This document shows, one piece after another, positions 1-64,000 of a DNA stretch of 64,000 nt. The notes under the pieces were generated by a model. It ran no database searches and was not told the DNA's origin. It saw nothing but the letters and a program-made list of their open reading frames with translations. Within the stretch, counting starts at the first letter, position 1. Every line of letters starts with the position of its first letter. Location: positions 75,887 to 139,886 of the forward strand of contig JASFQK010000015.1 in the NCBI GenBank assembly GCA_050115495.1. Reading direction: 5' to 3'. The DNA is from Phycisphaerae bacterium. Its GTDB lineage: Bacteria; Planctomycetota; Phycisphaerae; UBA1845; Fen-1342. Both the position numbers and the translations under genes were made by a program.

Positions 1-387
1 GGATTGTGGCACGTCGGCATACGCGACCCGTTTCAGCCCGACCACACCAAGAGCATGTTCGTCCTCGAGTTGACCGACCTCGCCGTCTGCACGTCGGGAA
101 TGCAGGAACGCTTCTACGAGATCGAGGGGCGCCGCTACTCGCACATCGTCGATCCGCGCACCGGGCAGCCGGCGGCGGAAGCTCCGGCCGTCACGGTCAT
201 CGGCCCCGACGGCATGACCGCCGACGCGTGGGCCACGACGCTGAGCGTGCTGAGTGTGGCGGAAGGGCAGACCCTGCTGGCCGGGCCGGCCGCCGACGTG
301 GGCCTCGAAGTCATGTGGATCACCGGCACCGCCGACGCCCCGCAGATTACGAAGACGGCGGGGTTCGACCGTTACCTGGTCAAATGA
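1..387 (+). CDS. apbE: FAD:protein FMN transferase (ApbE), 3' part only; gene starts before the window
   Basis: W-x-VGIRDP, AVCTSG, RYSHIVDPRTG and ADAWAT motifs; convergent with the rnf operon whose RnfD/RnfG need flavinylation. Confidence 0.9.
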   Translation, partial: GLWHVGIRDPFQPDHTKSMFVLELTDLAVCTSGMQERFYEIEGRRYSHIVDPRTGQPAAEAPAVTVIGPDGMTADAWATTLSVLSVAEGQTLLAGPAADVGLEVMWITGTADAPQITKTAGFDRYLVK

Positions 388-416
388 CGACGTGATCGAC
401 CGAACGGCGCCGTACG

Positions 417-1289
417 CTACTCGCTCGCGGCGGCGGTGGCCGCCTCTTCCTCGGCCAGTTGCTCCACGTACTCGGGCTTGGGTTCGCCGAAGTAGACGAG
501 CACCTTCGCCGGGCACTTGGCGAAGACGGGGGCGAACTGCTCCTGACCCGTCTCCGGCGTGTACTTGTCGTAGTTCAGGTGGGCGAGGTTGTCGGTGACC
601 TCGAACAGGTCGGCGAAGATGCGCTGGCAGGCCTTGCAGCCGACACAGCCGACGTCGCAGACCTGCTTGACGTTGCGGGCCGGCTCCTTGTTGGCGCAGG
701 CGACGACGAGCATCTGCTCACGCTTGAAGGGAATCTGCTCGATGAGGTTCCGCGGGCAGGCCTTCACGCAGGCACCGCAGCCGGTGCACATGGCGTAATC
801 GACTTCGGGCTTGCCCTCGATCATGTGGAGGGCGTCGAAGTTGCACGCCCGCGAGCAGTCGCCGAACCCGAGGCAGCCATACGTGCACGCCTGGGTGACA
901 CCGACGATGTTCGCCTCGGCGCACGTCCGCACGCCGTCGTAGGGCACCACGCCGTGCTTGTCCGCGGTGCGGGCGGCGCAATGGATCACCGGCCGATAGG
1001 GGAAGGTCTTGACGACCTCGATGCCGAGGATTTCGGCGACCTTCTCGGCGGTCTTCGAGCCGCCGACGGGACAGCCGTCGCACTCGGCGCGGCCTTCGAC
1101 GACGGCTTTGGCGAAATCGGCGCAGCCGGCGAAGCCGCAGCCACCGCAGTTGGCCGACGGCAGGGCGTCGGTCACCGCGGGGATGCGCGGGTCTTCCACG
1201 ACCTTGAGCTTCTCCTTGGCCACGCCGAGGAGGGTCGCAAACGCGAGCGTCAGTCCGAACAGCACGATTCCGGCCAGCAGCACCACCAT
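417..1289 (-). CDS. rnfB: Rnf complex subunit B (ferredoxin-like)
   Basis: N-terminal TM, LPSANCGGCGFAGC, CLGFGDC, CTGCGACVKACP; ATG at 1289 preceded by GGAG. Confidence 0.95.
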   Translation of the reverse strand: MVVLLAGIVLFGLTLAFATLLGVAKEKLKVVEDPRIPAVTDALPSANCGGCGFAGCADFAKAVVEGRAECDGCPVGGSKTAEKVAEILGIEVVKTFPYRPVIHCAARTADKHGVVPYDGVRTCAEANIVGVTQACTYGCLGFGDCSRACNFDALHMIEGKPEVDYAMCTGCGACVKACPRNLIEQIPFKREQMLVVACANKEPARNVKQVCDVGCVGCKACQRIFADLFEVTDNLAHLNYDKYTPETGQEQFAPVFAKCPAKVLVYFGEPKPEYVEQLAEEEAATAAASE

Positions 1290-1308
1290 GGTGTACGTCT
1301 CCGCAGTC

Positions 1309-1929
1309 TTACTTGCCCATCCCGGTGAAGCCCATGAACGCCAGGGCCAGAATGCCCGCAACCAGGAGTGTGATGCCCGCACCCTGTAACGACTTAGGCA
1401 CGTCGCTGAAGCGAATGTGCTCGCGGATGCCGGCCATGATGGTGATGGCCATCATGAAGCCGATGCCGCCGCCGAAAGCGAAGATCGCCGATTGCAGCAG
1501 GCTCCGCTGGTAGTCCTCGTTCATGTCGATCAGCAGGCAGGCCCCCAGGATGGCGCAGTTGGTCGTGATCAGCGGCAAGAACACGCCGAACGCTGTGTAC
1601 AGCGGCGGGAAGAACTTCTTCAGGTACATCTCGACGAGCTGGACCATCGAGGCGATGACCATGATGAAGGCGACGTACTTCAGGAAGTACAGCGCCCCCG
1701 GATTGCCGAGCAAATTGGCCCCGATGGGCTCGAAGATGCCGTGGACGATGAGCCAGGTGACGATGCCCGAGACGGTCATGACGAAGGTGACAGCGCAGCC
1801 CATGCCGAAGGCCATGTCCACCTTGCGCGACACACCGAGGAAGGGGCAGATGCCCAGGAAACCCTGAAGCACCAGGTTGTTCACCAGGACGACGCTGATG
1901 AAGACGCCGACGAGTGCGCCGAAATCCAT
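1309..1929 (-). CDS. rnfA: Rnf complex subunit A
   Basis: NNLVLQGFLGICPFLGVS and LPLITTNCAILG motifs. Confidence 0.95.
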   Translation of the reverse strand: MDFGALVGVFISVVLVNNLVLQGFLGICPFLGVSRKVDMAFGMGCAVTFVMTVSGIVTWLIVHGIFEPIGANLLGNPGALYFLKYVAFIMVIASMVQLVEMYLKKFFPPLYTAFGVFLPLITTNCAILGACLLIDMNEDYQRSLLQSAIFAFGGGIGFMMAITIMAGIREHIRFSDVPKSLQGAGITLLVAGILALAFMGFTGMGK

Positions 1930-2558
1930 CACGCACCTCCCTGCGCCCGGCGGGCGCGGACGTGGTTGAAGATGCCGATGACCACGCCGAGCGTCAGAAA
2001 CGCCCCCGGCGGCAGGATCATGATGATCCAGGCGTGGGGCTCAAACAGCTTGAGGTTCAACGGCGTCCAGCCCAGGATCGTCCCCGAACCCATCGCCTCG
2101 CGGATCACACCGAGGATGCACAGAGCGATGGTGAAGCCCAGGCCGATGCCGGCGGCGTCCGCCAGCGAACGCCCCAGGCCGCTCTTGATGGCTACCACCT
2201 CGGCACGGCAGATGATGATGCAATTGACGATGATCAACGGGACGAAGGGGCCGAGGTTGACGCTGATCTCCCACACGAACGCCTTCAGCACCAGGTCGGC
2301 GATCGTCACGAACGTGGCGATGGTGAGCGTGAAGATGAGGATGCGCACGTGCGGCTTGATCAGATGCCGCAGCGTGCTGGTGATCAGGTTGGACATGAAC
2401 ACCACGAACGTCGCCGCCAGCCCCATCACCAGGGCGTTCGCCACCGAGTTGGTGATGGCCAGCGTCGGACACATCCCCAGGAGCTGCACCAGCACCGGGT
2501 TGTTAGACAGCACGCCCTCCTTGAACTGCTGGAGGTTGGAGCCGTTTTCGTCTGCCAT
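1929..2558 (-). CDS. rnfE: Rnf complex subunit E
   Basis: NNPVLVQLLGMCPTLA, PLIIVNCII and LPPGAF motifs. Confidence 0.95.
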   Translation of the reverse strand: MADENGSNLQQFKEGVLSNNPVLVQLLGMCPTLAITNSVANALVMGLAATFVVFMSNLITSTLRHLIKPHVRILIFTLTIATFVTIADLVLKAFVWEISVNLGPFVPLIIVNCIIICRAEVVAIKSGLGRSLADAAGIGLGFTIALCILGVIREAMGSGTILGWTPLNLKLFEPHAWIIMILPPGAFLTLGVVIGIFNHVRARRAQGGA

Positions 2559-2601
2559 GCGCTTGCACTCCCGTCATCCGCCGCCGCGGGCGGATCGCCG
2601 G

Positions 2602-3168
2602 CTACTCGTAGGTCAGTTCGCTCAGCCGCGGCCGCACCTCGCTGGTTACGCGGTTGAGGATGTCGGTCACGTAGTTGCTCGAATAGGTGGCGCCGGTAAT
2701 GGCCTTGATTTCGTTCGCGCCCTCCGCCGGGTCGTTCTTGGTCACCGTCGCCGGCCGGGCGGCGTCCAGGCCGCGGTACTGAAGAATCCACTCGCCGCGA
2801 ATCTTGTTGCCCAACCCGGGGGTCTCCTTGTCGTCAATCACCTTGACACCGAGCACCTTCTCGCCGGCCAGATCGAGGCCCACGACAACCGTGAGCTTGT
2901 CGACGAAGCCGATGCCGGTCGCCCTGACAGCCCAGCCGACCTGCTGGCCGTCGGCGTCGAGGCACTTGAAGACCGTCGTCTTCTCGTCGAACTTCGCCTC
3001 GGGCATCTGCACGGTGCCCGGAGTGACGTCGCCGATCGCCTCTTCCAGGGCCTGCTTCCGGTTCGCCTGGATCTTCGCGTCCAGCGACGTCTGCGTGCCC
3101 GCCAGCAGCACCGCGAACACGATGCCCATCACCAGTACCAGCCACGATTCGTCCACGAATTTCTTCAC
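2602..3168 (-). CDS. rnfG: Rnf complex subunit G (FMN-binding)
   Basis: N-terminal TM, ETPGLG, ITGAT flavinylation motif; GTG start after GGAG. Confidence 0.9.
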   Translation of the reverse strand: MKKFVDESWLVLVMGIVFAVLLAGTQTSLDAKIQANRKQALEEAIGDVTPGTVQMPEAKFDEKTTVFKCLDADGQQVGWAVRATGIGFVDKLTVVVGLDLAGEKVLGVKVIDDKETPGLGNKIRGEWILQYRGLDAARPATVTKNDPAEGANEIKAITGATYSSNYVTDILNRVTSEVRPRLSELTYE

Positions 3169-3215
3169 TGCACCGTCTCCCTTTCGCCGGGCCCGCAGCG
3201 CCCGGCGAAGTGTAC

Positions 3216-4337
3216 CTAGGCCGCCGGCACCTTCCCGCCAAACGGTGTCGGCACCGTCCAGCGCTCGATCAGGGGCGTCAGGGCGTTCATGATCAGAATC
3301 GCGAACATGAACCCTTCCGGGTACACGCCGAACACACGAATCAGCACCACCAGCACACCCACGCCGACGGCGAAAACCCACCGTCCGCGCGGCGTAACCG
3401 GCGCCCCGACGTAGTCCGTGGCGATGAAGAACGCCCCGAACATCAGGGCCCCGCTGGTCAGTTGGTACAGCGGGTTGGCGTAGCGGCCCGAGTCGATCAG
3501 ATACAGAATCGTCGTGAACACCGCCACGCTGCCCAGCACCCCTACCGGCATCCGCCAGTCCGCCACCCGCCGGATCACCAGGTACATCCCGGCGAGGAAG
3601 GCGATCAGGGCGCTGGTCTCACCGACGCAGCCACGGACGTTGCCGATGAGCAGTTGCCAGAGCCCGGGCATCTCCTGGCGGACCTTCTCGGCCTCGGCCA
3701 CGAACTCCTCGGCCTTGTCCGGGTCGGCCTGCGCCTTGCCGACGAACTCCCGCAGCTTGGCCGCCTGGTACAGCGGCGTCGCGGTCGACGTGGCGTCGAC
3801 ACCCGCGGCCTTCATCGGCGCCGTATGCGACCACAGAACCATCGCCGCCGGGAAGCAGATCATCAGAAACGCCCGGCCGACCATCGCCGGGTTAAACAGG
3901 TTCTGGCCCAGCCCGCCGAACACGGCCTTGGCCAGGGCAATAGCGACGATGCCGCCGATGAAGGCCATGTAGAACTTCGACGACGTGGCCATCGACGGAG
4001 GCAGCGAGAAGGCCAGGATCATACCGGTGACGATGGCCGAGCCGTCGGCCAGCGACGACTGCCGCCGACCGCGGATCCAGTTGGCCGCCGCCTCCGCCAC
4101 CAGGCAGCCCGCCACGGTCGTGACGACCAGCACCAGGGCCGACAGCCGGTACATGTAGATGGCCACGGCCAGCAGCGGCAGCATGGCCAGCACGACCTCG
4201 AACATGATCCGCCGGGTCGTCGTGCCCTCGCTCAGGTGTGGCGACGACGCGACGTGGAAAGCCGGAGGCGGCGCCGGTTCGGCCGGCTTCTCCGGCGGGG
4301 GAGGTACGCTATCTGCCTGACTCATCGAATCGGCCAC
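3216..4337 (-). CDS. rnfD: Rnf complex subunit D
   Basis: SSPH, KAVFGGLGQNLFNPAMVGR, STATPL, GCVGETS, FIATD motifs. Confidence 0.95.
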   Translation of the reverse strand: MADSMSQADSVPPPPEKPAEPAPPPAFHVASSPHLSEGTTTRRIMFEVVLAMLPLLAVAIYMYRLSALVLVVTTVAGCLVAEAAANWIRGRRQSSLADGSAIVTGMILAFSLPPSMATSSKFYMAFIGGIVAIALAKAVFGGLGQNLFNPAMVGRAFLMICFPAAMVLWSHTAPMKAAGVDATSTATPLYQAAKLREFVGKAQADPDKAEEFVAEAEKVRQEMPGLWQLLIGNVRGCVGETSALIAFLAGMYLVIRRVADWRMPVGVLGSVAVFTTILYLIDSGRYANPLYQLTSGALMFGAFFIATDYVGAPVTPRGRWVFAVGVGVLVVLIRVFGVYPEGFMFAILIMNALTPLIERWTVPTPFGGKVPAA

Positions 4338-4355
4338 TCCTCTCAGATGCGCTGA

Positions 4356-5792
4356 CTAGGACGCCTTCTGCTCTGCTGCCTGGCGGGCCTTCTCGGCTTC
4401 GGCCTTGCGCCGCCGTTCGGCCTGAATCGCCCGCAACTGGGTCTTGCCGCTGCGCATGTACTGCGGCAGCGGGATGTGCGCCGGACACACAAACGCGCAG
4501 CACCCGCACTCGCAGCAAGCCATCAGGTCATACTGCTCGGCCATCTCCATGTCGTGGAACTTGACGGCGTGGGCCAGCTTCGTCGGCGACAGGTACAACG
4601 GGCAGTTGTCGATGCACCGCCCGCAGCGGATGCACGGCCCCTCCTCGACGTGGTCGACCTCGTCGTCCGTCAGCACCAGAATGCCGTTGACGCCCTTCAC
4701 GACGGGCACGTTCAGGTTGGGCACCGTCGGGCCCATCATCGGGCCGCCGGCGATGACCTTGACTGTGTTGGCCGTCACGCCGCCGCAAGTCTCGATCAGC
4801 TCGCTGAACGCCGTGCCGATGGGCACCAGGTAATTCCCCGGCTGCCGCACGCCGCCGCCGGTTATGGAGACCACGCGGTGCGTAAAGGGCTGCTGACGGA
4901 CGACGGCGCGGGCGATGCTATGCGCGGTCGCGACGTTCACCACGACGACGCCGACATCCAGCGGCAGGCCGCGCGGCGCGCTCGGCACCGTGCGCTTCAG
5001 CACCGCCGGAATGAGCTGCCGTTCGCCGCCCATCGGGTACTTCGTCGCACAGACGACGAGCTCGAGCCTCGGCCGGCCGTTGATGATCTTGCGCATCAGC
5101 TCGATGGCGTCGGGCTTGTTCTCTTCGATGGCAACGATGCCACGCTCGGCACCGGCCGCGTGCACGGCGAGCTGCAACCCGGTGACGATCGCCTCCGGGC
5201 ATTCGAGCATGAGACGATGGTCGGCGGTCAGGTACGGCTCGCACTCGGCGCCATTGAGAATGACCGTGTCCACCGGACGTTCGGGGTTGCGCTTGAGCTT
5301 GATGAACGTGGGGAACGTCGCCCCGCCCTGCCCCACCAGGCCCATCGCCCGCAACTGCTTGCAGATCTCCTCGGGGTCGTAGCTCGTGGGCTCGACGCCG
5401 TCCCAGTTGCGATCGAGGAACTGCTCGAGGAAGTCCTCGGGCATGGCCGGACCCTCGGCCGGCAGCTTGATCGTCACGGCCGGCACCCGCCGTCCCGACG
5501 GCAGCAGGGCGATCGTCGACGCCCCGACCGTGCCGTTGATGGACGAGTGAATCGGCGCCGAGACGAACGACTCGGTGTCGGCGATGCGATCGCCCAGCTT
5601 CACCTCGTCACGCAGCTTCACCACCGGCGTGCAGGCCGCCCCGAGGTTCTGCGCCATCGGAACGATCAGGTCCTTCTTCGGCACGAACAGCTTGATGGGC
5701 AGCGATTCGGTGTATTCCTTCCGATGCGGCGGATGGATGCCCCGCTGGAAGCTGCACAAACCGGACGAACCACTCACAATGCCGGCGCTCAT
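4356..5792 (-). CDS. rnfC: Rnf complex subunit C
   Basis: GIHPP, GQGGATFPT, NGAECEPYLTAD, CIRCGRCIDNCP, CCECGCCAFVCP; ATG at 5792 after GGAGG. Confidence 0.95.
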   Translation of the reverse strand: MSAGIVSGSSGLCSFQRGIHPPHRKEYTESLPIKLFVPKKDLIVPMAQNLGAACTPVVKLRDEVKLGDRIADTESFVSAPIHSSINGTVGASTIALLPSGRRVPAVTIKLPAEGPAMPEDFLEQFLDRNWDGVEPTSYDPEEICKQLRAMGLVGQGGATFPTFIKLKRNPERPVDTVILNGAECEPYLTADHRLMLECPEAIVTGLQLAVHAAGAERGIVAIEENKPDAIELMRKIINGRPRLELVVCATKYPMGGERQLIPAVLKRTVPSAPRGLPLDVGVVVVNVATAHSIARAVVRQQPFTHRVVSITGGGVRQPGNYLVPIGTAFSELIETCGGVTANTVKVIAGGPMMGPTVPNLNVPVVKGVNGILVLTDDEVDHVEEGPCIRCGRCIDNCPLYLSPTKLAHAVKFHDMEMAEQYDLMACCECGCCAFVCPAHIPLPQYMRSGKTQLRAIQAERRRKAEAEKARQAAEQKAS

Positions 5793-6193
5793 TCGCCACC
5801 TCCGGCCGAGTCTTTCCGCTGATTCGAGACCAACATGAGCAATCCCTTCGCGATCGCGGCGCCCACCGCCAGACCGAGCAGCATCCCCGCGAACTGCCAC
5901 CAGCCCAGGCTCGCGCCGGACTTCACCGCCAGCAACCGTCCCGCCGCCCACGCACCCGCCAGAGCGCTGACGAGCGGCAACAGGAAGACCGCAGCACACG
6001 AGCCGACCAGCAGGCCACCCTCGCTATACCGGCGGACTTCGGGATCGAGCAGACGCTGCGTGGGGTCGCCGCCGTCTTTCATGAGCGGACAGGAATCGGT
6101 TCCGTCGCCGTGGCCGTGGCCGTGGCCGTGGCCGTGGCAGTGCCCGCCACAACCAAACCAGAACCGCTCCAGCATGTTGGTGAGGAAGCTCAT
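5789..6193 (-). CDS. RseC/MucC-like small membrane protein with His-Gly/Cys-rich N-terminus
   Basis: First gene of the rnf operon, overlapping rnfC start (ATGA); two C-terminal TM helices beginning AVFLLPL as in RseC family. Confidence 0.65.
   Translation of the reverse strand: MSFLTNMLERFWFGCGGHCHGHGHGHGHGDGTDSCPLMKDGGDPTQRLLDPEVRRYSEGGLLVGSCAAVFLLPLVSALAGAWAAGRLLAVKSGASLGWWQFAGMLLGLAVGAAIAKGLLMLVSNQRKDSAGGGE
6107..6136. repeat. (GCCGTG)x5 tandem repeat encoding the His-Gly tract
   Basis: Read directly. Confidence 0.9.
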
Positions 6194-6469
6194 GATCCGC
6201 TCATTGCCGCGAAAGTCCGCCTACGTAGCTCAAAACGAACCAGTATGCAAGAGCCGTGCTAGTTTGATCTAATCACCACATGTTTTAGTGCTATTACATA
6301 CCAGTTCAAAACCACACGAATCCCCCGTTTTCGGGGTCCGGCGGAGGACGCGACCCTCGCCGCCGATGTCCCCGAACTGTCCGACTGCGCGGAATTCCCC
6401 GCCCCGGGCGCGGAACACCCGCGCCTGGACGCGCCGCCGGATACTTGCACAATGGCACCCTTGGCAGTC

Positions 6470-6557
6470 CGTTGGAAAAGGGAACTGGCTCCGAGCCACA
6501 GGGCCCGCACTGCGTCGGCAACCGGCCGCAGCGAAGTGCCTGTCCCCTTCTTCGACG
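6470..6557. repeat. MITE-like intergenic repeat (copy 1)
   Basis: Imperfect terminal inverted repeats CGTTGGAAAAGGGAAC / GTCCCCTTCTTCGACG; homologous to reverse complement of 29401-29482. Confidence 0.65.
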
Positions 6558-6594
6558 GACTCTGCGCCCCGGCACGTGCTGCGGAGGACCCCAA

Positions 6595-7323
6595 GTGATC
6601 TCGACCGCCACTGACAGGGACGGCCCGCTCGTGCGCGTCGAGCTGGCCAGTCGCGTCTTCCGGATGGGCGAAGTCGAAGTTCCCGCCCTCAGCGAAGCCA
6701 CGCTCGACGTGCGCCCCGGCGAGTTCGTCGTCATCCTGGGCCCCTCCGGCTCGGGCAAGACCACGCTGCTGAACCTGATCGGCGGGCTCGACCAACCCAC
6801 GCGCGGCCGCGTCTGGTACCGCGATCTCGATCTCACCGCCCTCAACGCCGAGGGGCTCACCGGTTTCCGCCGGGACAAGATCGGTTTCATCTTCCAGTTC
6901 TACAACCTCGTGCCGACGCTGACCGCCCGCGAGAACGTGCAGGTGGCAACCGAGCTCGTCGTCGACCCGCTCGATCCCGGCAAGGCGCTCGCCCTCGTCG
7001 AGCTCGAAAACCGCGCCGGGCACTTTCCCGCCCAGCTCTCCGGCGGCGAGCAGCAGCGCGTGGCGATTGCCCGCGCCCTGGCCAAGCGCCCCGAGCTGCT
7101 CCTGGCCGACGAGCCCACCGGGGCGCTCGATCTGGAGACAGCCCGCCGGGTGCTCGGCATGTTACAGCAGCTCAACCGCACGCGCGGTTTGACCACGATC
7201 CTGATCACGCACAACCCGGCGATCGCCCGCATCGCCGGCCGCACCGTCCGCATGGCCAGCGGGCGGATCGAAGAGTCACGCGAGAACGACAACGTCATCG
7301 ACGCCGCCGAGGTTTCTTGGTAG
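6595..7323 (+). CDS. ABC exporter ATP-binding protein (LolD/MacB type)
   Basis: [34 protein letters not shown] start after GGAGG. Confidence 0.93.
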
Positions 7324-7333
7324 GAACCGGCCG

Positions 7334-9712
7334 ATGCGCGCCCTCACGCGAAAACTCGGACGCGAGCTCTGGCACAACGCCGGCACCATGCTGAGCGTCG
7401 TCGCCATCATCGCCATCGGCACCGGCTGCTTCATCGGCATGAGCTCGGCGGTGCGCATCCTGTCGGTCAGCCAGGCGGCGTACTATCGCGCGTACCGCTT
7501 CGCCGATTTCTGGGTCACGGTGAAGAAGGCGCCGCTGACCGCCGTCGAGCAACTGGCCGAGATCGACGGCATCGAGGAATGGCAAGCACGGATCGTCTTC
7601 GACGTCATCCTCAACGTCCCCGGCGAAACGCGGCCGCTGACCGGCCGGCTCATCTCGATGCCCGTCCGCAACGGCCGCCGACCGCTCAACGACATGTGCC
7701 TCATCCGCGGCACGAGCTTCTCCGACGACCGCAGCGAAGAGGTCATCCTCAGCGAGGCCTTCGCCCGCGAGCACGACCTGAGCCCCGGCGACCATGTCGA
7801 ACTCATCCTCAACCGCAAGCGCGAGTCGTTCGTCATCGTCGGCACGGCCATCAGCCCCGAGTACGTGTACATGGTTCGCGGCGAGGGCGATCTCATCCCC
7901 GACCCGAAGCACTTCGGCATTCTGTACCTGCCGGAGGCGTACGCCCGCGACGTGCTCGATTTCCGCGACGCCTGCAACCAGGTCACCGGCCGTTTCGTCC
8001 CCGGTGCCGAGAAGCGGGCCGACGCCATCCTCAATCGCGTCGAACGCGTACTCGACCCCTACGGCGTACTGGCCACGACGCCCCGTGAGCGCCACGCCTC
8101 GCACCGCTTCCTCACCGACGAGATCCGCGGCGGCCGCGTCACGTCAAAGATGATCCCGGCGATCTTCCTCGCCGTGGCCGCCCTGGTGCTCAACGTCCTC
8201 ATGAGCCGGCTCGCCGAGCGGCAGCGCACCACCATCGGCACGCTCAAAGCCGTCGGCTACTCCGACCGTGGCATCCTGTGGCACTTCATGGGTTTCGGCC
8301 TCGTGGTCGGAATCGCCGGCGGCGTGGCCGGCAACATCCTCGGCATCGGCTTGGCCAGTGCCATGGTCGAAATGTACAAGGGGTTCTACCAGTTCCCCTC
8401 GTTCGTCTACGAGGTCTACCCCGACCTGCTGCTGATCGGCATGCTCATCAGCGTCTCCTTCGCCGTCGCCGGCACCGCCAAGGGCGTCTGGACCGTGCTG
8501 CACCTCCAGCCGGCGGAGGCCATGCGGGCCAAGCCGCCGGAGCGCGGCGGAGCCATTCTGCTCGAACGCCTGCCGTGGCTCTGGTCGCGCCTCGGCTTCC
8601 GCTCGCAACTCGCCCTGCGCAACCTCATGCGCAACCGCACCCGCACCATCACGGGCGTTCTCTCCACAGCGCTGGCCACTGCCCTCATCGCCTCGTCGCT
8701 CATCATGCACGATTCGATGTGGTTCCTGGTCGACTTCCAGTTCGACCGCCTCACGCACAGCGACGTCGACCTCGGCCTGCACGACGAGCAGTCCGCGGCC
8801 GTCCTGAACGAGGCTCGCGAACTGCCAGGGGTGGATTACGCCGAACCGATGCTCTCCGTCGTCTGCGACCTGCGCCACGGACCGTGCAACCGCCGACTGG
8901 GCGTCACCGGCCTGGCCGCGACGCGCCGGCTGACCACACCGCTGCAAGCGGATCTCCAGCCCATCAAGATTCCGGAGCGCGGCCTGGTGCTGACCCGCAA
9001 GCTCGCCGAACTGCTGGACGCCAACCCCGGCGACCACCTCGAACTCACACCCGTACGCGGCCGCCGCGACACCGTCGACGTCTACGTCGCTTCCGTCGTC
9101 GACAGCTACATCGGTCTTAGCTGCTACGCCAATCTCGACTATCTCAGCAGCCTGGTCGGCGAGTCCCGGGCCGTGAACGGGCTGCAACTGCTGGTCAATC
9201 CGGCGGAGACAGCCGCCCTCTTCCACAGCATCAAAGACCTGCCCGCCGCCCAGGGACTCAGCGTGCGCAGCGACGTGCGGGCCAGCATCGAGGACACGCT
9301 GGTCCATACCATGACGGCGACGATCGGCATCATCATCGTCTTCGCCGGCATGATCGCTTTCGGCAGCATCCTGAATAACTCGCTGGTGGACATCGGCGAC
9401 CAGTTGCGCGATATCTCGACGTTCCGCGTGCTCGGCTACGGTCCGCGGCAGATCGCCGGGATCTTCTTCCGACAGGCCATGTTCACGTTTGTGCTCGGCG
9501 TAGCGCTGGCCGCGCCGCTGACGTGGGGTCTGAGCCAGTTCTGGTCGGCGGCGATGGATACCGAGCTGTTCCGCATCCACATCGCGTTCCGCCTCCCGGT
9601 TCTCGCACAGGCCCTGCTGGCCGTGGTCGCGTTCGTGCTGCTGGCGCAGGTGCTCGTCTACCGGCAAATCCGCCGACTCGACTGGCTCGAGGGAATCAAG
9701 GTTAAAGAGTAG
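7334..9712 (+). CDS. ABC exporter permease (duplicated FtsX/MacB-type)
   Basis: Two periplasmic + FtsX-like modules ([18 protein letters not shown]). Confidence 0.9.
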
Positions 9713-9723
9713 AGGCCACTACC

Positions 9724-11052
9724 ATGAAAAAGGCCGGTCTGATCGTACTGCTCATCGTCATCGCCGCCCTGGTCATCTGGCAGGTCTGGCGGCCCGCCAT
9801 GACCGTCGAGGTGCTCCGCCCGCAGACGACCACGTTGCGGGCGTACGTCGAGGAGCAGGCCGTAACGGAGTTGCCGCACGACTACCTGGTCTCGATGCCG
9901 ATCGACGGCTGGCTGGAGCGCATCGATCTGCGCGAAGGCGACGCCGTCCGCGCCGACGAGACGGTCGCCCGGCTGGAAACGGACGACCTCCAGGACCGGG
10001 CGCGGCAGGCCGAGCAGCGCATCGCCGTGCTGGAAACGAAGCTGCGCGAGATCGCCGACCACCGGCTCGAAGAGAACGCGCTCATCGAGACGCGGGCGAC
10101 GGTGAAGGCCCTGGACGAGACGGTTCAGGCGGCCGAGGCCAAGCTGGAAGCCGCCCTGGCCGTCGTGGAGTTCACGCAATCAGAGGTCGAGCGGCTGCGC
10201 CCGCTGCTGGAGACGGGCGGGGCTGCGGCGCGTGAGGTGCGCGAGGCCGAAACCGAGTGGCGCAAGGCCCGGGCCGAATACCAGGGCGATCTGCTCCAGC
10301 TTGCCGCGCTGAAGACGGTGAACCGCATCAGCTACATCGGGCCGAAGTTCATCGAGGACTACATCGACCGCAAGTCGTTTCAGACGCAGACGCAGGAAAA
10401 GCTGCTGACGGAGGCGCAGGCGGAGCTCGAGATCGCCAATCGCAACCTGGCCCGCGCCGAAGTCTGTTGCCCCATCGACGGCGTCGTGCTCGCCCGGCAC
10501 CAGACCCGCCGGCAGTTCCTCCCCGCCGGCACCCCCCTGCTCACCGTCGGACGCCTGGAGGAAATGGAGGTCGTCGCCGAGATCCTCACCGAACGCGCCA
10601 CGCAGCTCACTCCCGGCGACCCAGTGGAGATCTACGGGCGGGCCGTCGGCGACAAGCCGCTCTCCGGTCACGTGCTGCGCGTCTATCCGGCCGGCTTCAC
10701 CAAGATCAGCTCGCTGGGCGTCGAGCAGCAGCGCGTGGAGGTGGCGGTGAGTCTCGATGAGCGGCCGCCGGCGCTGGGTATTGGCTTTCGCGTGCACGTC
10801 CGCATTTTCTACGATGAGGCGGCCGATGCGTTGACGCTGCCGCGCACAGCGCTGTTCCGCGGCCCGCAGGGCGAGTGGCAGGTGATGATCGTGCAGGATG
10901 GCCACACGGTGCTGCGTACGGTCACGGTGGGCCTGACCAACGACGAGTTCGCCCAGATCAGCGAGGGCCTGAGCGCAACGGACCTCATCGTGGCCCATCC
11001 GGCGCGGGAGATCGTCGCCGGCCTACGCGTCCGCACGACCGGCGGCGAGTAG
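9724..11052 (+). CDS. Efflux periplasmic adaptor (HlyD/MFP family)
   Basis: N-terminal TM, lipoyl halves around a coiled coil, PIDGVVL, KISSLGVEQQRV. Confidence 0.9.
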   Translation: MKKAGLIVLLIVIAALVIWQVWRPAMTVEVLRPQTTTLRAYVEEQAVTELPHDYLVSMPIDGWLERIDLREGDAVRADETVARLETDDLQDRARQAEQRIAVLETKLREIADHRLEENALIETRATVKALDETVQAAEAKLEAALAVVEFTQSEVERLRPLLETGGAAAREVREAETEWRKARAEYQGDLLQLAALKTVNRISYIGPKFIEDYIDRKSFQTQTQEKLLTEAQAELEIANRNLARAEVCCPIDGVVLARHQTRRQFLPAGTPLLTVGRLEEMEVVAEILTERATQLTPGDPVEIYGRAVGDKPLSGHVLRVYPAGFTKISSLGVEQQRVEVAVSLDERPPALGIGFRVHVRIFYDEAADALTLPRTALFRGPQGEWQVMIVQDGHTVLRTVTVGLTNDEFAQISEGLSATDLIVAHPAREIVAGLRVRTTGGE

Positions 11053-11069
11053 ACGACCGAGGCCGGGCG

Positions 11070-11447
11070 ATGTTCGAGCTCGATGAATCCCGCCGCGATG
11101 CGCTGCTGGAGCGCTGGGCCCGCCGGCTGGTGGACCGCGGGCTGGCGGCGCCGGCGGTGTTTCTGCTTGAGGCGCACAAGCCGCTGGCCGGGCTGTCGGC
11201 GCAGGCGCTGATCGCGTTTCGACCGCTGCTGACGCCGCTGGTGCCATTGGACGTCGGCGAACTGGCGGCGTTCATGCGCGACGTGGACAACATCGAGCGG
11301 CTGCTTCGCCGAATCGAGGAGCTGGAGGACCGGCGAACGGCGCGGCAGGTCATTCGCGGGCGCCGGGCGACCGAGGCTCGGCGACGCCTGCGCCGCATCC
11401 GCCGGTGGCAGCGCGACCGCCGGCCAGGTGGGGCAGGGCGGGCGTGA
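11070..11447 (+). CDS. Conserved hypothetical protein (PAVFLLE-x-x-KPL family)
   Basis: ATG at 11070; motif recalled as recurring next to DUF6754-type clusters. Confidence 0.65.
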   Translation: MFELDESRRDALLERWARRLVDRGLAAPAVFLLEAHKPLAGLSAQALIAFRPLLTPLVPLDVGELAAFMRDVDNIERLLRRIEELEDRRTARQVIRGRRATEARRRLRRIRRWQRDRRPGGAGRA

Positions 11448-11455
11448 AGGTACCC

Positions 11456-12010
11456 CTACTCCTTCGTGAACTGCACGCCGACGTGATACTTGCGGGCCGA
11501 GACGTACGTGCAGTGCCGGACGACGGCGACGAGGCAGGGCCGATCGGGGAGCGTCTCGAAGACCGCCCAGACGCGCGTGCCGACATGGACCAGCCGCGCT
11601 GACAGAAAGGCGAAGCCGCCGGAAGAGATGTTCAGCGTGATGACGTCCATCTCCTCCCAGCGCGGGCCGAGCGGCGTGACGTCCTCATACAGCACACGCA
11701 TCTGCGTGGGCCAGGGATAGCGCCGGTGGCGGCGCGACTCCACACGGCCAACTGCCGACGGCCGTTCGGCCTCGGCCGCCCCGGCCGCGACCGCCAGCAC
11801 TTGAGCTACCGGGGGACCCTCATCCGGCCAATCGGGGCCGGCGTACAGCTCGTCCACCCCCTCGCCCTGGAGAGCGTTGATGTCGGACTCGGTGACCGTC
11901 TGGCCACGGGACAGAACGACGCGTCCCTCTCTGTCCACTACATGGCCGGGGAGTGGGTCCCCCGCAACAAGCGACGCAGGGTCCACTCTCCGACGTTCGC
12001 TGTTGCTCAT
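11456..12010 (-). CDS. PilZ-domain protein (c-di-GMP receptor candidate)
   Basis: RRHRR and NISSGG PilZ motifs; N-terminal domain like the one preceding HD-GYP domains. Confidence 0.8.
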   Translation of the reverse strand: MSNSERRRVDPASLVAGDPLPGHVVDREGRVVLSRGQTVTESDINALQGEGVDELYAGPDWPDEGPPVAQVLAVAAGAAEAERPSAVGRVESRRHRRYPWPTQMRVLYEDVTPLGPRWEEMDVITLNISSGGFAFLSARLVHVGTRVWAVFETLPDRPCLVAVVRHCTYVSARKYHVGVQFTKE

Positions 12011-12235
12011 GCGTCACTGCCTGTCGCTCGCATCACCGTCCGTCCTACAAGTCGACGGACCCGCCCCTACGGCCCAGACTACGGACGTACCGCGTCTGGC
12101 TAGCAACATAGATCGTGTGTTTTCAGCAGGCACTTTCTGTATGGCGCTGCATTACCGCGCAATGACGACAGGGGTGGTCCGTGAGCGTTACCGGATCAGC
12201 GTGCCTGTGGCGCCCCTCGCCGCGCGTGATGCTGT

Positions 12236-14140
12236 TTAACCCCACAGCTTCCCCAGCCAGTCCTCGATCAGAAAGCCGATCCGCGGCGCCAGCCAGGACA
12301 GGCGCGTGTTCACCGTGTTGCCGAACATGGCCCCGAAACCGATCATCATCGCCATGCGCCCCGCGCTGATCGTCCCCCGCCCCACCGCCGACCGCGGGCG
12401 GAAGATAAACACGAAATACGCCAGGGATAGCACCGCCACCGCGACGAATACCAGATGTTCGAGCCTCGCCGGATCGAACGTGGTAACCCCCGTTTGCGTG
12501 TCGGTTACCCACGGCCAGACCGGCTGAATAGTGTCCAGAATCTGCGGAATAACCAGATTGGGCTGGTTCTCGAACTCGGGGCCGATCATCAGGCCAATAA
12601 ACGCGGCCACCACAAGCTGGTTCAACCAGCGATAGCGCTTCGAATAGGCGAAATACCAAAGCGCTCCCGGAACCAGCAGCAGCAGCCATAGAGCGTTTGT
12701 CCAGTGCCGGGCGCCGGTGAAGCCGCCGAGCATCGGTTCGATCCAATCCGGACGCAGAATCTCGTTGACCTGGTCCAGCAGGTACGCCAGTGCCCCGCCG
12801 ATGATGATGGCCTCGATGAACCGGTAGAAGCGATTGTCGCCGAGCAGGAACGCGAATACGCCCAGCGTCAGGAACGCCATGATGAACTCGCCGATGCGCG
12901 ACTCGATCATCTGGGCATAGCGGCGGTCAGCTTCGAGGCGGGCGACGGTGGCGAGCGCGGGCACGGACGACTCGGCGGCGACGGCCTGCACTTCGGCGAG
13001 CAGGTCGTCGCGTCCCACGCGTTCATAGCGCGGATAACTGCGCCCCGGCTCGTCGTCCGGACGCGCCACGCGCAGCCGGGCGAACTTGTCGTCCGCGTTG
13101 TGGCGCCACACTTCTCCGAGAACGCTCCCGCCGTAAAACAGGACAAAGGCACCGAACAACGTCCACATGAACCAGCGCGGCAGCGGCGGGAGCGGCGGGC
13201 GCAGCTTGCGCGGGTCGAGGCGCGGCAATCGCCCGCTGCGTTCGGCCCAGCGTGTGGTCAGCAAGGCGACATTGCCGACGAGCACGAGCAGCAACAGAAG
13301 CGACTTCCCGAGGCTCATCGAGTTGTCGATGGGCCGGGTCATGGGCTCGTCGGGGTCGAGGAGGCTGCGGTATTCGGTAGCGGCGCGGGCCGAGTTCAGC
13401 AGGCCGAATAGCTGGTTGGATTTGACGTAGGGATAGAGGCGATTGGCTTCGATGCCGAGCGTAGCGGGCCCGATAAGCAGCGACGGGAACTCGCCGCGGA
13501 CGAGGCCGGCGATATAGCGGCTCTCGTCGCCGGCGGAGCAGGTGATCACGGCTGACACGTCGGCCAGGCCGTGGAAGCGGGCGAGCAGCGGGTAGCTGGC
13601 GTCGTCGAGCAGGTCTTTGTCGTTGACGTAGTCGCGGCCGAAGATCTCGCGCGGGCGAGTGATGATCGAGCGGGCCTGCGAGGCGAAGACGGGGGCGTTG
13701 GTATAGCCGAAGTCGAGGTAGTCCTCGCCGTAGACCCAGGTCGGGATCGGTTCGCCGCGGCGCCAGGCACGCTGGACCTCGTCCTCGCGGGCACGCTCGA
13801 AGGCGGCCATGGCAGCGTCGTGGAACTCCGGCGGACCCATCGAGCAGATGAAGATGAACTTCAGCCGGCGGCGGAGCAGGTGGCGGACGAGCACGTTGAA
13901 TTGCGGCTCGTTCTCGCCGGACGTGCCGGGGCCCCAGTTGGTCAGGAAAAGAACGACCTTGTCGCGCTCGACCGGATCGGCGGCGATGCGCTCGATCTGG
14001 TCGTAGAACTTCTGCGTATAGGTGTCCGGGTGGATCGGCAGACTGTACGTCACCACGAACGGCACGCTCAGCACGGCCACCAGCAACAGATAGACGAGCC
14101 GGCGGTCGGCCGATTGCAGCCAGCGGACAACGCGCAACAC
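12236..14140 (-). CDS. Uncharacterised multi-pass membrane protein, apparent two-component fusion
   Basis: N-half DRRLVYL..YGEDYLDFGY..YPYVKSNQLFGLL; C-half LTLGVFAFLLGDNRFYRFIE..MIGFGAMFGNTVNTRLS; GTG start. Confidence 0.75.
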   Translation of the reverse strand: MLRVVRWLQSADRRLVYLLLVAVLSVPFVVTYSLPIHPDTYTQKFYDQIERIAADPVERDKVVLFLTNWGPGTSGENEPQFNVLVRHLLRRRLKFIFICSMGPPEFHDAAMAAFERAREDEVQRAWRRGEPIPTWVYGEDYLDFGYTNAPVFASQARSIITRPREIFGRDYVNDKDLLDDASYPLLARFHGLADVSAVITCSAGDESRYIAGLVRGEFPSLLIGPATLGIEANRLYPYVKSNQLFGLLNSARAATEYRSLLDPDEPMTRPIDNSMSLGKSLLLLLVLVGNVALLTTRWAERSGRLPRLDPRKLRPPLPPLPRWFMWTLFGAFVLFYGGSVLGEVWRHNADDKFARLRVARPDDEPGRSYPRYERVGRDDLLAEVQAVAAESSVPALATVARLEADRRYAQMIESRIGEFIMAFLTLGVFAFLLGDNRFYRFIEAIIIGGALAYLLDQVNEILRPDWIEPMLGGFTGARHWTNALWLLLLVPGALWYFAYSKRYRWLNQLVVAAFIGLMIGPEFENQPNLVIPQILDTIQPVWPWVTDTQTGVTTFDPARLEHLVFVAVAVLSLAYFVFIFRPRSAVGRGTISAGRMAMMIGFGAMFGNTVNTRLSWLAPRIGFLIEDWLGKLWG

Positions 14141-14142
14141 GG

Positions 14143-14997
14143 CTAGTCCCCTCCCCGGGCCGGCTCGGTCAGCCCACGTTCGAGTCCCAGCAGCACGCGC
14201 AAGCCCATGGCCACGACGGCGACGGCGATACCGATCTCCAGCCCCCGCTGCATGCCCGAATTCAGCACGCGGTTGTCGATGTCGGCCCAGTACGGCAGAT
14301 CGACCACGTCGTGCCCACCAAAGACCGTGTTCACGGCGGCACTGAGCCAGCCGCCGAGCGGGTCACTGCCGAGGATCACGACGGCCGCCGAGAGCATCAT
14401 GACGGTCGCTTCGAGCGAGCGGATGCGGAAGGCGCGGTAGGCGGCGTAGGTGATGTAGAAGCCGAGCAGCGACATGACCGTCGCGGCCAGCGGGCTGATG
14501 AAGTTGTTCAGGTAGAAGGTGCGTGGCTCAAAGCGATACGTGGCGTCGTATTCGTAGCAGCGGTTGACCAGGCGCAGCTCTTCGGGGCTGAGCGTGCCGA
14601 GCAGCCGGTCGCGCTCGACGGGATCGTCCGTCTCGAAGGCAGCGCGGTAGGTGGCCAACGGACCGGTGGCCTCGGCCTTGAGGGCGCGGCCCTGAGCGTT
14701 GAGGTGGTACTCCCAAAGCAGAAACGTCGTCACGGTGAAGAACGTCACGAAGACGACGATGGAGAAGGGCCACTCCTTTCGGCGGGCCAGGATATTGGCG
14801 CCGTGGACCCAGAAAAGGTTCACGATGCCCAGGCCGACGGCCATGGTGGCGACGACGTTGATGCTCAGCGACAGGCCGGTGCGGACGTCGGTGAGGTGCA
14901 GGGCGCGGCCGAGGCCGGTCTCATCACCGACGAAAAAGGCGAAGATGTAGAAGACGGCCCCCACGATGATCGCCGCCCAGATCAGTCGTTGCCGCAT
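14143..14997 (-). CDS. Uncharacterised membrane protein
   Basis: About 6 TM; SLLGFYITYAAYRAFRIRSLEA motif; tightly packed with neighbours. Confidence 0.75.
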   Translation of the reverse strand: MRQRLIWAAIIVGAVFYIFAFFVGDETGLGRALHLTDVRTGLSLSINVVATMAVGLGIVNLFWVHGANILARRKEWPFSIVVFVTFFTVTTFLLWEYHLNAQGRALKAEATGPLATYRAAFETDDPVERDRLLGTLSPEELRLVNRCYEYDATYRFEPRTFYLNNFISPLAATVMSLLGFYITYAAYRAFRIRSLEATVMMLSAAVVILGSDPLGGWLSAAVNTVFGGHDVVDLPYWADIDNRVLNSGMQRGLEIGIAVAVVAMGLRVLLGLERGLTEPARGGD

Positions 14998-15006
14998 GCT
15001 GTCCCG

Positions 15007-15915
15007 CTACTGAAACGCTTCCCGAAGACGCTGGAGGAACGCCGCCGCCGCCGGCCAGGCGTACAGACCGCAGCCCACGACGATGAGGGCGAGCACACAC
15101 AGTTTGAAGACGTCCTGGGCCCCGAGGCTGCCCAGCAGCGGCGGGTCCTGGCTGAGCTTCGCCGAGGCCGCCCAGAATTCCTCGCCGATGAGCGTGTAGT
15201 CGCACGAGGCCACGAAGAACGGCACCTGCGACAGCGTGTCGGTGCCGGCGATCTGCATGGCTTCGAGCGTCTGGCCGGTCTCGGCGAAGAGGAGCGAGTC
15301 GGCCTCCCAATAGCCGAAGTAGAAGCACGCCGCCGGCCGCTCTTCGAGCATCCAGCCCATCGAGCCGATGGCGAAGAAGAACTGGCCGCCGGGATAGAAA
15401 CGCACGTCCTCGGCGTGGAAGGAACCGATGGCGCCGGCGTCGATGTAGCCGTCGCGCATGGCGTTGATGTGGACGGGCATCGTCTCGGGATAGCAGCACG
15501 GGACGATGAGCCGGTTGTCGAGCTCGCCGCTGCGGCGGGCCACGTCGCGCAGGAGGGGCATCGCCGCGAAGAGTTGAACACGTTTCAGGTCGCAGGCCCC
15601 CCCTACCGTGAACAGCGTCGGGCGGCCCATCTCGGTTGCGCGGCTGACGGCTTCTTCGATCGCCGCCAGACCGGCGATCTGCCGGCCGGGCAGGACGTGC
15701 CCGCGCCAGGCGGCCCAGATACCGGCCAGCACGCCCGCGGAGACCAGCACCAGCAGCCCGCGCGGCGTCCAGAAGCGCACCGCGGCCCACAAAGCGGCAT
15801 CGTCGGACGCATCCTGCCCGAAAGCCGCCGCCGTCGTGAGCAGGACGAGCAGCAACGCGGCACTCCAGCGTGCGTAGTGACGTGTGGTAAAGGCCGAGGG
15901 TGCGTCGTGCATCAC
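15007..15915 (-). CDS. DUF6754-like membrane protein
   Basis: IAGLAAIEEAVSRATEMGRP, QIAGT, QVPFFVASCDYTLIGEEFWAASA; signal-peptide-like N-terminus. Confidence 0.75.
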   Translation of the reverse strand: MMHDAPSAFTTRHYARWSAALLLVLLTTAAAFGQDASDDAALWAAVRFWTPRGLLVLVSAGVLAGIWAAWRGHVLPGRQIAGLAAIEEAVSRATEMGRPTLFTVGGACDLKRVQLFAAMPLLRDVARRSGELDNRLIVPCCYPETMPVHINAMRDGYIDAGAIGSFHAEDVRFYPGGQFFFAIGSMGWMLEERPAACFYFGYWEADSLLFAETGQTLEAMQIAGTDTLSQVPFFVASCDYTLIGEEFWAASAKLSQDPPLLGSLGAQDVFKLCVLALIVVGCGLYAWPAAAAFLQRLREAFQ

Positions 15916-16067
15916 CTGCGCTCCACCCGGTCGGGCCCCTCGCCAATCAGCTCCGGCCGAGCATCGTCCCCGAAATGACGGCCGCTGTCGACACCCGGGA
16001 GCGTCCGGTTAGAGACCACGCCGCGCGGGGCCTTCCCGCATGGCGACTACGCTGCGGTAGGGCTGGC

Positions 16068-16096
16068 TTGACGCGGGGCCTGGCGCACGTTATCGT
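16068..16096 (+). promoter_or_regulatory. Sigma70 promoter of the abiE operon
   Basis: TTGACG-17 bp-TATCGT. Confidence 0.75.
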
Positions 16097-16097
16097 T

Positions 16098-16136
16098 GTT
16101 TGCATAAAGGGATGTTTTCTATCCCTTTATGCAAAC
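16098..16136. promoter_or_regulatory. Inverted-repeat operator, probable AbiEi binding site
   Basis: Perfect 16-bp IR GTTTGCATAAAGGGAT-N7-ATCCCTTTATGCAAAC directly downstream of the -10. Confidence 0.75.
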
Positions 16137-16153
16137 TAACTGGAGCAATAGGA

Positions 16154-16948
16154 ATGGCCGGACTAACCGTGGAGGACTGGGTCGACGCCCGGCAAGCTCG
16201 GGGAAAGTACACGTTCCTCCGCGCCGAAGCGATTGATGGTACCGGGCTCTCGGCCGAGTCCGTCAAGAAGGCCCTTCAACGACTGGCACGGCGGCAGCGC
16301 GTCGCGAAGGTCAAGAACTACTTCTACGTGATTGTGCCGCTTGAGTACCTCCACGCCGGCAGCCCACCTTCCTCGTGGTTCATCGATGACCTGATGAAGG
16401 CGATGGACCGGCCGTACTACGTCGGGCTGCTCAGCGCGGCCGGCATCCACGGCGCTTCCCACCATCAGCCACAGGAATTCCAGGTAATCACGGATCGGCC
16501 GGTGCGCCCCTTGCAGGTCGGCCGTACTCGAATCAGGTTCTTCGCGAGCAAACGCACTGCGAACACCGCCGTGCAAAATGTGAAGACGCCCACCGGCGCC
16601 ATGCGCGTGTCCACGCCGGAAGCAACGGCTTTCGATCTGGTTCGTTTTGCCAAGGCAGCGGGCCAGATGGACAACGTCGCCACTGTCCTGGCGGAACTGG
16701 TCCCGCTGCTTGATCCGCAGCGGATGTTGAAGGTGGTGCGCACCGGCGGGGACATTCGTAGTGCGCAGCGTCTCGGCTACCTGCTTGAGAAGGTCCGCGG
16801 GCGATCGCCGGCGAAGGCGTTCCATGATTGGCTCAAGCGTCAATCTCCTCGCACCGTGCCCCTGCGGCCGGGACGGGCAGCAGCCGGAGCCGAGGAGGAT
16901 CGGCGTTGGCACGTGCTCGTCAGCGAGCCGGTTGACGTGGAATCGTGA
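16154..16948 (+). CDS. abiEi: Type IV TA antitoxin, AbiEi family
   Basis: N-terminal wHTH, YYVGLLSAA-x-x-HGASH, VSTPEATAFDL, QRLGYLLE. Confidence 0.88.
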   Translation: MAGLTVEDWVDARQARGKYTFLRAEAIDGTGLSAESVKKALQRLARRQRVAKVKNYFYVIVPLEYLHAGSPPSSWFIDDLMKAMDRPYYVGLLSAAGIHGASHHQPQEFQVITDRPVRPLQVGRTRIRFFASKRTANTAVQNVKTPTGAMRVSTPEATAFDLVRFAKAAGQMDNVATVLAELVPLLDPQRMLKVVRTGGDIRSAQRLGYLLEKVRGRSPAKAFHDWLKRQSPRTVPLRPGRAAAGAEEDRRWHVLVSEPVDVES

Positions 16949-17817
16949 TTCCGCAGGCACACATCACGGCATGGCGTGCGATCGCCCCGTGGGGCGACGA
17001 CGCTCAGGTCGAGCAGGACCTCGTACTCTCGCGGGCGGTTGTCGAGCTGTTCGCCGATGCGGAACTGGCGGAGTTGCTCGCGCTTCGGGGTGGAACGGCC
17101 CTCAACAAGCTGTTCATTCGGCCGGCCTGTCGGTACTCGGAGGACATTGACCTGGTGCAGGTGAAGCCGGGAGCCATCGGCGGCGTGCTCAATGCGATCC
17201 GCCGGCGGCTCGATCCCTGGCTCGGCCGACCCAAGCGGTCGAGTGGCGAGGCCAGCGTGACCTTGGTCTATCGCTTCGAATCGGAGATACAGCCCGTCCG
17301 TCCGCTGCGTCTGAAGACCGAAATCAACACGCGCGAGCACTTCGCTGTGCTGGAGCACAATCGGCTTCCGCTGCGTGTAGAGAATCCCTGGTTCACCGGC
17401 CAGGCCGATGTGACCACATACGCGCTCGACGAGTTGATGGGAACGAAGCTCCGCGCACTGTACCAGCGGCGCAAAGGTCGGGATCTCTTCGATCTATGGC
17501 TGTGCCTGAATCGGGGGCTGCTCGACGCGGCGCAGGTGGTGGCCTGTTTCACCGCGTACATGAAGCACGAGGGGCGAACGATCTCGCGCGCCGAGTTTGA
17601 GCGCAATCTGTTTGAGAAGGAGAGCAACCCTGGCTTCCTGGGTGATATCGGCCCGTTACTGGCAGCGGGCGTGAATTACGACGTGAGCGTGGCACTGGCG
17701 CTGGTGCGTGACGGTCTCGTCAGTCGCTTGGAAGGCGACCCGTGGCGGGCGACATCGTCCGAGCCTGACACGGACAGGGGCCGCAGACCCCGCAGAGGCA
17801 AGGCGAGGAAGAAGTAA
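16945..17817 (+). CDS. abiEii: Type IV TA toxin, AbiEii nucleotidyltransferase
   Basis: QVEQDL, LRGGTAL, RYSEDIDL, KLRALYQR-x-KGRDLFD; GTGA overlap with antitoxin. Confidence 0.9.
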   Translation: MIPQAHITAWRAIAPWGDDAQVEQDLVLSRAVVELFADAELAELLALRGGTALNKLFIRPACRYSEDIDLVQVKPGAIGGVLNAIRRRLDPWLGRPKRSSGEASVTLVYRFESEIQPVRPLRLKTEINTREHFAVLEHNRLPLRVENPWFTGQADVTTYALDELMGTKLRALYQRRKGRDLFDLWLCLNRGLLDAAQVVACFTAYMKHEGRTISRAEFERNLFEKESNPGFLGDIGPLLAAGVNYDVSVALALVRDGLVSRLEGDPWRATSSEPDTDRGRRPRRGKARKK

Positions 17818-17856
17818 GGAACCACACCGCACGACATACGCCGCTCTGCCAGTGCA

Positions 17857-19314
17857 TCAGACCCGGACGGACGCCGCGGGGGGGCGGGTCGTGCCGAGGC
17901 GCTGGAGTGTGGGGGTAACGATGCGGTCGAGGTATTCGCGAGTCTGCAACGGGGCGAGGCCGACGTAGCGTTTGGCGTCGAGCACCTTCGCCCAGGGCAG
18001 TTTGGCGAACGCCGGGTCGGCTTGCAGGCGGTCGATGAGGTCGTTCGGGCGGGCGTGGCGTTTGACCTGCTGGCCGGCGGCCTGGCTGTGCTGGCGGAGG
18101 CGTTCGTGCAACTCCTGCCGGTCGCCGCCGCGGGCGACGCCGGCGAGGAGGATCTCCTCGCTGGCGATGAAGGGCAGCTCGGCGGCGACGTGGGCGGCGA
18201 TCGTCTCGGGATAGACGACGAGTCCATCGCAGATGTTCCGCAACAGGACGGCGATAGCATCGGCGGCAAGGAACGCTTCGGGTACGACGAGCCGCTTGGT
18301 GCTCGAATCATCGAGCGTGCGTTCGAGCATCTGCTCGGCGAACGTGTTGTACGCCGGAGCGACGAGACCGATGAGGAAGCGGGCCAGGCCGGTGGTCCGC
18401 TCGCAACGCATGGGGTTGCGCTTGTAAGGCATGGCCGAACTGCCGACCTGCGACTTCTCGAAGGGCTCCTCGATCTCCTTGAGCATGGCCAGGACGCGCA
18501 GGTCGTTGCACATCTTGTGGGCGCTGCCGGCGAGCGAGCCGAGCGTGGCCAGCACCTCGACGTCCACTTTGCGCGAGTAGACCTGGCCCGTCACCGGGTA
18601 ACACGCGGCGAAGCCCAGACGCGTGGCGAAGAGCTTCTCCAGGCGGGCCACCTTGCGCGGCGTGCCGACGAGGCCGAGGAACGACGCCTGTGTACCCGTC
18701 GCGCCGCGCAGACCGCGACAGCGCAAACCGCGGCGTAGGCCGGCGACGACCTCGAGGTCGCGCAGCAGGTCGCTCAGCCAGAGCGTGGCCCGCTTGCCGA
18801 CGGTGGTCAGTTGTGCCGGCTGCAAGTGCGTGAAGCCGAGCGTGGGCAGGTCGGCGTGCTTGGCACAGAAACCGGCCAGCACCCGGCACACCTCGGCCAG
18901 CCGCGCTTCGAGCAGCGTCAGGGCCTCGCGCATGAGGATGAGGTCGGCGTTGTCGACGACGTCCATGCTGGTCATGCCCAGGTGGATGATGCCGCGGGCC
19001 GCGGGGGCCGCGTCGCCGAAGGCGCGGATGTGGGCCATGACGTCGTGACGCAGCTCGCGCTCGTATTTCGCGACGGCCTTGAAGTCGATGTCGTCAAGAG
19101 CGCGGCTCATGGCCCGGATGGCGGCGGCGCTGATGGGGGCGCCGAGTTCGCGCTGGGCGAGAGCGGCGGCCAGCCAGACGCGCCGCCAGGTGCCGTAGCG
19201 GCTTTCGGCACTGAAGATGTGCAGCATGTCCTCGGACGCGTAGCGCGCCGCCAGGGGATGCTCGAACGAATCGGCCGACGGACGAGGCTGCGGGCGACGC
19301 GAGCGAGGGGCCAT
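17857..19314 (-). CDS. purB: Adenylosuccinate lyase
   Basis: RHDVMAH, IHLGMTS, GFTHLQPAQ, SSAMPYKRNP. Confidence 0.95.
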   Translation of the reverse strand: MAPRSRRPQPRPSADSFEHPLAARYASEDMLHIFSAESRYGTWRRVWLAAALAQRELGAPISAAAIRAMSRALDDIDFKAVAKYERELRHDVMAHIRAFGDAAPAARGIIHLGMTSMDVVDNADLILMREALTLLEARLAEVCRVLAGFCAKHADLPTLGFTHLQPAQLTTVGKRATLWLSDLLRDLEVVAGLRRGLRCRGLRGATGTQASFLGLVGTPRKVARLEKLFATRLGFAACYPVTGQVYSRKVDVEVLATLGSLAGSAHKMCNDLRVLAMLKEIEEPFEKSQVGSSAMPYKRNPMRCERTTGLARFLIGLVAPAYNTFAEQMLERTLDDSSTKRLVVPEAFLAADAIAVLLRNICDGLVVYPETIAAHVAAELPFIASEEILLAGVARGGDRQELHERLRQHSQAAGQQVKRHARPNDLIDRLQADPAFAKLPWAKVLDAKRYVGLAPLQTREYLDRIVTPTLQRLGTTRPPAASVRV

Positions 19315-19318
19315 GTAC

Positions 19319-20536
19319 TTAGTCCTCCAGCGCCTGGCGGACGTCGGCCACCAGGTCTTCGGTATCCTCCAGCCCGACGTGTAGGCGGATGAGCCAGGTC
19401 GGGTCGGGCATGTCCTTCGAGAAAAGCGTACCGCCGACAATGAGGCTCTCGTAACCGCCCCAGCTTACGCCGATGCGGAACAGCTTCGTGCGATCCATGA
19501 AGCGGTGGGTAGCCTCCCGGCTCTGGTCGTGCAGCTCGAAGCTGAACAGGCTGCTGTAGCCGCTGAGCTGACGCTCGGCGACGGCGTGCTGCGGATGCGA
19601 CGGCAACCCGGGATGATGCACGCGGCGGACGCGGGGATGCTCCGCGAGTAATTGGGCGACGGCGAGCCCGCTGCGCTGATGCTGCTGCATGCGCAGGGGC
19701 AGCGTGCGCAGCCCGCGCAGAAGCAGCCACGCCGCGAACGGATCGGGCGTGGCGCCCAGCAGCTCCATCTCGCGGAACACGCCGCGGCGTAGCTTTTCGT
19801 CACGACCCACGACGATGCCGGCGACCACGTCGCTGTGACCACCGATGAACTTGGTGGCGCTGTGCACGACCAGATCGCAACCGAGATCCAGCGGCCGCTG
19901 GAAACACGGTGTGGCCCACGAGTTGTCGAACATGGTCACCAGGCCGCGCTCGCGGGCGGCGGCGGCGATGGGGGCCACGTCGGGCATCTCGAAGCGCCCG
20001 CTCGTCGGGCTCTCCAGGTACACGACGCGTGTCTCGGGGCGGATGGCCGCGATGAACGCCGCCGGGTCGCAGCCCTCGACGAAGGTCGTCTCGACGCCGA
20101 AGCGCGGCAGGTACTGCCGCAGGTAGCGGTACGTCGGCCGGTAGACGCCGGCGACCGCGACGATGTGTGCTCCGGCGCGCAGGCACGAGTTGAGCGTGGC
20201 CGTGATAGCGCCCATGCCCGAGGCGGCGGCGAAAGCCCACGTGCCGTGCTCGAGTTCGGCGATCTTCGCCTGGAGGATCGCCGTCGTCGGGTTGCCGACG
20301 CGCGTGTATTCAAAGTGCGGGCTGGTCGGCTCTTCGCGCTGCTCCCAGGCGGCAGCATCGGGGTAAACGAACGTCGAAGCCTGGTAGATCGGCACGGCGG
20401 CGGCGCCGTGGTGGGCGGAGGGGTCTTCGGCAGAGTGTGTACAGATCGTCCCCGGGCCGGGATTGGGCACCGGATCATCCGTGGAGGGCCGGGGACAGAT
20501 CTCCACGCTTTCCGGATCGAAGTCGAATGGGTTCAT
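19319..20536 (-). CDS. PLP-dependent trans-sulfuration enzyme (cystathionine gamma-synthase/beta-lyase family)
   Basis: YTRVGNPT, SGMGAI, DNSWATP, HSATKFIGGHSD, GVSWGG, IRLHVGLED. Confidence 0.92.
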   Translation of the reverse strand: MNPFDFDPESVEICPRPSTDDPVPNPGPGTICTHSAEDPSAHHGAAAVPIYQASTFVYPDAAAWEQREEPTSPHFEYTRVGNPTTAILQAKIAELEHGTWAFAAASGMGAITATLNSCLRAGAHIVAVAGVYRPTYRYLRQYLPRFGVETTFVEGCDPAAFIAAIRPETRVVYLESPTSGRFEMPDVAPIAAAARERGLVTMFDNSWATPCFQRPLDLGCDLVVHSATKFIGGHSDVVAGIVVGRDEKLRRGVFREMELLGATPDPFAAWLLLRGLRTLPLRMQQHQRSGLAVAQLLAEHPRVRRVHHPGLPSHPQHAVAERQLSGYSSLFSFELHDQSREATHRFMDRTKLFRIGVSWGGYESLIVGGTLFSKDMPDPTWLIRLHVGLEDTEDLVADVRQALED

Positions 20537-20538
20537 TG

Positions 20539-21654
20539 TCACAGCGTGTCCGGTTTGCCGGTCACGGTCAAGCGGGCGAAGTGGTCGACGTTCGGCAGGA
20601 GCGTTGCCGCCCGGCGGAAGACGATTTCGTTGAAGCCGAGGTGACGATAGATGGTGACGGTTCGCTGCGGCCAAGCGGGTTGGGCAGCGATAGCCCGATA
20701 ATGTCGGCCCAGATCGCGTCGAAACCGCAGCATCGCCGGCGGAACCGGGAAGTCCGAGCCGAAGAGCAGCTTCGAGTGCAACGCCTGTTGGCGGGCCAGT
20801 CGGCGAAGGAACGGCACCTTCGGCCAGGCAGCCATGGCGGAGATGTCGGCGTAGAGGGGGGAGTCGGCGAACTCGCCGGCGAGGGCCGCGACGAGGATTC
20901 GGAACCCCTCCCGGTCGCCGAAGGGCATGGCCGGCGTGGCGACGTGGGCGACGATCGCCGTCGGCTCAGCGCCTTCAGCGCGCAGTCGGCGGAGGACGTC
21001 CAGCAGCGCCGGCATCGAGCGGTACGCCGAGTGCTGGGTGGCGAGCGTGAACTCGGGGCCGCAGTGGATCAGCAGCGGCAGGTCGAGATCTGCGCAACGG
21101 CGCAGGAAGGCCAGGCTCCGTGGATCGTGCGGGTTGATGTTCTGGTGAAGGGGCATCCACTTCAGCAGACAGGCGCCGGCGGCGAAGACCTCATCGAGAC
21201 AGGCCAGGGCGTCCGGGCGATACGGGTGCACGGAGGCGCCGAACAGGAATCGCGTCGGGTGCCGGCGGCAGGTGGCGCGGATCAGCGAGTTCGAGACGTA
21301 CATGTCGCTGCCGAGCTGTCGGCGCGTCTCGGGCAGTGGCGGCCGGCGACCGTGGTCGTCGTGATAGGCGTCGAAGGCGAGGAGGACACAGCGCTCGACG
21401 GGACCGTCGGCGAGGAGGTGGCGCTCGAACCATTGCTCCAACTGGCGGTCCAGTTCAGGCCCGGGCCGCAGGCGCATGTCGAAGCCGAGGTAGCGCTGCC
21501 AGAGACGCCAGGTCGGCCGCTGGAGGACGCGCGGGGCGAGGCAGGAGTCGTACGCCGGCACGCCGTCGATCTCGGCCGGCTCGAAGGAGAAGCGATCGTC
21601 GGGCTGAGCAAGGTGGCGGGTGAAGGCGTAATGGCAGTGCAGGTCGATGATCAT
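20539..21654 (-). CDS. Amidohydrolase family protein
   Basis: IDLHCH, SVHPYR, LIHCG, AHVA, LLFGSDFP. Confidence 0.85.
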   Translation of the reverse strand: MIIDLHCHYAFTRHLAQPDDRFSFEPAEIDGVPAYDSCLAPRVLQRPTWRLWQRYLGFDMRLRPGPELDRQLEQWFERHLLADGPVERCVLLAFDAYHDDHGRRPPLPETRRQLGSDMYVSNSLIRATCRRHPTRFLFGASVHPYRPDALACLDEVFAAGACLLKWMPLHQNINPHDPRSLAFLRRCADLDLPLLIHCGPEFTLATQHSAYRSMPALLDVLRRLRAEGAEPTAIVAHVATPAMPFGDREGFRILVAALAGEFADSPLYADISAMAAWPKVPFLRRLARQQALHSKLLFGSDFPVPPAMLRFRRDLGRHYRAIAAQPAWPQRTVTIYRHLGFNEIVFRRAATLLPNVDHFARLTVTGKPDTL

Positions 21655-21665
21655 GGCGCTGAGCG

Positions 21666-22484
21666 TCAGGGCGGCGGTGCATCGTCGGGTGGCCGGTCGG
21701 CGGCCCAGTCGGCAAGGTCGTCGGAGAGATTGAGCGGGGCGGGCCGCCGGGCGCGTAGCGCGCTGATGTCGGTGCGGCCGACGCGGGCGGCGCGACGCAG
21801 CAGTAACACGGTGATGATGAGGCCGGCGACAACCGCGGCGACGAGCCAGCGCCAATCGACGTTGTTCGCGCTGCTCGTGATCGGGGCGGACCGGCTGACC
21901 TCGGTCGGTCCGGGGGCGACGATGAGGGCGGCGAGGCCGGGTCGGCCGGAACGCGTGGGGTATCGCCGCATCTGGACGAAGTAGCCGGTGAAGCGGACGT
22001 CGGCTTCGAGCGGCAGGTCGCTGACGTCGTTCGTGCAGATCACGGTGCAGGCGACGGGCTCGTCGGGGCGGCGTAGTTCGAGCTGCCAGACGGTGCCGAG
22101 GTCGGGCCTGGCGCCGTGCACGTACGAGTCCTTGTTGCGGCCGAGCGTGCCCTCGATGGTGACGGCCTTGCCGCGGAAGTCGGCGGGACGTTCGACGAGC
22201 TGCTGCCAGTCGTCGATGACGATCGGCTCGATGGCGAAGCCGGGCGACCGTGGCGAGCGTTTCACGAATTCGAGGATGGCGTAGTACGCGGGGTTATTGA
22301 AATCGTACGTGTAGTCCTGGACCGAATCGAGCAGCGTCGCGACGGCGGGCGGCAGCTCGGTGGTCGGGGCGGTGCTGGTGGCCGGCTGGGATGTCTGCGC
22401 GAAGGCTGCGGGCGGCGGCGTGCCGGCGCCGCAAAGCGCCGCGAGAACGCCCGCGGCGGTCAGGAGTCGCCGTCTTCGTCCCAT
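21666..22484 (-). CDS. Hypothetical exported protein with C-terminal TM
   Basis: Signal-peptide-like N-terminus, OB-fold-like central part (FRGKAVTIEG), C-terminal TM; in operon. Confidence 0.65.
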   Translation of the reverse strand: MGRRRRLLTAAGVLAALCGAGTPPPAAFAQTSQPATSTAPTTELPPAVATLLDSVQDYTYDFNNPAYYAILEFVKRSPRSPGFAIEPIVIDDWQQLVERPADFRGKAVTIEGTLGRNKDSYVHGARPDLGTVWQLELRRPDEPVACTVICTNDVSDLPLEADVRFTGYFVQMRRYPTRSGRPGLAALIVAPGPTEVSRSAPITSSANNVDWRWLVAAVVAGLIITVLLLRRAARVGRTDISALRARRPAPLNLSDDLADWAADRPPDDAPPP

Positions 22485-23092
22485 GGGTAGCTCGGGGCGG
22501 AGGTTGTGGGAGCGGAAGAGGTCGTCGGCGTCTCGGGTGCGCGGGGCTGGAGGTCGGCGGGCGCGGGCATCATCCGCCAATCGCCGTCCTCGATGAAGAC
22601 CAGGATGCCGACGGCGTTGTGCTGCCGGCGGATGCGGACTTCGCTCTCGGGCTGGAACTCGAGGCGGGCGATCACGAGGTGCACATCGTCGGCGAGGTCC
22701 GCGCGCGGGAGCGGCTCGATCGAGGTGACTTCGAGGCTCTTCAGGGCGTGGAAAATCGCCTGGAAGCGATCGCGGCTGCCCGGGTCGCAGTGGCGGCTGA
22801 CCAACTGCCGGTAGCCGGCGTAGTCGCCCGCGAGGCACGTTTCGAGAAACTGCCGGACGAAGGCGACGACGTCGGGGTATTCGTCGGGCAGCGGGTCCGC
22901 GAAGCGATACTCGGGCTTGATCGGCGGCGGCGGCACGCGGTCGGGGTCGGTTCGGCTCGCGCCGGTCGGCTGCGTGCTCGACGAGGCGCCACGGTCGCAC
23001 CCCGACAGCATCACCGCCGCCGTCAGCAGCACGGGCAGGAACCAGATCCGACAAACGCAGCGCAGCATCGGCAAGACTCCTTCCCGGCTCAT
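22460..23092 (-). CDS. Hypothetical lipoprotein
   Basis: Lipobox LSGC after a hydrophobic stretch. Confidence 0.65.
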   Translation of the reverse strand: MSREGVLPMLRCVCRIWFLPVLLTAAVMLSGCDRGASSSTQPTGASRTDPDRVPPPPIKPEYRFADPLPDEYPDVVAFVRQFLETCLAGDYAGYRQLVSRHCDPGSRDRFQAIFHALKSLEVTSIEPLPRADLADDVHLVIARLEFQPESEVRIRRQHNAVGILVFIEDGDWRMMPAPADLQPRAPETPTTSSAPTTSAPSYPWDEDGDS

Positions 23093-24252
23093 CCCCGGCG
23101 GGCGTAACGGACCGCCTGCTTCAGCCAGGTTACGACCTCGGCGGGTGCCGCGGCGAGGTCTTCGAAATCGAAGAAGGTCACGCCGGCCTCGGTGGCCTGC
23201 GCTACGAAGCGGACGAACTCGCTGGCGGCCAGCGGGTGCAGGGCGCTCAGCGGCAACGCCAGGCCGTGGCGGCCAGAGTGGACGAACCGTTCACGCAGGA
23301 CGTCGACGGCCCGCGGTACGAGCATCGTGGCGACCTCGGCCCGGGCGGCGACCGTCCAGGCGCCGCCAACCGGAGCATCGTCGCCGGTAGCTGTTGGACG
23401 CGGGGCTTCGTCGGGGCGGATCAGGATCATCTCGCGGTCGGCGAATGACTCGGCCAAACCGTCGAGCCAGTGTCGCAGGTCGGCGGCCCGGGCGGCGCGG
23501 AAAGCGGCCACCTCGGGCTCGGAGGCGGCACGACCGGGATGGCGGGCGGCACGCTCCTCCGGGCTGGCGGCGGCGAGAGACTCGGTGCGGGCTCGGACGA
23601 GGCCGGCGATGGCGTCGGCGTCGAGACCGGCCGCGGTGGCGATCTGCCGACACGCCGGGCAGAAGCACAGGCCCAGCCACGGCTCGATGGGGAAGAGACG
23701 ATCAGGCTCGCCACCGTCGTTAGGCGAGCACGGCTCGACGCGGACGCCTTCGATTTCGAGGCCGTCGGGCGCGTAGCGGACGGCGTCGCGGAGGGTGGCC
23801 CGCAGCAGTTCGCGGAAACCGGGCTGGCATGGGCACGGGGCGTAGGACGTGCGCCGTTCGCCCCAGGCGCCGTGCACGGCCAGCTCGGGGGACTGGTCGA
23901 GGATTTGACGGACAGCCGACAGGTGCACGCGCAATATCAGCCGCAGGCCGAGGCGGGCGACCTGGTCGCGCAAGTCGCCGAGGACGTCGCGGGAGGCCAG
24001 CCAGCGGGCGGGTCGGGGACGCAAGCCGGTGGCTTCGTAGAGCGCCGCCTGCGGCGCGAAGTGCCAGCCGCCTTCGGTGTGAAAGTAAGGCGGATTGAAG
24101 CCGCCCGTGATGCCGAAGCCGGTCAGCTCTCCGGTGACGACGGGCACGGTGAGGTGATCGAGGCCGACCTCGCCGTGGACGCGTTCGAGGAGATCGCCCA
24201 CGAGGCGGGGCTGGTTCCAGAGGTAATGGAGAAATCCGAAATCGCCCGCCAT
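23089..24252 (-). CDS. Hypothetical protein, possibly glycoside-hydrolase-like TIM barrel
   Basis: Globular ORF with GLCFCPAC motif, overlapping next gene; start uncertain (24252-24321). Confidence 0.55.
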   Translation of the reverse strand: MAGDFGFLHYLWNQPRLVGDLLERVHGEVGLDHLTVPVVTGELTGFGITGGFNPPYFHTEGGWHFAPQAALYEATGLRPRPARWLASRDVLGDLRDQVARLGLRLILRVHLSAVRQILDQSPELAVHGAWGERRTSYAPCPCQPGFRELLRATLRDAVRYAPDGLEIEGVRVEPCSPNDGGEPDRLFPIEPWLGLCFCPACRQIATAAGLDADAIAGLVRARTESLAAASPEERAARHPGRAASEPEVAAFRAARAADLRHWLDGLAESFADREMILIRPDEAPRPTATGDDAPVGGAWTVAARAEVATMLVPRAVDVLRERFVHSGRHGLALPLSALHPLAASEFVRFVAQATEAGVTFFDFEDLAAAPAEVVTWLKQAVRYARRG

Positions 24253-24367
24253 AGCGCACACGTGTCTTCTACGTCGTCCCGGGCGTACGCCGCCGGGAAG
24301 GGTGAGGGTAGCCGATTCCACGGGGGTCTGCTAGCATGAGTTGCGAGTGTTTTTGGGAGTGGTGCTC

Positions 24368-25966
24368 GTGGCACGCCAGGGCGAAACCGAAGGTTACTAT
24401 CGTCACTGTCCCGGCGAAGAGCAGGTGCGCATTTCGGAAGCGATCTGCCTGGGCCGCCGGCGGGCGAACTACGGGAAGTGTCCGGGCTGTCCGTTCAACG
24501 ATGATGAGCGTGACCAGCCCGCTCACCCGGTTCGACCGGTCAAGCAGGCACAGGCGGCGCTGGCGCTCGAGGCGCAGACGGAGATGAGCGTGATTGACAA
24601 GGTGTTCAAAGCGTACGACGTACGGGCGACGGTGCCCGATATGCTCAACGAGGACGTGGCCTGGCGCATCGGGAACGCCACGGCCCAGTTCCTGCGCTCC
24701 TCGCTGGTCGGCTACGACCGCAGCGACACGAAGATGAACACGCTGATCGTGGGCCGGGACATGCGCAAGCACAGCCCGGCGCTATGCGCAGCGTTCATCC
24801 AGGGCGCGCAGTCGATCGGCACGCAGGTGGTGGACATCGGCATGATCGATACGTCGCAGATCTACTTCGCGACGAACTTCATGCCCTGCTGCGGCGGCGT
24901 GCAGACCACGGCCAGCCACAACCCGGCCAACTACAACGGCTTCAAGATCAGCGGGCCGAAGGGCAAGCCGATCGGGGCCGAGACGGGGCTCAAGGAGATC
25001 CAGCGCATCGCCAAGGCGATCGCCCGCCACCCGGTACGGGACACAGGCAGCGTCCGGCAGATGGATCTGTCCAGCGAGTACCGTGAGTATCTGCACAAGT
25101 TCCTGCGCGAGCCACGACCGTTGAAGGTCGTGATCGATGCCTCGAACGGCATGGCCGGACGGTGGTTCCCGATCCTGTTCGACGGCGTGCCCAACCTGAC
25201 CATCATCCCGTTGAACTTCGAGCACAACGGCGAGTTCGTGCATCCGCCGAATCCGCTGATCCCGGCGAACCTGGAGCAGTTGCGAGCGGCCGTGCGCGAG
25301 CACGGGGCGGACTTCGGGGCCTGCTTCGACGGCGACGCCGACCGCTGCATGTTCGTGGACGAGCATGCCGACATCGTGCGCTGCGACCTGATCACCGCCC
25401 TGCTGGCCGGTGAATACCTGCGGCGAGCGCCCGGCTCGGCGGTCGTGTACGACCTGCGCTCCAGCCGTGTGGTGCCCGACCAGATCAAGAAACTGGGCGG
25501 CATTCCCAAGCGCGAGCGCGTCGGCCACGTCTTCATGAAGCGAACGATGGCGGAGAACAACGCCATCTTCGGCGGCGAGCTGAGCGGGCACTTCTATTTC
25601 CGAGATTTCTTCCATTGCGACTCGGGAATGATGGCCTTCATCGCCGTCGTGAACGTGCTTTCGCGGACGGGCAAGCCGCTGAGTGAGCTGCTGCACCCGT
25701 TGGAGGTCTACGTCGCCAGCGGCGAGCAGAACTTCGAGACGGATGACAAGGACGGCGTGCTCCGCGGGCTGACCGAGAAGTATCACGACGCGGAAATCGA
25801 TCATCTCGACGGGATCACGGTGCAGTACCCAGACTGGTGGTTCAACGTGCGGCCGTCGAACACAGAGCCGCTCTTGCGGCTGAACATGGAGGCCGCCAGC
25901 CAGAGCCTGTTGGAGCACAAGCTGGCCGAGCTGACCCCCCTGCTGGGTCGGGCGGTGAGCCACTAA
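24368..25966 (+). CDS. Phosphomannomutase/phosphoglucomutase with N-terminal Cys-rich extension
   Basis: FKAYDVR, TASHNP, FDGDADR, GGELSGH, RPSNTEP; GTG start after GGGAG. Confidence 0.92.
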   Translation: MARQGETEGYYRHCPGEEQVRISEAICLGRRRANYGKCPGCPFNDDERDQPAHPVRPVKQAQAALALEAQTEMSVIDKVFKAYDVRATVPDMLNEDVAWRIGNATAQFLRSSLVGYDRSDTKMNTLIVGRDMRKHSPALCAAFIQGAQSIGTQVVDIGMIDTSQIYFATNFMPCCGGVQTTASHNPANYNGFKISGPKGKPIGAETGLKEIQRIAKAIARHPVRDTGSVRQMDLSSEYREYLHKFLREPRPLKVVIDASNGMAGRWFPILFDGVPNLTIIPLNFEHNGEFVHPPNPLIPANLEQLRAAVREHGADFGACFDGDADRCMFVDEHADIVRCDLITALLAGEYLRRAPGSAVVYDLRSSRVVPDQIKKLGGIPKRERVGHVFMKRTMAENNAIFGGELSGHFYFRDFFHCDSGMMAFIAVVNVLSRTGKPLSELLHPLEVYVASGEQNFETDDKDGVLRGLTEKYHDAEIDHLDGITVQYPDWWFNVRPSNTEPLLRLNMEAASQSLLEHKLAELTPLLGRAVSH

Positions 25967-27216
25967 TGGCCGCCGCGGTCCCTGCTGACGCCGAGAAGCT
26001 CGTCCACGTGCGGCTGGACAGTGGCGTGGAGTTCGCCGCCGACGTGCTCGACGAGCGGAACACGATGGCGCTGTGCTTCCGCGTGCTGACCGGACTGGTG
26101 GACGAGCCGGAAGAGCTGACGGGCATCAGCGGCATCGTCGAACGGACGCTGTCGAAGGGGACCCGCCAGTACAACGGGCAGGGATTGGCCGACGCGTTTG
26201 ACGCGCTGGGGGCGCAGTGGTCGTCCGCCAGCGGGCGGCAATCGACGCTCGTGCGCGTGCTCTGCCTGCCAGAATTCGTCACCGACGTGGTAACGCTGGT
26301 GGGCGAGATGATCCGCCACCCCACGTTTCCGGACGAGGCCTGTCGCATCGCGGTCGATCTGGCCCGGCAGGAGCGGCGGAACCTGGAGGACGAGCCGGGG
26401 GACCTGGTGCGAATCCTGATCCAGCGGCTGACGCTGGGACCGGTGCTGGGGCGCTATCCCGGCGGCGACGACGAGACGCTGGCCCGCATCACGCCGGAGC
26501 TGATCCGGCAGCATTGGCAGCGCTACTTCCACGCCGGGCGGATCCAGGTGACGGCGGCCGGGCCGGTCGATCCGGAGAAGCTGGCAGCGGCCGTCGATCA
26601 CACATTCGCCGATTTCGGCAGTGCCGAGCCGGCGGGGCGGGAACCGGCGGACTTCACGTTCACGCCGGAGCAGGTGCACCAGGAGAAAAACACCGAGCAG
26701 CAGTACATCGCCATGACCCTCCCGGGAATGCCGCGTGACCACGAGGATTTCCCGATCGAGCAGGTGGTGCTGCACGTGCTGGCCGGGGGGATGAGCAGCC
26801 GGCTGTTCACCGAGGTGCGGGAGAAACAGGGTCTGGTTTACTGGGTCGGAGCCTGGCACGAACAGCCGCGAGGCAAGGGAATCATCCACCTGGGGGCGAG
26901 CACGATGCCGAAGCGCTCGGCCCGGACGCTGGCCACATTGCACCGCGAACTGACCCGGCTGGGCGAGGATCTGAGCGAAGATGAAGTGCGGCGGGCCCGC
27001 GACAGCCTGATCGCCCACCACGAGACGGAAACGGACCTGACCCGGGCCCGGGCGAGCCACCTGAGCGATGATCTGTTCCATTTTTCTCGGCCGATCGGGC
27101 TGGAGCCCAAACTCCGGGCGATCCGCGAGGTGACGGTGGACGCGGCGAAGGCGTTCGTCCAGCGGCTGCCGCGTGACCGGGTCTGCGTGGCGACGCTGGG
27201 GCCGCCGGCGCCGTAG
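25966..27216 (+). CDS. M16 (pitrilysin) family protein, non-catalytic type
   Basis: GGMSSRLFTEVREKQGLVY; HxxEH replaced by GIVER. Confidence 0.85.
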   Translation: MAAAVPADAEKLVHVRLDSGVEFAADVLDERNTMALCFRVLTGLVDEPEELTGISGIVERTLSKGTRQYNGQGLADAFDALGAQWSSASGRQSTLVRVLCLPEFVTDVVTLVGEMIRHPTFPDEACRIAVDLARQERRNLEDEPGDLVRILIQRLTLGPVLGRYPGGDDETLARITPELIRQHWQRYFHAGRIQVTAAGPVDPEKLAAAVDHTFADFGSAEPAGREPADFTFTPEQVHQEKNTEQQYIAMTLPGMPRDHEDFPIEQVVLHVLAGGMSSRLFTEVREKQGLVYWVGAWHEQPRGKGIIHLGASTMPKRSARTLATLHRELTRLGEDLSEDEVRRARDSLIAHHETETDLTRARASHLSDDLFHFSRPIGLEPKLRAIREVTVDAAKAFVQRLPRDRVCVATLGPPAP

Positions 27217-27262
27217 GGTCGGCCGGGAAGGTGCCGGGCCGGCGGCGGCCGGAGTGGCCCAC

Positions 27263-27290
27263 TTGGCACGTTTGGGGGGCATGCTATACT
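27263..27290 (+). promoter_or_regulatory. Sigma70 promoter of the EF-G paralog
   Basis: TTGGCA-16 bp-TATACT with extended -10 TG. Confidence 0.55.
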
Positions 27291-27345
27291 GGGGGTTTCG
27301 CTAGACTGGCGGGGGATCGGGTCCCGCGACTGACGGAGGCCGTGC

Positions 27346-29388
27346 ATGGCTGGATACGAGATCGGCGACATCCGCAATATCACGCTGGTTGGGCACTCCT
27401 CGGCCGGCAAAACCACGCTGGGCGAGGCAATCCTGCTGAAGGGTGGGGTGACCAACCGCCTGGGCAGCGTGGACGACGGCAGCAGCGTGCTCGACCACGA
27501 CGACGAATCACGCGAGCGAAAGCACAGCGTCGATTCGTCCGTGTTCCACGTCACGCACGAGGGCAAGCTGCTCAATATGGTCGACACGCCGGGCATGCCC
27601 GACTACTGCGGAACCGCCATCGCCTCGCTGGCCGGGGTGGATGCGGCGGCGATCGTCGTCTCGGCGGCGGCCGGCATCGGGGTCAACACCCGGCGGATGT
27701 TCAACGCGGCCCGGGACTACGGCCTGGCCCGCGCGGTCATCGTGACGCGGATCGACGCGGAGAACGCGCGGCTCGACGAGCTGCTCGCCGCCATTCGCGA
27801 GACGTTCGGCAACGAGTGCCAGCCGATCAACCTGCCGGCCGACGGCGGCAAGGCCGTCATCGACGTGCTGAAGAACACCGAAGGGGCCAGTGACCTGCTC
27901 GACGTCGGCGAGTGCCACACGGCGCTGGTCGAGGCCATCGTCGAGACGGACGAGGCCCTGATGGAAGCCTATATGGAAGCCGGCACCATCCCCGTCGAGA
28001 AGCTGGGGCCGGCGGTGCAGCAGGCGGTCGCCACGGGGCACCTGATCCCGGTGATGTTCGTCAACGCCGTCGGCGGCGTGGGCGTGAGCGAATTGCTGGA
28101 TGCCCTGGTGACGTACGTGCCGGCGCCGACGCAGGCAACGCCGCGCAAGCTGGTCGTGGGCGAGGGTGAACAGGCCCAGGAAACGCCGATCGTCGCGAAG
28201 CGCGACGGCGACTTCGTGGCCCAGGTGTTCAAGATCACGTCGGATCCGAAGAGCAATATCAAGTACTCGGTGGCCCGCGTGCTGTCCGGGCGGCTGAACC
28301 CGGATGGACAGGTGTTCATCGCCGGCGACCGGCGGGGACAGCGGCCGGGGCACCTGTTCAAGCTGTGCGGCAACCAGCACGACGAGACCGAGGCCGGCGA
28401 AGCGGGCGACGTCGTGGCGTTCAGCAAGCTGGACTTCACAATCGGGACGGTGCTGCTGGGGAAGGCGGGCGAGGGGAACATCCCCATGCCCAAATTCCCG
28501 ACGCCGATGTTCGCCCTGGCCCTCGAGCCGAAGGCGCGGGGCGACGTGGAAAAGGTCAGCGGGGCGATGACGCGCTTCGCGGAAGAGGACCCCTGCTTCC
28601 AGTACCACCGCGACTCCGAGACGAACGAGCTGGTGATGCACGGGCTGGGCGACCAGCACCTGAACGTCATCCGCAGCAAGATGAAGCGGTACTTCAAGCT
28701 CGAGGTCGACACCAAAGCCCCGAAGATCCCCTACCGCGAGACGATCTCCGGCTCGGTCAAGTACGTCGAGTACACGCACAAGAAGCAGACCGGCGGTGCC
28801 GGCCAGTTCGCTCGCGTCTTCATCGACATGGAGCCGAACGAGCGCGGGGCCGGGTATGAGTTCGTCGACAAGATCTTCGGCGGCGTGATCGATCAGGCGT
28901 TCCGGCCGAGCGTCGACAAGGGCGTTCGCGACCAGATGCGCCGCGGCGTCATCGCCGGCTATCCGGTCGTCGACGTCAAGGTGTCGCTGGTGGACGGCAA
29001 GACGCACCCGGTCGACAGCAAGGACATCGCCTTCCAGATCGCCGGGCGTGGCGTGTTCAAGAAGGCCTTCGCGCAGTGCAAGCCGATCCTGCTCGAGCCG
29101 GTCGTGAGCATCGAGATCACGGTGCCGACTGATTACGTGGGCGAGATCACGCGTGACCTGGCCGGCAAGCGTGGTCAGATCGTCGGGCAGGAGGTCCTGC
29201 CGGGCAACCAGATCTGCATCACGGGCACGGTGCCGCTGGCCGAGGTCGCCACGTACAGCTCGCAGCTCAAGAGTGCCACCGGCGGTCAGGGCAGTTACGT
29301 GATGGAGTTCAGCCACTACGACATGGTGCCGCCGAACATCCAGCAGCAGATCGCCGCGGCGTACAAGGCAGAAGACGAGCAGGAATAA
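27346..29388 (+). CDS. Elongation factor G-like protein (EF-G paralog)
   Basis: GHSSAGKTT, DTPG, EEDP, PYRETI, KKQTGGAGQFA, ILLEP; not in a str operon. Confidence 0.92.
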   Translation: MAGYEIGDIRNITLVGHSSAGKTTLGEAILLKGGVTNRLGSVDDGSSVLDHDDESRERKHSVDSSVFHVTHEGKLLNMVDTPGMPDYCGTAIASLAGVDAAAIVVSAAAGIGVNTRRMFNAARDYGLARAVIVTRIDAENARLDELLAAIRETFGNECQPINLPADGGKAVIDVLKNTEGASDLLDVGECHTALVEAIVETDEALMEAYMEAGTIPVEKLGPAVQQAVATGHLIPVMFVNAVGGVGVSELLDALVTYVPAPTQATPRKLVVGEGEQAQETPIVAKRDGDFVAQVFKITSDPKSNIKYSVARVLSGRLNPDGQVFIAGDRRGQRPGHLFKLCGNQHDETEAGEAGDVVAFSKLDFTIGTVLLGKAGEGNIPMPKFPTPMFALALEPKARGDVEKVSGAMTRFAEEDPCFQYHRDSETNELVMHGLGDQHLNVIRSKMKRYFKLEVDTKAPKIPYRETISGSVKYVEYTHKKQTGGAGQFARVFIDMEPNERGAGYEFVDKIFGGVIDQAFRPSVDKGVRDQMRRGVIAGYPVVDVKVSLVDGKTHPVDSKDIAFQIAGRGVFKKAFAQCKPILLEPVVSIEITVPTDYVGEITRDLAGKRGQIVGQEVLPGNQICITGTVPLAEVATYSSQLKSATGGQGSYVMEFSHYDMVPPNIQQQIAAAYKAEDEQE

Positions 29389-29400
29389 CAGGTTCACCGA

Positions 29401-29482
29401 GAAGGGGGACGGGCACCTCGCTGTGTACGGCTGCCGTCGGCGGACGGCGCCCACGGCTCAGAGTCCGTCCCCTTCTTCAACG
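29401..29482. repeat. MITE-like intergenic repeat (copy 2)
   Basis: Reverse complement aligns by eye with 6470-6557. Confidence 0.65.
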
Positions 29483-29527
29483 TGGTCGAGTCGCCCGGTC
29501 TGCGCGCCCGGGGCAAGGGCACCTGCC

Positions 29528-29681
29528 GTAGGGCGGGCTCGGCCCGCCGAACGTTCACAACGCCGAGTCGACGCTGGACGCCGCGGCAGGTGGAATCCGC
29601 CCTACCTCCCTGCCGCTCTGCCTCCCAGTACGAACCATGCGTTTTTGGGAATCGACGTCCGACACGGAGGTCGGACGCTAC
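29528..29681. repeat. GTAG-type REP palindromes
   Basis: GTAGGGCGGGCTCGGCCCGCC (29528), an inverted relative (about 29585-29605) and CGTCCGACACGGAGGTCGGACGCTAC (29656-29681), with relatives at 30809-30834 and 32149-32174. Confidence 0.7.
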
Positions 29682-29695
29682 GGGCCCGCCGGGGC

Positions 29696-30655
29696 TCACG
29701 CGCCTCGCATGAGCTGCATTGAGGCGAAGTCGGCGAGATCGACGTCGCCGTCGGCGGCTGCGTCGGCCAAACCGCAGAGCGGCTCGACGTACAGGGGCGG
29801 ATCACACGCCGCCAGCGGACACGGACCCGTCATGCAGCCGGCGACGAGCTCCAGATCGGCTGCCGTGATCTGCCCGTCGCCGTTCAGGTCGCCGAGAAGA
29901 TCGCATTCATCGAGCGTGCCGTTGCCGTTGAGGTCGGTGCTACGGCCGCTGGCCAGATCGCACGCGTCGTTCACACCGTTGCCGTTGCAGTCGGGGGAAC
30001 CGCAGCTTCCCGGGCCGAGAAACGTCCCCGCGCACTCCGAGCGCCAGGCCTCGACGCAATACGGCGGCTCGTCGAGGCAGCACACGCCGCGATAGTCCAG
30101 CGTGAACGTGTACGTCCACTCGTTGTCGCTGCCGGGGCCCTCGCCGCACAGGTACGACTCGGTCACCCACTGCGGCGAGACCCACAGCCACCAGATGCCC
30201 GGGCCAAGATCGAGCACGAGTTCAAACGGCTCGCAGGCCTCGTACTGCATCCAGGGGTTCATGATACCGGTCATCTCCGAGCAGTCGCCGCTGCCCGGCG
30301 GATCGGTCTCGACCATGCCAATGAAGCCGGCAAACTCCGCCTCACCCTTGGCACGAAGCGTCATCGGTTCAGTCAGGACGAACTGGAGCCAATCCGTGTC
30401 GCGCTCGGAGCCGTTGTACCAGGTCGTGCCGCAGACAGCGTCGCCGGGAGCGATATCGGTGAACCGGATTTCGGGGTCGCAGCAGCAGCCGTTGTTGATT
30501 TGCTCGCCGCAGATTTCACCTTCGGTGTTAACACACTCGACGATGCAAGGCTCTCTGTCCGGCGGGCCGCTGGGCGGGGAACTCGCCAGGAGCGCACCGC
30601 AGGCGCAGAAGGCAACAACAAGCACGAATCCGCGTGATTTCCCGCCGATCGACAT
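29696..30655 (-). CDS. Secreted Cys-rich protein with C-terminal dockerin-like Ca-binding repeats
   Basis: Signal peptide, DCNGNGVNDACD, GDLNGDG, DGDVDLADF; strong RBS GGAGGAGG. Confidence 0.8.
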   Translation of the reverse strand: MSIGGKSRGFVLVVAFCACGALLASSPPSGPPDREPCIVECVNTEGEICGEQINNGCCCDPEIRFTDIAPGDAVCGTTWYNGSERDTDWLQFVLTEPMTLRAKGEAEFAGFIGMVETDPPGSGDCSEMTGIMNPWMQYEACEPFELVLDLGPGIWWLWVSPQWVTESYLCGEGPGSDNEWTYTFTLDYRGVCCLDEPPYCVEAWRSECAGTFLGPGSCGSPDCNGNGVNDACDLASGRSTDLNGNGTLDECDLLGDLNGDGQITAADLELVAGCMTGPCPLAACDPPLYVEPLCGLADAAADGDVDLADFASMQLMRGA

Positions 30656-30725
30656 GACACACCTCCTCCTCGTACGGCGCGTGATGGCCGTCCCCCCGAG
30701 CTGTCTAACGTGACCTTCTGGCACG

Positions 30726-30734
30726 ATTATAGCA
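30726..30734 (-). promoter_or_regulatory. Extended -10 promoter element
   Basis: TGCTATAAT on minus strand about 70 nt upstream of the ATG at 30655. Confidence 0.6.
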
Positions 30735-30911
30735 CTTCGGCCCTGTGAATCGAAACGGCCGGTGCACGCCGGCGCCTCCGACCGTGTGCCAAGGGCGGAG
30801 CGCTCGCCGTAGCGTCGGCCCCCCGTGGCCGACGTCGAACGCCGAACGATCATAACCTTGCCAATCGAACCACGAACGCTCGGCCGCGCGTAGCGTTGAC
30901 CGCGCCGCCGC

Positions 30912-31420
30912 CCGGGGACTGAAGTTCCTGGCTGGCGTCGTGCGCCCTCCGGGCGGAAGAGAAGAGGGGATGCGGCTCCCGGGTCCAGGGACTGAAGTCC
31001 CTGGCAACCAACGTGCGCCCTCCGGGCGAAGACGACCGCGCGCGCTGCACGCCGCCCAAAGGGCACGCGTTGGCTCCCGCCGAGGGAGGGCACGCGACGT
31101 CGCCTCGTCCGGAAGAAGCGTTTCCTCGCCCGAAGGGCGCACGAACGTAGCCAGAGGCTTCAGTCTTTCGTCATCGATGCGCGCATGCTCCTCTTCGCCC
31201 GGAGGGCGCACGGTCATAGCCAGGGACTTCAGTCCCTGGTGCGGCATTCCGCGCCCCGTCTTTCTCCTCTTTTCTCTTCCCTCTTTCTTCTCGCCCCGAG
31301 GGCGCGTATCCTCGCCCGGTGGGCGTACGAGCGTAGCCAGAGACTTCAGTCCCTGGTGTGGCGTTCGGCGCCCCCTCTCTCTCCTCTTCCCTCTTCTTCC
31401 TCGCCCGGAGGGCGCACGAA
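30912..31420. repeat. Cluster of composite REP-like repeats
   Basis: Unit CGCCCGGAGGGCGCACG-N3-GTAGCCAGGGACTTCAGTCCCTGG: inverted at 30912 and 30985, forward at 31127, 31196 and 31313, partial at 31292 and 31402. Confidence 0.85.
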
Positions 31421-31572
31421 CGATTCCCCGGGTTTCACCCGGGTCCGTCGCCCGCTTCGCGGGCCGTGCCGCGCCCCCCACTGCATCCCGCCATTTCCCA
31501 ACAGAATCCGCCAGAACGCGACAGACTGCGCCAATCCCCTCCACCCCTCCGTCGCCGCGCGCTTTCGTGGCC

Positions 31573-31700
31573 TATACTGAACACTGACGACGGGGTGTGT
31601 GGCATGTTGAAGCGCAGCGCCGGCGTGTACTTCCCGCCACGAGGAGAAGACATGCCGGCGCCTGAGGCTTCAGCATGCCACACTCCGGCTCAAGGCTTAA
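31573..31700 (+). ncRNA. Candidate structured RNA (about 100-nt rod) downstream of a TATACT box
   Basis: Long hairpin 31591-31687 with G-U pairs only on the + strand; no family recognised. Confidence 0.35.
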
Positions 31701-31955
31701 GGCTACCCCACAATGACCAACACGCGCATTGCCAGCAAACCGCGTCCGCTAATACCCGGCCGCAGCGCGCCTGCCGCCAAGAGTCTCATCTACGTCGCGC
31801 GCAAACGTGAGATCCTTGAGACTCTTGGACCCCTTCCCTCGCATGCAGATCGCCAGCCATTGGCAGGTGCCACACCAGCAACCGCGCGGCGACGCGAGAG
31901 ACGAGGCGGGTTCCGCGGCGAAGAAATAGTGGCGGGCGGAGCCGCGTTGTGCCAA

Positions 31956-32174
31956 CACTGGTGGACAAGCCACCAATGGCATCCGGCCGGCACTGGTAGG
32001 CAAGCCACCAGTGGCTCCCGGACGGGTGGGGCTTCTTCGCCCGGAGGGCGCACGATCGTAGCCAGGGACTTCAGTCCCTGGAGCGGTCGAGAGCCATACC
32101 CCGCTTTCTTCCTCTCCGCCCGGAGGGCGGGCGTCGTTCGGCGATCGACGGCCGACACGGAGGTCGGCCGCTAC
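31956..32174. repeat. Mixed REP-like repeats
   Basis: Two CACTGGT-x-G-x-CAAGCCACCA-x-TGGC units (31956, 31991), composite REP at 32038-32080 and REP at 32149-32174. Confidence 0.75.
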
Positions 32175-32219
32175 GGAGACGTCCGGTGCGGAGCCCGAAC
32201 GCTACACGGAGGCCGGATG

Positions 32220-34295
32220 CTACGGGGTGGCAACAGCAGGCTTGAGGTTGTTGCGAATCGTGTCGAGCAGGGCCGCTCGGTCGATGGGCTTGACGGCGTA
32301 GTCGTCGCAGCCGGCGGCGAGGCACTTGTCGCGGTCGCTGGACATGGCGTGGGCGGTCAGGGCGATGATCGGTCCCGTGTAATCACGCTGCCGCAGAAGA
32401 CCGGTCGCGGCATAGCCGTCCAGCACCGGCATCTGCATGTCCATGAGAATGACGTCGAACGGCGTGCCGGCGTCGCGGGCCGCCAGAGCCGCGTCCACAG
32501 CGAGCTGCCCGTTCTCGACCATGGTGACCTCCGCCCCCGCTCGCTTGAGCATGAGCCCGATCAGGCGCTGGTTATCCGGGCCGTCCTCGGCGACGAGGAT
32601 CCGGCAAGGCGGCAGCTTGGCGCAGGCACACGACGAAGCGCCATCGGCCTGCCCGGCGGCGCAGGCCGTGGAGAGCGGCGGTTCGCTGAGCATGCGGACG
32701 CCGGTGACGTCGCCGGTCGTGATCGTCGCCCGGAAACACGATCCTCTTCCGCTGTGCGACTCGACGAGGACAACATCCCCGCCCAGCATGTTGGCGAAGC
32801 GCTTGCTGATAGAGAGGCCGAGGCCGGTTCCGCCGAAGCGACGGGTCATGGACGAATCAGCCTGCGTGAAGGGCTGGAAGAGGTGGCTGATCTGCTCAGG
32901 GGTCATGCCGATGCCGGTGTCGACCACGTCGAACTGCAGGAGCGGCTCGGGGGCCTGTTCGACAAAGCGAACGGTCAGGCTGACGCCGCCGCGATCGGTG
33001 AACTTGATGGCGTTGCCGACAAGATTGATGAGGATCTGGCGGAGTCTGGCGGGGGCGGTGCGAATGGTCTCCGGCACGAGCCCGTCGTAGCGAATATCGA
33101 AGGAGAGTCCGGCCTCCTGCGCCGCACTCTGCATCAGTGTCGCGATTTCAGCGAGGATCTCCCCCGGCCGGCACGGCGTCTGCTCGACATCCATGCGGCC
33201 GGCTTCGATCTTGGAGAGGTCGAGGATGTCGTTGATGATGGCGAGCAGATGCTCGCCGTTGCGCTTGATGGTGCGGGCGGCTTCGCTGCGCTGCTCTGCA
33301 CTCTGGCTACCGTCGCCGTCCTCGAGCAGGATCTCGGCGAAGCCCAGGAGGGCGGTCATCGGCGTGCGCAGTTCGTGACTCATGTTGGCGATGAAGGCGC
33401 TCTTGGCAGCGTTGGCGGCCTCGGCCAGCTCCTTGGCCCGGCGCTGCTCCTCCGCCTGCTTGCGGCCGGTGATGTCCACGAAGCTCTCGATGAGCACTCG
33501 CCGGCCGTTCATCACGACCGAGGTGGCCGTCTTCAGCACTGGGACCAGGTCGCCGGTAGCGGTGACGAGCACACGTTCCGAGTTGTCGATCGTCTTGTGC
33601 AGATCGGTGATCGGGCAGCGTCCGCACTCGGCGGGACAGATGAACTTGTGGCAGACGCGGCCGAGGACGGACTCCTTGGACGCCGCGATCAGCCGGAGCG
33701 CGGCGGGGTTAGCCTCCAGGATGACGTGCGTCTCGGCGTCGATCACGACGATGCCGGCCTGGACGGTGTCGACGATGGCCTGCTGGCGGCGGTGTTCCTC
33801 CTGCGCCTGTTCCTCGCTGGCACGCAGGGCGTCTCTCTGGCGGCACGCCCGGCAGGCGGCGGCCAGCTTGTGGTTCAGGCGGGTCAGCGACTTGATGATC
33901 AAGTCGTCCAGCTCGGCGTGCATGCTGACGATGAAGAGCACGCCGCACGTGTCCAGGCTCATGAGGTGGCACACGCCGTCGGGAACCGGGTACCGCAACG
34001 GCAACGACCGGTTGTAGGCGGCGACTTCCTCGTCGGTCGCCGGCGGCGGCAAGGCACTGCGGAGGGCGGTGCATGTCTCGCCGCGGGGAAACGACCGCGG
34101 AATGCTGAAGACCGGCAGCAGCGTGTAGCGGCCGCCCGGCTGCTCGCACCATTCGAGTACGCCGCCGGCCGAGCAGTTGAGCTTGCGCAGGTAGGTGGAG
34201 AGGGCCTGCTGGAGCATCGGGCGCAGCTCGAGGCTGTTGCCGATGGACAAGGCAATCTCGTAGAGGACGAGATGTAGCTGCTCGGCACTGAGCAT
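32220..34295 (-). CDS. PAS-domain hybrid histidine kinase/response regulator
   Basis: [41 protein letters not shown], receiver LMDMQMP. Confidence 0.95.
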
Positions 34296-35413
34296 CAGGT
34301 CGCCAGCACTCCTACGACGGAAGTCTTGTTGTAGAACTCGAGATAGTCGCCGCGGCTGTTGGCGATCTCGCCCAGGGTCAGAGCCCCGATGAGCGGCACA
34401 CCCTCCTGGTACACGGCCTCAAGCTCGCGACCGAACTGCTCCTCCAGGAACAGGGCCCGCGAGATGCAATCGATGAAGAGCGTGGCCTTTCGCCCGGGCG
34501 TCGCCTGGAAGCACTGCTCTCCGAGCTGCAGGGCGCGGCCGGCCGCGGTGACCAGCGAGTGCACGTCGCCCGTGAGAATGTGCACGTACGAGCCCTGCGG
34601 CACCTCGCCGACGCAGACCAAGGCGTCGCCATCCTGCACCATCAGCGGGTCGCGCACGATCTTCTCGGCGCCCAGCTTCATGATGCCGAAGGGGTAGCTC
34701 TTGGCAATGTCGAAGAAGTTGTCGGCGGTCAGCGACTTGCCCGAATGCTCTTCGACGATCCCGCGGTAGACCTCGAAGGCCGGCGACCAGTCCAAGGACT
34801 GGATAACGTTGTGTTCCGACTCCGTGACCTGGTACGGCCCACCGATCTCGGTCCAGCCGTGGCAGACACCCACGCCGCTCGGCGTATCGAGCGTCGCCAG
34901 CAGGGCGCCATCCTGCACCAGCCCCTCGTTGGTGAACAGGCAGGGCCGCTGCTGGAAGCTGAGCGAGCCCGCCCCACCGCCGACGTAGTTGAATTGCAGA
35001 CCGAACACGTTGAACAGGGCGTCGACGAGGGCGCCGATGCGGCGGGCCAGCCCGTCGACGAAGACGATCATGGTCTTGGTGTCGCCCGTCATCCGGGCAT
35101 CGTCGATCAGGCTTTCGTAGTCGGCGTCGGCGTCGCTCAGCCCGGCGATCACCTGGACATCGGCGCGCTCCGTCAGGCCGACGACAATACTGCCGCGAGC
35201 GAGCTTCTCCCTCTCGTAGATGATCTCCGGGAACACGCCGCCGAAGAGCGGAACGGGCACGCCGGCCAGGATGCTGTCGACGGCCTGCGGCGTGAAGCCG
35301 TTCTGGTCGCAGGCCAGGACGAGTATGGACTGCACGTCGGGCTGGTCGGCCACGTCGCCGAGCAGACGCCTCAGCCCCTCCACTGATCCGCTGCGGTCCA
35401 GCCTGGTGATCAT
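34295..35413 (-). CDS. FIST domain sensor protein
   Basis: [37 protein letters not shown]. Confidence 0.9.
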
Positions 35414-35417
35414 GACT

Positions 35418-36587
35418 CTACATCCTCTCGTGCAGCAGCGCCGTCATGTCCGTCCGATCCAGCGTGACTGGGCTGTTCTTGTTGGACGCCCGGTCGGCGA
35501 TCTCGCTGAGGCGCGACGCGTCGAGGCCGTAGTCGCCGAGCCGGGGCAGCTCGAGCTGCGCCACCCAGCCGGCGAGGGTCTCGATAAGCGTGCCACAGCA
35601 ATCATCGACATCGTCAGTGTCGGCGCCGAATAGCCGACCAACGGCGGCGTATTTGTGCAGCGCGGGTCCGCCGATCTGGCGGAGCTTCTCGATGTTGCGG
35701 CGTGTCGCAGCGGCGAGGAGCGTGCCGCAGATCACGCCGTGCGGCGCGTCACAGAGCCCGCCGATAACCCCGGCCAATCCGTGCACGACACCGAGCCCCA
35801 CATTGGCCAGCACAAGCCCCGACATCAGCGACGCGTAGGCCATGCCCGTTCGCGCCGGCAAGTCGGACTGCCCCGCCCGGCATGCCTGGAGCAGATGCTC
35901 GTGGGCGGCGATCAGGCCACCACGGGCCAGGTCATCGGTCATGGGCGAAGACCGCGTCGACACGAACGCCTCAAGCAACTGCGTCAGCGCGTCCAGGCCA
36001 CTGGCCGCCGTGACCGCCGGCGGACAGGACAGTGTCAGTTCCAGGTCGACCAGGGCGACGTCGGGGGCGAGGTTCGGGTGGCGAAGCGACGCCTTGTATC
36101 CGTCGTGTCCGACGCGGCCGAGGACGGCGTTCACCGTTGCTTCGCTGCCCGTGCCGGCGGTCGTCGGGACGGCGACGAACGGAACCTTCCGACCGTCGTG
36201 GGCGAGCGTGCCGACGTTTTCCAGGAACGCCTCGACGGGATGCTCCTGCGGCAACATCGCCGAAACGGCCTTGCCGGCGTCGATGACGCTGCCGCCGCCG
36301 ATGGCGACGACGACCGCCGACTCGCGACCGCGCAGGTCGGTGACAATGTCGTTGACCAGTTCCGGGCTTGGCTCGCGACAGACCGTGTACGTACGGCATT
36401 GCGACCCGGCCTGGGCGAGCATGCTCAGCACCTGGTCGAGTTTGTCCGATTGCTTCAGCGAGTGCGCACCGGTGAGGAGGACCACGTTTCGGCCGAAGAC
36501 ACCCACGATCTCGCTCAGTCGAGCCAGGGTGCCGGCGCCGAAGATGATCCGCGGGGTTCGCGTCCAGGCGAACTCACCGACTACCAT
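35418..36587 (-). CDS. Iron-containing alcohol dehydrogenase
   Basis: GGGSVIDAGK, PTTAGTGSEAT, DALTQLLE, GVVHGLA, PHG. Confidence 0.93.
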   Translation of the reverse strand: MVVGEFAWTRTPRIIFGAGTLARLSEIVGVFGRNVVLLTGAHSLKQSDKLDQVLSMLAQAGSQCRTYTVCREPSPELVNDIVTDLRGRESAVVVAIGGGSVIDAGKAVSAMLPQEHPVEAFLENVGTLAHDGRKVPFVAVPTTAGTGSEATVNAVLGRVGHDGYKASLRHPNLAPDVALVDLELTLSCPPAVTAASGLDALTQLLEAFVSTRSSPMTDDLARGGLIAAHEHLLQACRAGQSDLPARTGMAYASLMSGLVLANVGLGVVHGLAGVIGGLCDAPHGVICGTLLAAATRRNIEKLRQIGGPALHKYAAVGRLFGADTDDVDDCCGTLIETLAGWVAQLELPRLGDYGLDASRLSEIADRASNKNSPVTLDRTDMTALLHERM

Positions 36588-36895
36588 TGCGCCTTCTCGT
36601 CCGGGTACACGACGCGATGCTTGAGGCCCACGCGTGGGCGGGCCATCCAGCTCTCGACGGTCTCACGCCACTTGAGGTAGTGCGGCGTCTGCTTGTGGGC
36701 GGCCGCCGCCTCCTCGGACTCGTAAGCCTCGTAGAGTGTGAACAGGGTCGGATCGTCCGCGGACTGGAGCACGTCGAAGCGCATGTTGCCGGGCTCCTGG
36801 AGGGAACACTTGCTGTTCTCGACCGAGGCCCGCGCGAAGTCGTCAACGTGCTCTCGCCGCACCTGGACACTGACGCAGGTGACAACCATCGGCAT
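36581..36895 (-). CDS. Antibiotic biosynthesis monooxygenase/LsrG-like protein
   Basis: EPGNMRFDVLQ, LYEAY, AHKQTPHYLKWR. Confidence 0.88.
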   Translation of the reverse strand: MPMVVTCVSVQVRREHVDDFARASVENSKCSLQEPGNMRFDVLQSADDPTLFTLYEAYESEEAAAAHKQTPHYLKWRETVESWMARPRVGLKHRVVYPDEKAQW

Positions 36896-37458
36896 CCTCC
36901 GCCGGCAGAGCTACACGCCGCACGGAACAGAGCTACTGGGAGTAATGTTGTAGTTCTTGTATCGGCTAACCGGTGGGCAGCTTTGGTTGGGGGGCGTGCG
37001 GTGCAGGCTGGGGCGAGATTACCGGACGGTGGGGGGCGGAAGACGATGGGGTGCCGGGCTGGGGGCGTTATGCGTCTTGCCGGCGCCACCGCGCCACCGT
37101 CGGTTCATTCAGGCAGCAGGTGCGCCGACAAGCGCGGGGCAGTCCGCGGCATGAGACATCGGGAATTGACCGTCAGGCCGCGAGAGCGTCGACAGGACAC
37201 ATGTCATGCCTGCGAGCGTAGCTCATCACCTGGGACATCAGCCTCGTGCAGCGCGAGGACGCCGACGCGGAGCAACAGCACCTGGCGGTCGCGGCGCCTG
37301 TGTCGATCGAACGTCGGTCGGATATCGAGCCGACAGAGTCGCGTTGGGCGTTGCGCGGCCGTATCGAGCCGATAAGAGAAATGCAGAGGCACACCCAGAC
37401 GGGTGGTCTGCGCGCTGCGGACCGTCGCCCAGGGGAGGGTGCGTGCCGGAGGAGCCGC

Positions 37459-38736
37459 GTGTCCACGATCTCACAGACAACTTGCCAATCGCTGGGATGT
37501 CGTCTCGTCGGCCCCTGGGTGATGCTCGTGGGGACCATCCTCCTCTTGCTCTGTGGGCACAGCGCATGGGCGACGGATGGTCTGGAGCCGATCGGCGTGA
37601 GCATGCAGGCTCGCGCACGCGGCGGCGCCGATGTCGCGGTCGGGGACTCGGCGCTTTCCATGATTGAGAATCCGGCCACTCTCGCGCTGTGGCGAGTGCA
37701 CCGGTTCGACTTCGGCGGGGAGATCCTGATACCCCAATTGCGGTGGTCGAGTCCGCTGGGAGAGGCGCACGCACTGGGCATACATCCGCTGAGCGACATG
37801 GCGGTAGCCGTGCCCATCGACGATCGTCTGACGCTCGGCCTGGCGATGCACTGCAAGTGCGGCATGGGGACTCACTACGAGATGCGACACCTGCTCATGC
37901 CCTGGACAAAGCGCGACGTGATGTCCGACCTGAAGAACGGCGGCCTCATGCTGGGCGCCGGGCATCGACTGACGGACAAGCTCTCGATCGGCGCCGGGGC
38001 GAGCGTGGAGATGGCGACGGCCAGGTTCAACTCAGTCCTTGGCCCCGCCGACGTCAGCTTCGGGCGCGGATACGCGTACGGAGGCAGTTTCAACGTCGGC
38101 TTGCATTACCAGGCGACGGAAAGGCTGGCGCTCGGACTCGGCTACCGCTCACCTTCCTGGTTTGGCGATGTGTCCGGCGGAGAGATGAAGGCGTCCATGT
38201 TCGGCGTTATGCCAATTCACCTGGGCAGCGTGCGTATGGAGGACTTCCGGCTGCCCCAGCGAATCAGCGGCGGCGTGGCCTGGGATGCAACGGATTGGCT
38301 GAAGCTGGTCGGCGAAGCGCGTTGGGTCAACTACTCGAATTCGACGTTTGGCTCAACGACGGTCAGGCTGAAGGACCTCGGGATCGGCATTCCGATGCCG
38401 CTGGGCTACCGGGATCAGGGCATCTTCATCGTCGGAGCCGAATTCAAGCTGGCCGAGCGATGGAAACTGGGCGTGGGCTACAACTACGCCACCAATCCCA
38501 TCCCCGATGAGCACCTGTTTCCGATCATGCCCGCCACCATCCAGCACCACGCCACGATCGGGCTGCGCTACGAACGCGACAACTGGTGGGCCGGCGTGGG
38601 GTACATCTGTGGTTTCAATGCCTCGGTCGACAACCGCAGCCGGTACAGTGCGATTCCTCTCGGCATCGATTACGGGGCCTGCCGAGTCGACCACCGGCAA
38701 CACAGCCTGTTGTTCGGGTTTGGGTTCAGCTGGTAG
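37459..38736 (+). CDS. FadL/OmpP1-family outer-membrane transporter
   Basis: Signal peptide, RGGA..NPA hatch motif, GLGYRSP, C-terminal FGFGFSW; GTG start after GGAGG. Confidence 0.85.
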   Translation: MSTISQTTCQSLGCRLVGPWVMLVGTILLLLCGHSAWATDGLEPIGVSMQARARGGADVAVGDSALSMIENPATLALWRVHRFDFGGEILIPQLRWSSPLGEAHALGIHPLSDMAVAVPIDDRLTLGLAMHCKCGMGTHYEMRHLLMPWTKRDVMSDLKNGGLMLGAGHRLTDKLSIGAGASVEMATARFNSVLGPADVSFGRGYAYGGSFNVGLHYQATERLALGLGYRSPSWFGDVSGGEMKASMFGVMPIHLGSVRMEDFRLPQRISGGVAWDATDWLKLVGEARWVNYSNSTFGSTTVRLKDLGIGIPMPLGYRDQGIFIVGAEFKLAERWKLGVGYNYATNPIPDEHLFPIMPATIQHHATIGLRYERDNWWAGVGYICGFNASVDNRSRYSAIPLGIDYGACRVDHRQHSLLFGFGFSW

Positions 38737-38886
38737 TTCGAAGGTCTGAACACGGTGACGCAGGCGACTTCGCCCGAGACAGACGCGTTGGAGGAACTCC
38801 GGCAGCGAGTCTCGACGCTGGAAGGCAAGGTCGCGGCCGGCGCCGACTCGAACGCCCTGCCCCCGAACGCTCGCCGTTTCCGGTGC

Positions 38887-38915
38887 TTGGCCATGGACGG
38901 ACCCGGCGGTAAAAT
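38887..38915 (+). promoter_or_regulatory. Possible tRNA promoter
   Basis: TTGGCC-17 bp-TAAAAT. Confidence 0.4.
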
Positions 38916-38999
38916 GAACTGTCCCGGCGGGCCGGTGAGGTCACGTCGTTTCTGACGTTGAAGTGCCCGGGAACGCCGAGATATGCAGGAGAACTGCTC

Positions 39000-39072
39000 G
39001 CGGGCGTAGCTCAATTGGTAGAGCATCAGCCTTCCAAGCTGAATGTTGCCGGTTCGAACCCGGTCGCCCGCT
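39000..39072 (+). tRNA. tRNA-Gly (TCC), CCA not encoded
   Basis: Acceptor GCGGGCG/CGCCCGC, D arm GCTC/GAGC, anticodon arm TCAGC-CTTCCAA-GCTGA, T arm GCCGG-TTCGAAC-CCGGT. Confidence 0.97.
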
Positions 39073-39098
39073 TTGAGACATGATGCGACGCGGACGCG

Positions 39099-39138
39099 CA
39101 AGCTGAATGTTGCCGGTTCGAACCCGGTCGCCCGCTTT
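39099..39138 (+). repeat. 40-bp direct repeat of the tRNA 3' half (att-like)
   Basis: Identical to 39035-39074; separated from it by 24 bp. Confidence 0.92.
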
Positions 39139-39229
39139 CGTGAATGCTGTTGCACGTCGTAGCTAACTCTTGATTCTCGTTTGGGTTACGCGCCCCGTCC
39201 GCCCCGCCCCGCCGTGTGTCGCGATTGAA

Positions 39230-40804
39230 TCACGTGGAACCGTTTTGACTCGCTTGGCGTGCTTTTCCGCCAAGCAGAACGCCAAGCGCCTCGCCCGCCG
39301 GAGGCGTCGCCGTCGCGCTGTCCGTCCCGGTCGCCCGACCGTGTCCGCGGTCTGGCACGGCGTCCATGCTCGGCAGAGCGTCCAGAGCCGCCGCGGTGTC
39401 GAGCAGCCGCGGGTCGGTGTACGTGCCGAGCGTCAAGCGGATATCCGAGTGCCGCATGATCGTCTGGGCGGTCCGTGGGGCGACGCCCGCCTTGGCAAGG
39501 TATGTCGCCGTCGTGTGCCGCAAGGCGTGAACATCGACGGTCCGCCCGTCGGCGTCTCGTGTGTCGATTCGCCAGCAGTCCCGGCCCTTGCGGTCCTTCG
39601 CCTTCACCCGCCGGGCGATGCCCGCCGCCACAAGGTCGCGGTCCAGAATGCACACGAGCTGTTTCGGAACACGGAACACCGGACCGCTCGCCGCCCCGTC
39701 GCCGCAGTCGGCCCGCCACGCCCGCAACGACTCCGCCAAGTCCGCCCGGATCGGCAGTGTCTCGGCCTTGCGGTTCTTGGCGACAGCCGCCCGCACCGTC
39801 AACGTCGGCGCCTTGCCGTCCAGCGACAAGTCGCCCCACAAGAGCGCTGCCAGTTCGCCGCGCCGAAGCCCGGTAAGCACGAGCGTTCGATAGATCAACC
39901 CGCGTTCTCGGCCGAGCCGCCGGAGCTTGGCCACAAAGGCCGGCTTCAAGCGGAGCTTCTCGGCCGCCCGATCCGCCGCCGCGTCGATGTTCGCCAGCGT
40001 CAACGGTTCGAGCGCCAGCGGTCCCGGCTTCCCGTCCGGATTCTCTTCTCGCTTGATGCTCTCCCGCCCATGCTCGGCCAGCGGGCGAAGCTCGGCCACA
40101 CGGAGCAGCGCCAGAAGCTCGTCTTCGGTCAACGCCCGCCGTTCCCGCCGCCTGTCGCCCGCTTCGTCGGCTCGCCGCAGCGTACCCAGCGGGTCGGCTA
40201 CCATGCGACCGTCGGCGACGGCCCAGCGGATGAACGCCCGCAAGCTCGCGGTGTACGTGTTACGAGTCCGGGCCCCCATGCCTTCGCTTTCGCGGAGTCC
40301 TAACCACCTTTGGACGGGCTCGGCCGTCACCCCCGCCAGTCGAGTGAAACCGCAGTCGGCAACGATGCGCCTGAGCCGCCGGAGCGTCTCGGACAAGTGC
40401 GCCGCCGACACGCCCGACGCCCGCAAGTGCGTTTCGTAGGCGTCAACGTGTCGGTCGATGTTCGCCTTGAGACTGGCGGAAAGGTCGATACTCTGCTGGT
40501 CAATGATCCCCGCCCGTTCGCGTTCCACGGCACGGGTAAGCTCGGCCGCCTTCGCGAGCGTCGCCCCCTTGTCGGCGTAGCCCTTCACCCGCCGCACGTG
40601 CCCCCCGGCGTCCGTGTACTCGATTGCCCAGTTTCGGGCTTCGACGGTCACGCGGCGCCCGGCGTGCCTGCCGCGTTTCGTGACTGGAGCCGTCACCATC
40701 CGGCCGTTGCGGCGGAACCGGGCAAGGCACTGGCCGTCCCGGTCGGAGAGCACAGCCCCCGCCGGTATCGGCATCGTGTATGTCGGTCGGTACACGCGTG
40801 CCAT
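39230..40804 (-). CDS. Tyrosine recombinase/integrase
   Basis: LTGLRRGEL, K, HALRH, MRHS, TY catalytic set. Confidence 0.95.
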   Translation of the reverse strand: MARVYRPTYTMPIPAGAVLSDRDGQCLARFRRNGRMVTAPVTKRGRHAGRRVTVEARNWAIEYTDAGGHVRRVKGYADKGATLAKAAELTRAVERERAGIIDQQSIDLSASLKANIDRHVDAYETHLRASGVSAAHLSETLRRLRRIVADCGFTRLAGVTAEPVQRWLGLRESEGMGARTRNTYTASLRAFIRWAVADGRMVADPLGTLRRADEAGDRRRERRALTEDELLALLRVAELRPLAEHGRESIKREENPDGKPGPLALEPLTLANIDAAADRAAEKLRLKPAFVAKLRRLGRERGLIYRTLVLTGLRRGELAALLWGDLSLDGKAPTLTVRAAVAKNRKAETLPIRADLAESLRAWRADCGDGAASGPVFRVPKQLVCILDRDLVAAGIARRVKAKDRKGRDCWRIDTRDADGRTVDVHALRHTTATYLAKAGVAPRTAQTIMRHSDIRLTLGTYTDPRLLDTAAALDALPSMDAVPDRGHGRATGTDSATATPPAGEALGVLLGGKARQASQNGST

Positions 40805-40902
40805 GCTTCACCCGTTCATCCGCGTCCGTCGTGTGGGGTGCGGTTCAGGCCCCAATACACTGCACGGTTTGTCGATGCGCGCTATGCCCAGATCGGCATT
40901 GC

Positions 40903-42189
40903 TCACGGCCGCACCTGCTGGTCGCCCCGCCCCATCGGCGGTGGAACACGATCAACACGATCAACTCGATCAGGTCGCTGCTTCACGTGTTGCTCGTCTT
41001 CGTCGTCTTTATCGTGTGTATCATCAATACTGGCAGGTGCGACGCCTTCTGCCCCGGTGCCACCTGTCGCCCGGGACGCGGGCGACGGAAGCTCCCAAGT
41101 CCAGGGCGGGTTCTTGATACCCTTTGGCCGATTCTTCACAACACCGACTCGCTTGGCGGCTCTGACTAAAGTGCCCTGGGCGATTTCTGCGTTGACCGCC
41201 CGGTCGCGCAGCGCCTCCACCTCCACCGGCCCGTTCGCAAGCTGTTCCTTGAGCCATTCCTTCGCCCTCTCGGTCGCGCCCTTGCCCACGCTGCTACCCT
41301 GCTCGGAGGCGAGGGCCTCGTCGGCGGCCAATTCCACGGGCTCTTGATCCCAAGAGACAGCCGGGCCGTCCCCATCGTCACGGATGACGAAGCCGAGACC
41401 GGGGGGGACCTCAGCGTTGTTCAGCTTCGCGCACGTCATGAGACGCCGTCGCGGGTTCTCCCTATCCCGCGATATCAGCCAAGTCGCACGAGCAAAGGCC
41501 GTGAACGCGATGGACCCGCCCACCCGATAGACCGCTTTGGGCTGTGCCACGTTCTTGTTGAGATGCTTCACCAAGAGGACGGCAACGTGGTGTTGTTCCG
41601 CAAGCTGCTTCAACGGCCCGAGTGCCACTCGCACATCCTCGTTCTGGTTCGTGTCCGTGTGGCCCAGGAAGCCGTCCACGGGGTCAATGATGATTAGTCT
41701 CACGCCCTTTCTCTTTCTTACCTCCTGCTCAAGCAATGCAATGTGGTCTTCGAGGCAAAACGGGGTGTCCCGTTCGTCCCCACGCGATCGTACGGCCGTC
41801 AATGCGACGATTCGTGCGGGGTTAGCTCCCGCCGCGGTCAACCGGGGCTTCACAGCATCGTCGAGGTTGTCCTCGGCAGCGAGTATGATGACGTCCCCCT
41901 CCTTATTGGGCTCGTTCGGTTGATCTGGCCACCGCGTTCCGGCCGAGACCCTCGCCGCGATATCGAGCGTCACAAAGGACTTGCCCAAGCCGGGGTCCCC
42001 AGCGACTATGTTGAGGGCACCGAGTTGGATGCGCTTGGGCCACAGCCATTCCGCGGGCCTTGCAACGACTTTCGTCAGCGGTACAAGCACGGCCCTAGCT
42101 TCCGGTTTCTTCCGCCTCTGAGCTGCCCGCTTGGCCGGTCTGGACGCGGACGACCCGAGGCGCTGTTTCTGGCGCGAGCTTCCACTCAT
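40903..42189 (-). CDS. AAA_25/RepA-like replicative helicase
   Basis: EWLW, GDPGLGKS, AAED, IIIDP, KHLNK, GGSIAF. Confidence 0.85.
   Translation of the reverse strand: MSGSSRQKQRLGSSASRPAKRAAQRRKKPEARAVLVPLTKVVARPAEWLWPKRIQLGALNIVAGDPGLGKSFVTLDIAARVSAGTRWPDQPNEPNKEGDVIILAAEDNLDDAVKPRLTAAGANPARIVALTAVRSRGDERDTPFCLEDHIALLEQEVRKRKGVRLIIIDPVDGFLGHTDTNQNEDVRVALGPLKQLAEQHHVAVLLVKHLNKNVAQPKAVYRVGGSIAFTAFARATWLISRDRENPRRRLMTCAKLNNAEVPPGLGFVIRDDGDGPAVSWDQEPVELAADEALASEQGSSVGKGATERAKEWLKEQLANGPVEVEALRDRAVNAEIAQGTLVRAAKRVGVVKNRPKGIKNPPWTWELPSPASRATGGTGAEGVAPASIDDTHDKDDEDEQHVKQRPDRVDRVDRVPPPMGRGDQQVRP
40945..41025. repeat. 9-bp iteron-like repeats in the 3' end of the helicase gene
   Basis: AACACGATC-AACACGATC-AACTCGATC followed by degenerate inverted 9-bp units. 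Confidence 0.6.
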
Positions 42190-42446
42190 TGTCGCACCGC
42201 CTCTCCGGCCTCGAACGCCCGCATGTCGCACCCGCATTCGATGAACCGGGCGATGTCGCTCTCACGCCAGCGCACCGACCGAGCCAGCCGCACCGGCAAC
42301 GGGAGTCGCTCGGAGCCAGCCAGCTTCCATACTTGCCGCGTGCTCACGCCGAGCCGCGCCGCTACATCTCGCACACTCAACAGTCTGTCTTCCATCATTG
42401 CCGCAACTTGTCTTTCGCACTTCGCCGCTGATTCAATCTGCATCAT
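42186..42446 (-). CDS. AlpA-family excisionase/regulator
   Basis: LLSVRDVAARLGVSTRQVWKL..PLPVRLARSVRW. Confidence 0.88.
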   Translation of the reverse strand: MMQIESAAKCERQVAAMMEDRLLSVRDVAARLGVSTRQVWKLAGSERLPLPVRLARSVRWRESDIARFIECGCDMRAFEAGEAVRQ

Positions 42447-42635
42447 CCTGGCACCTCGTTCCATCCGTGTAGGCCGCACACGCCGTGCGGTCTTCTCGTT
42501 CGATTATGCCAGTCAGTTTGGACGGACGAATGCGGCCGATTTTGTCCGGCGCCCTTGTCCGGCGCGGCGAGTCCGCAAGTGCTTGTGTGTACAGAGTTGA
42601 ACGCCCCCGCAGGTACGGACGGAATTAGTGGCCGG

Positions 42636-43247
42636 TCACTTGACGGATTTTCGGGCTCGCCGCTTTCGGTCCCGATCTATGGCGAGTCTGACCGCGCGTT
42701 CGGTCAAACCCTTCTCTTGGGCCAGTTCCGCGTACGTGCGCCATCGCTTGCCCTCCCACGCTCGGGCAATCTTAGCGTCGGCCGCGGCATCCGTGTCGGC
42801 CGGTCGCCCTCGCCGCTTGCCGGGCGTCGCGCCCCGAACGGCGATCGCGTCGCGAAAGGCCGTCTCGTACTCGACGGGTGCTTCCGACAGCATGTTCGAC
42901 GTGATCGGGGTTCGTTTGCGAGCCGGGCCGTACGTAACCGTCGGTTCCACCTCCAGGATCAGCTCTTCGATCAACTCGTACGCCCGGTGCCGTACGTCTG
43001 CTGGAACGACGTCCCCGGGCAATGGAGGAACTAGCCCCGCATTTGCCATCGCATCGCGTGCCCGCCGCGCGCGCTCCAGAAGCTCGCGTCGGTGCCGCCT
43101 CGACACGACGTAGTAATCCGCCGCACGTGCTGGGTTGAAGGTCTTGCGGATATTGGACCGCCCGCGAATCGGGGGTCTGTAGGCCACCCGCTTGATGAAC
43201 CCAGCGAGGTCCCTGAGGCAATCCTGCCAGACTACACTCTCGACCAT
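42636..43247 (-). CDS. Hypothetical protein with C-terminal HTH-like segment
   Basis: KRRGRP then TYAELAQEKGLTERAVRLAI; start uncertain. Confidence 0.55.
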   Translation of the reverse strand: MVESVVWQDCLRDLAGFIKRVAYRPPIRGRSNIRKTFNPARAADYYVVSRRHRRELLERARRARDAMANAGLVPPLPGDVVPADVRHRAYELIEELILEVEPTVTYGPARKRTPITSNMLSEAPVEYETAFRDAIAVRGATPGKRRGRPADTDAAADAKIARAWEGKRWRTYAELAQEKGLTERAVRLAIDRDRKRRARKSVK

Positions 43248-43374
43248 AGCGTCGCCATCTCCAGAACGGTGGCGCGCACTCGCCTTCTCACGCCCTAGAG
43301 CGCCGGACGCGTTAGCGCGCGCGTTTGGCCGATCCATGCGCCGATCAGAACACGGGGGCCGCCACGCGGTCTCA

Positions 43375-43749
43375 TCAGTCCTGTCCAAACCACTCACGCA
43401 GCTTATCCCGGATGGCTCCCCGCCGCTCTATCGCCTCCACGGTGCGGACCTGAACCAGCTGGCGATCAATGCGACAGGTCACCAGGTGACCCCAGAGAAA
43501 CCCAGGCGAGATCCTCACCTCAAGGTGATGCCGTTTGCCAGCGTGCACGAATGTCTCGTGGAACGGCCAAGTCTGGTCCAATGCTCTCCAGTCAAAAGAC
43601 GCGATCGTCTGGAGGCGCGGCGACGGCGATGCGGTCACGTCAAGTGCGCACACCTCGACTCGGTATGAATGGTCGCTAATCCCAATGTCCACTCTGATTT
43701 GTCCTTGCCACGGCTCGCACGTGCTATGCAGTTCCTTGTCGTACGGCAT
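43375..43749 (-). CDS. Hypothetical protein
   Basis: ATG after AAGGAG; beta-rich globular composition. Confidence 0.5.
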   Translation of the reverse strand: MPYDKELHSTCEPWQGQIRVDIGISDHSYRVEVCALDVTASPSPRLQTIASFDWRALDQTWPFHETFVHAGKRHHLEVRISPGFLWGHLVTCRIDRQLVQVRTVEAIERRGAIRDKLREWFGQD

Positions 43750-43877
43750 GCAGGTCTCTCCTTCCGTCGGACCACTGAGGATCGGTGCGCGCAGCGGCAT
43801 CTCTCGCCTGCGGGGCTCGGTGCACGCATCGTACGCGCATCGCCAGACTCCGTCCGGCCGCCGTCTGGGTATTCGCG

Positions 43878-44342
43878 TTACACGCTAACGGAGCCACTCT
43901 GTGCCCTCGTGGCGGGCCTTGCTGTCGGCGCCCTGGTCGGCCCGGCTCCACGTCCGCGGTCGTCGCAGTTCCCGAGAATGTCGTCGTCCGAGTCCGCCGA
44001 GAGCCCAGCGGCTTCCGCCCGCGCGATCTTCAAGCCTATCGGCGACAGATACAACCCGGCCAGCATGCACAGCCGATGTAGTTCAAACGCCTCTACACGC
44101 GTTCGCGGCGAACGGCGCACGTCTCGGGCTATCTCGCCGCAGTGCCCCGCAACGGATGCGAGCTTCGCCACGAGCGCGGCGCGGATCACGTGGGCGACCC
44201 GCAACCGCTCACGGGCCGCAACCCGGCGGAGCAGTCTCAGCGCCGGGCGTGGCAGCCGGACGTGGACCGTCACGTCGTGCTGCCGCCCCCGCGGTCGCCC
44301 CCGCCGTCGTCCGTGTTGTTTGCTGTCACGTGCTGCAATCAT
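43878..44342 (-). CDS. Putative ribbon-helix-helix DNA-binding protein, possibly leaderless
   Basis: RRRGRPRG then VTVHVRLP..LLRRVAARERLRVAHVIRAAL; TGCTAGAAT 6 nt before the ATG. Confidence 0.5.
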   Translation of the reverse strand: MIAARDSKQHGRRRGRPRGRQHDVTVHVRLPRPALRLLRRVAARERLRVAHVIRAALVAKLASVAGHCGEIARDVRRSPRTRVEAFELHRLCMLAGLYLSPIGLKIARAEAAGLSADSDDDILGNCDDRGRGAGPTRAPTARPATRAQSGSVSV

Positions 44343-44645
44343 ACCCATATTCTAGCAACGCAAGAAGTCTCGCGCCAGCCATATCTCGCTTGACTGTCAG
44401 GAGTTACGAGCGTTCGCCAGCCAGGCCACACAGCCTCCGAGCAGCAGGAAGCCACCTTCCCCGGCTCAGAGCCACAGCCGGCGGACCAGCAGAGCACTCC
44501 GGGACAACAACCCGCCGTTCGCCACGCACGGCCGGCTCGCCCACGTTCCGCCGGAGCAGCGGCCCAACCGGTCCGCTGTCGGGTTTGTGGCGGGGAACGC
44601 GACGCTCCCCACCCGAAGGTAGACCAGGGTATCCCCTGTTTTTTT

Positions 44646-45125
44646 TCAATTCATGCGGTAGGCTTTCCACGCTCCGACAGTCGTATTCGGGTCCACCGTC
44701 GCCATCACGGGGTGAGGTTCCCACTGAATCAAGTAGATCTCGCCCTGAGGCGTGACCGCAACGACCGTTCGTTCGTTTACCTTGATGGCCGCGGCAGTCC
44801 GTACCTCGATTTCCTTGGGGACGATTCCGTCCAAGGATGTCCCTTTGACGGCAATCTCCCGTGGAATACCGGAGATGTCCCCTGTCACGTGGATGCTGTC
44901 TGGAGCCCCGGTCATTTGCACTTCATGTGGAACGCCAGACACCCGGACGGAGTAATCAGCGTGTTTCTCGCGCTCATAGAACGTGCCGCCCCAGAAGGCC
45001 ACAACACCGATGAGAAGCGCGAGAACGAACGGGACGGCGGCGTTCCCGGCCTTCACGGTGATCGTCGGTCGTCCCTGGGGTTGTCTGGAAACCGCCTCTG
45101 CTGTCACGCGTGGTTGTTCGCTCAT
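44646..45125 (-). CDS. Hypothetical membrane-anchored protein with short internal repeats
   Basis: GGAGG RBS, one TM, repeats VSGVPHEV/ISGIPREI/DGIVPKEI. Confidence 0.6.
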   Translation of the reverse strand: MSEQPRVTAEAVSRQPQGRPTITVKAGNAAVPFVLALLIGVVAFWGGTFYEREKHADYSVRVSGVPHEVQMTGAPDSIHVTGDISGIPREIAVKGTSLDGIVPKEIEVRTAAAIKVNERTVVAVTPQGEIYLIQWEPHPVMATVDPNTTVGAWKAYRMN

Positions 45126-45260
45126 GATCCAGCCGACCTCCTGCTGTTATAGTCCCTTTCCCGCCCCAGACACGGCTTGCGGCACTTCTCTCCCCGTACC
45201 GAGTTGGCATCCTGAAACGCATGCTCCGAAGCACACGCCGAGACCGTTGAGGTTTGCCTG

Positions 45261-47015
45261 TCACCGCCCGGTCAGCAGCGCCACAAACGGGCCGATGTCA
45301 AAGTTGTTCACCATGCTGTCGGCGTTGATGTCTGCGTTGGCGGGGGTGCAGTCCGGGTAGGCCGCCGCGTAGCCGGCGGGATTGGTCAGGGCCAGCACGA
45401 ACGGGCTGATGTCGAAGTTGTCCACGACCCCGTCGCAATTCGGGTCGCCGGGCAGCGGGCATAGTTCGTCCCCTGGCGGCGGGCACGCGCCGTATTCGTA
45501 GGCTCCCATGTCGATGATCGGCGCCCCGCCGTAGCCGGTGTCCGACGTTCCCGGGTCGTCACAGAACCGGGCGTTGCCGTCCAGGTCGATCGGTAGCAGT
45601 TCCGTCAGGCACTCGTCCGTGTCCACGTCGAGTTCGTCACGCCCCACGGCGGAGTTGTCTCCCGCGTCAATGCAGGGTGACCCGGCCGCCAGCCGATAGT
45701 CGCCGTTCGTTGCGGACACGAAGAGCGGGTCACTCCCGGTGTTGCCCACGCCGCCGTAGACGCCGGACCAGCCTTCCACACACGAGTAGGTGACGACGTG
45801 GTCGCCGCAACAGAGATCAAGCTGGGCCGATTCACCGCTCCCGGTGTGGTCAGAGTTGCCCCACAGCACGGACGACCGGATTGTCGCGTCGCCCATCGCG
45901 TAGACCCCTCCGCCGAAACCGCCCGCTTCGTTGTCCGCGACCGTGCAAGCGCTGAGCGTGGCATCGCCACCGAGCGTATGAACGGCGCCACCGTACTCAA
46001 AGGCGAAGTTCCGTTCGAATGAGGAGTTGATGAACTGCGCGGGCGCGACGAACAGATAGACAGCCCCGCCCTCGCGCGCCATGTTTTCGGCGAACCTGCA
46101 ATTGCTGACCTTCGCCAACGGGCAGCTCAGGTAAATCGCTCCTCCCCAGGCTTCCGCAGTATTGTTTGCGAACGCGCAGTTCGAGACTTCTGCAGACGCC
46201 TCAGCGTTAAGGTAAATGGCACCACCCGCATAGGCGTGGTTATCCACAAAACTACACGAGGTTATGACGAGGTGCTGCGACCCTGAACCTATGCGGTAGT
46301 AGATCGCCCCTCCGTTGTCGCTGCTCGCATTCTCCCTGAAGGCACAATTCTCTACTCGCGCATCGCAGTCCTGTAGCCGCACGCAACCGCTTGGCCCCAT
46401 CGCCACGTTGTCCTCAAACGTGCACCCCGCCACAAGAAGCGCCTCGTTGCTGGCATGAATGCCCGCTGATGAGTTGTCGCGAAACAGGCAATCCAAGACA
46501 CGCACTTCGATGTCGGGGTTGCCGTACGTGATGACGCCCGGTGGCGCCATTTCTTCGAAGATGCAGGCCTCAATGGTCACGAGGCACCCCGGAATATGTA
46601 GAGCGTAAGAGCCGTTTCCTCGGCGAAACGTGATACCGCGTATGACCGTCTCATGAGATTCGCAAGTGCCGAACTGGACACCCCACACTCCGGGGGCGTT
46701 CTGCATGTCGATGACACACGCCGTGGGCTGCCCGTAGCTCTCGATGGTCAGCGCCTTGAAAGATATGTACAGGTTCGTGTTGCCTGCACCCATGTACACG
46801 CCGTCCGCAATCAGCACCGTGTCGCCCGTGGTGGCCGCGGCGTCGATGCCCGCCTGAATGGTCCGCTTGGGGCCGCAGCTTCCGCCGTCCCACGCTTCAC
46901 AAAGGCCGTCCCAACCGTCGTTGCCCGTTGTGCCGTTCACGTAGATCGTCCGTGCCGGGCACACCGACACCACCAGACCGACAAGAACCGCACAGATTGT
47001 CGCCGCTGCTTTCAT
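45261..47015 (-). CDS. Secreted right-handed beta-helix (PMP-like) protein with C-terminal dockerin-like domain
   Basis: Signal peptide, TIQAGID, repeated FxxN..GGA(I/V)[26 protein letters not shown]. Confidence 0.88.
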
Positions 47016-47127
47016 GGTCAGCCCCTTTCACAAAGGACGTGCCTCTCGTGAGCGTGGGAACCGCCACGGAATCCCGCCCATGCCCCTGCGCTGAGCCGGA
47101 TTCCGGCGGATGCATCCCCACACCGCC

Positions 47128-47156
47128 ATGCTACCCAGCGGCCCGAGCCGGTTCAA
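47128..47156 (-). promoter_or_regulatory. Sigma70 promoter of the beta-helix gene
   Basis: TTGAAC-17 bp-TAGCAT on minus strand. Confidence 0.5.
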
Positions 47157-47763
47157 GGCACTTGAACGCACCACGGCGCTTCCCCGTGTCTGCCGATGTT
47201 AAGATGTGCACCGGCCCAATTTCATGGGGGACCTTCCGCAAAAAAACGGCCTTACCCCTGCCCTGGTCGGCGCGGCCGGGGCCGAACCAGTTACGCCGCG
47301 TACTGCCGCCTGAAGGCTTGCCCGCGTCCACCCGATCGGCAAACAGACTCGTTCGGACGCGACGGTGCCCGCTCACGCGCCACACCCGGCCCGTGACGCG
47401 GGGCGCCACGTGCTCCGTGCCAGCGTTTGCCCGCTTCGGCGGACGGAACACCCGCCGGCAGCGCGGCCCCGTTTCGCGGCGGCCCTGCCGTGGGGCCGTC
47501 CAAACCGGCGTCCAGGGCGATTCCTCGCTGATGCCTACCCGGCGGCCGCCGCGCTGCTGATCGTTGATTCTGGGGTCTCTCCCGCGGTCTGGCGCGCCTT
47601 CTGGGCGTACCGATGCTGTCGTTGCCGTCCGCAGCCGGCCAGCTGGTCGCCGGGCTCGCTTGACGATCCGCGGCGCTGCGGGCGCCGCCACGTGGCTGCG
47701 GGTCGCCAGCGATAATAGCGGCCAGGCGGAGTGGCGGAACCGCTAACAGCAGCCCTGGAAGCG

Positions 47764-48120
47764 TAACCCCTGTAGCGGCAAGGGTTTAGAAAAGAGGACC
47801 TCTAGGGTTGAGACAGCTTGCCAAGGGGTGTGACAAATCAGGCATCTGGGTATGCTTTGTCGCAAGCTATCGTAAATGCTTTCCGGGGCGTGGCTTAGAA
47901 AAGAGGACCTCCAGGGTTGAGACAGAGAGACAGTTTTGTCAATCAACATACATGAGGCTTCCCCTCCTGTTGAATAAGGGGTCTATATGTATGTACGCAA
48001 AATCGCTGTCTCACTGTCTCAGACCGATTGGTCCGCAATTTAAGCCCTTACGGCCACGTAGCTTATAGCGGCCCGGGGTGAGACAGCGGACCTCCATGTC
48101 CGTTGTCACAGAGTGTCTCA
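47764..48120. repeat. Iteron/AT-rich origin-like region
   Basis: 31-bp direct repeat (47786-47816, 47895-47925, 1 mismatch); TGAGACAG/CTGTCTCA units facing an AT-rich core 47934-48005. Confidence 0.7.
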
Positions 48121-48313
48121 CCAGCGGCTCACCCCCTGGTCTAGGAAGTCTAGGCGGGGAATTTGCAGGGGGGTTGTCGCAAAAAGAATGGCTTACCCCC
48201 GCGCTATGGGCCGCGGCGAGGGCCAAACCACGTCGCGCGTCGCGGGCATCGCGGGCAACTGGGGGACCCGTCAAGTGTATGGCTAGAGTACCTAGAACGC
48301 GCGGGTTGCCCGA

Positions 48314-50443
48314 TCAACCGACGGCAGACGCCGACGCTCGGCTGGGGTGCATGGCTCGGGCGAACGTGGTGAGGCTGTCGTTTGGGCGGGATGCACAGCG
48401 AGCCCAGGTGGGCGAGGCGGGCAGAATGGTATGGGGCCGCGTGGCGCCAGAGAGAACCCACGCCGGGCTAGGCTGCGTGGGGCCGTGGCAACTGGCCGTT
48501 GGGACATCGACGCGCCGACCGACGGTCGGACTGGGGTTACCGATCATACGTCGGTGGGGACGGCCGGCGGAAGGCGGAGTTGGAGCGCTCGCCTGTACCG
48601 TCGCGACGACGCCCGCCCGCACGGGCTCCGGCAGCGTCGGCCACGCGGTCACGACCGCCGCCAAGTCCGGGGCGCTGCTGGCAAGCTCCGCCAAGCAGTC
48701 CGCCAAGCGGTCGCCCGCCGTGGCCTTATCTCCCTGTTCCGCAAGTGCTTGTGATCCCGCCCCCGCAGCCTTCCAATCCGCGTCCATCGTGGCACTTACA
48801 GCAGCCCTGCCCGAAGGCCGATCATCACCGCTTGTGCCAGCTTGCGACCCGTTCGTACACGCGTTGCCGGAATCTGGTACAAGCGTTGGTACAAGAAAAC
48901 TCCGGCCGTCCGTGCCCGTCGCCTTCGCCCGCTGGGCGTCCGGCCGCCCGATCGGCGGAAGTGCCGGCAGAGCGTCGAGCGCACCGGCCACGTCGAGTAG
49001 CCGCGGGTCGGTGTACGTGTTCATCGTGAGTTCAATCGTGCTGTGCCGCATCGCGGCTTGCGCCACGCGCGGCGTCACCCCGCCTTTGCTCAAGTGCGTT
49101 CCGAAGGTGTGCCGAAGGGAATGCACGTCGAGCACGCGGCCGCGGTCGTCTCGCTTCGGTATGTCCGCCACCTCAAGGTCCCGGTCGAACGCCCGTACCA
49201 AGTCTGCCGGAACGTGAAACAGCGGCGTATCGTCCGGCAGCCGGGCCGGCAACGGCAATCCCTTCGCCTTCGCTGCGGCCCGCGCCGCGTCGAGCCGTTC
49301 CCCGAGCCAAGCGTTCAGGTCGGCCACCAAGTCGGACCGCAACGGGATTTCCGCCCCACGGCCGGCCTTCTCATCGGCCGCGGCGAGCACCGCATACGCC
49401 ACCCGCCCGTCAAGCTCAAGCTGTGCGACGGTCAGCGAAGCAAGCTCACCCTTTCGAAGCCCCGTCAGTAGCAGTGCCTTGTATATCAAGGCCCGCTCAC
49501 GGCCGCGGCGTTCAAGTTCGGCGATGAAATCGGGCCGCTTGGCGAGCACGTCGCGGGCGTGCGCTTCGGCCGCGCCGAGCGTGCTAAGCGTCAACGGCGC
49601 CCGTTTCCAAGTTCGTCGACTGCGATTGTTCTCACGCTTGCCGGCGTCGGCGAGCTTCACCGTCGGTCGGCCGTACTCGGCAAGCGGGCGCAGCCGCGCC
49701 ACGGTCAGCAGCCGGCGCAGCTCATCTTCCGTCAGTGCCCGACGCGGCCGGCGTTGGTCGGCCTTGCCGTCCCGCTTCGGCGGGCGGGCGAATGGGTTGG
49801 CCGTCAAGCGCTTCGTATCGACGCACCAATTCCCGAAGGCGCACGCCGCCAGTAGGTAGCCGTTCAGCGTGTTGGCGGGCATCCCTTCGGCTTCCCGAGC
49901 GTTCGCCCACTTCTCAAGCGCCGGCCGGCCCAGGTCGCGCAACAGCGTGAAGCCGCAATCGGCGATGACGCGCTTGAGGCGAAACCGGGCGTTGCGGACA
50001 TGCGCCGCGTTCGTCCGCGGCTTCCCGCCCTTGCCGCGCTTCGTGCCCAGATGCTCAAGGTAGGCGTCCACGTGCGTCGAAAGCGCGGTGGTCCGGTGGT
50101 CAAGCACGGCATCTTCCGCGGCCGTCAACGAACCGCAGCGGACCCGCTCGGCCCGTTTTTCAAGCTCGGCGAGCACGATCAACGCCGCGTCGGCGCTTCG
50201 GCAGCCCGTCGCCGTCTTGCGTACGTGCCCGGCCCCGTCGCGGTACTTCGCCGTGAACGTCCGCGCTTCGACAAGCACGCGGTCGATGTCGGCGTGCTCG
50301 CCGTCGGTCGGCGTCGTCACCTTCGCCGTGTGCTTGCGGCCCCGACGGTCGGTCCAGCGGGCGAAGCGCTCGCCTTTGCGGGTGAACACTTCCGCGCCCG
50401 ACGGCAGCGGCTTCGTGTAGGTTTCGCGGTACACGGTGCCCAT
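48314..50443 (-). CDS. Tyrosine recombinase/integrase with long C-terminal tail
   Basis: LTGLRKGEL, HSLRH, MRHS, TY; homologous to 39230-40804. Confidence 0.93.
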   Translation of the reverse strand: MGTVYRETYTKPLPSGAEVFTRKGERFARWTDRRGRKHTAKVTTPTDGEHADIDRVLVEARTFTAKYRDGAGHVRKTATGCRSADAALIVLAELEKRAERVRCGSLTAAEDAVLDHRTTALSTHVDAYLEHLGTKRGKGGKPRTNAAHVRNARFRLKRVIADCGFTLLRDLGRPALEKWANAREAEGMPANTLNGYLLAACAFGNWCVDTKRLTANPFARPPKRDGKADQRRPRRALTEDELRRLLTVARLRPLAEYGRPTVKLADAGKRENNRSRRTWKRAPLTLSTLGAAEAHARDVLAKRPDFIAELERRGRERALIYKALLLTGLRKGELASLTVAQLELDGRVAYAVLAAADEKAGRGAEIPLRSDLVADLNAWLGERLDAARAAAKAKGLPLPARLPDDTPLFHVPADLVRAFDRDLEVADIPKRDDRGRVLDVHSLRHTFGTHLSKGGVTPRVAQAAMRHSTIELTMNTYTDPRLLDVAGALDALPALPPIGRPDAQRAKATGTDGRSFLVPTLVPDSGNACTNGSQAGTSGDDRPSGRAAVSATMDADWKAAGAGSQALAEQGDKATAGDRLADCLAELASSAPDLAAVVTAWPTLPEPVRAGVVATVQASAPTPPSAGRPHRRMIGNPSPTVGRRVDVPTASCHGPTQPSPAWVLSGATRPHTILPASPTWARCASRPNDSLTTFARAMHPSRASASAVG

Positions 50444-50446
50444 GAT

Positions 50447-50656
50447 TCACCCTTCCCGCCGGCGCACGCGCCGGCACTCAATCCCGAAGTGTGCGGCGAG
50501 CTTGTCCGCCAGGTCCAGCCGAAGCGATTGCCCGCCGTTGACGAACCGCACCAGCGATACATGCGTCAGGCCCGTCGCCTTGGCCACGCCCCGGATAGAA
50601 TCGGCTTCGGCGAGCGATTCGCGGAGCAGTTGCGTCATTGTCTTGTGCGTCGGCAT
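50447..50656 (-). CDS. Cro/XRE-like HTH protein
   Basis: SIRGVAKATGL..SLVRFVNG..LRLDLADKLAAHFG. Confidence 0.8.
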   Translation of the reverse strand: MPTHKTMTQLLRESLAEADSIRGVAKATGLTHVSLVRFVNGGQSLRLDLADKLAAHFGIECRRVRRREG

Positions 50657-50711
50657 GGTAGCAATTGTTACCGCCCGACCGGCGTCCGTCAAGCCGGGAT
50701 TTCCTCATTCT

Positions 50712-50841
50712 GCACCCGCGGGGTGCGCCAGCACGTAACCCCGCGGGTGTCTGTGTACCCGTAGGGTACTGTGATACCGGGACTACACGCCCGTAAGCAG
50801 CGGGCGTGCACGCCCGGTTTGTCAGCGGGACTACACGCCCG
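50712..50841. repeat. Iteron-like repeats and palindromes (candidate origin of element 2)
   Basis: CGGGACTACACGCCCG at 50778 and 50826, palindrome CGGGCGTGCACGCCCG at 50801, GTACCCGTAGGGTAC at 50755. Confidence 0.6.
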
Positions 50842-50842
50842 C

Positions 50843-51274
50843 TCACGGCCGACCCCCTTCCGGCATCAGCAGCCGCCAAACCGACGGCCCGCCGGCCAGC
50901 GTGCCGCGCTTGACCCGTTCCACAAGCCCGGTTTCCCGGAGTCGCTTCAGCGCCCGACGCATGGCCGATTCGTCACGCCCGGCTCGCCGTGCCAGGTCCG
51001 CCACGCTCGCCGTTACGATGCCGTCCGGCTTGGCGTGCCGGTACAACAGCAGCCATGCGGCAAGCTCGGCCCGCGTACGCCGCGGAAGCTCGGCGTCGAT
51101 GAACGCATTCAGCAGCGCGAACCGTCGCCGCACGGCGCCGCCGCCCCGGCCGGGTTTCCGCTTCGGCTTCGGCTCGGCACCGGTCGAAGCGGGATCGTTG
51201 CGGCGTTCGCGCCGCTCGCCCAAGTCCATCGGCGGAAGCACTTCGCCCGGCGGGATGATGCGCGGGTCGGTCAT
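50843..51274 (-). CDS. Winged-HTH protein, candidate replication initiator
   Basis: AAWLLLYRH..SVADLARRAG..AMRRALKRLRETGLV. Confidence 0.75.
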   Translation of the reverse strand: MTDPRIIPPGEVLPPMDLGERRERRNDPASTGAEPKPKRKPGRGGGAVRRRFALLNAFIDAELPRRTRAELAAWLLLYRHAKPDGIVTASVADLARRAGRDESAMRRALKRLRETGLVERVKRGTLAGGPSVWRLLMPEGGRP

Positions 51275-52212
51275 TCATCGCCCCCGTCATCATCCGCCGC
51301 CGCGGGCGTCGAGCCCCACAGCGTCCGCAGCGATGCCGTGAGCTTGCCGCGGTCTGCGGGCGTCGCCGGCCCCGGCTCGGTCGGACGAAACGATTGAATA
51401 CGCCGCTCGAAACGCAAGTTCACGTCCACCGGCTCGCCGTGCCGGTGCTTCAGGCAACGCAGCGTCACGGCTTCGGGATCGTCGCGGCCCGGCACCAGCA
51501 CGTAAGCCGTGTCGGCCCCATATTCGAGTTCTGAGCTTTCACGGAAGCTCGCCAAGCTCAGCCCGTCGCCCACGTAAGATGAACGACCGCGTTTGTCTTT
51601 CGTCCGCGCCACCGCGGACACCGCCAGCACCGCGCATCCGGCGTCCGCAAATTGACGCAGGAAGTCCATCAGGGCATCGACCGAACCGCGTTTGTCGGCG
51701 TGCTCGCCCGGCGGCCGGATGCGTTGCAGGTAGTCCAGCGTCAGCAAGGCGCCGCCGAAGTCATCGGCCGTTGCGGCAATGTTGCCCAGGTCGAACGGCG
51801 GCGCGACGAACGCCAGCCGGTCGGCCACGGATTCGAGCGTCGCAAGCCCGCGGTCAATGCGGTCGGCGTGCTCGGCGCCGAGCGTCCGCTTGGCGATTGC
51901 GTCGAGCGGAACGCCCGACAGCCGGGCGAGCTGGCGGTCCAGTAGCACAGCCACGGACATTTCGACATTCGCGACCACGGCCCGTAGCGTCGGCTCGGCC
52001 CGCAGCGCGTCGATTACCCACTGCATCGCGAGCGCAGTTTTCCCGCCACCCGGCAAACCCCCGACCAGCACCACACGCCCCGGCCCGACTTCGACGGTTG
52101 CCAGTGCGCCGGTGCCAACCGCGTACAGCGGCGGCGCGGCCCCGCTGAACAGCGCATCGCGCCACGTATCGAGCACGTCGGCGGCGGTCTGGTACTTCGC
52201 CGTCGTGTTCAC
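51271..52212 (-). CDS. DnaB-like helicase (C-terminal domain)
   Basis: GLPGGGKT, NVEMS, LDYLQRI, SFRESSELEYGAD, LKHRHG. Confidence 0.88.
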   Translation of the reverse strand: MNTTAKYQTAADVLDTWRDALFSGAAPPLYAVGTGALATVEVGPGRVVLVGGLPGGGKTALAMQWVIDALRAEPTLRAVVANVEMSVAVLLDRQLARLSGVPLDAIAKRTLGAEHADRIDRGLATLESVADRLAFVAPPFDLGNIAATADDFGGALLTLDYLQRIRPPGEHADKRGSVDALMDFLRQFADAGCAVLAVSAVARTKDKRGRSSYVGDGLSLASFRESSELEYGADTAYVLVPGRDDPEAVTLRCLKHRHGEPVDVNLRFERRIQSFRPTEPGPATPADRGKLTASLRTLWGSTPAAADDDGGDE

Positions 52213-53276
52213 GGCGCACCGCCCTTCCCGGCATTCGCCGAAGTGTCGGCCGGCCTCGGCCGTACGGCGATTACTTCGCCGCTGAACACACCGCACACGT
52301 CGCGGACGCCCGGTTGTGCGGACGCCCAGCCGTTTTCGATTGCTCGGCGGATGTCCGTCGGCGTCAGTCCGCAGTCAAGCGCCGCCTCAGTGAGCAGCGC
52401 TGCGCAGAGCCCCAGCGGTGCGCCCAGTTCGCCCAGGTTTGCCGCCGCGGAGTAGCACCGCCGGTGTCGGTCACCCACGGATGCACCTTCGCGGATAAAG
52501 TCGAGCGTCGCCCGGTTGAGTTTGTTCGGCGCGTCGCCGCTCCCCAGGTGCTCGGCGCGGGCGTCGGCTTCGCGTTGCACTTGGGCAGCCGCTTCGGCCC
52601 ACAGCGCCGCCGCCGGCTCGCTTCGGTACGTCGGCGCCGGAAGCTCGAAGTCCGCGGGTTCCGCGGCGAGCTTGAGAATCGCATCGGCGCCCAGGTGCAT
52701 CAGTTCATCGACCGATAGCCGCCGCTTGTGCAAGCCGGTTCTCGGATGCCGGCTGTTCGGTGCCCGGAAGCACCGCACCTTGTCGTACACGCCCGCGTCA
52801 ATGGTCGCCCCGGCAAGCTCGGCCACGGCTTCGGCGAAGCGGCGAGCGATGCGGTGGAAGTCGCACGCGGGCGCCGGTTGCCATGCGGCCGACGGGACGC
52901 CCAGGTGAAACCCCTTGCCACCGCTCAGGAAGGCGAGCACGTCATCTTCAGCGATGCCGAGTGAGCCCGTGAGCGCCACGCACAGCCGGCGGGCATCTTC
53001 GAGCGCGACCGGCAGGTCGCCTTCACGATCCACGTCGAACCATACCCACGGCGCCCAGCACGGACCCGAGAATCCCGCCGTCGAGCCGGTCGCGGCCAGG
53101 TGTTCGCGGAAGTCCGCGCCGAACACGAACGCGCTCAAGTACGCTTCGCGGTGGCACTCGGCCCGCGGGTCACATGCGGCGTATGCCGCCAGCGCGGCGC
53201 GGGCATCGACCAGCCGGCGCGGCTGGTGACAGTCGCCGAGCACCCGGAAGCCGAAGCGGTAATCAGCGGCGTTCAT
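52209..53276 (-). CDS. Archaeo-eukaryotic-type primase/polymerase
   Basis: WFDVD, SGGKGFH, D-x-GVYD..FRAPNSRH. Confidence 0.8.
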   Translation of the reverse strand: MNAADYRFGFRVLGDCHQPRRLVDARAALAAYAACDPRAECHREAYLSAFVFGADFREHLAATGSTAGFSGPCWAPWVWFDVDREGDLPVALEDARRLCVALTGSLGIAEDDVLAFLSGGKGFHLGVPSAAWQPAPACDFHRIARRFAEAVAELAGATIDAGVYDKVRCFRAPNSRHPRTGLHKRRLSVDELMHLGADAILKLAAEPADFELPAPTYRSEPAAALWAEAAAQVQREADARAEHLGSGDAPNKLNRATLDFIREGASVGDRHRRCYSAAANLGELGAPLGLCAALLTEAALDCGLTPTDIRRAIENGWASAQPGVRDVCGVFSGEVIAVRPRPADTSANAGKGGAP

Positions 53277-53499
53277 GGTCGGTCCCTTGAGCTTCGATCA
53301 GGCACCGCAGCATGTCGGCCACGTCGCCCAGGTTGGCCCGGTTCGCTTCGGCCAGGTCGCGAATTGCGGCGGCCACGTCGGCGAGTCCGTCGCGCAAAGA
53401 CACGGCCACAAGCTCGATTGCGCCCGGTCCGACGGCGCCTTCCTTCCCGAGTTCCTTCGCGGCGAAACGCACGGCGTTGGCGAGTGCTTCGCGGTTCAC
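53263..53499 (-). CDS. Small hypothetical helical protein
   Basis: GTG start overlapping previous stop; fills operon gap. Confidence 0.55.
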   Translation of the reverse strand: MNREALANAVRFAAKELGKEGAVGPGAIELVAVSLRDGLADVAAAIRDLAEANRANLGDVADMLRCLIEAQGTDHERR

Positions 53500-54038
53500 G
53501 ATGCACCCCCTTCCGGCTTGGCGTTCGCCCCGAAATCGAAGCTCGCATCGCCCGGGTCTGTACCGTCGGCGGGTGCGAACGGGTCGCGCTCCGGTTCGTC
53601 TACGCGCAGCACGTCGAAGCGGACAACGCGGTTGTGTTCGGTGCCGTCGTCGGCGCGGCGCAGCGCCACGCGCACCTTGCACCGGATGCGCCCCGCCGGA
53701 ACCGACGCGGATTCGAGCTTGTCAAGCGAGTCGAGTCCGAGCTTGAGGCAATCGCGTTTCGTCTGCGGCAGCGCCGCTGGCGTGAGCCAGCAATCGTGAA
53801 ACAGCGCCCGTCCGGCGTGCTCGCCTTCACACACGTCGAAGCGAATCTTGACACCCGGCGTGCCAGTGCGGGCGGCGAATAGCTCCACGCCGTGAACGTG
53901 GCATTCGTAGGTTCCGGCCGGCAGCGGCGCGAAGTCCGCCGCGGCTTCCGTGCGGTTCCACGCATCGCGCAGATTGCCGCTTTGCCCGTTAGCGAGAATG
54001 TCTGTGAGCCGCCGTCGCGGTTGCGCGTTGTCGCTCAT
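53496..54038 (-). CDS. DUF669-like protein (SSB-like)
   Basis: DFAPLPAGTY, F-x-V-x-EGEHAGR, NRV, acidic Phe-containing tail. Confidence 0.75.
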   Translation of the reverse strand: MSDNAQPRRRLTDILANGQSGNLRDAWNRTEAAADFAPLPAGTYECHVHGVELFAARTGTPGVKIRFDVCEGEHAGRALFHDCWLTPAALPQTKRDCLKLGLDSLDKLESASVPAGRIRCKVRVALRRADDGTEHNRVVRFDVLRVDEPERDPFAPADGTDPGDASFDFGANAKPEGGAS

Positions 54039-54295
54039 CGCGCCGCCCCCTTCGCGACACGCACCGGCGGGCAGTCGGCCGCAATCCAGTCCAGCAGTTC
54101 GTCCCGGCGCCAGCGGCGCATGCCGTTGAGCTTGAACCCGAACGGCATTTTGCCGGCATCGCAGAGCCGGTAGACCGACCGGGCCGAGCACCTGCCGAGC
54201 AGCGCGCACACGTCCCGGATGCCCAGCAATTCCGCGGGTACGGCCGGCCGCGGCTGAGGTTCGTCGGAATCAAACGGGGGAAGCGCCGCTGTCAT
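54035..54295 (-). CDS. AlpA-family excisionase/regulator
   Basis: LLGIRDVCALLG..SVYRL..GKMP..RRWRRDELLDWI. Confidence 0.85.
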   Translation of the reverse strand: MTAALPPFDSDEPQPRPAVPAELLGIRDVCALLGRCSARSVYRLCDAGKMPFGFKLNGMRRWRRDELLDWIAADCPPVRVAKGAAR

Positions 54296-54516
54296 CGGGC
54301 ACCCCCTTGCCGTCGGGCGTCGATGCGGTTCAGCTCGTACCGCACCTGTGCGATTGCGGCGTTGTCGAACAGCCGGGCGTTGCCCGCGTAGGCACGCGGA
54401 TGGATGTGGGAACGTGCCCGCAGAATGCGGCACACGCGGTCAACAGGTACGCCCAGCTCTGCGGCAATGACGCCCACTGTGACCAGCTTCGGGGAATGAT
54501 GTTCTTCGGCTTTCAC
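54292..54516 (-). CDS. Small MerR/excisionase-like HTH protein
   Basis: TVGVIAAELGVP..AGNARLFD. Confidence 0.7.
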   Translation of the reverse strand: MKAEEHHSPKLVTVGVIAAELGVPVDRVCRILRARSHIHPRAYAGNARLFDNAAIAQVRYELNRIDARRQGGAR

Positions 54517-54642
54517 GCGAACACCTTTCGATCTGGGAAGGGCACCATCGCCCTTCGCCAGTCTTCAGGTGTTCACGGGGGTACGCGTAAACCCTTGTGG
54601 CGCAACGCTCACGCGGTCATGACTGGTCATGACCGATGATGG

Positions 54643-55737
54643 TCAGACCCGTTTGTGGTATCTTCTGGGGCTCTGGCCTTCGGTGATCGCGCTGTCTTCG
54701 TTGTCGCTGTCCGCCTGTTCCTGCACGAGCTTGTCCAACTGCGCCTGCCGCCGCTCAACGTCACCGGCCGTGCAATCCCCACCTACCCCTTTCGCGACTT
54801 CCTGCGGCGTCGCGTTGGGGTGGTTCGACCGATACTCCGCAATCCGCCGGAACAGCTCCTGTTCCCGCTGGTCAAGCGCATCGTCCGCCGCTTCCGCTGC
54901 CTCACGGTGGGCGCGCAACTGCGAACCCGCGTTGTCGCCCGCGGGACTCAGGTAGTCTTGCAGGTCAAGCGCGATGGGGTCAACGTCCTTGCCCGTCGTC
55001 GCTGCCAAGTCACTAGCCGCCTTCAGCCGCTTCTGATTCGCCTTCCATGCTGGCGATTCCGTCACCACGCCCTTACTGCATCCGACGGCGCAGCGTACCT
55101 CTTCTGCGGTGTCGTGTGGCCGACGGATCAGGTGTTGCATAATCTGCTGTTCCGCAATCTCACGCTTGACGCGGGATCGCTTTCGGCTGACGTCTGCCGG
55201 GGCACCACTTTCCGCTTGCTCCCGCAGCCCTTCCCGCACTGCGTCCCTGATCTGCTCACCAGTCGGTTTGATCGAAGACCAAAACTCGGGATCGTTGAAG
55301 GCCGGCGGGGTCGGATTTAGCAGGCGCTCCGTTTCGTCCAGTGCAGCCGCGACATGCTCGAATCGCTTGGTGATATCGGCCCGCCGCTGTTCGTCACCTT
55401 CCTTCATCGCCAACACCGCCTGTTCCAACTCGTCCGCGGTTTCCTTGAGGTCCGGGTAGGCGTCCACGAGCGCGCGAAGCCGCTCGAAGTCACCACGCAT
55501 GGCGTCGCCAAGCGCCGCGCCCATGTCGTGATAGACGCGCAGGGGCTCGGATAATGCCGCAAACGCCGTATTCTGCGCAGCGTTCACCGGCCCCATCACC
55601 GCCCGCACCGCGGCACCAAACGCCTGTAGTCGCATTTGCGCGCGACGCAATGCCGCCTGCGACTTGGGATCGTCCTTGATTGCGTCCAGGTACGCTTGTC
55701 CGGCTCGGATCGGCCGGCGTGCTTCATCGTCTGACAT
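54643..55737 (-). CDS. Hypothetical protein with HTH-like C-terminal segments
   Basis: 364-aa ORF; TAEEVRCAVGCSKG and ATPQEVAKGVG segments. Confidence 0.65.
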   Translation of the reverse strand: MSDDEARRPIRAGQAYLDAIKDDPKSQAALRRAQMRLQAFGAAVRAVMGPVNAAQNTAFAALSEPLRVYHDMGAALGDAMRGDFERLRALVDAYPDLKETADELEQAVLAMKEGDEQRRADITKRFEHVAAALDETERLLNPTPPAFNDPEFWSSIKPTGEQIRDAVREGLREQAESGAPADVSRKRSRVKREIAEQQIMQHLIRRPHDTAEEVRCAVGCSKGVVTESPAWKANQKRLKAASDLAATTGKDVDPIALDLQDYLSPAGDNAGSQLRAHREAAEAADDALDQREQELFRRIAEYRSNHPNATPQEVAKGVGGDCTAGDVERRQAQLDKLVQEQADSDNEDSAITEGQSPRRYHKRV

Positions 55738-55788
55738 GATCCAGTCCCTGCACTGGCCCTGATGGAGAAGGAACGCGGGGCGGGGGCG

Positions 55789-56286
55789 TTACACGTAGTT
55801 GTTTTCCTCGTCGGCGTCGTAGACGCCCAGCAGGCCGCCAATCCCGCCGGCGGATTCGAGCGAGTTCACTTGTCCGTGCTGCCCCACCAAGTCCAGTCCC
55901 CACGTGTACTTACGAACGACATCGTCGCTGCCATCCAGTTCGAGCAGCATCAGCCAGCCGCTCCACACGAACCGGCGGACCTCCGTCGGCTCCGCCTCCC
56001 ATTCCTCCGCCTGATCATCCCAATCATACACCGCCTTCTCGATCCGGCGGCCCAGATAATCATACGCGAACTCGACCTTCTGGGCGCTGGCCTGCGGCGA
56101 GTTGCCGGGACTCACGCGGATCAACCGGTTCTCGACGTCCCATTCGTACGACACGGCCGTCGGCGACGGATCCAATTGCAGCAAACCGAGGAACGGGCTG
56201 GTGTCGAAGTTGTTGATCGAGCCGTCGCCGTTGATGTCGCCACACAAGCAACAGCCATTGGGGCACCGGACATCAGCACTCGACTG
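55789..56286 (-). pseudogene. Fragment of an RHS protein containing a dockerin-like half
   Basis: GDINGDGSINNFD, YEWDVENRL, YDYLGRRIEK, RKYTWGLDL, AGGIGGLL; no credible start, ends before the RHS core. Confidence 0.8.
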
Positions 56287-56300
56287 CTACGGCTTCGGGC

Positions 56301-56498
56301 TCAGCTCACTGGCGAGACGTGCGTTCGGGCCGTCCGATTGCCGCTGGCGTCGTACTCGTAGGTGATCTGTGCGCCGTTGTCGAAAGTGACGTTGGTTAGG
56401 CGGTGGTGGGCGTCGTATTCGAAGATTGTTGCGGCAAGAGCGACACCGGCGCCAAGACCCATGAGAAGGGAGAGGGTGGCGAGGATCTTCGGCGTCAT
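56301..56498 (-). CDS. Small secreted YD-repeat protein
   Basis: GGAG RBS, signal peptide (ALA), FEYDAHHRLTNVTFDNGAQITYEYDASGNR. Confidence 0.8.
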   Translation of the reverse strand: MTPKILATLSLLMGLGAGVALAATIFEYDAHHRLTNVTFDNGAQITYEYDASGNRTARTHVSPVS

Positions 56499-56921
56499 AA
56501 CTACGTTCTCCACTGCGGTGCTCGCTCGCACCGCGTCATAGAGCGCGATGGTAGCGCCCAGCACGTTACTTCCCGCAGCCATTGCAGCCGGTGCGAGCGG
56601 ACGCGGGTTCCGGCCGTGGACCTGGGCTCGGGTTGTGCAACGTTGAAAGCAGCACGGTTGCGCCGGAGTAAGCGGCGGCAGAAAACCGCGCATCCCATGC
56701 TTCACCACATCGATCAGCCAACGACTCGCTCACACGTGGTCATTCTGCGCCCGCAGTGGCGGCATTCGCAACGCCGGATGATCCGGTCGCCGCGACGCCT
56801 TGTCCACAAGACGAGCAGGGTGTCTGCAACCGCAACGTGGGCACCCGCTGCGCTGTGCTTCCAGCAAGACGGCCTCCGCTCCGGAACACGTCACCCTCAT
56901 GATCCCCTGGCGAAAACCCGG

Positions 56922-56950
56922 TTGACATGCACGTCCGAGAATGCTATTAT
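56922..56950 (+). promoter_or_regulatory. Strong sigma70 promoter upstream of C39-RHS genes
   Basis: TTGACA-17 bp-TATTAT with extended -10 TG. Confidence 0.75.
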
Positions 56951-57419
56951 TGAACTCGCCGTTTTTTCACATGAGGGAAACCTGCCCCACGGCCAGGTGC
57001 TTGCGGCTTGATGGCCGCGTCCGGGCCGCCCGGGGCAGGAGCTTGAAGGGGACACGTCATGCGACCCTCCACGGCAATCCCATTCCTGCCCGCGGCACTT
57101 TGGCCGCTCCTGTCGCTGCCGACCGGTGCCAATGCCCAGGGCGCCAGAACCGAAGCAAACGAGACTCCCTCCAAAGAAAAGAGGAGAGCCACGTGATCTC
57201 CAGTGACCTGAAGATGATGGGACGCGTGGGGGCAACTGGAACGTGTAACGGAACGTTATCTTGCGCCGCCAAGGGGCGGTTGCAGCATCCGACGAACGAG
57301 ATTTCATCGCGTTCATGCGCCCAGGCGCATCGCCCCAGCCATGTCGTGTTGTCGGATTACCACCGAGCTTCGTCGGACATCTCCCCACACGCGTGAGCGA
57401 GGGCAAGGGGACGGGTGCT

Positions 57420-57989
57420 ATGGCATCCCGACAAATCGCCGGTTTGGTTGTTGGCCTCGTACTGATAGGTGGTGTCGTCTGGTACACCGGGCATGCGCAT
57501 CCCGTGGCTACCCGTGCAGTCTTCGTTGATCGCACGTTACGGACCAGTCACCTCAGTTGCGGGCCGGCCGCGCTCATGGCCGTCGTCGAAGCTCACGATA
57601 GGGAGGCAGCTTGCCGATTGCGCGAGTTGCTGGACGGCGATGAACCGGCTAATCGCCCGGTCAGCAGTCTCTATGAACTGGCCACCTGGGCCAGACGCGC
57701 CGGTCTTCGGCCGGTTGCCCTGAAGGTGGACACGAGGCAGCTTCCGCGTTTGCCGCTGCCGGTGATTGTCCACGTGTCGCCCGATCACTTCCTGGCGTTG
57801 ACAGCCGTGAGCGATGACCGGGTCTGCGTCATCGATCAGGGCCCGATGATGCGCGAGATCCCACGGCGAGATTTCGACCGTCAATTTCGCGGATACGTGC
57901 TTTGCGTGCAGAGGATAGACGCGCCGTTTAAACGTCCCTCTCGAGGAGAAACCACATGTCACCACAGAAGCGCATATTCAGATCCGTAA
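57420..57989 (+). CDS. Stand-alone C39-family cysteine peptidase with N-terminal TM
   Basis: SCGPAAL, LPLPVIVH..DHF, VID; hydrophobic N-terminus; no ABC domains. Confidence 0.85.
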   Translation: MASRQIAGLVVGLVLIGGVVWYTGHAHPVATRAVFVDRTLRTSHLSCGPAALMAVVEAHDREAACRLRELLDGDEPANRPVSSLYELATWARRAGLRPVALKVDTRQLPRLPLPVIVHVSPDHFLALTAVSDDRVCVIDQGPMMREIPRRDFDRQFRGYVLCVQRIDAPFKRPSRGETTCHHRSAYSDP

Positions 57990-60900
57990 ACGCGCACCCC
58001 ATACTGAGCTGCATCCTGGCGGGTGGTTCATGCGCCTTACTTATCGCAGGGCTGGCACGGCTGTCCGATCGGGGAGACATCTCAGACCTCTCCCGCATTG
58101 ACGATGCCCGCGTGCTCACCGACGCCGAGATGAAGCAGGTCAGAGCGGGGGGGCTGAAGCCCTTTGCCCGCCGGCCACGAGGACCAGCCGCAACAGCGTG
58201 CGATCCGTGCCCAGAATGCAGCATTGCCACCAGTAGCGGGAGGAGCCCGGAGGGAACCGCACCTTGGCTGGACGCCACCACAGCCGGCGTGTACGACCGG
58301 GTCTGGATGATGTCCGTCGGCGCCCCCGCAACTGGCCTCTCGCTGGTGTTGACGTACAACGTTGACATGGCCGATGGCACAAACAGCATCGTGGACACCA
58401 CGCTGCCCCGGGGCTGGACGCACAGCTACAACGGATACCTCCTGCAGCGCGGTAACGACTTCATCTGGATCCGCGGGGACAGCGAGGTTGTCACCTTCAC
58501 CCGACGTGGTGGCGTCTTCACTCATTCCACGGGGCAGTTCTACGACCTTACCGTAACCGATGGCACGCCCAAGGTGAGGTTGAGGGACGGCACAGTTTAT
58601 GAGTTCCAACAGGAGGATGTGCCCTGGCAACCCCTGGGTGCCGCCTTCCTGTTGGAGTCAATTCTCGACCCGAACGGCCGTGCGACCCAGCTTACCTATA
58701 ATAACGGATTATTGACACACGTCACCGATCCGTTCGGAAATGCCCTGCACTTCGACTACAATCCCGACAGCATGTTGTCGGCCGTCACCGCCTCAGGCCG
58801 CCAGGGCACCTTTGAGTACGACACTGGACACCTGTCGGCAATGGTGCTTGCAGACGGCACGCGTGTTGAGTATACATACAACTTCCTCGCGCAGATTACA
58901 GAAAAGACCATCATCGGCAACCGGAACGGAAGCCGCACCTACTACGTGGATTATGACCAGGGTAGCAAGGCCTGTTGCCTGCGGGACTCCGCGGGGACCA
59001 CGGTCGCCAGCCAGAACAGCAACACCGAATGGGAACCGGACTACGAGGAATCAGTGGCGACGGGCGAGATGCATTACCTGCCCGGAACAGCCACCGTGAT
59101 CGATGGTCGCGGCAACGAGTGGCACCATACGTACGACTCGCGCGGTAACATGATCGAAACCCTCAATCCGCGTGGGCACTTCAAGACCATCGAATACGAT
59201 CCAGCAACGCTGCTGCCGGAGCGCATCATCGACGAGAACGGCCACGAGACCTACTACGAATACGACGAACGAGGCAATCGAACGTTGCTGCGCGACGCCG
59301 AGGGAAACGAGACCACGTACGAGTACGAGCTGATCAGCGGGGAGTACGACCGGCTGGTGCGCCGCATTGAGCCTGATGAAGACGTGTGGGAATATGTCTA
59401 CGACGAGAATGGAAATCTGATCGAGGCAATTGACCCGCTCATCGAACAGCCAGAGGACGCAACCGTCACGTATGAGTATTATACCGGGGCCCCGTACCAG
59501 GGTTTGCTGTGGAGGAAAACCGACCGCAACGGCAACGTGACTGAGTGGGAGTATTACCCGGACGGCAACGTCAAGAAAGAGATCGACCCGGGCGGTTGTG
59601 AGACCGAGTATACCTATGACGCGTTCGGCAACGTGCTCAGCCGTACCGTCCACAACGACACCGGCGACCAGACCACCAGCTATACCTACAACGCGCGCGA
59701 CCGCGTGGACACGGTGACCGATCCGGTCGGCAACACCACCAAGTATGAGTACGACAGCGTCGGCAACCGGATCGCCGTGTACACCTGTTGGATCGACGAA
59801 AGCACCTACCGCTCCGTCACGCGCTACGAGTATGACTCGCGTGATCGGCTCGTCAGGACCATCGAAGACGACGGCGGTCTCGACCGCATCACGGAGTACG
59901 ACTACGACAACAACGACAACCGCATCGAGGAAATCGATCCCAACGGCGTGGTCACCCAGTTCGAATATGACGAACTCAACCGGGTGGTGCGGACCCTGCG
60001 CGACCCCGGCGGCCTCGAGATCGAGCGGGAATATGGCTACGACCCGGTCGGAAACAAGATCACGGAGATTGATCCGAACGACCATACTGCAACGTACGAC
60101 TACGACGTGTTGAACCGGCTGACATGGATCACCGATCCACTTGGGAACGAGACGGAGTACCGCTACTTCCCGCCGGGCGGCGGTGGCTGCGGAGGCTGCG
60201 GCACGCCGGGATCGAGCAACATCCACTGCGTCATCGACGCCGAGGACAAGGTAACCAAATACGAGTACGACCAGCTCGACCGGCGAACCAGGGAGATCCG
60301 GCAGATCGGTGTTCAGGACTGCGACGCCCCCGAGGATGGTGACGACGCCGTCACCGAGTACACCTACGACCCGAACGGCAACCTGCTGTCGACCACTGAT
60401 CCCAATGGAAACACGACCACCCTCACGTATACGGTCCGCGGCGAGGTCGAATCCGTCTCCAACGGCTGCGACGAGACGACCACGTACACCTACGACTGCG
60501 CCGGCAACCACATCACGGAAGAACCACCCAACGGAAACATCATTCACTACGAGTACGACCTGAACAACCGGCTCGAGCACGTCTACGACACGATCGGAGA
60601 CTTGGTCGACTACACGTACGACTGTGTCGGCAATCGCATAACCGAGGCCGACGCCGTCGGGCCGGCGACCACCTACGAATACGACAATCTCGACCGCGTG
60701 GCCATGGTGACCGACCCGATGGCTGAGGAAACGGAGTACGAGTACGACGCCGTGGGAAACCTCACCAAGATCATCGACCGCGAGGACAACGAAACCGTTT
60801 ATGAGTACGACAACGCCAGCCGCCGGACCGTCTCCAGGATCTGGCCGCAAAACGGCGGTGACCCGGCCGAGACGTCGTACGAATACGACGACGCCGGCAA

Positions 60901-63874
60901 CCTGCTCAGCATTACCGACGGTAACGGCAACACGACGGCGTACACATACGACGTGGCCAACCGTCAGATCACGCAAACCTTCGCCGACGAAACCGAGCAG
61001 CGCTACACCTACGACGGCGTGGGCAACCCGCTCACCTACGAGGATAACATGGGTGAGGGTGATATACCCGGCACCGGGAACGTCACCACCTACACGTACG
61101 ACGACCTGCACCGCCGGATTCGTAGCGAATACGAAGATGGCAGCGCCGACGTATTCGCCTACGACAAGGGCGGGCGGATGCTTTCGGCCGACAACGATCA
61201 TTCCCACGTGGGTTTCACGTACGACTGCGCCGACCGGGTACTCACCAGCACGCAGACCGACCTGCCGCAAACCTACTCCTATGCCGTCACTTACATTTAC
61301 GACGTGGCGGCCAACACCCGGACAATCCACTATCCCAGCGGCAAGGTCGTGGTCGAGACGCGTGATCTGCGCGACCGCCTCAGCGACGTCACCGACGCGG
61401 CCTCGTACACCTACGACTTGGCCAATCGTGTTCTCACCAGGACCTTCGACAACGGCACCGAAGCCCGCCACAGCTATAACGACAACGACTGGATCACGGA
61501 GCTGCGCCACGTCGCGACCGATGGGACCACCACCTTCGCCGGCTTCGCCCACGACTACGACCGCGAGGGTAATCGCCTCAATGCGCAGAATCTGCAGGAG
61601 GTGGTCGCCTACGACGACGCCAGGCCAGCAACGCACTCGGAGGTGTACGCCTACGACGACATTCACCGTTTGATCGACTACAAGCGTGGCCAGTGGGTGA
61701 GCGGTGACGTGCCCGCTCCCCGGCGGCTCCGCACCTGGCAGATCGACAACGTCCACAACTGGGAGGAGTTCGGTATCCACGACCTCGATACCGGCGAGGA
61801 CGAAACGTATTGCAACTCGATCAACCAAATGAACGAGTACGACGACTGGTCGACCGATGGCCAGCCGCCCGTGCCCGACGACGACGGTCTGCCGGACGAC
61901 TTCATGGTCAGCCCCTGCCCGTCGTCACCGCTGGGCGCTGGTGGTCACCGGCCGGCTCTCCGACCCGAGGCTTCCGAAACGCTCATTTCGCCGGACTTCG
62001 AACGCGGCGCCCCAACCGCCGAGGACAACGGCGGCCGCGACACCGGCTTCAACCGCGCCCACGACAAGAACGGCAACCTGGTCGACGACGACGTCAACGA
62101 ATACTACTATGACTACCAGACCACAATGGGCAGCGTCCTACGGGCGCAGAACCGCCTGACGATGGTCAAGCGCAAGAGTGACAGCGCCGTCCTGGGTGAA
62201 TACTGGTACGACGCCCTCGGCCGCCGCATCCGCAAGCTTGCCGACGGTTTGTCCACCGTGTATGTCTACACTCGCGACTGGCGCGCGATTGAGGAGTATG
62301 AGGACGGTGCTCTCGCCCGCAGCTACGCTTACGGTGGGTGGATCGACGAAGTCCTCGCGATGGACCGTGCCGCGGAGGCCGACCGCCTCTACTACCACGC
62401 CAATGCCCTGGGCAGCATCATCGCGGTCACCGACGGCGGCGGCGACGTGGTTGAGCGCTACACCTACGACGCTTACGGGGCGCCGCTGATCGAGTCCTAT
62501 GCCCAGCCGCCGGACCAGGACGAGGCGTACGGTTCCGATCTCACGCCGCTGCCCCCGCCGTCGGACGCGGTTCAGATCCTGGCCGACGATTTCTCGCTGG
62601 CCGAGACGACGTTGATCACCGGCCTGCGCTGGTGGGGCGCCTACGCGTACGGAGACGTCCCCGACACGGACGATTTCACGCTGCGGTTCTACGACGAGGC
62701 CGATTTCTTCCCCGGCTCGCTGGTCTGGGAGGAACACGTCGGCGATCAGGTCAGCCGCTTGCCCACCGGTCGGATCATCACGACCGTCGCAGGCGATCTG
62801 GCCGAGTACGTCTACGAGATGAAGTTCGCCACACCGTTTTGGGCCGGCGCGGGCACATGGTACTGGGTGTCGGTCGTCAACAACACGGTCGCCCAGCCGC
62901 TGACTTGGGGATGGGAAACGGCCGGCGAAGGCAATGTCTACGCGGCCTACAGCCTCGACGGCGGCCCGTGGCAGTCTTTCGGCGAAGACCTGACCTTCCA
63001 GTTTCTCACCGACCGCTCCGCCGTCGGAAACCCCTACCTCTTCACCGCCCGCCGATACGACGCCGAAACTGGTTGGTACCACTATCGCGCGCGCTACCTA
63101 GATTCCGTCACTGGGCGGTTCGCCGTCCGCGATCCGATGGGTCCTTGGGGCGATCCCACGAATCTTGGCAATACGTATACGTATGTTGGCTCTAACCCTT
63201 GGAGCAGTATCGATCCCTCTGGCCGGGAAACAAGAACTATCAAGGGAACCATAATCGAAGGGAATACCATACGTGAGGTCGAGTTTAACAACAATAACAA
63301 TCTAGGCGGCCGAATGGAATACGAGGTGACGTTCGACCTCACATGTGTTGGCACTAAAGCCAAGTACACCGGCCCCCCAAACGTAAAATATAACCTAAAA
63401 TCACGCTGGGACAACATCAATTTAAGCTACAAGACAATGGGGGCTCAAGTTGTGGATTACGTCCGTGTCACGCGCGTGGACGTAACAAGGCGAGATTGCC
63501 CCAAAGGTTGGACTGGAGAAATACTGGTTGTCAGCGTGACAATAACGTGGTATCACAAAGGCTGGGTTGGTGTAAGTATATTCAGGCTTGGCGGAAAGGA
63601 ACAAAAGAAAGGCGAGCACCAGAAAACAGTGACGATAGACTGCTGCAAGAAGAATGACTGCGATGACGGTGCCGACACGGAACCAGAGCCGGACGACTCC
63701 GGCCGCAGACCTGCTGGTGTCCCATCCGGGTTCGAGCCACAGGACAATCCCCCGCCGCTTAGACGAATACTCACAGATCCGTGGATAGATGGGTGCAACC
63801 CGCCGCCCATAAGGGTAGGGCCGCGATACAGCGGGATGATGTACCCGGTGCCTGAGTGCTATCTGGACCAGTAG
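57956..63874 (+). CDS. Large RHS/YD-repeat protein with variable C-terminal domain
   Basis: GWTHSY, many YD repeats, YYHANALGS, PYLFTARRYD, YHYRARY, NPWSSIDPSG; own RBS GAGGAG. Confidence 0.95.
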   Translation: MSPQKRIFRSVNAHPILSCILAGGSCALLIAGLARLSDRGDISDLSRIDDARVLTDAEMKQVRAGGLKPFARRPRGPAATACDPCPECSIATSSGRSPEGTAPWLDATTAGVYDRVWMMSVGAPATGLSLVLTYNVDMADGTNSIVDTTLPRGWTHSYNGYLLQRGNDFIWIRGDSEVVTFTRRGGVFTHSTGQFYDLTVTDGTPKVRLRDGTVYEFQQEDVPWQPLGAAFLLESILDPNGRATQLTYNNGLLTHVTDPFGNALHFDYNPDSMLSAVTASGRQGTFEYDTGHLSAMVLADGTRVEYTYNFLAQITEKTIIGNRNGSRTYYVDYDQGSKACCLRDSAGTTVASQNSNTEWEPDYEESVATGEMHYLPGTATVIDGRGNEWHHTYDSRGNMIETLNPRGHFKTIEYDPATLLPERIIDENGHETYYEYDERGNRTLLRDAEGNETTYEYELISGEYDRLVRRIEPDEDVWEYVYDENGNLIEAIDPLIEQPEDATVTYEYYTGAPYQGLLWRKTDRNGNVTEWEYYPDGNVKKEIDPGGCETEYTYDAFGNVLSRTVHNDTGDQTTSYTYNARDRVDTVTDPVGNTTKYEYDSVGNRIAVYTCWIDESTYRSVTRYEYDSRDRLVRTIEDDGGLDRITEYDYDNNDNRIEEIDPNGVVTQFEYDELNRVVRTLRDPGGLEIEREYGYDPVGNKITEIDPNDHTATYDYDVLNRLTWITDPLGNETEYRYFPPGGGGCGGCGTPGSSNIHCVIDAEDKVTKYEYDQLDRRTREIRQIGVQDCDAPEDGDDAVTEYTYDPNGNLLSTTDPNGNTTTLTYTVRGEVESVSNGCDETTTYTYDCAGNHITEEPPNGNIIHYEYDLNNRLEHVYDTIGDLVDYTYDCVGNRITEADAVGPATTYEYDNLDRVAMVTDPMAEETEYEYDAVGNLTKIIDREDNETVYEYDNASRRTVSRIWPQNGGDPAETSYEYDDAGNLLSITDGNGNTTAYTYDVANRQITQTFADETEQRYTYDGVGNPLTYEDNMGEGDIPGTGNVTTYTYDDLHRRIRSEYEDGSADVFAYDKGGRMLSADNDHSHVGFTYDCADRVLTSTQTDLPQTYSYAVTYIYDVAANTRTIHYPSGKVVVETRDLRDRLSDVTDAASYTYDLANRVLTRTFDNGTEARHSYNDNDWITELRHVATDGTTTFAGFAHDYDREGNRLNAQNLQEVVAYDDARPATHSEVYAYDDIHRLIDYKRGQWVSGDVPAPRRLRTWQIDNVHNWEEFGIHDLDTGEDETYCNSINQMNEYDDWSTDGQPPVPDDDGLPDDFMVSPCPSSPLGAGGHRPALRPEASETLISPDFERGAPTAEDNGGRDTGFNRAHDKNGNLVDDDVNEYYYDYQTTMGSVLRAQNRLTMVKRKSDSAVLGEYWYDALGRRIRKLADGLSTVYVYTRDWRAIEEYEDGALARSYAYGGWIDEVLAMDRAAEADRLYYHANALGSIIAVTDGGGDVVERYTYDAYGAPLIESYAQPPDQDEAYGSDLTPLPPPSDAVQILADDFSLAETTLITGLRWWGAYAYGDVPDTDDFTLRFYDEADFFPGSLVWEEHVGDQVSRLPTGRIITTVAGDLAEYVYEMKFATPFWAGAGTWYWVSVVNNTVAQPLTWGWETAGEGNVYAAYSLDGGPWQSFGEDLTFQFLTDRSAVGNPYLFTARRYDAETGWYHYRARYLDSVTGRFAVRDPMGPWGDPTNLGNTYTYVGSNPWSSIDPSGRETRTIKGTIIEGNTIREVEFNNNNNLGGRMEYEVTFDLTCVGTKAKYTGPPNVKYNLKSRWDNINLSYKTMGAQVVDYVRVTRVDVTRRDCPKGWTGEILVVSVTITWYHKGWVGVSIFRLGGKEQKKGEHQKTVTIDCCKKNDCDDGADTEPEPDDSGRRPAGVPSGFEPQDNPPPLRRILTDPWIDGCNPPPIRVGPRYSGMMYPVPECYLDQ

Positions 63875-64000
63875 GTAGGGCGGGCTCTGCCCAATGGTAC
63901 TAACCTTGTCACGCGGCTCGTTTCTTGGTGTTTGCTCGTGGTGGTGGAGCGGTGGGCAGCTTGCTGGGGCGTTTCAGCTTGCCGTGGCCTTTGTTTTTGG

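Follow-up and report, generated by a model that had tools for sequence, protein, structure and literature searches.

The window examined in this study is a 64,000-nt stretch of a Phycisphaerae bacterium genome (GCA_050115495.1, contig JASFQK010000015.1, forward-strand positions 75,887-139,886). It carries the ORF of a C39 peptidase and, overlapping its end, the ORF of an RHS/YD-repeat protein (Table 1). The 34-bp overlap claimed in the earlier note agreed with the ORF coordinates. The locus is situated in an integrative region that holds RHS fragments, and an insertion sequence (IS) lies immediately past the RHS stop codon. Two sigma-70-like sites were found against 0.2 expected, and the one listed in Table 1 precedes the C39 start by about 470 bp.

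Table 1. Features of the C39/RHS locus (window coordinates).
Feature	Position	Strand	Evidence
Sigma-70-like promoter, TTGACA-17-TATTAT, 11/12, extended TG	56922..56950	+	consensus match only
45-codon ORF resembling a signal peptide with a short tail; perhaps left over from a gene for a secreted protein	57059..57196	+	by eye
C39 peptidase ORF, 189 aa, without transporter domain	57420..57989	+	PF03412 57.1 bits; model pLDDT 80; Foldseek best 3k8u, 6mpz
N-terminal hydrophobic helix of C39, residues 6-22	57435..57485	+	
Catalytic triad Cys47 (57558-57560), His123 (57786-57788), Asp139 (57834-57836); Arg41 replaces the usual Gln	57558..57836	+	
GAGGAG ribosome-binding site ahead of the RHS ATG (57956), plus 34-bp overlap	57942..57989	+	
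RHS/YD-repeat protein ORF, 1972 aa, without PAAR domain	57956..63874	+	PF05593, TIGR01643, TIGR03696
Signal anchor or signal-peptide h-region of RHS, residues 16-32, then 21-residue spacer	58001..58051	+	
Double-glycine-type leader L54-G65: L(-12) E(-8) M(-7) V(-4) A(-2) G(-1)	58115..58150	+	homologue alignment
Predicted mature N-terminus: basic stretch and Cys-rich motif C82, C85, C88	58151..58219	+	alignment
DUF7901 domain inserted within the Rhs-associated core; not present in the relatives G221, G710 and P0122	62498..62929	+	
Variable C-terminal domain, 216 aa, downstream of the DPSG core motif	63224..63874	+	
REP-like half palindrome straight after the RHS stop; from 63892 the end of a multi-copy IS, assembly break	63875..64000	+	

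The profile search for Peptidase_C39 that had been proposed earlier matched PF03412 to residues 42-165 at 57.1 bits, above the curated cut-off of 22, and revealed neither an ABC domain nor any other domain in the 189-aa ORF, so the protein is not a PCAT/AMS exporter by this search. In the Foldseek search the model of the protein had ComA-PEP (3k8u) and LahT147 (6mpz) as its top matches, which places it in the papain-like C39 fold. Cys, His and Asp were retained in every complete split or fused C39 sequence aligned, the His and Asp of the window protein being 16 residues apart. The description of a stand-alone C39 with these three residues, an N-terminal transmembrane segment and no ABC transporter was thus upheld by the search, the alignment and the model. 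As basic residues precede the N-terminal helix in all five split homologues, we infer an N-in/C-out orientation. Judged from its sequence, this C39 would be a protease that cuts after a double-glycine-type motif.

At position -6 from the catalytic Cys the protein has Arg41 instead of Gln, as the earlier note had cautioned, and this absence is common to most of the group, the Gln being present in one of seven split C39 sequences. Its lack in the other six, and the occurrence of the inactive CLD 3zua among the Foldseek matches, would fit a C39 that binds the leader without cutting it and serves, in the manner of HlyB's C39-like domain, to tether the protein or to chaperone its folding. However, the Cys-His-Asp triad is retained and small residues are conserved at -2/-1 of the leader. 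Moreover, in the accessible part of the work on the LahT147 structure the corresponding Gln lies 4.3 A away from the oxyanion, its role is doubted, and His101 possibly does the oxyanion job. We consider a non-cutting C39 quite unlikely.

The RHS protein begins, as had been read previously, with a basic start (three K/R residues), a hydrophobic segment and then LTDAEMKQVRAGG (58115-58153). The hydrophobic helix aligned with the Sec signal peptides of sister RHS proteins, and the predicted mature N-terminus with that of the signal-peptide-type sisters. The alignment comprised 15 leader-type rows (the window, G221, G710 and 12 proteins); the spacer between h-region and leader was 16-23 residues in 14 of them and 10 in the remaining row, whose start was mis-called. 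DUF6531 adjoins the RHS N-terminus, and the YD repeats and the Rhs-associated core scored above the cut-offs of TIGR01643 and TIGR03696, which is the architecture of RHS toxins. Domain profile searches found no PAAR domain in this protein, which sets it apart from PAAR-Rhs effectors. The shell was 66% identical to that of G221 over residues 1-1510 and the C-termini were polymorphic, the window's C-terminal domain being unrelated to the C-termini of the relatives compared. This domain had no match in Pfam or Atlas, a result implying neither absence nor novelty, and a fused relative ends in a Tlde1 domain. As in other RHS proteins, the C-terminal domain is probably an antibacterial toxin. The toxin label is weakened by G791, where no immunity-like gene follows the RHS; a lipoprotein-like gene is present there in G221 and G710, and in the window the assembly breaks at the IS past the RHS stop. 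An RNA run (8% of words) yielded only short pieces in the RHS body and none over the C39 gene or the leader.

Positions -12, -7 and -4 of the leader were hydrophobic in all 15 leader-type rows (L54, M59 and V62 in the window), with an invariant Met at -7. According to the accessible part of the LahT150 work, it is these hydrophobic positions that determine recognition. The residues at -2/-1 were GG in nine rows, AG in three, GA in two and GS in one. Canonical double-glycine sites are GG, GA or GS, and such a pair was found in 12/15 rows but not in the window copy (AG). The pattern L(-12)..M(-7)..I/V(-4)xGG/GA/GS/AG was present in 11 of the 111 RHS relatives, whereas shuffled sequences gave a mean of 0.002; this control flatters the pattern, which was written after those sequences had been seen. 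In 8.7 million residues of the genome's six-frame ORFs it matched twice, once at the window site. The TIGR01847 profile (cut-off 15.7) gave 13.8 bits for G221, 13.4 for G710 and 12.4 for P0095, these homologue matches ending at GG, and no match for the window, P0085 or P0114. We predict that the cut falls between 58150 and 58151, that is G65|G66 (AG|G), give or take a shift of one residue. A cut after GG was set aside, because the homologues and the codons place the final Gly at +1, where it replaces Trp. This alignment also bears out the earlier caveat on the register, with AG at -2/-1 and GG one residue later. The predicted site aligned with the Ala-x-Ala site of the leaderless signal-peptide-type sister RHS proteins.

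The non-canonical AG at P2/P1 and the lack of an NCBIfam match to the window's own leader count against cleavage by the C39, as does G32-L33-A34, a candidate signal peptidase I site recognized by eye. The family could function as proposed while the window copy is degenerate, the Ala at P2 blocking or slowing the cut, and the RHS protein being released by signal peptidase I at G32-L33-A34 or by nothing. Degeneration would be in keeping with the Ala-Arg that replaces the homologues' aromatic residue after the h-region, and with the surroundings of RHS fragments and an IS. On the other hand, AG recurs in P0085 and P0114, where no GG is available (though both of these AG rows are fragments of 73-77 aa), and the triad, the anchor, the ribosome-binding site and both ORFs of the window are intact. 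The fused relatives also vary at P1 (GR, GK), which implies that this C39 group may have shifted specificity. A degenerate copy therefore appears rather unlikely to us.

A split C39/RHS pair was found in four genomes of two families (the window genome and three others), and the leader, whose conservation next to C39 genes had been named as decisive, was kept in all four. Among 72 genomes of the family any PF03412 match was detected in eight, and all three short-frame matches lay directly before a leader-type RHS. An independent search with the Pfam C39 profile found the G791 pair, whose RHS, P0009, had already come up in the RHS search. The 18 regions retrieved from upstream of further RHS relatives gave no C39 match. 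Against the pairing, only four of the 15 leader-type rows have a known genomic context, and in G712 (87% complete) a close RHS lies at the edge of a contig while no C39 was matched.

The proposed survey for split versus fused genes recovered both forms, as 6/25 RHS hits were fused proteins of the order signal-TPR-C39-leader-RHS. In 11 fused rows a leader-like segment was located 11-13 residues past the C39 domain. The C39 profiles of the split and the fused forms matched each other at 98.4% probability. AlphaFold2 modelled a natural fused segment with a pLDDT of 96-97 for residues 131-150, which comprise the leader, and of 61 and then 40 past the predicted cut. Structural comparison of this model confirmed the C39 fold (6mpz, Z 13.6, rmsd 2.5, 117 aligned) and is silent on the position of the leader. 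The fused forms came from the RHS-side search; the search for longer C39 relatives with a five-sequence alignment returned only two PCATs. Among plasmids, 14 records were retrieved, their annotations being ABC transporter or C39-domain protein, and a metagenome scan gave L006, the same element as G221, and the unrelated L007. Two genome searches with RHS-length models count RHS genes generally, and their tallies are left out.

The existence of fused C39-leader-RHS genes and the overlap of the ORFs might suggest that the two ORFs are a single fused gene broken by a frameshift, or that the assembly is wrong here. This explanation is largely refuted and we give it hardly any credence. The RHS gene has its own ribosome-binding site and an anchor helix, whereas the fused forms have apparent cleavable signal peptides and no anchor helix at that place. 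The genes are split in 4/4 genomes having the pair, with an identical 34-bp overlap in G791 and without overlap in G221 and G710, where in-frame stops precede the RHS start. A re-assembled contig of 7,114 bases, from a run that is possibly the source sample, spanned the junction with no indel and no difference. In addition, the window RHS was 34-37% identical to signal-peptide-type RHS proteins versus 23-25% to the fused ones; the RHS tree is a quick tree drawn without L077 and L079.

A PEP-CTERM gene follows the RHS in 3/3 other pair loci. A candidate join of C15 to C80 across the IS would bring in a first C80 gene that shares 37% identity with the one following the RHS in G221, but the 9-bp target repeat of C80 differs by one base and that of C2 matches exactly. 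The C39 could have another substrate, such as the PEP-CTERM-type protein encoded downstream or, as proposed for Tox-PL-C39 toxin domains, a protein of the target cell, while the motif serves another peptidase, for example the PCAT of this genome, which is encoded in a lanthipeptide cluster on contig C29. C39-like domains have also been described as toxin domains of polymorphic toxins (Tox-PL-C39; accessible part of PMC3482391). However, G221 has no PF03412 match besides the C39 of the pair, the peptidase of a PCAT is cytoplasmic whereas the leader lies behind a membrane anchor, and in the fused forms the leader directly follows the C39. We regard another substrate as very unlikely.

The statement that no T6SS or PCAT gene is present holds for the window as scanned and fails for the genome, which has the PCAT and, on other contigs, TssB, TssC, Hcp, IcmF, two VgrG-like matches and its only PAAR match (on C6). 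TssC was found in G221 and G710 too. These genes, and DUF6531 after the RHS N-terminus, could point to a type VI effector that is processed in the cytoplasm and whose hydrophobic helix is a T6SS-type transmembrane segment. Yet the RHS lacks PAAR, its helix aligns with the Sec signal peptides of the sisters, and G516 (90% complete) has a fused form and no TssC match. A type VI effector is accordingly a highly improbable alternative.

Taken together, we consider it likely that the C39 is a private signal peptidase working outside the cytoplasm, whose cut releases a polymorphic RHS toxin exported by Sec and matures it. According to their sequences, both proteins would enter the inner membrane via Sec/YidC by their N-terminal helices, and the C39 domain and the RHS body would end up in the periplasm, each about 25-30 residues from the membrane. 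By homology to PCAT peptidase domains, the C39 would bind the hydrophobic face of the leader (L54, M59, V62) and cut after A64-G65. As the alignment suggests, this would free the RHS protein from its anchor and leave the basic Cys-rich N-terminus. The comparison to a private signal peptidase is drawn because this N-terminus matches the one that signal peptidase I produces in the sisters. RHS proteins have a YD shell that encloses a variable C-terminal domain released at the core motif; here the release would occur at DPSG. In the fused relatives the same cut would take place in cis, shedding the signal-TPR-C39 pro-region, and since these forms have signal-peptide-like starts, the cut may serve N-terminal maturation in addition to releasing a tether. 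The earlier proposal of an RHS tethered via Sec and released or matured by an extracytoplasmic C39 is therefore supported by leader conservation, the separate genes and the fused forms, with the predicted cut now placed at G65|G66. The term "RiPP-style maturation" applies as leader removal only, as no modifying enzymes were seen.

The window C39 resembles the C39 domains of PCAT/AMS exporters (ComA 3k8u, LahT147 6mpz, PCAT1) in fold and Cys-His-Asp triad, and its leader resembles their double-glycine leaders in the hydrophobic -12/-7/-4 and small -2/-1 residues. In contrast to them, it has no ABC transporter, its N-terminal anchor implies an extracytoplasmic site, the Gln is mostly absent in the group, and the leader is internal, behind a membrane helix, on a 1972-aa RHS with Ala at P2. 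FapD, the periplasmic C39 of the Pseudomonas functional-amyloid system, requires its catalytic Cys; according to the accessible part of PMC5557850, the Fap proteins have no canonical C39 sites and the target of FapD is unclear. FapD is likewise free-standing, Sec-exported and active outside the cytoplasm, as the window C39 is expected to be. However, the window C39 scored 17.4 bits with NF058616 (FapD) against a cut-off of 330 and is no member of that family; it adjoins a gene with a near-canonical leader, and no Fap genes were seen.

The releasing peptidases PrsW, ZU5 and HINT of polymorphic toxins are likewise located at or near the N-terminus of RHS toxins, with proposed release during export, whereas the C39 of the type found here is a separate gene or is fused before the leader. 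In its accessible part, that source (PMC3482391) counts C39-like domains among the toxin domains and not among the releasing peptidases at the N-terminus, and describes no leader motif. Sec-exported RHS/YD proteins (the sisters, and the bacterial teneurin-like proteins of PMC13018210, where "C39" occurs nowhere) share the YD shell, the Rhs core motif, the variable C-terminus and often a downstream immunity-like gene; unlike them, the window RHS has an N-terminus predicted to be processed in trans by a dedicated C39. The C39-leader-RHS pairing was not found in the literature searched, which suggests that membrane release of RHS proteins by a dedicated C39 would be an undescribed mode.

The maturation and release of Sec-exported RHS toxins are poorly understood, and the locus bears on that question. 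With an enzyme of 189 aa and a cut predicted to the residue in the product of the adjacent gene, RHS release and the substrate of a periplasmic C39 become directly testable. The pair of bacteriocin leader and peptidase would no longer be confined to peptide exporters in the cytoplasm but would also serve a toxin carrier of 200 kDa outside it, and C39 would be an added candidate beside the releasing peptidases catalogued for polymorphic toxins. Natural stand-alone double-glycine proteases with shifted specificity may also be possible tools for leader removal. More tentatively, and with more doubt than confidence, we propose that C39/double-glycine pairs, split and fused, represent a widespread undescribed way of processing RHS toxins that are exported by Sec. 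The folded toxin of a split pair would be parked on the inner membrane and released only by its private peptidase, uncoupling export from deployment, and loss of the module would restore ordinary signal-peptidase release. If true, this would supply the first clearly predicted substrate and site for periplasmic C39 enzymes, with an altered P2/P1 specificity (AG, GR, GK).

The C39 protein matched a single domain, PF03412 (residues 42-165, 57.1 bits against a cut-off of 22), and carries a hydrophobic helix (residues 6-22) and the triad C47/H123/D139, which agrees with the earlier note's description of an N-terminally anchored C39 peptidase lacking a transporter. The structures nearest to its AlphaFold2 model (mean pLDDT 80) were the ComA and LahT peptidase domains. 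The neighbouring RHS protein combines YD repeats with an Rhs-associated core. Its N-terminus opens with three basic residues, followed by a hydrophobic segment at 16-32, a spacer of 21 residues and then LTDAEMKQVRAG|GL. On sequence grounds, we consider it probable that C39 is a processing peptidase that cuts the RHS leader, releasing and maturing the protein. The two ORFs overlap by 34 bp, as stated earlier, and it is extremely improbable that they are one gene split by a frameshift: the RHS ATG is preceded by its own GAGGAG site, the C39 stop comes ahead of the RHS start in two other genomes (G221 and G710), and a third (G791) shows the same 34-bp overlap. Moreover, one contig of 7,114 bases, taken from a public run, spans 56800-63903 with zero letter changes and zero gaps; since this run may be the source sample, the match verifies the assembly only.

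Coordinates of the pair and of neighbouring features (window numbering)
Feature	Position	Remark
tRNA-Gly, start of integrative region	39000-39072	3' end duplicated
Sigma-70-like site, strong	56922-56950	
C39 ORF	57420-57989	189 aa counted from ATG
RHS ORF	57956-63874	1972 aa

A phmmer search with RHS residues 1-260 collected 111 relatives, which were sorted by eye into three N-terminal kinds. In the first, an ordinary signal peptide closes with Ala-x-Ala and the basic, Cys-rich start comes right after it; the second adds passenger domains to a signal peptide; the third has a hydrophobic helix with spacer and leader. The leader is conserved, a point that the earlier note had proposed to check: its pattern, written after viewing those sequences, was found in 11 of the 111 (shuffles, mean 0.002). 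In the 15 leader-type rows (the window, G221, G710, the 11 phmmer proteins and the homologue P0122), position -12 was Leu in 14 and Met in one, -7 was always Met, and -4 was always Ile or Val. These are the three positions read by LahT150, for which Glu-8 is dispensable (PMC6363468, available part). At -2/-1 the rows had GG (9), AG (3), GA (2) or GS (1). The last Gly codon of the window's leader (GGG) lines up with the Trp codon (TGG) at +1 of the closest relatives, which predicts a cut at G65|G66 with Ala at P2; the strict register noted before, AG at -2/-1 with GG one residue on, is thus the one that the homologues give.

The resulting AG lies outside the canonical set of GG, GA and GS (PMC10885120, available part). 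The profile TIGR01847 matched homologue leaders just below its cut-off, with matches ending at GG, and did not match the window's leader or the two other AG rows. That the window holds a degenerate copy is unlikely. Of seven split C39 sequences, one had the Gln before the catalytic Cys; the fused sequences displayed lacked it at that position. In the LahT147 complex, the distance to the oxyanion is 4.3 A for the Gln and 2.7 A for His101 (PMC6363468, available part), so loss of the Gln need not mean a dead peptidase. Distinctly unlikely is a C39 that binds the conserved leader without cutting it; Cys, His and Asp are retained in split and fused C39s where the Gln is missing.

The split pair was found in four genomes: the source genome, G221 (locus L003, the same element as L006), G710 (L004) and G791 (L171), the last belonging to another family, with P0009 as its RHS. 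Two of the relatives are labelled Planctomycetales and Phycisphaerales MAGs. A Pfam C39 search matched 38 of 221 genomes, and two of the 29 loci examined lay beside RHS (G221, G791). Among the family's 72 genomes, the RHS N-terminal profile matched 23 and PF03412 eight; the three of these eight with frames below 260 aa were the family's three split pairs, and the other five held PCATs or C39s of other types, beside which RHS was not seen. PF03412 had no match in six same-genus genomes. None of 18 control regions fetched upstream of other RHS relatives had a C39 hit. The RHS N-terminal domain could be resolved in 14 of the 18 but not in the other four; none of these 14 had the leader, and for about 13 of them 0.7-5 kb of DNA upstream was present. 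Counting against linkage, no C39 match came from G712, whose close RHS lies at a contig edge. Leader and C39 appear to travel together, judging by the genomic context of four of the 15 leader-type rows, which are kin and not independent; that the C39 serves another substrate is very unlikely.

As for the split-versus-fused survey suggested earlier, both forms exist: a search with RHS 1-330 found 25 proteins, six of which carry PF03412, and five further fused forms are P0097 and four loci (L076-L079) from another family of the phylum. The usual fused layout is a signal peptide, a TPR-like region, C39, a leader 11-13 residues on, and RHS; the leader ends in GG or GA before CCG in five rows and in GR/GK in six. 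Profile comparison related split to fused C39 with 98.4% probability. The AlphaFold2 model of the natural fused stretch of L076 reached pLDDT 96-97 at residues 131-150, values from summaries of pLDDT and helix, not contacts, that may partly stem from likeness to solved peptidase domains; it has a short helix at 143-146, and past the predicted cut (152|153) pLDDT fell to 61, then 40. In a quick tree, the fused RHS grouped together with support 92 and the leader-type RHS fell into three groups; the window's and G710's RHS are in different ones, although their C39s are 49% identical. The window's RHS shares 34-37% identity with signal-peptide-type RHS and 23-25% with fused RHS. These groupings and identities suggest that the C39-leader module either is ancient and was lost many times or has been exchanged among RHS lineages, and that the split pair did not arise just by breakage of a fused gene.

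The anatomy, conservation, register, linkage and fusion of the pair are matters of observation. By the positive-inside rule, C39 and the RHS body would lie in the periplasm, where C39 would bind the leader through -12/-7/-4 and cut at G65|G66, freeing RHS from its anchor. In the alignment, the cut site of the leader coincides with the place where the signal-peptide-type sisters have Ala-x-Ala. The basic, Cys-rich start comes next in both; the cut would create the N-terminus that signal peptidase I gives these sisters. As fused forms appear to have cleavable signals, it probably also strips a pro-region. The presumed toxicity of RHS rests on family behaviour.

The pair stands at the end of the tRNA-Gly region, which holds helicase- and primase-like genes and RHS fragments and where GC drops to 0.60-0.62. 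Integrative elements lie in tandem at the tRNA-Gly (39000-55737), whose 3' end is duplicated at 39099-39138, and carry two integrases; their far attachment site may be a 44-bp stretch next to another, leaderless RHS (C41:5838-5881) that repeats the 3' part of the tRNA. Two minus-strand features at 55789-56500 diverge from the C39 gene: an orphan RHS fragment with a dockerin-like stretch before it, and a short ORF with signal peptide and YD repeats. Within the Rhs-associated core, the YDAYG and NPY motifs are separated by an inserted DUF7901 domain (62498-62929), which close relatives lack. The C-terminal 216 aa of RHS are unlike those of relatives and matched no family. The RHS stop is followed by a REP-like sequence and a multi-copy IS, which breaks the assembly at the end of contig C15 (genome 92% complete), so no immunity gene is visible. 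The IS targets GTAG-type REP-like palindromes with an apparent 9-bp duplication, one copy lying 18 bp past the RHS stop (63875-64000); we counted 9 left ends, 11 right ends and, by one pattern, 27 intact REP-like copies. It also ends contigs C2, C4, C5, C7, C8, C24, C28, C29, C31, C38, C39, C45, C47, C51, C62, C75 and C80. In G221 and G710, RHS is followed by a lipoprotein-like and then a PEP-CTERM gene, and in G791 by a PEP-CTERM gene only. A secreted protein with a dockerin-like end (C80:263-1279), 37% identical to the G221 PEP-CTERM protein, is encoded directly after an IS right end, a possible continuation of the C15 locus.

The absence of T6SS and PCAT genes reported earlier holds for the window, as far as it was scanned, but not for the genome, where both lie on other contigs. 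Profile searches found no PAAR domain in the RHS protein, and a T6SS reading of it is highly improbable. T6SS genes (TssB, TssC, Hcp, IcmF, VgrG-like, PAAR) occur in small groups (C1:120414-123355, C2:13928, C6, C10, C17), with TssC also in G221, G710, G712 and G628. Five secretin matches exceeded the cut-off, on contigs other than the pair's; secretin matches fall within very long open frames (G000 C25:37490, 4378 aa; G221 C9:62251, 5220 aa; G710 C32:9943, 2036 aa). A lanthipeptide cluster (C29:46000-56700) has LanC- and LanB-like genes, an adaptor with a C39-like tail and a PCAT. A second type of stand-alone C39, which has multiple membrane helices at its N-terminus and keeps the Gln, is common in the order (L069:3949-5016, L070, L177, L183, L184, L186), with no RHS near it at these loci.

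FapD is an established case of a C39 active in the periplasm; its target is called unclear (PMC5557850, available part). In the available part of a polymorphic-toxin survey (PMC3482391), the releasing peptidases are PrsW, ZU5 and HINT and C39-like domains are toxin domains, whereas here C39 would be the leader peptidase. 'C39' does not occur in the available part of PMC13018210, and no description of the pair was found in the literature searched, which most subscription papers lay outside. In databases, fused proteins already carry the two Pfam annotations; the architecture is therefore on record there, even if without an explanation. The pairing is real, conserved and apparently undescribed. 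Other planctomycetes have membrane-anchored C39-like genes near which lie small ORFs for secreted, Cys-rich proteins with a leader-like segment that ends in GG or GS (L005:476-967 and 2247-2867; L073:2229-2792 and 2773-5109), the same logic with small substrates. The C39-leader-RHS pair is built of known parts and offers a test at the level of single residues.
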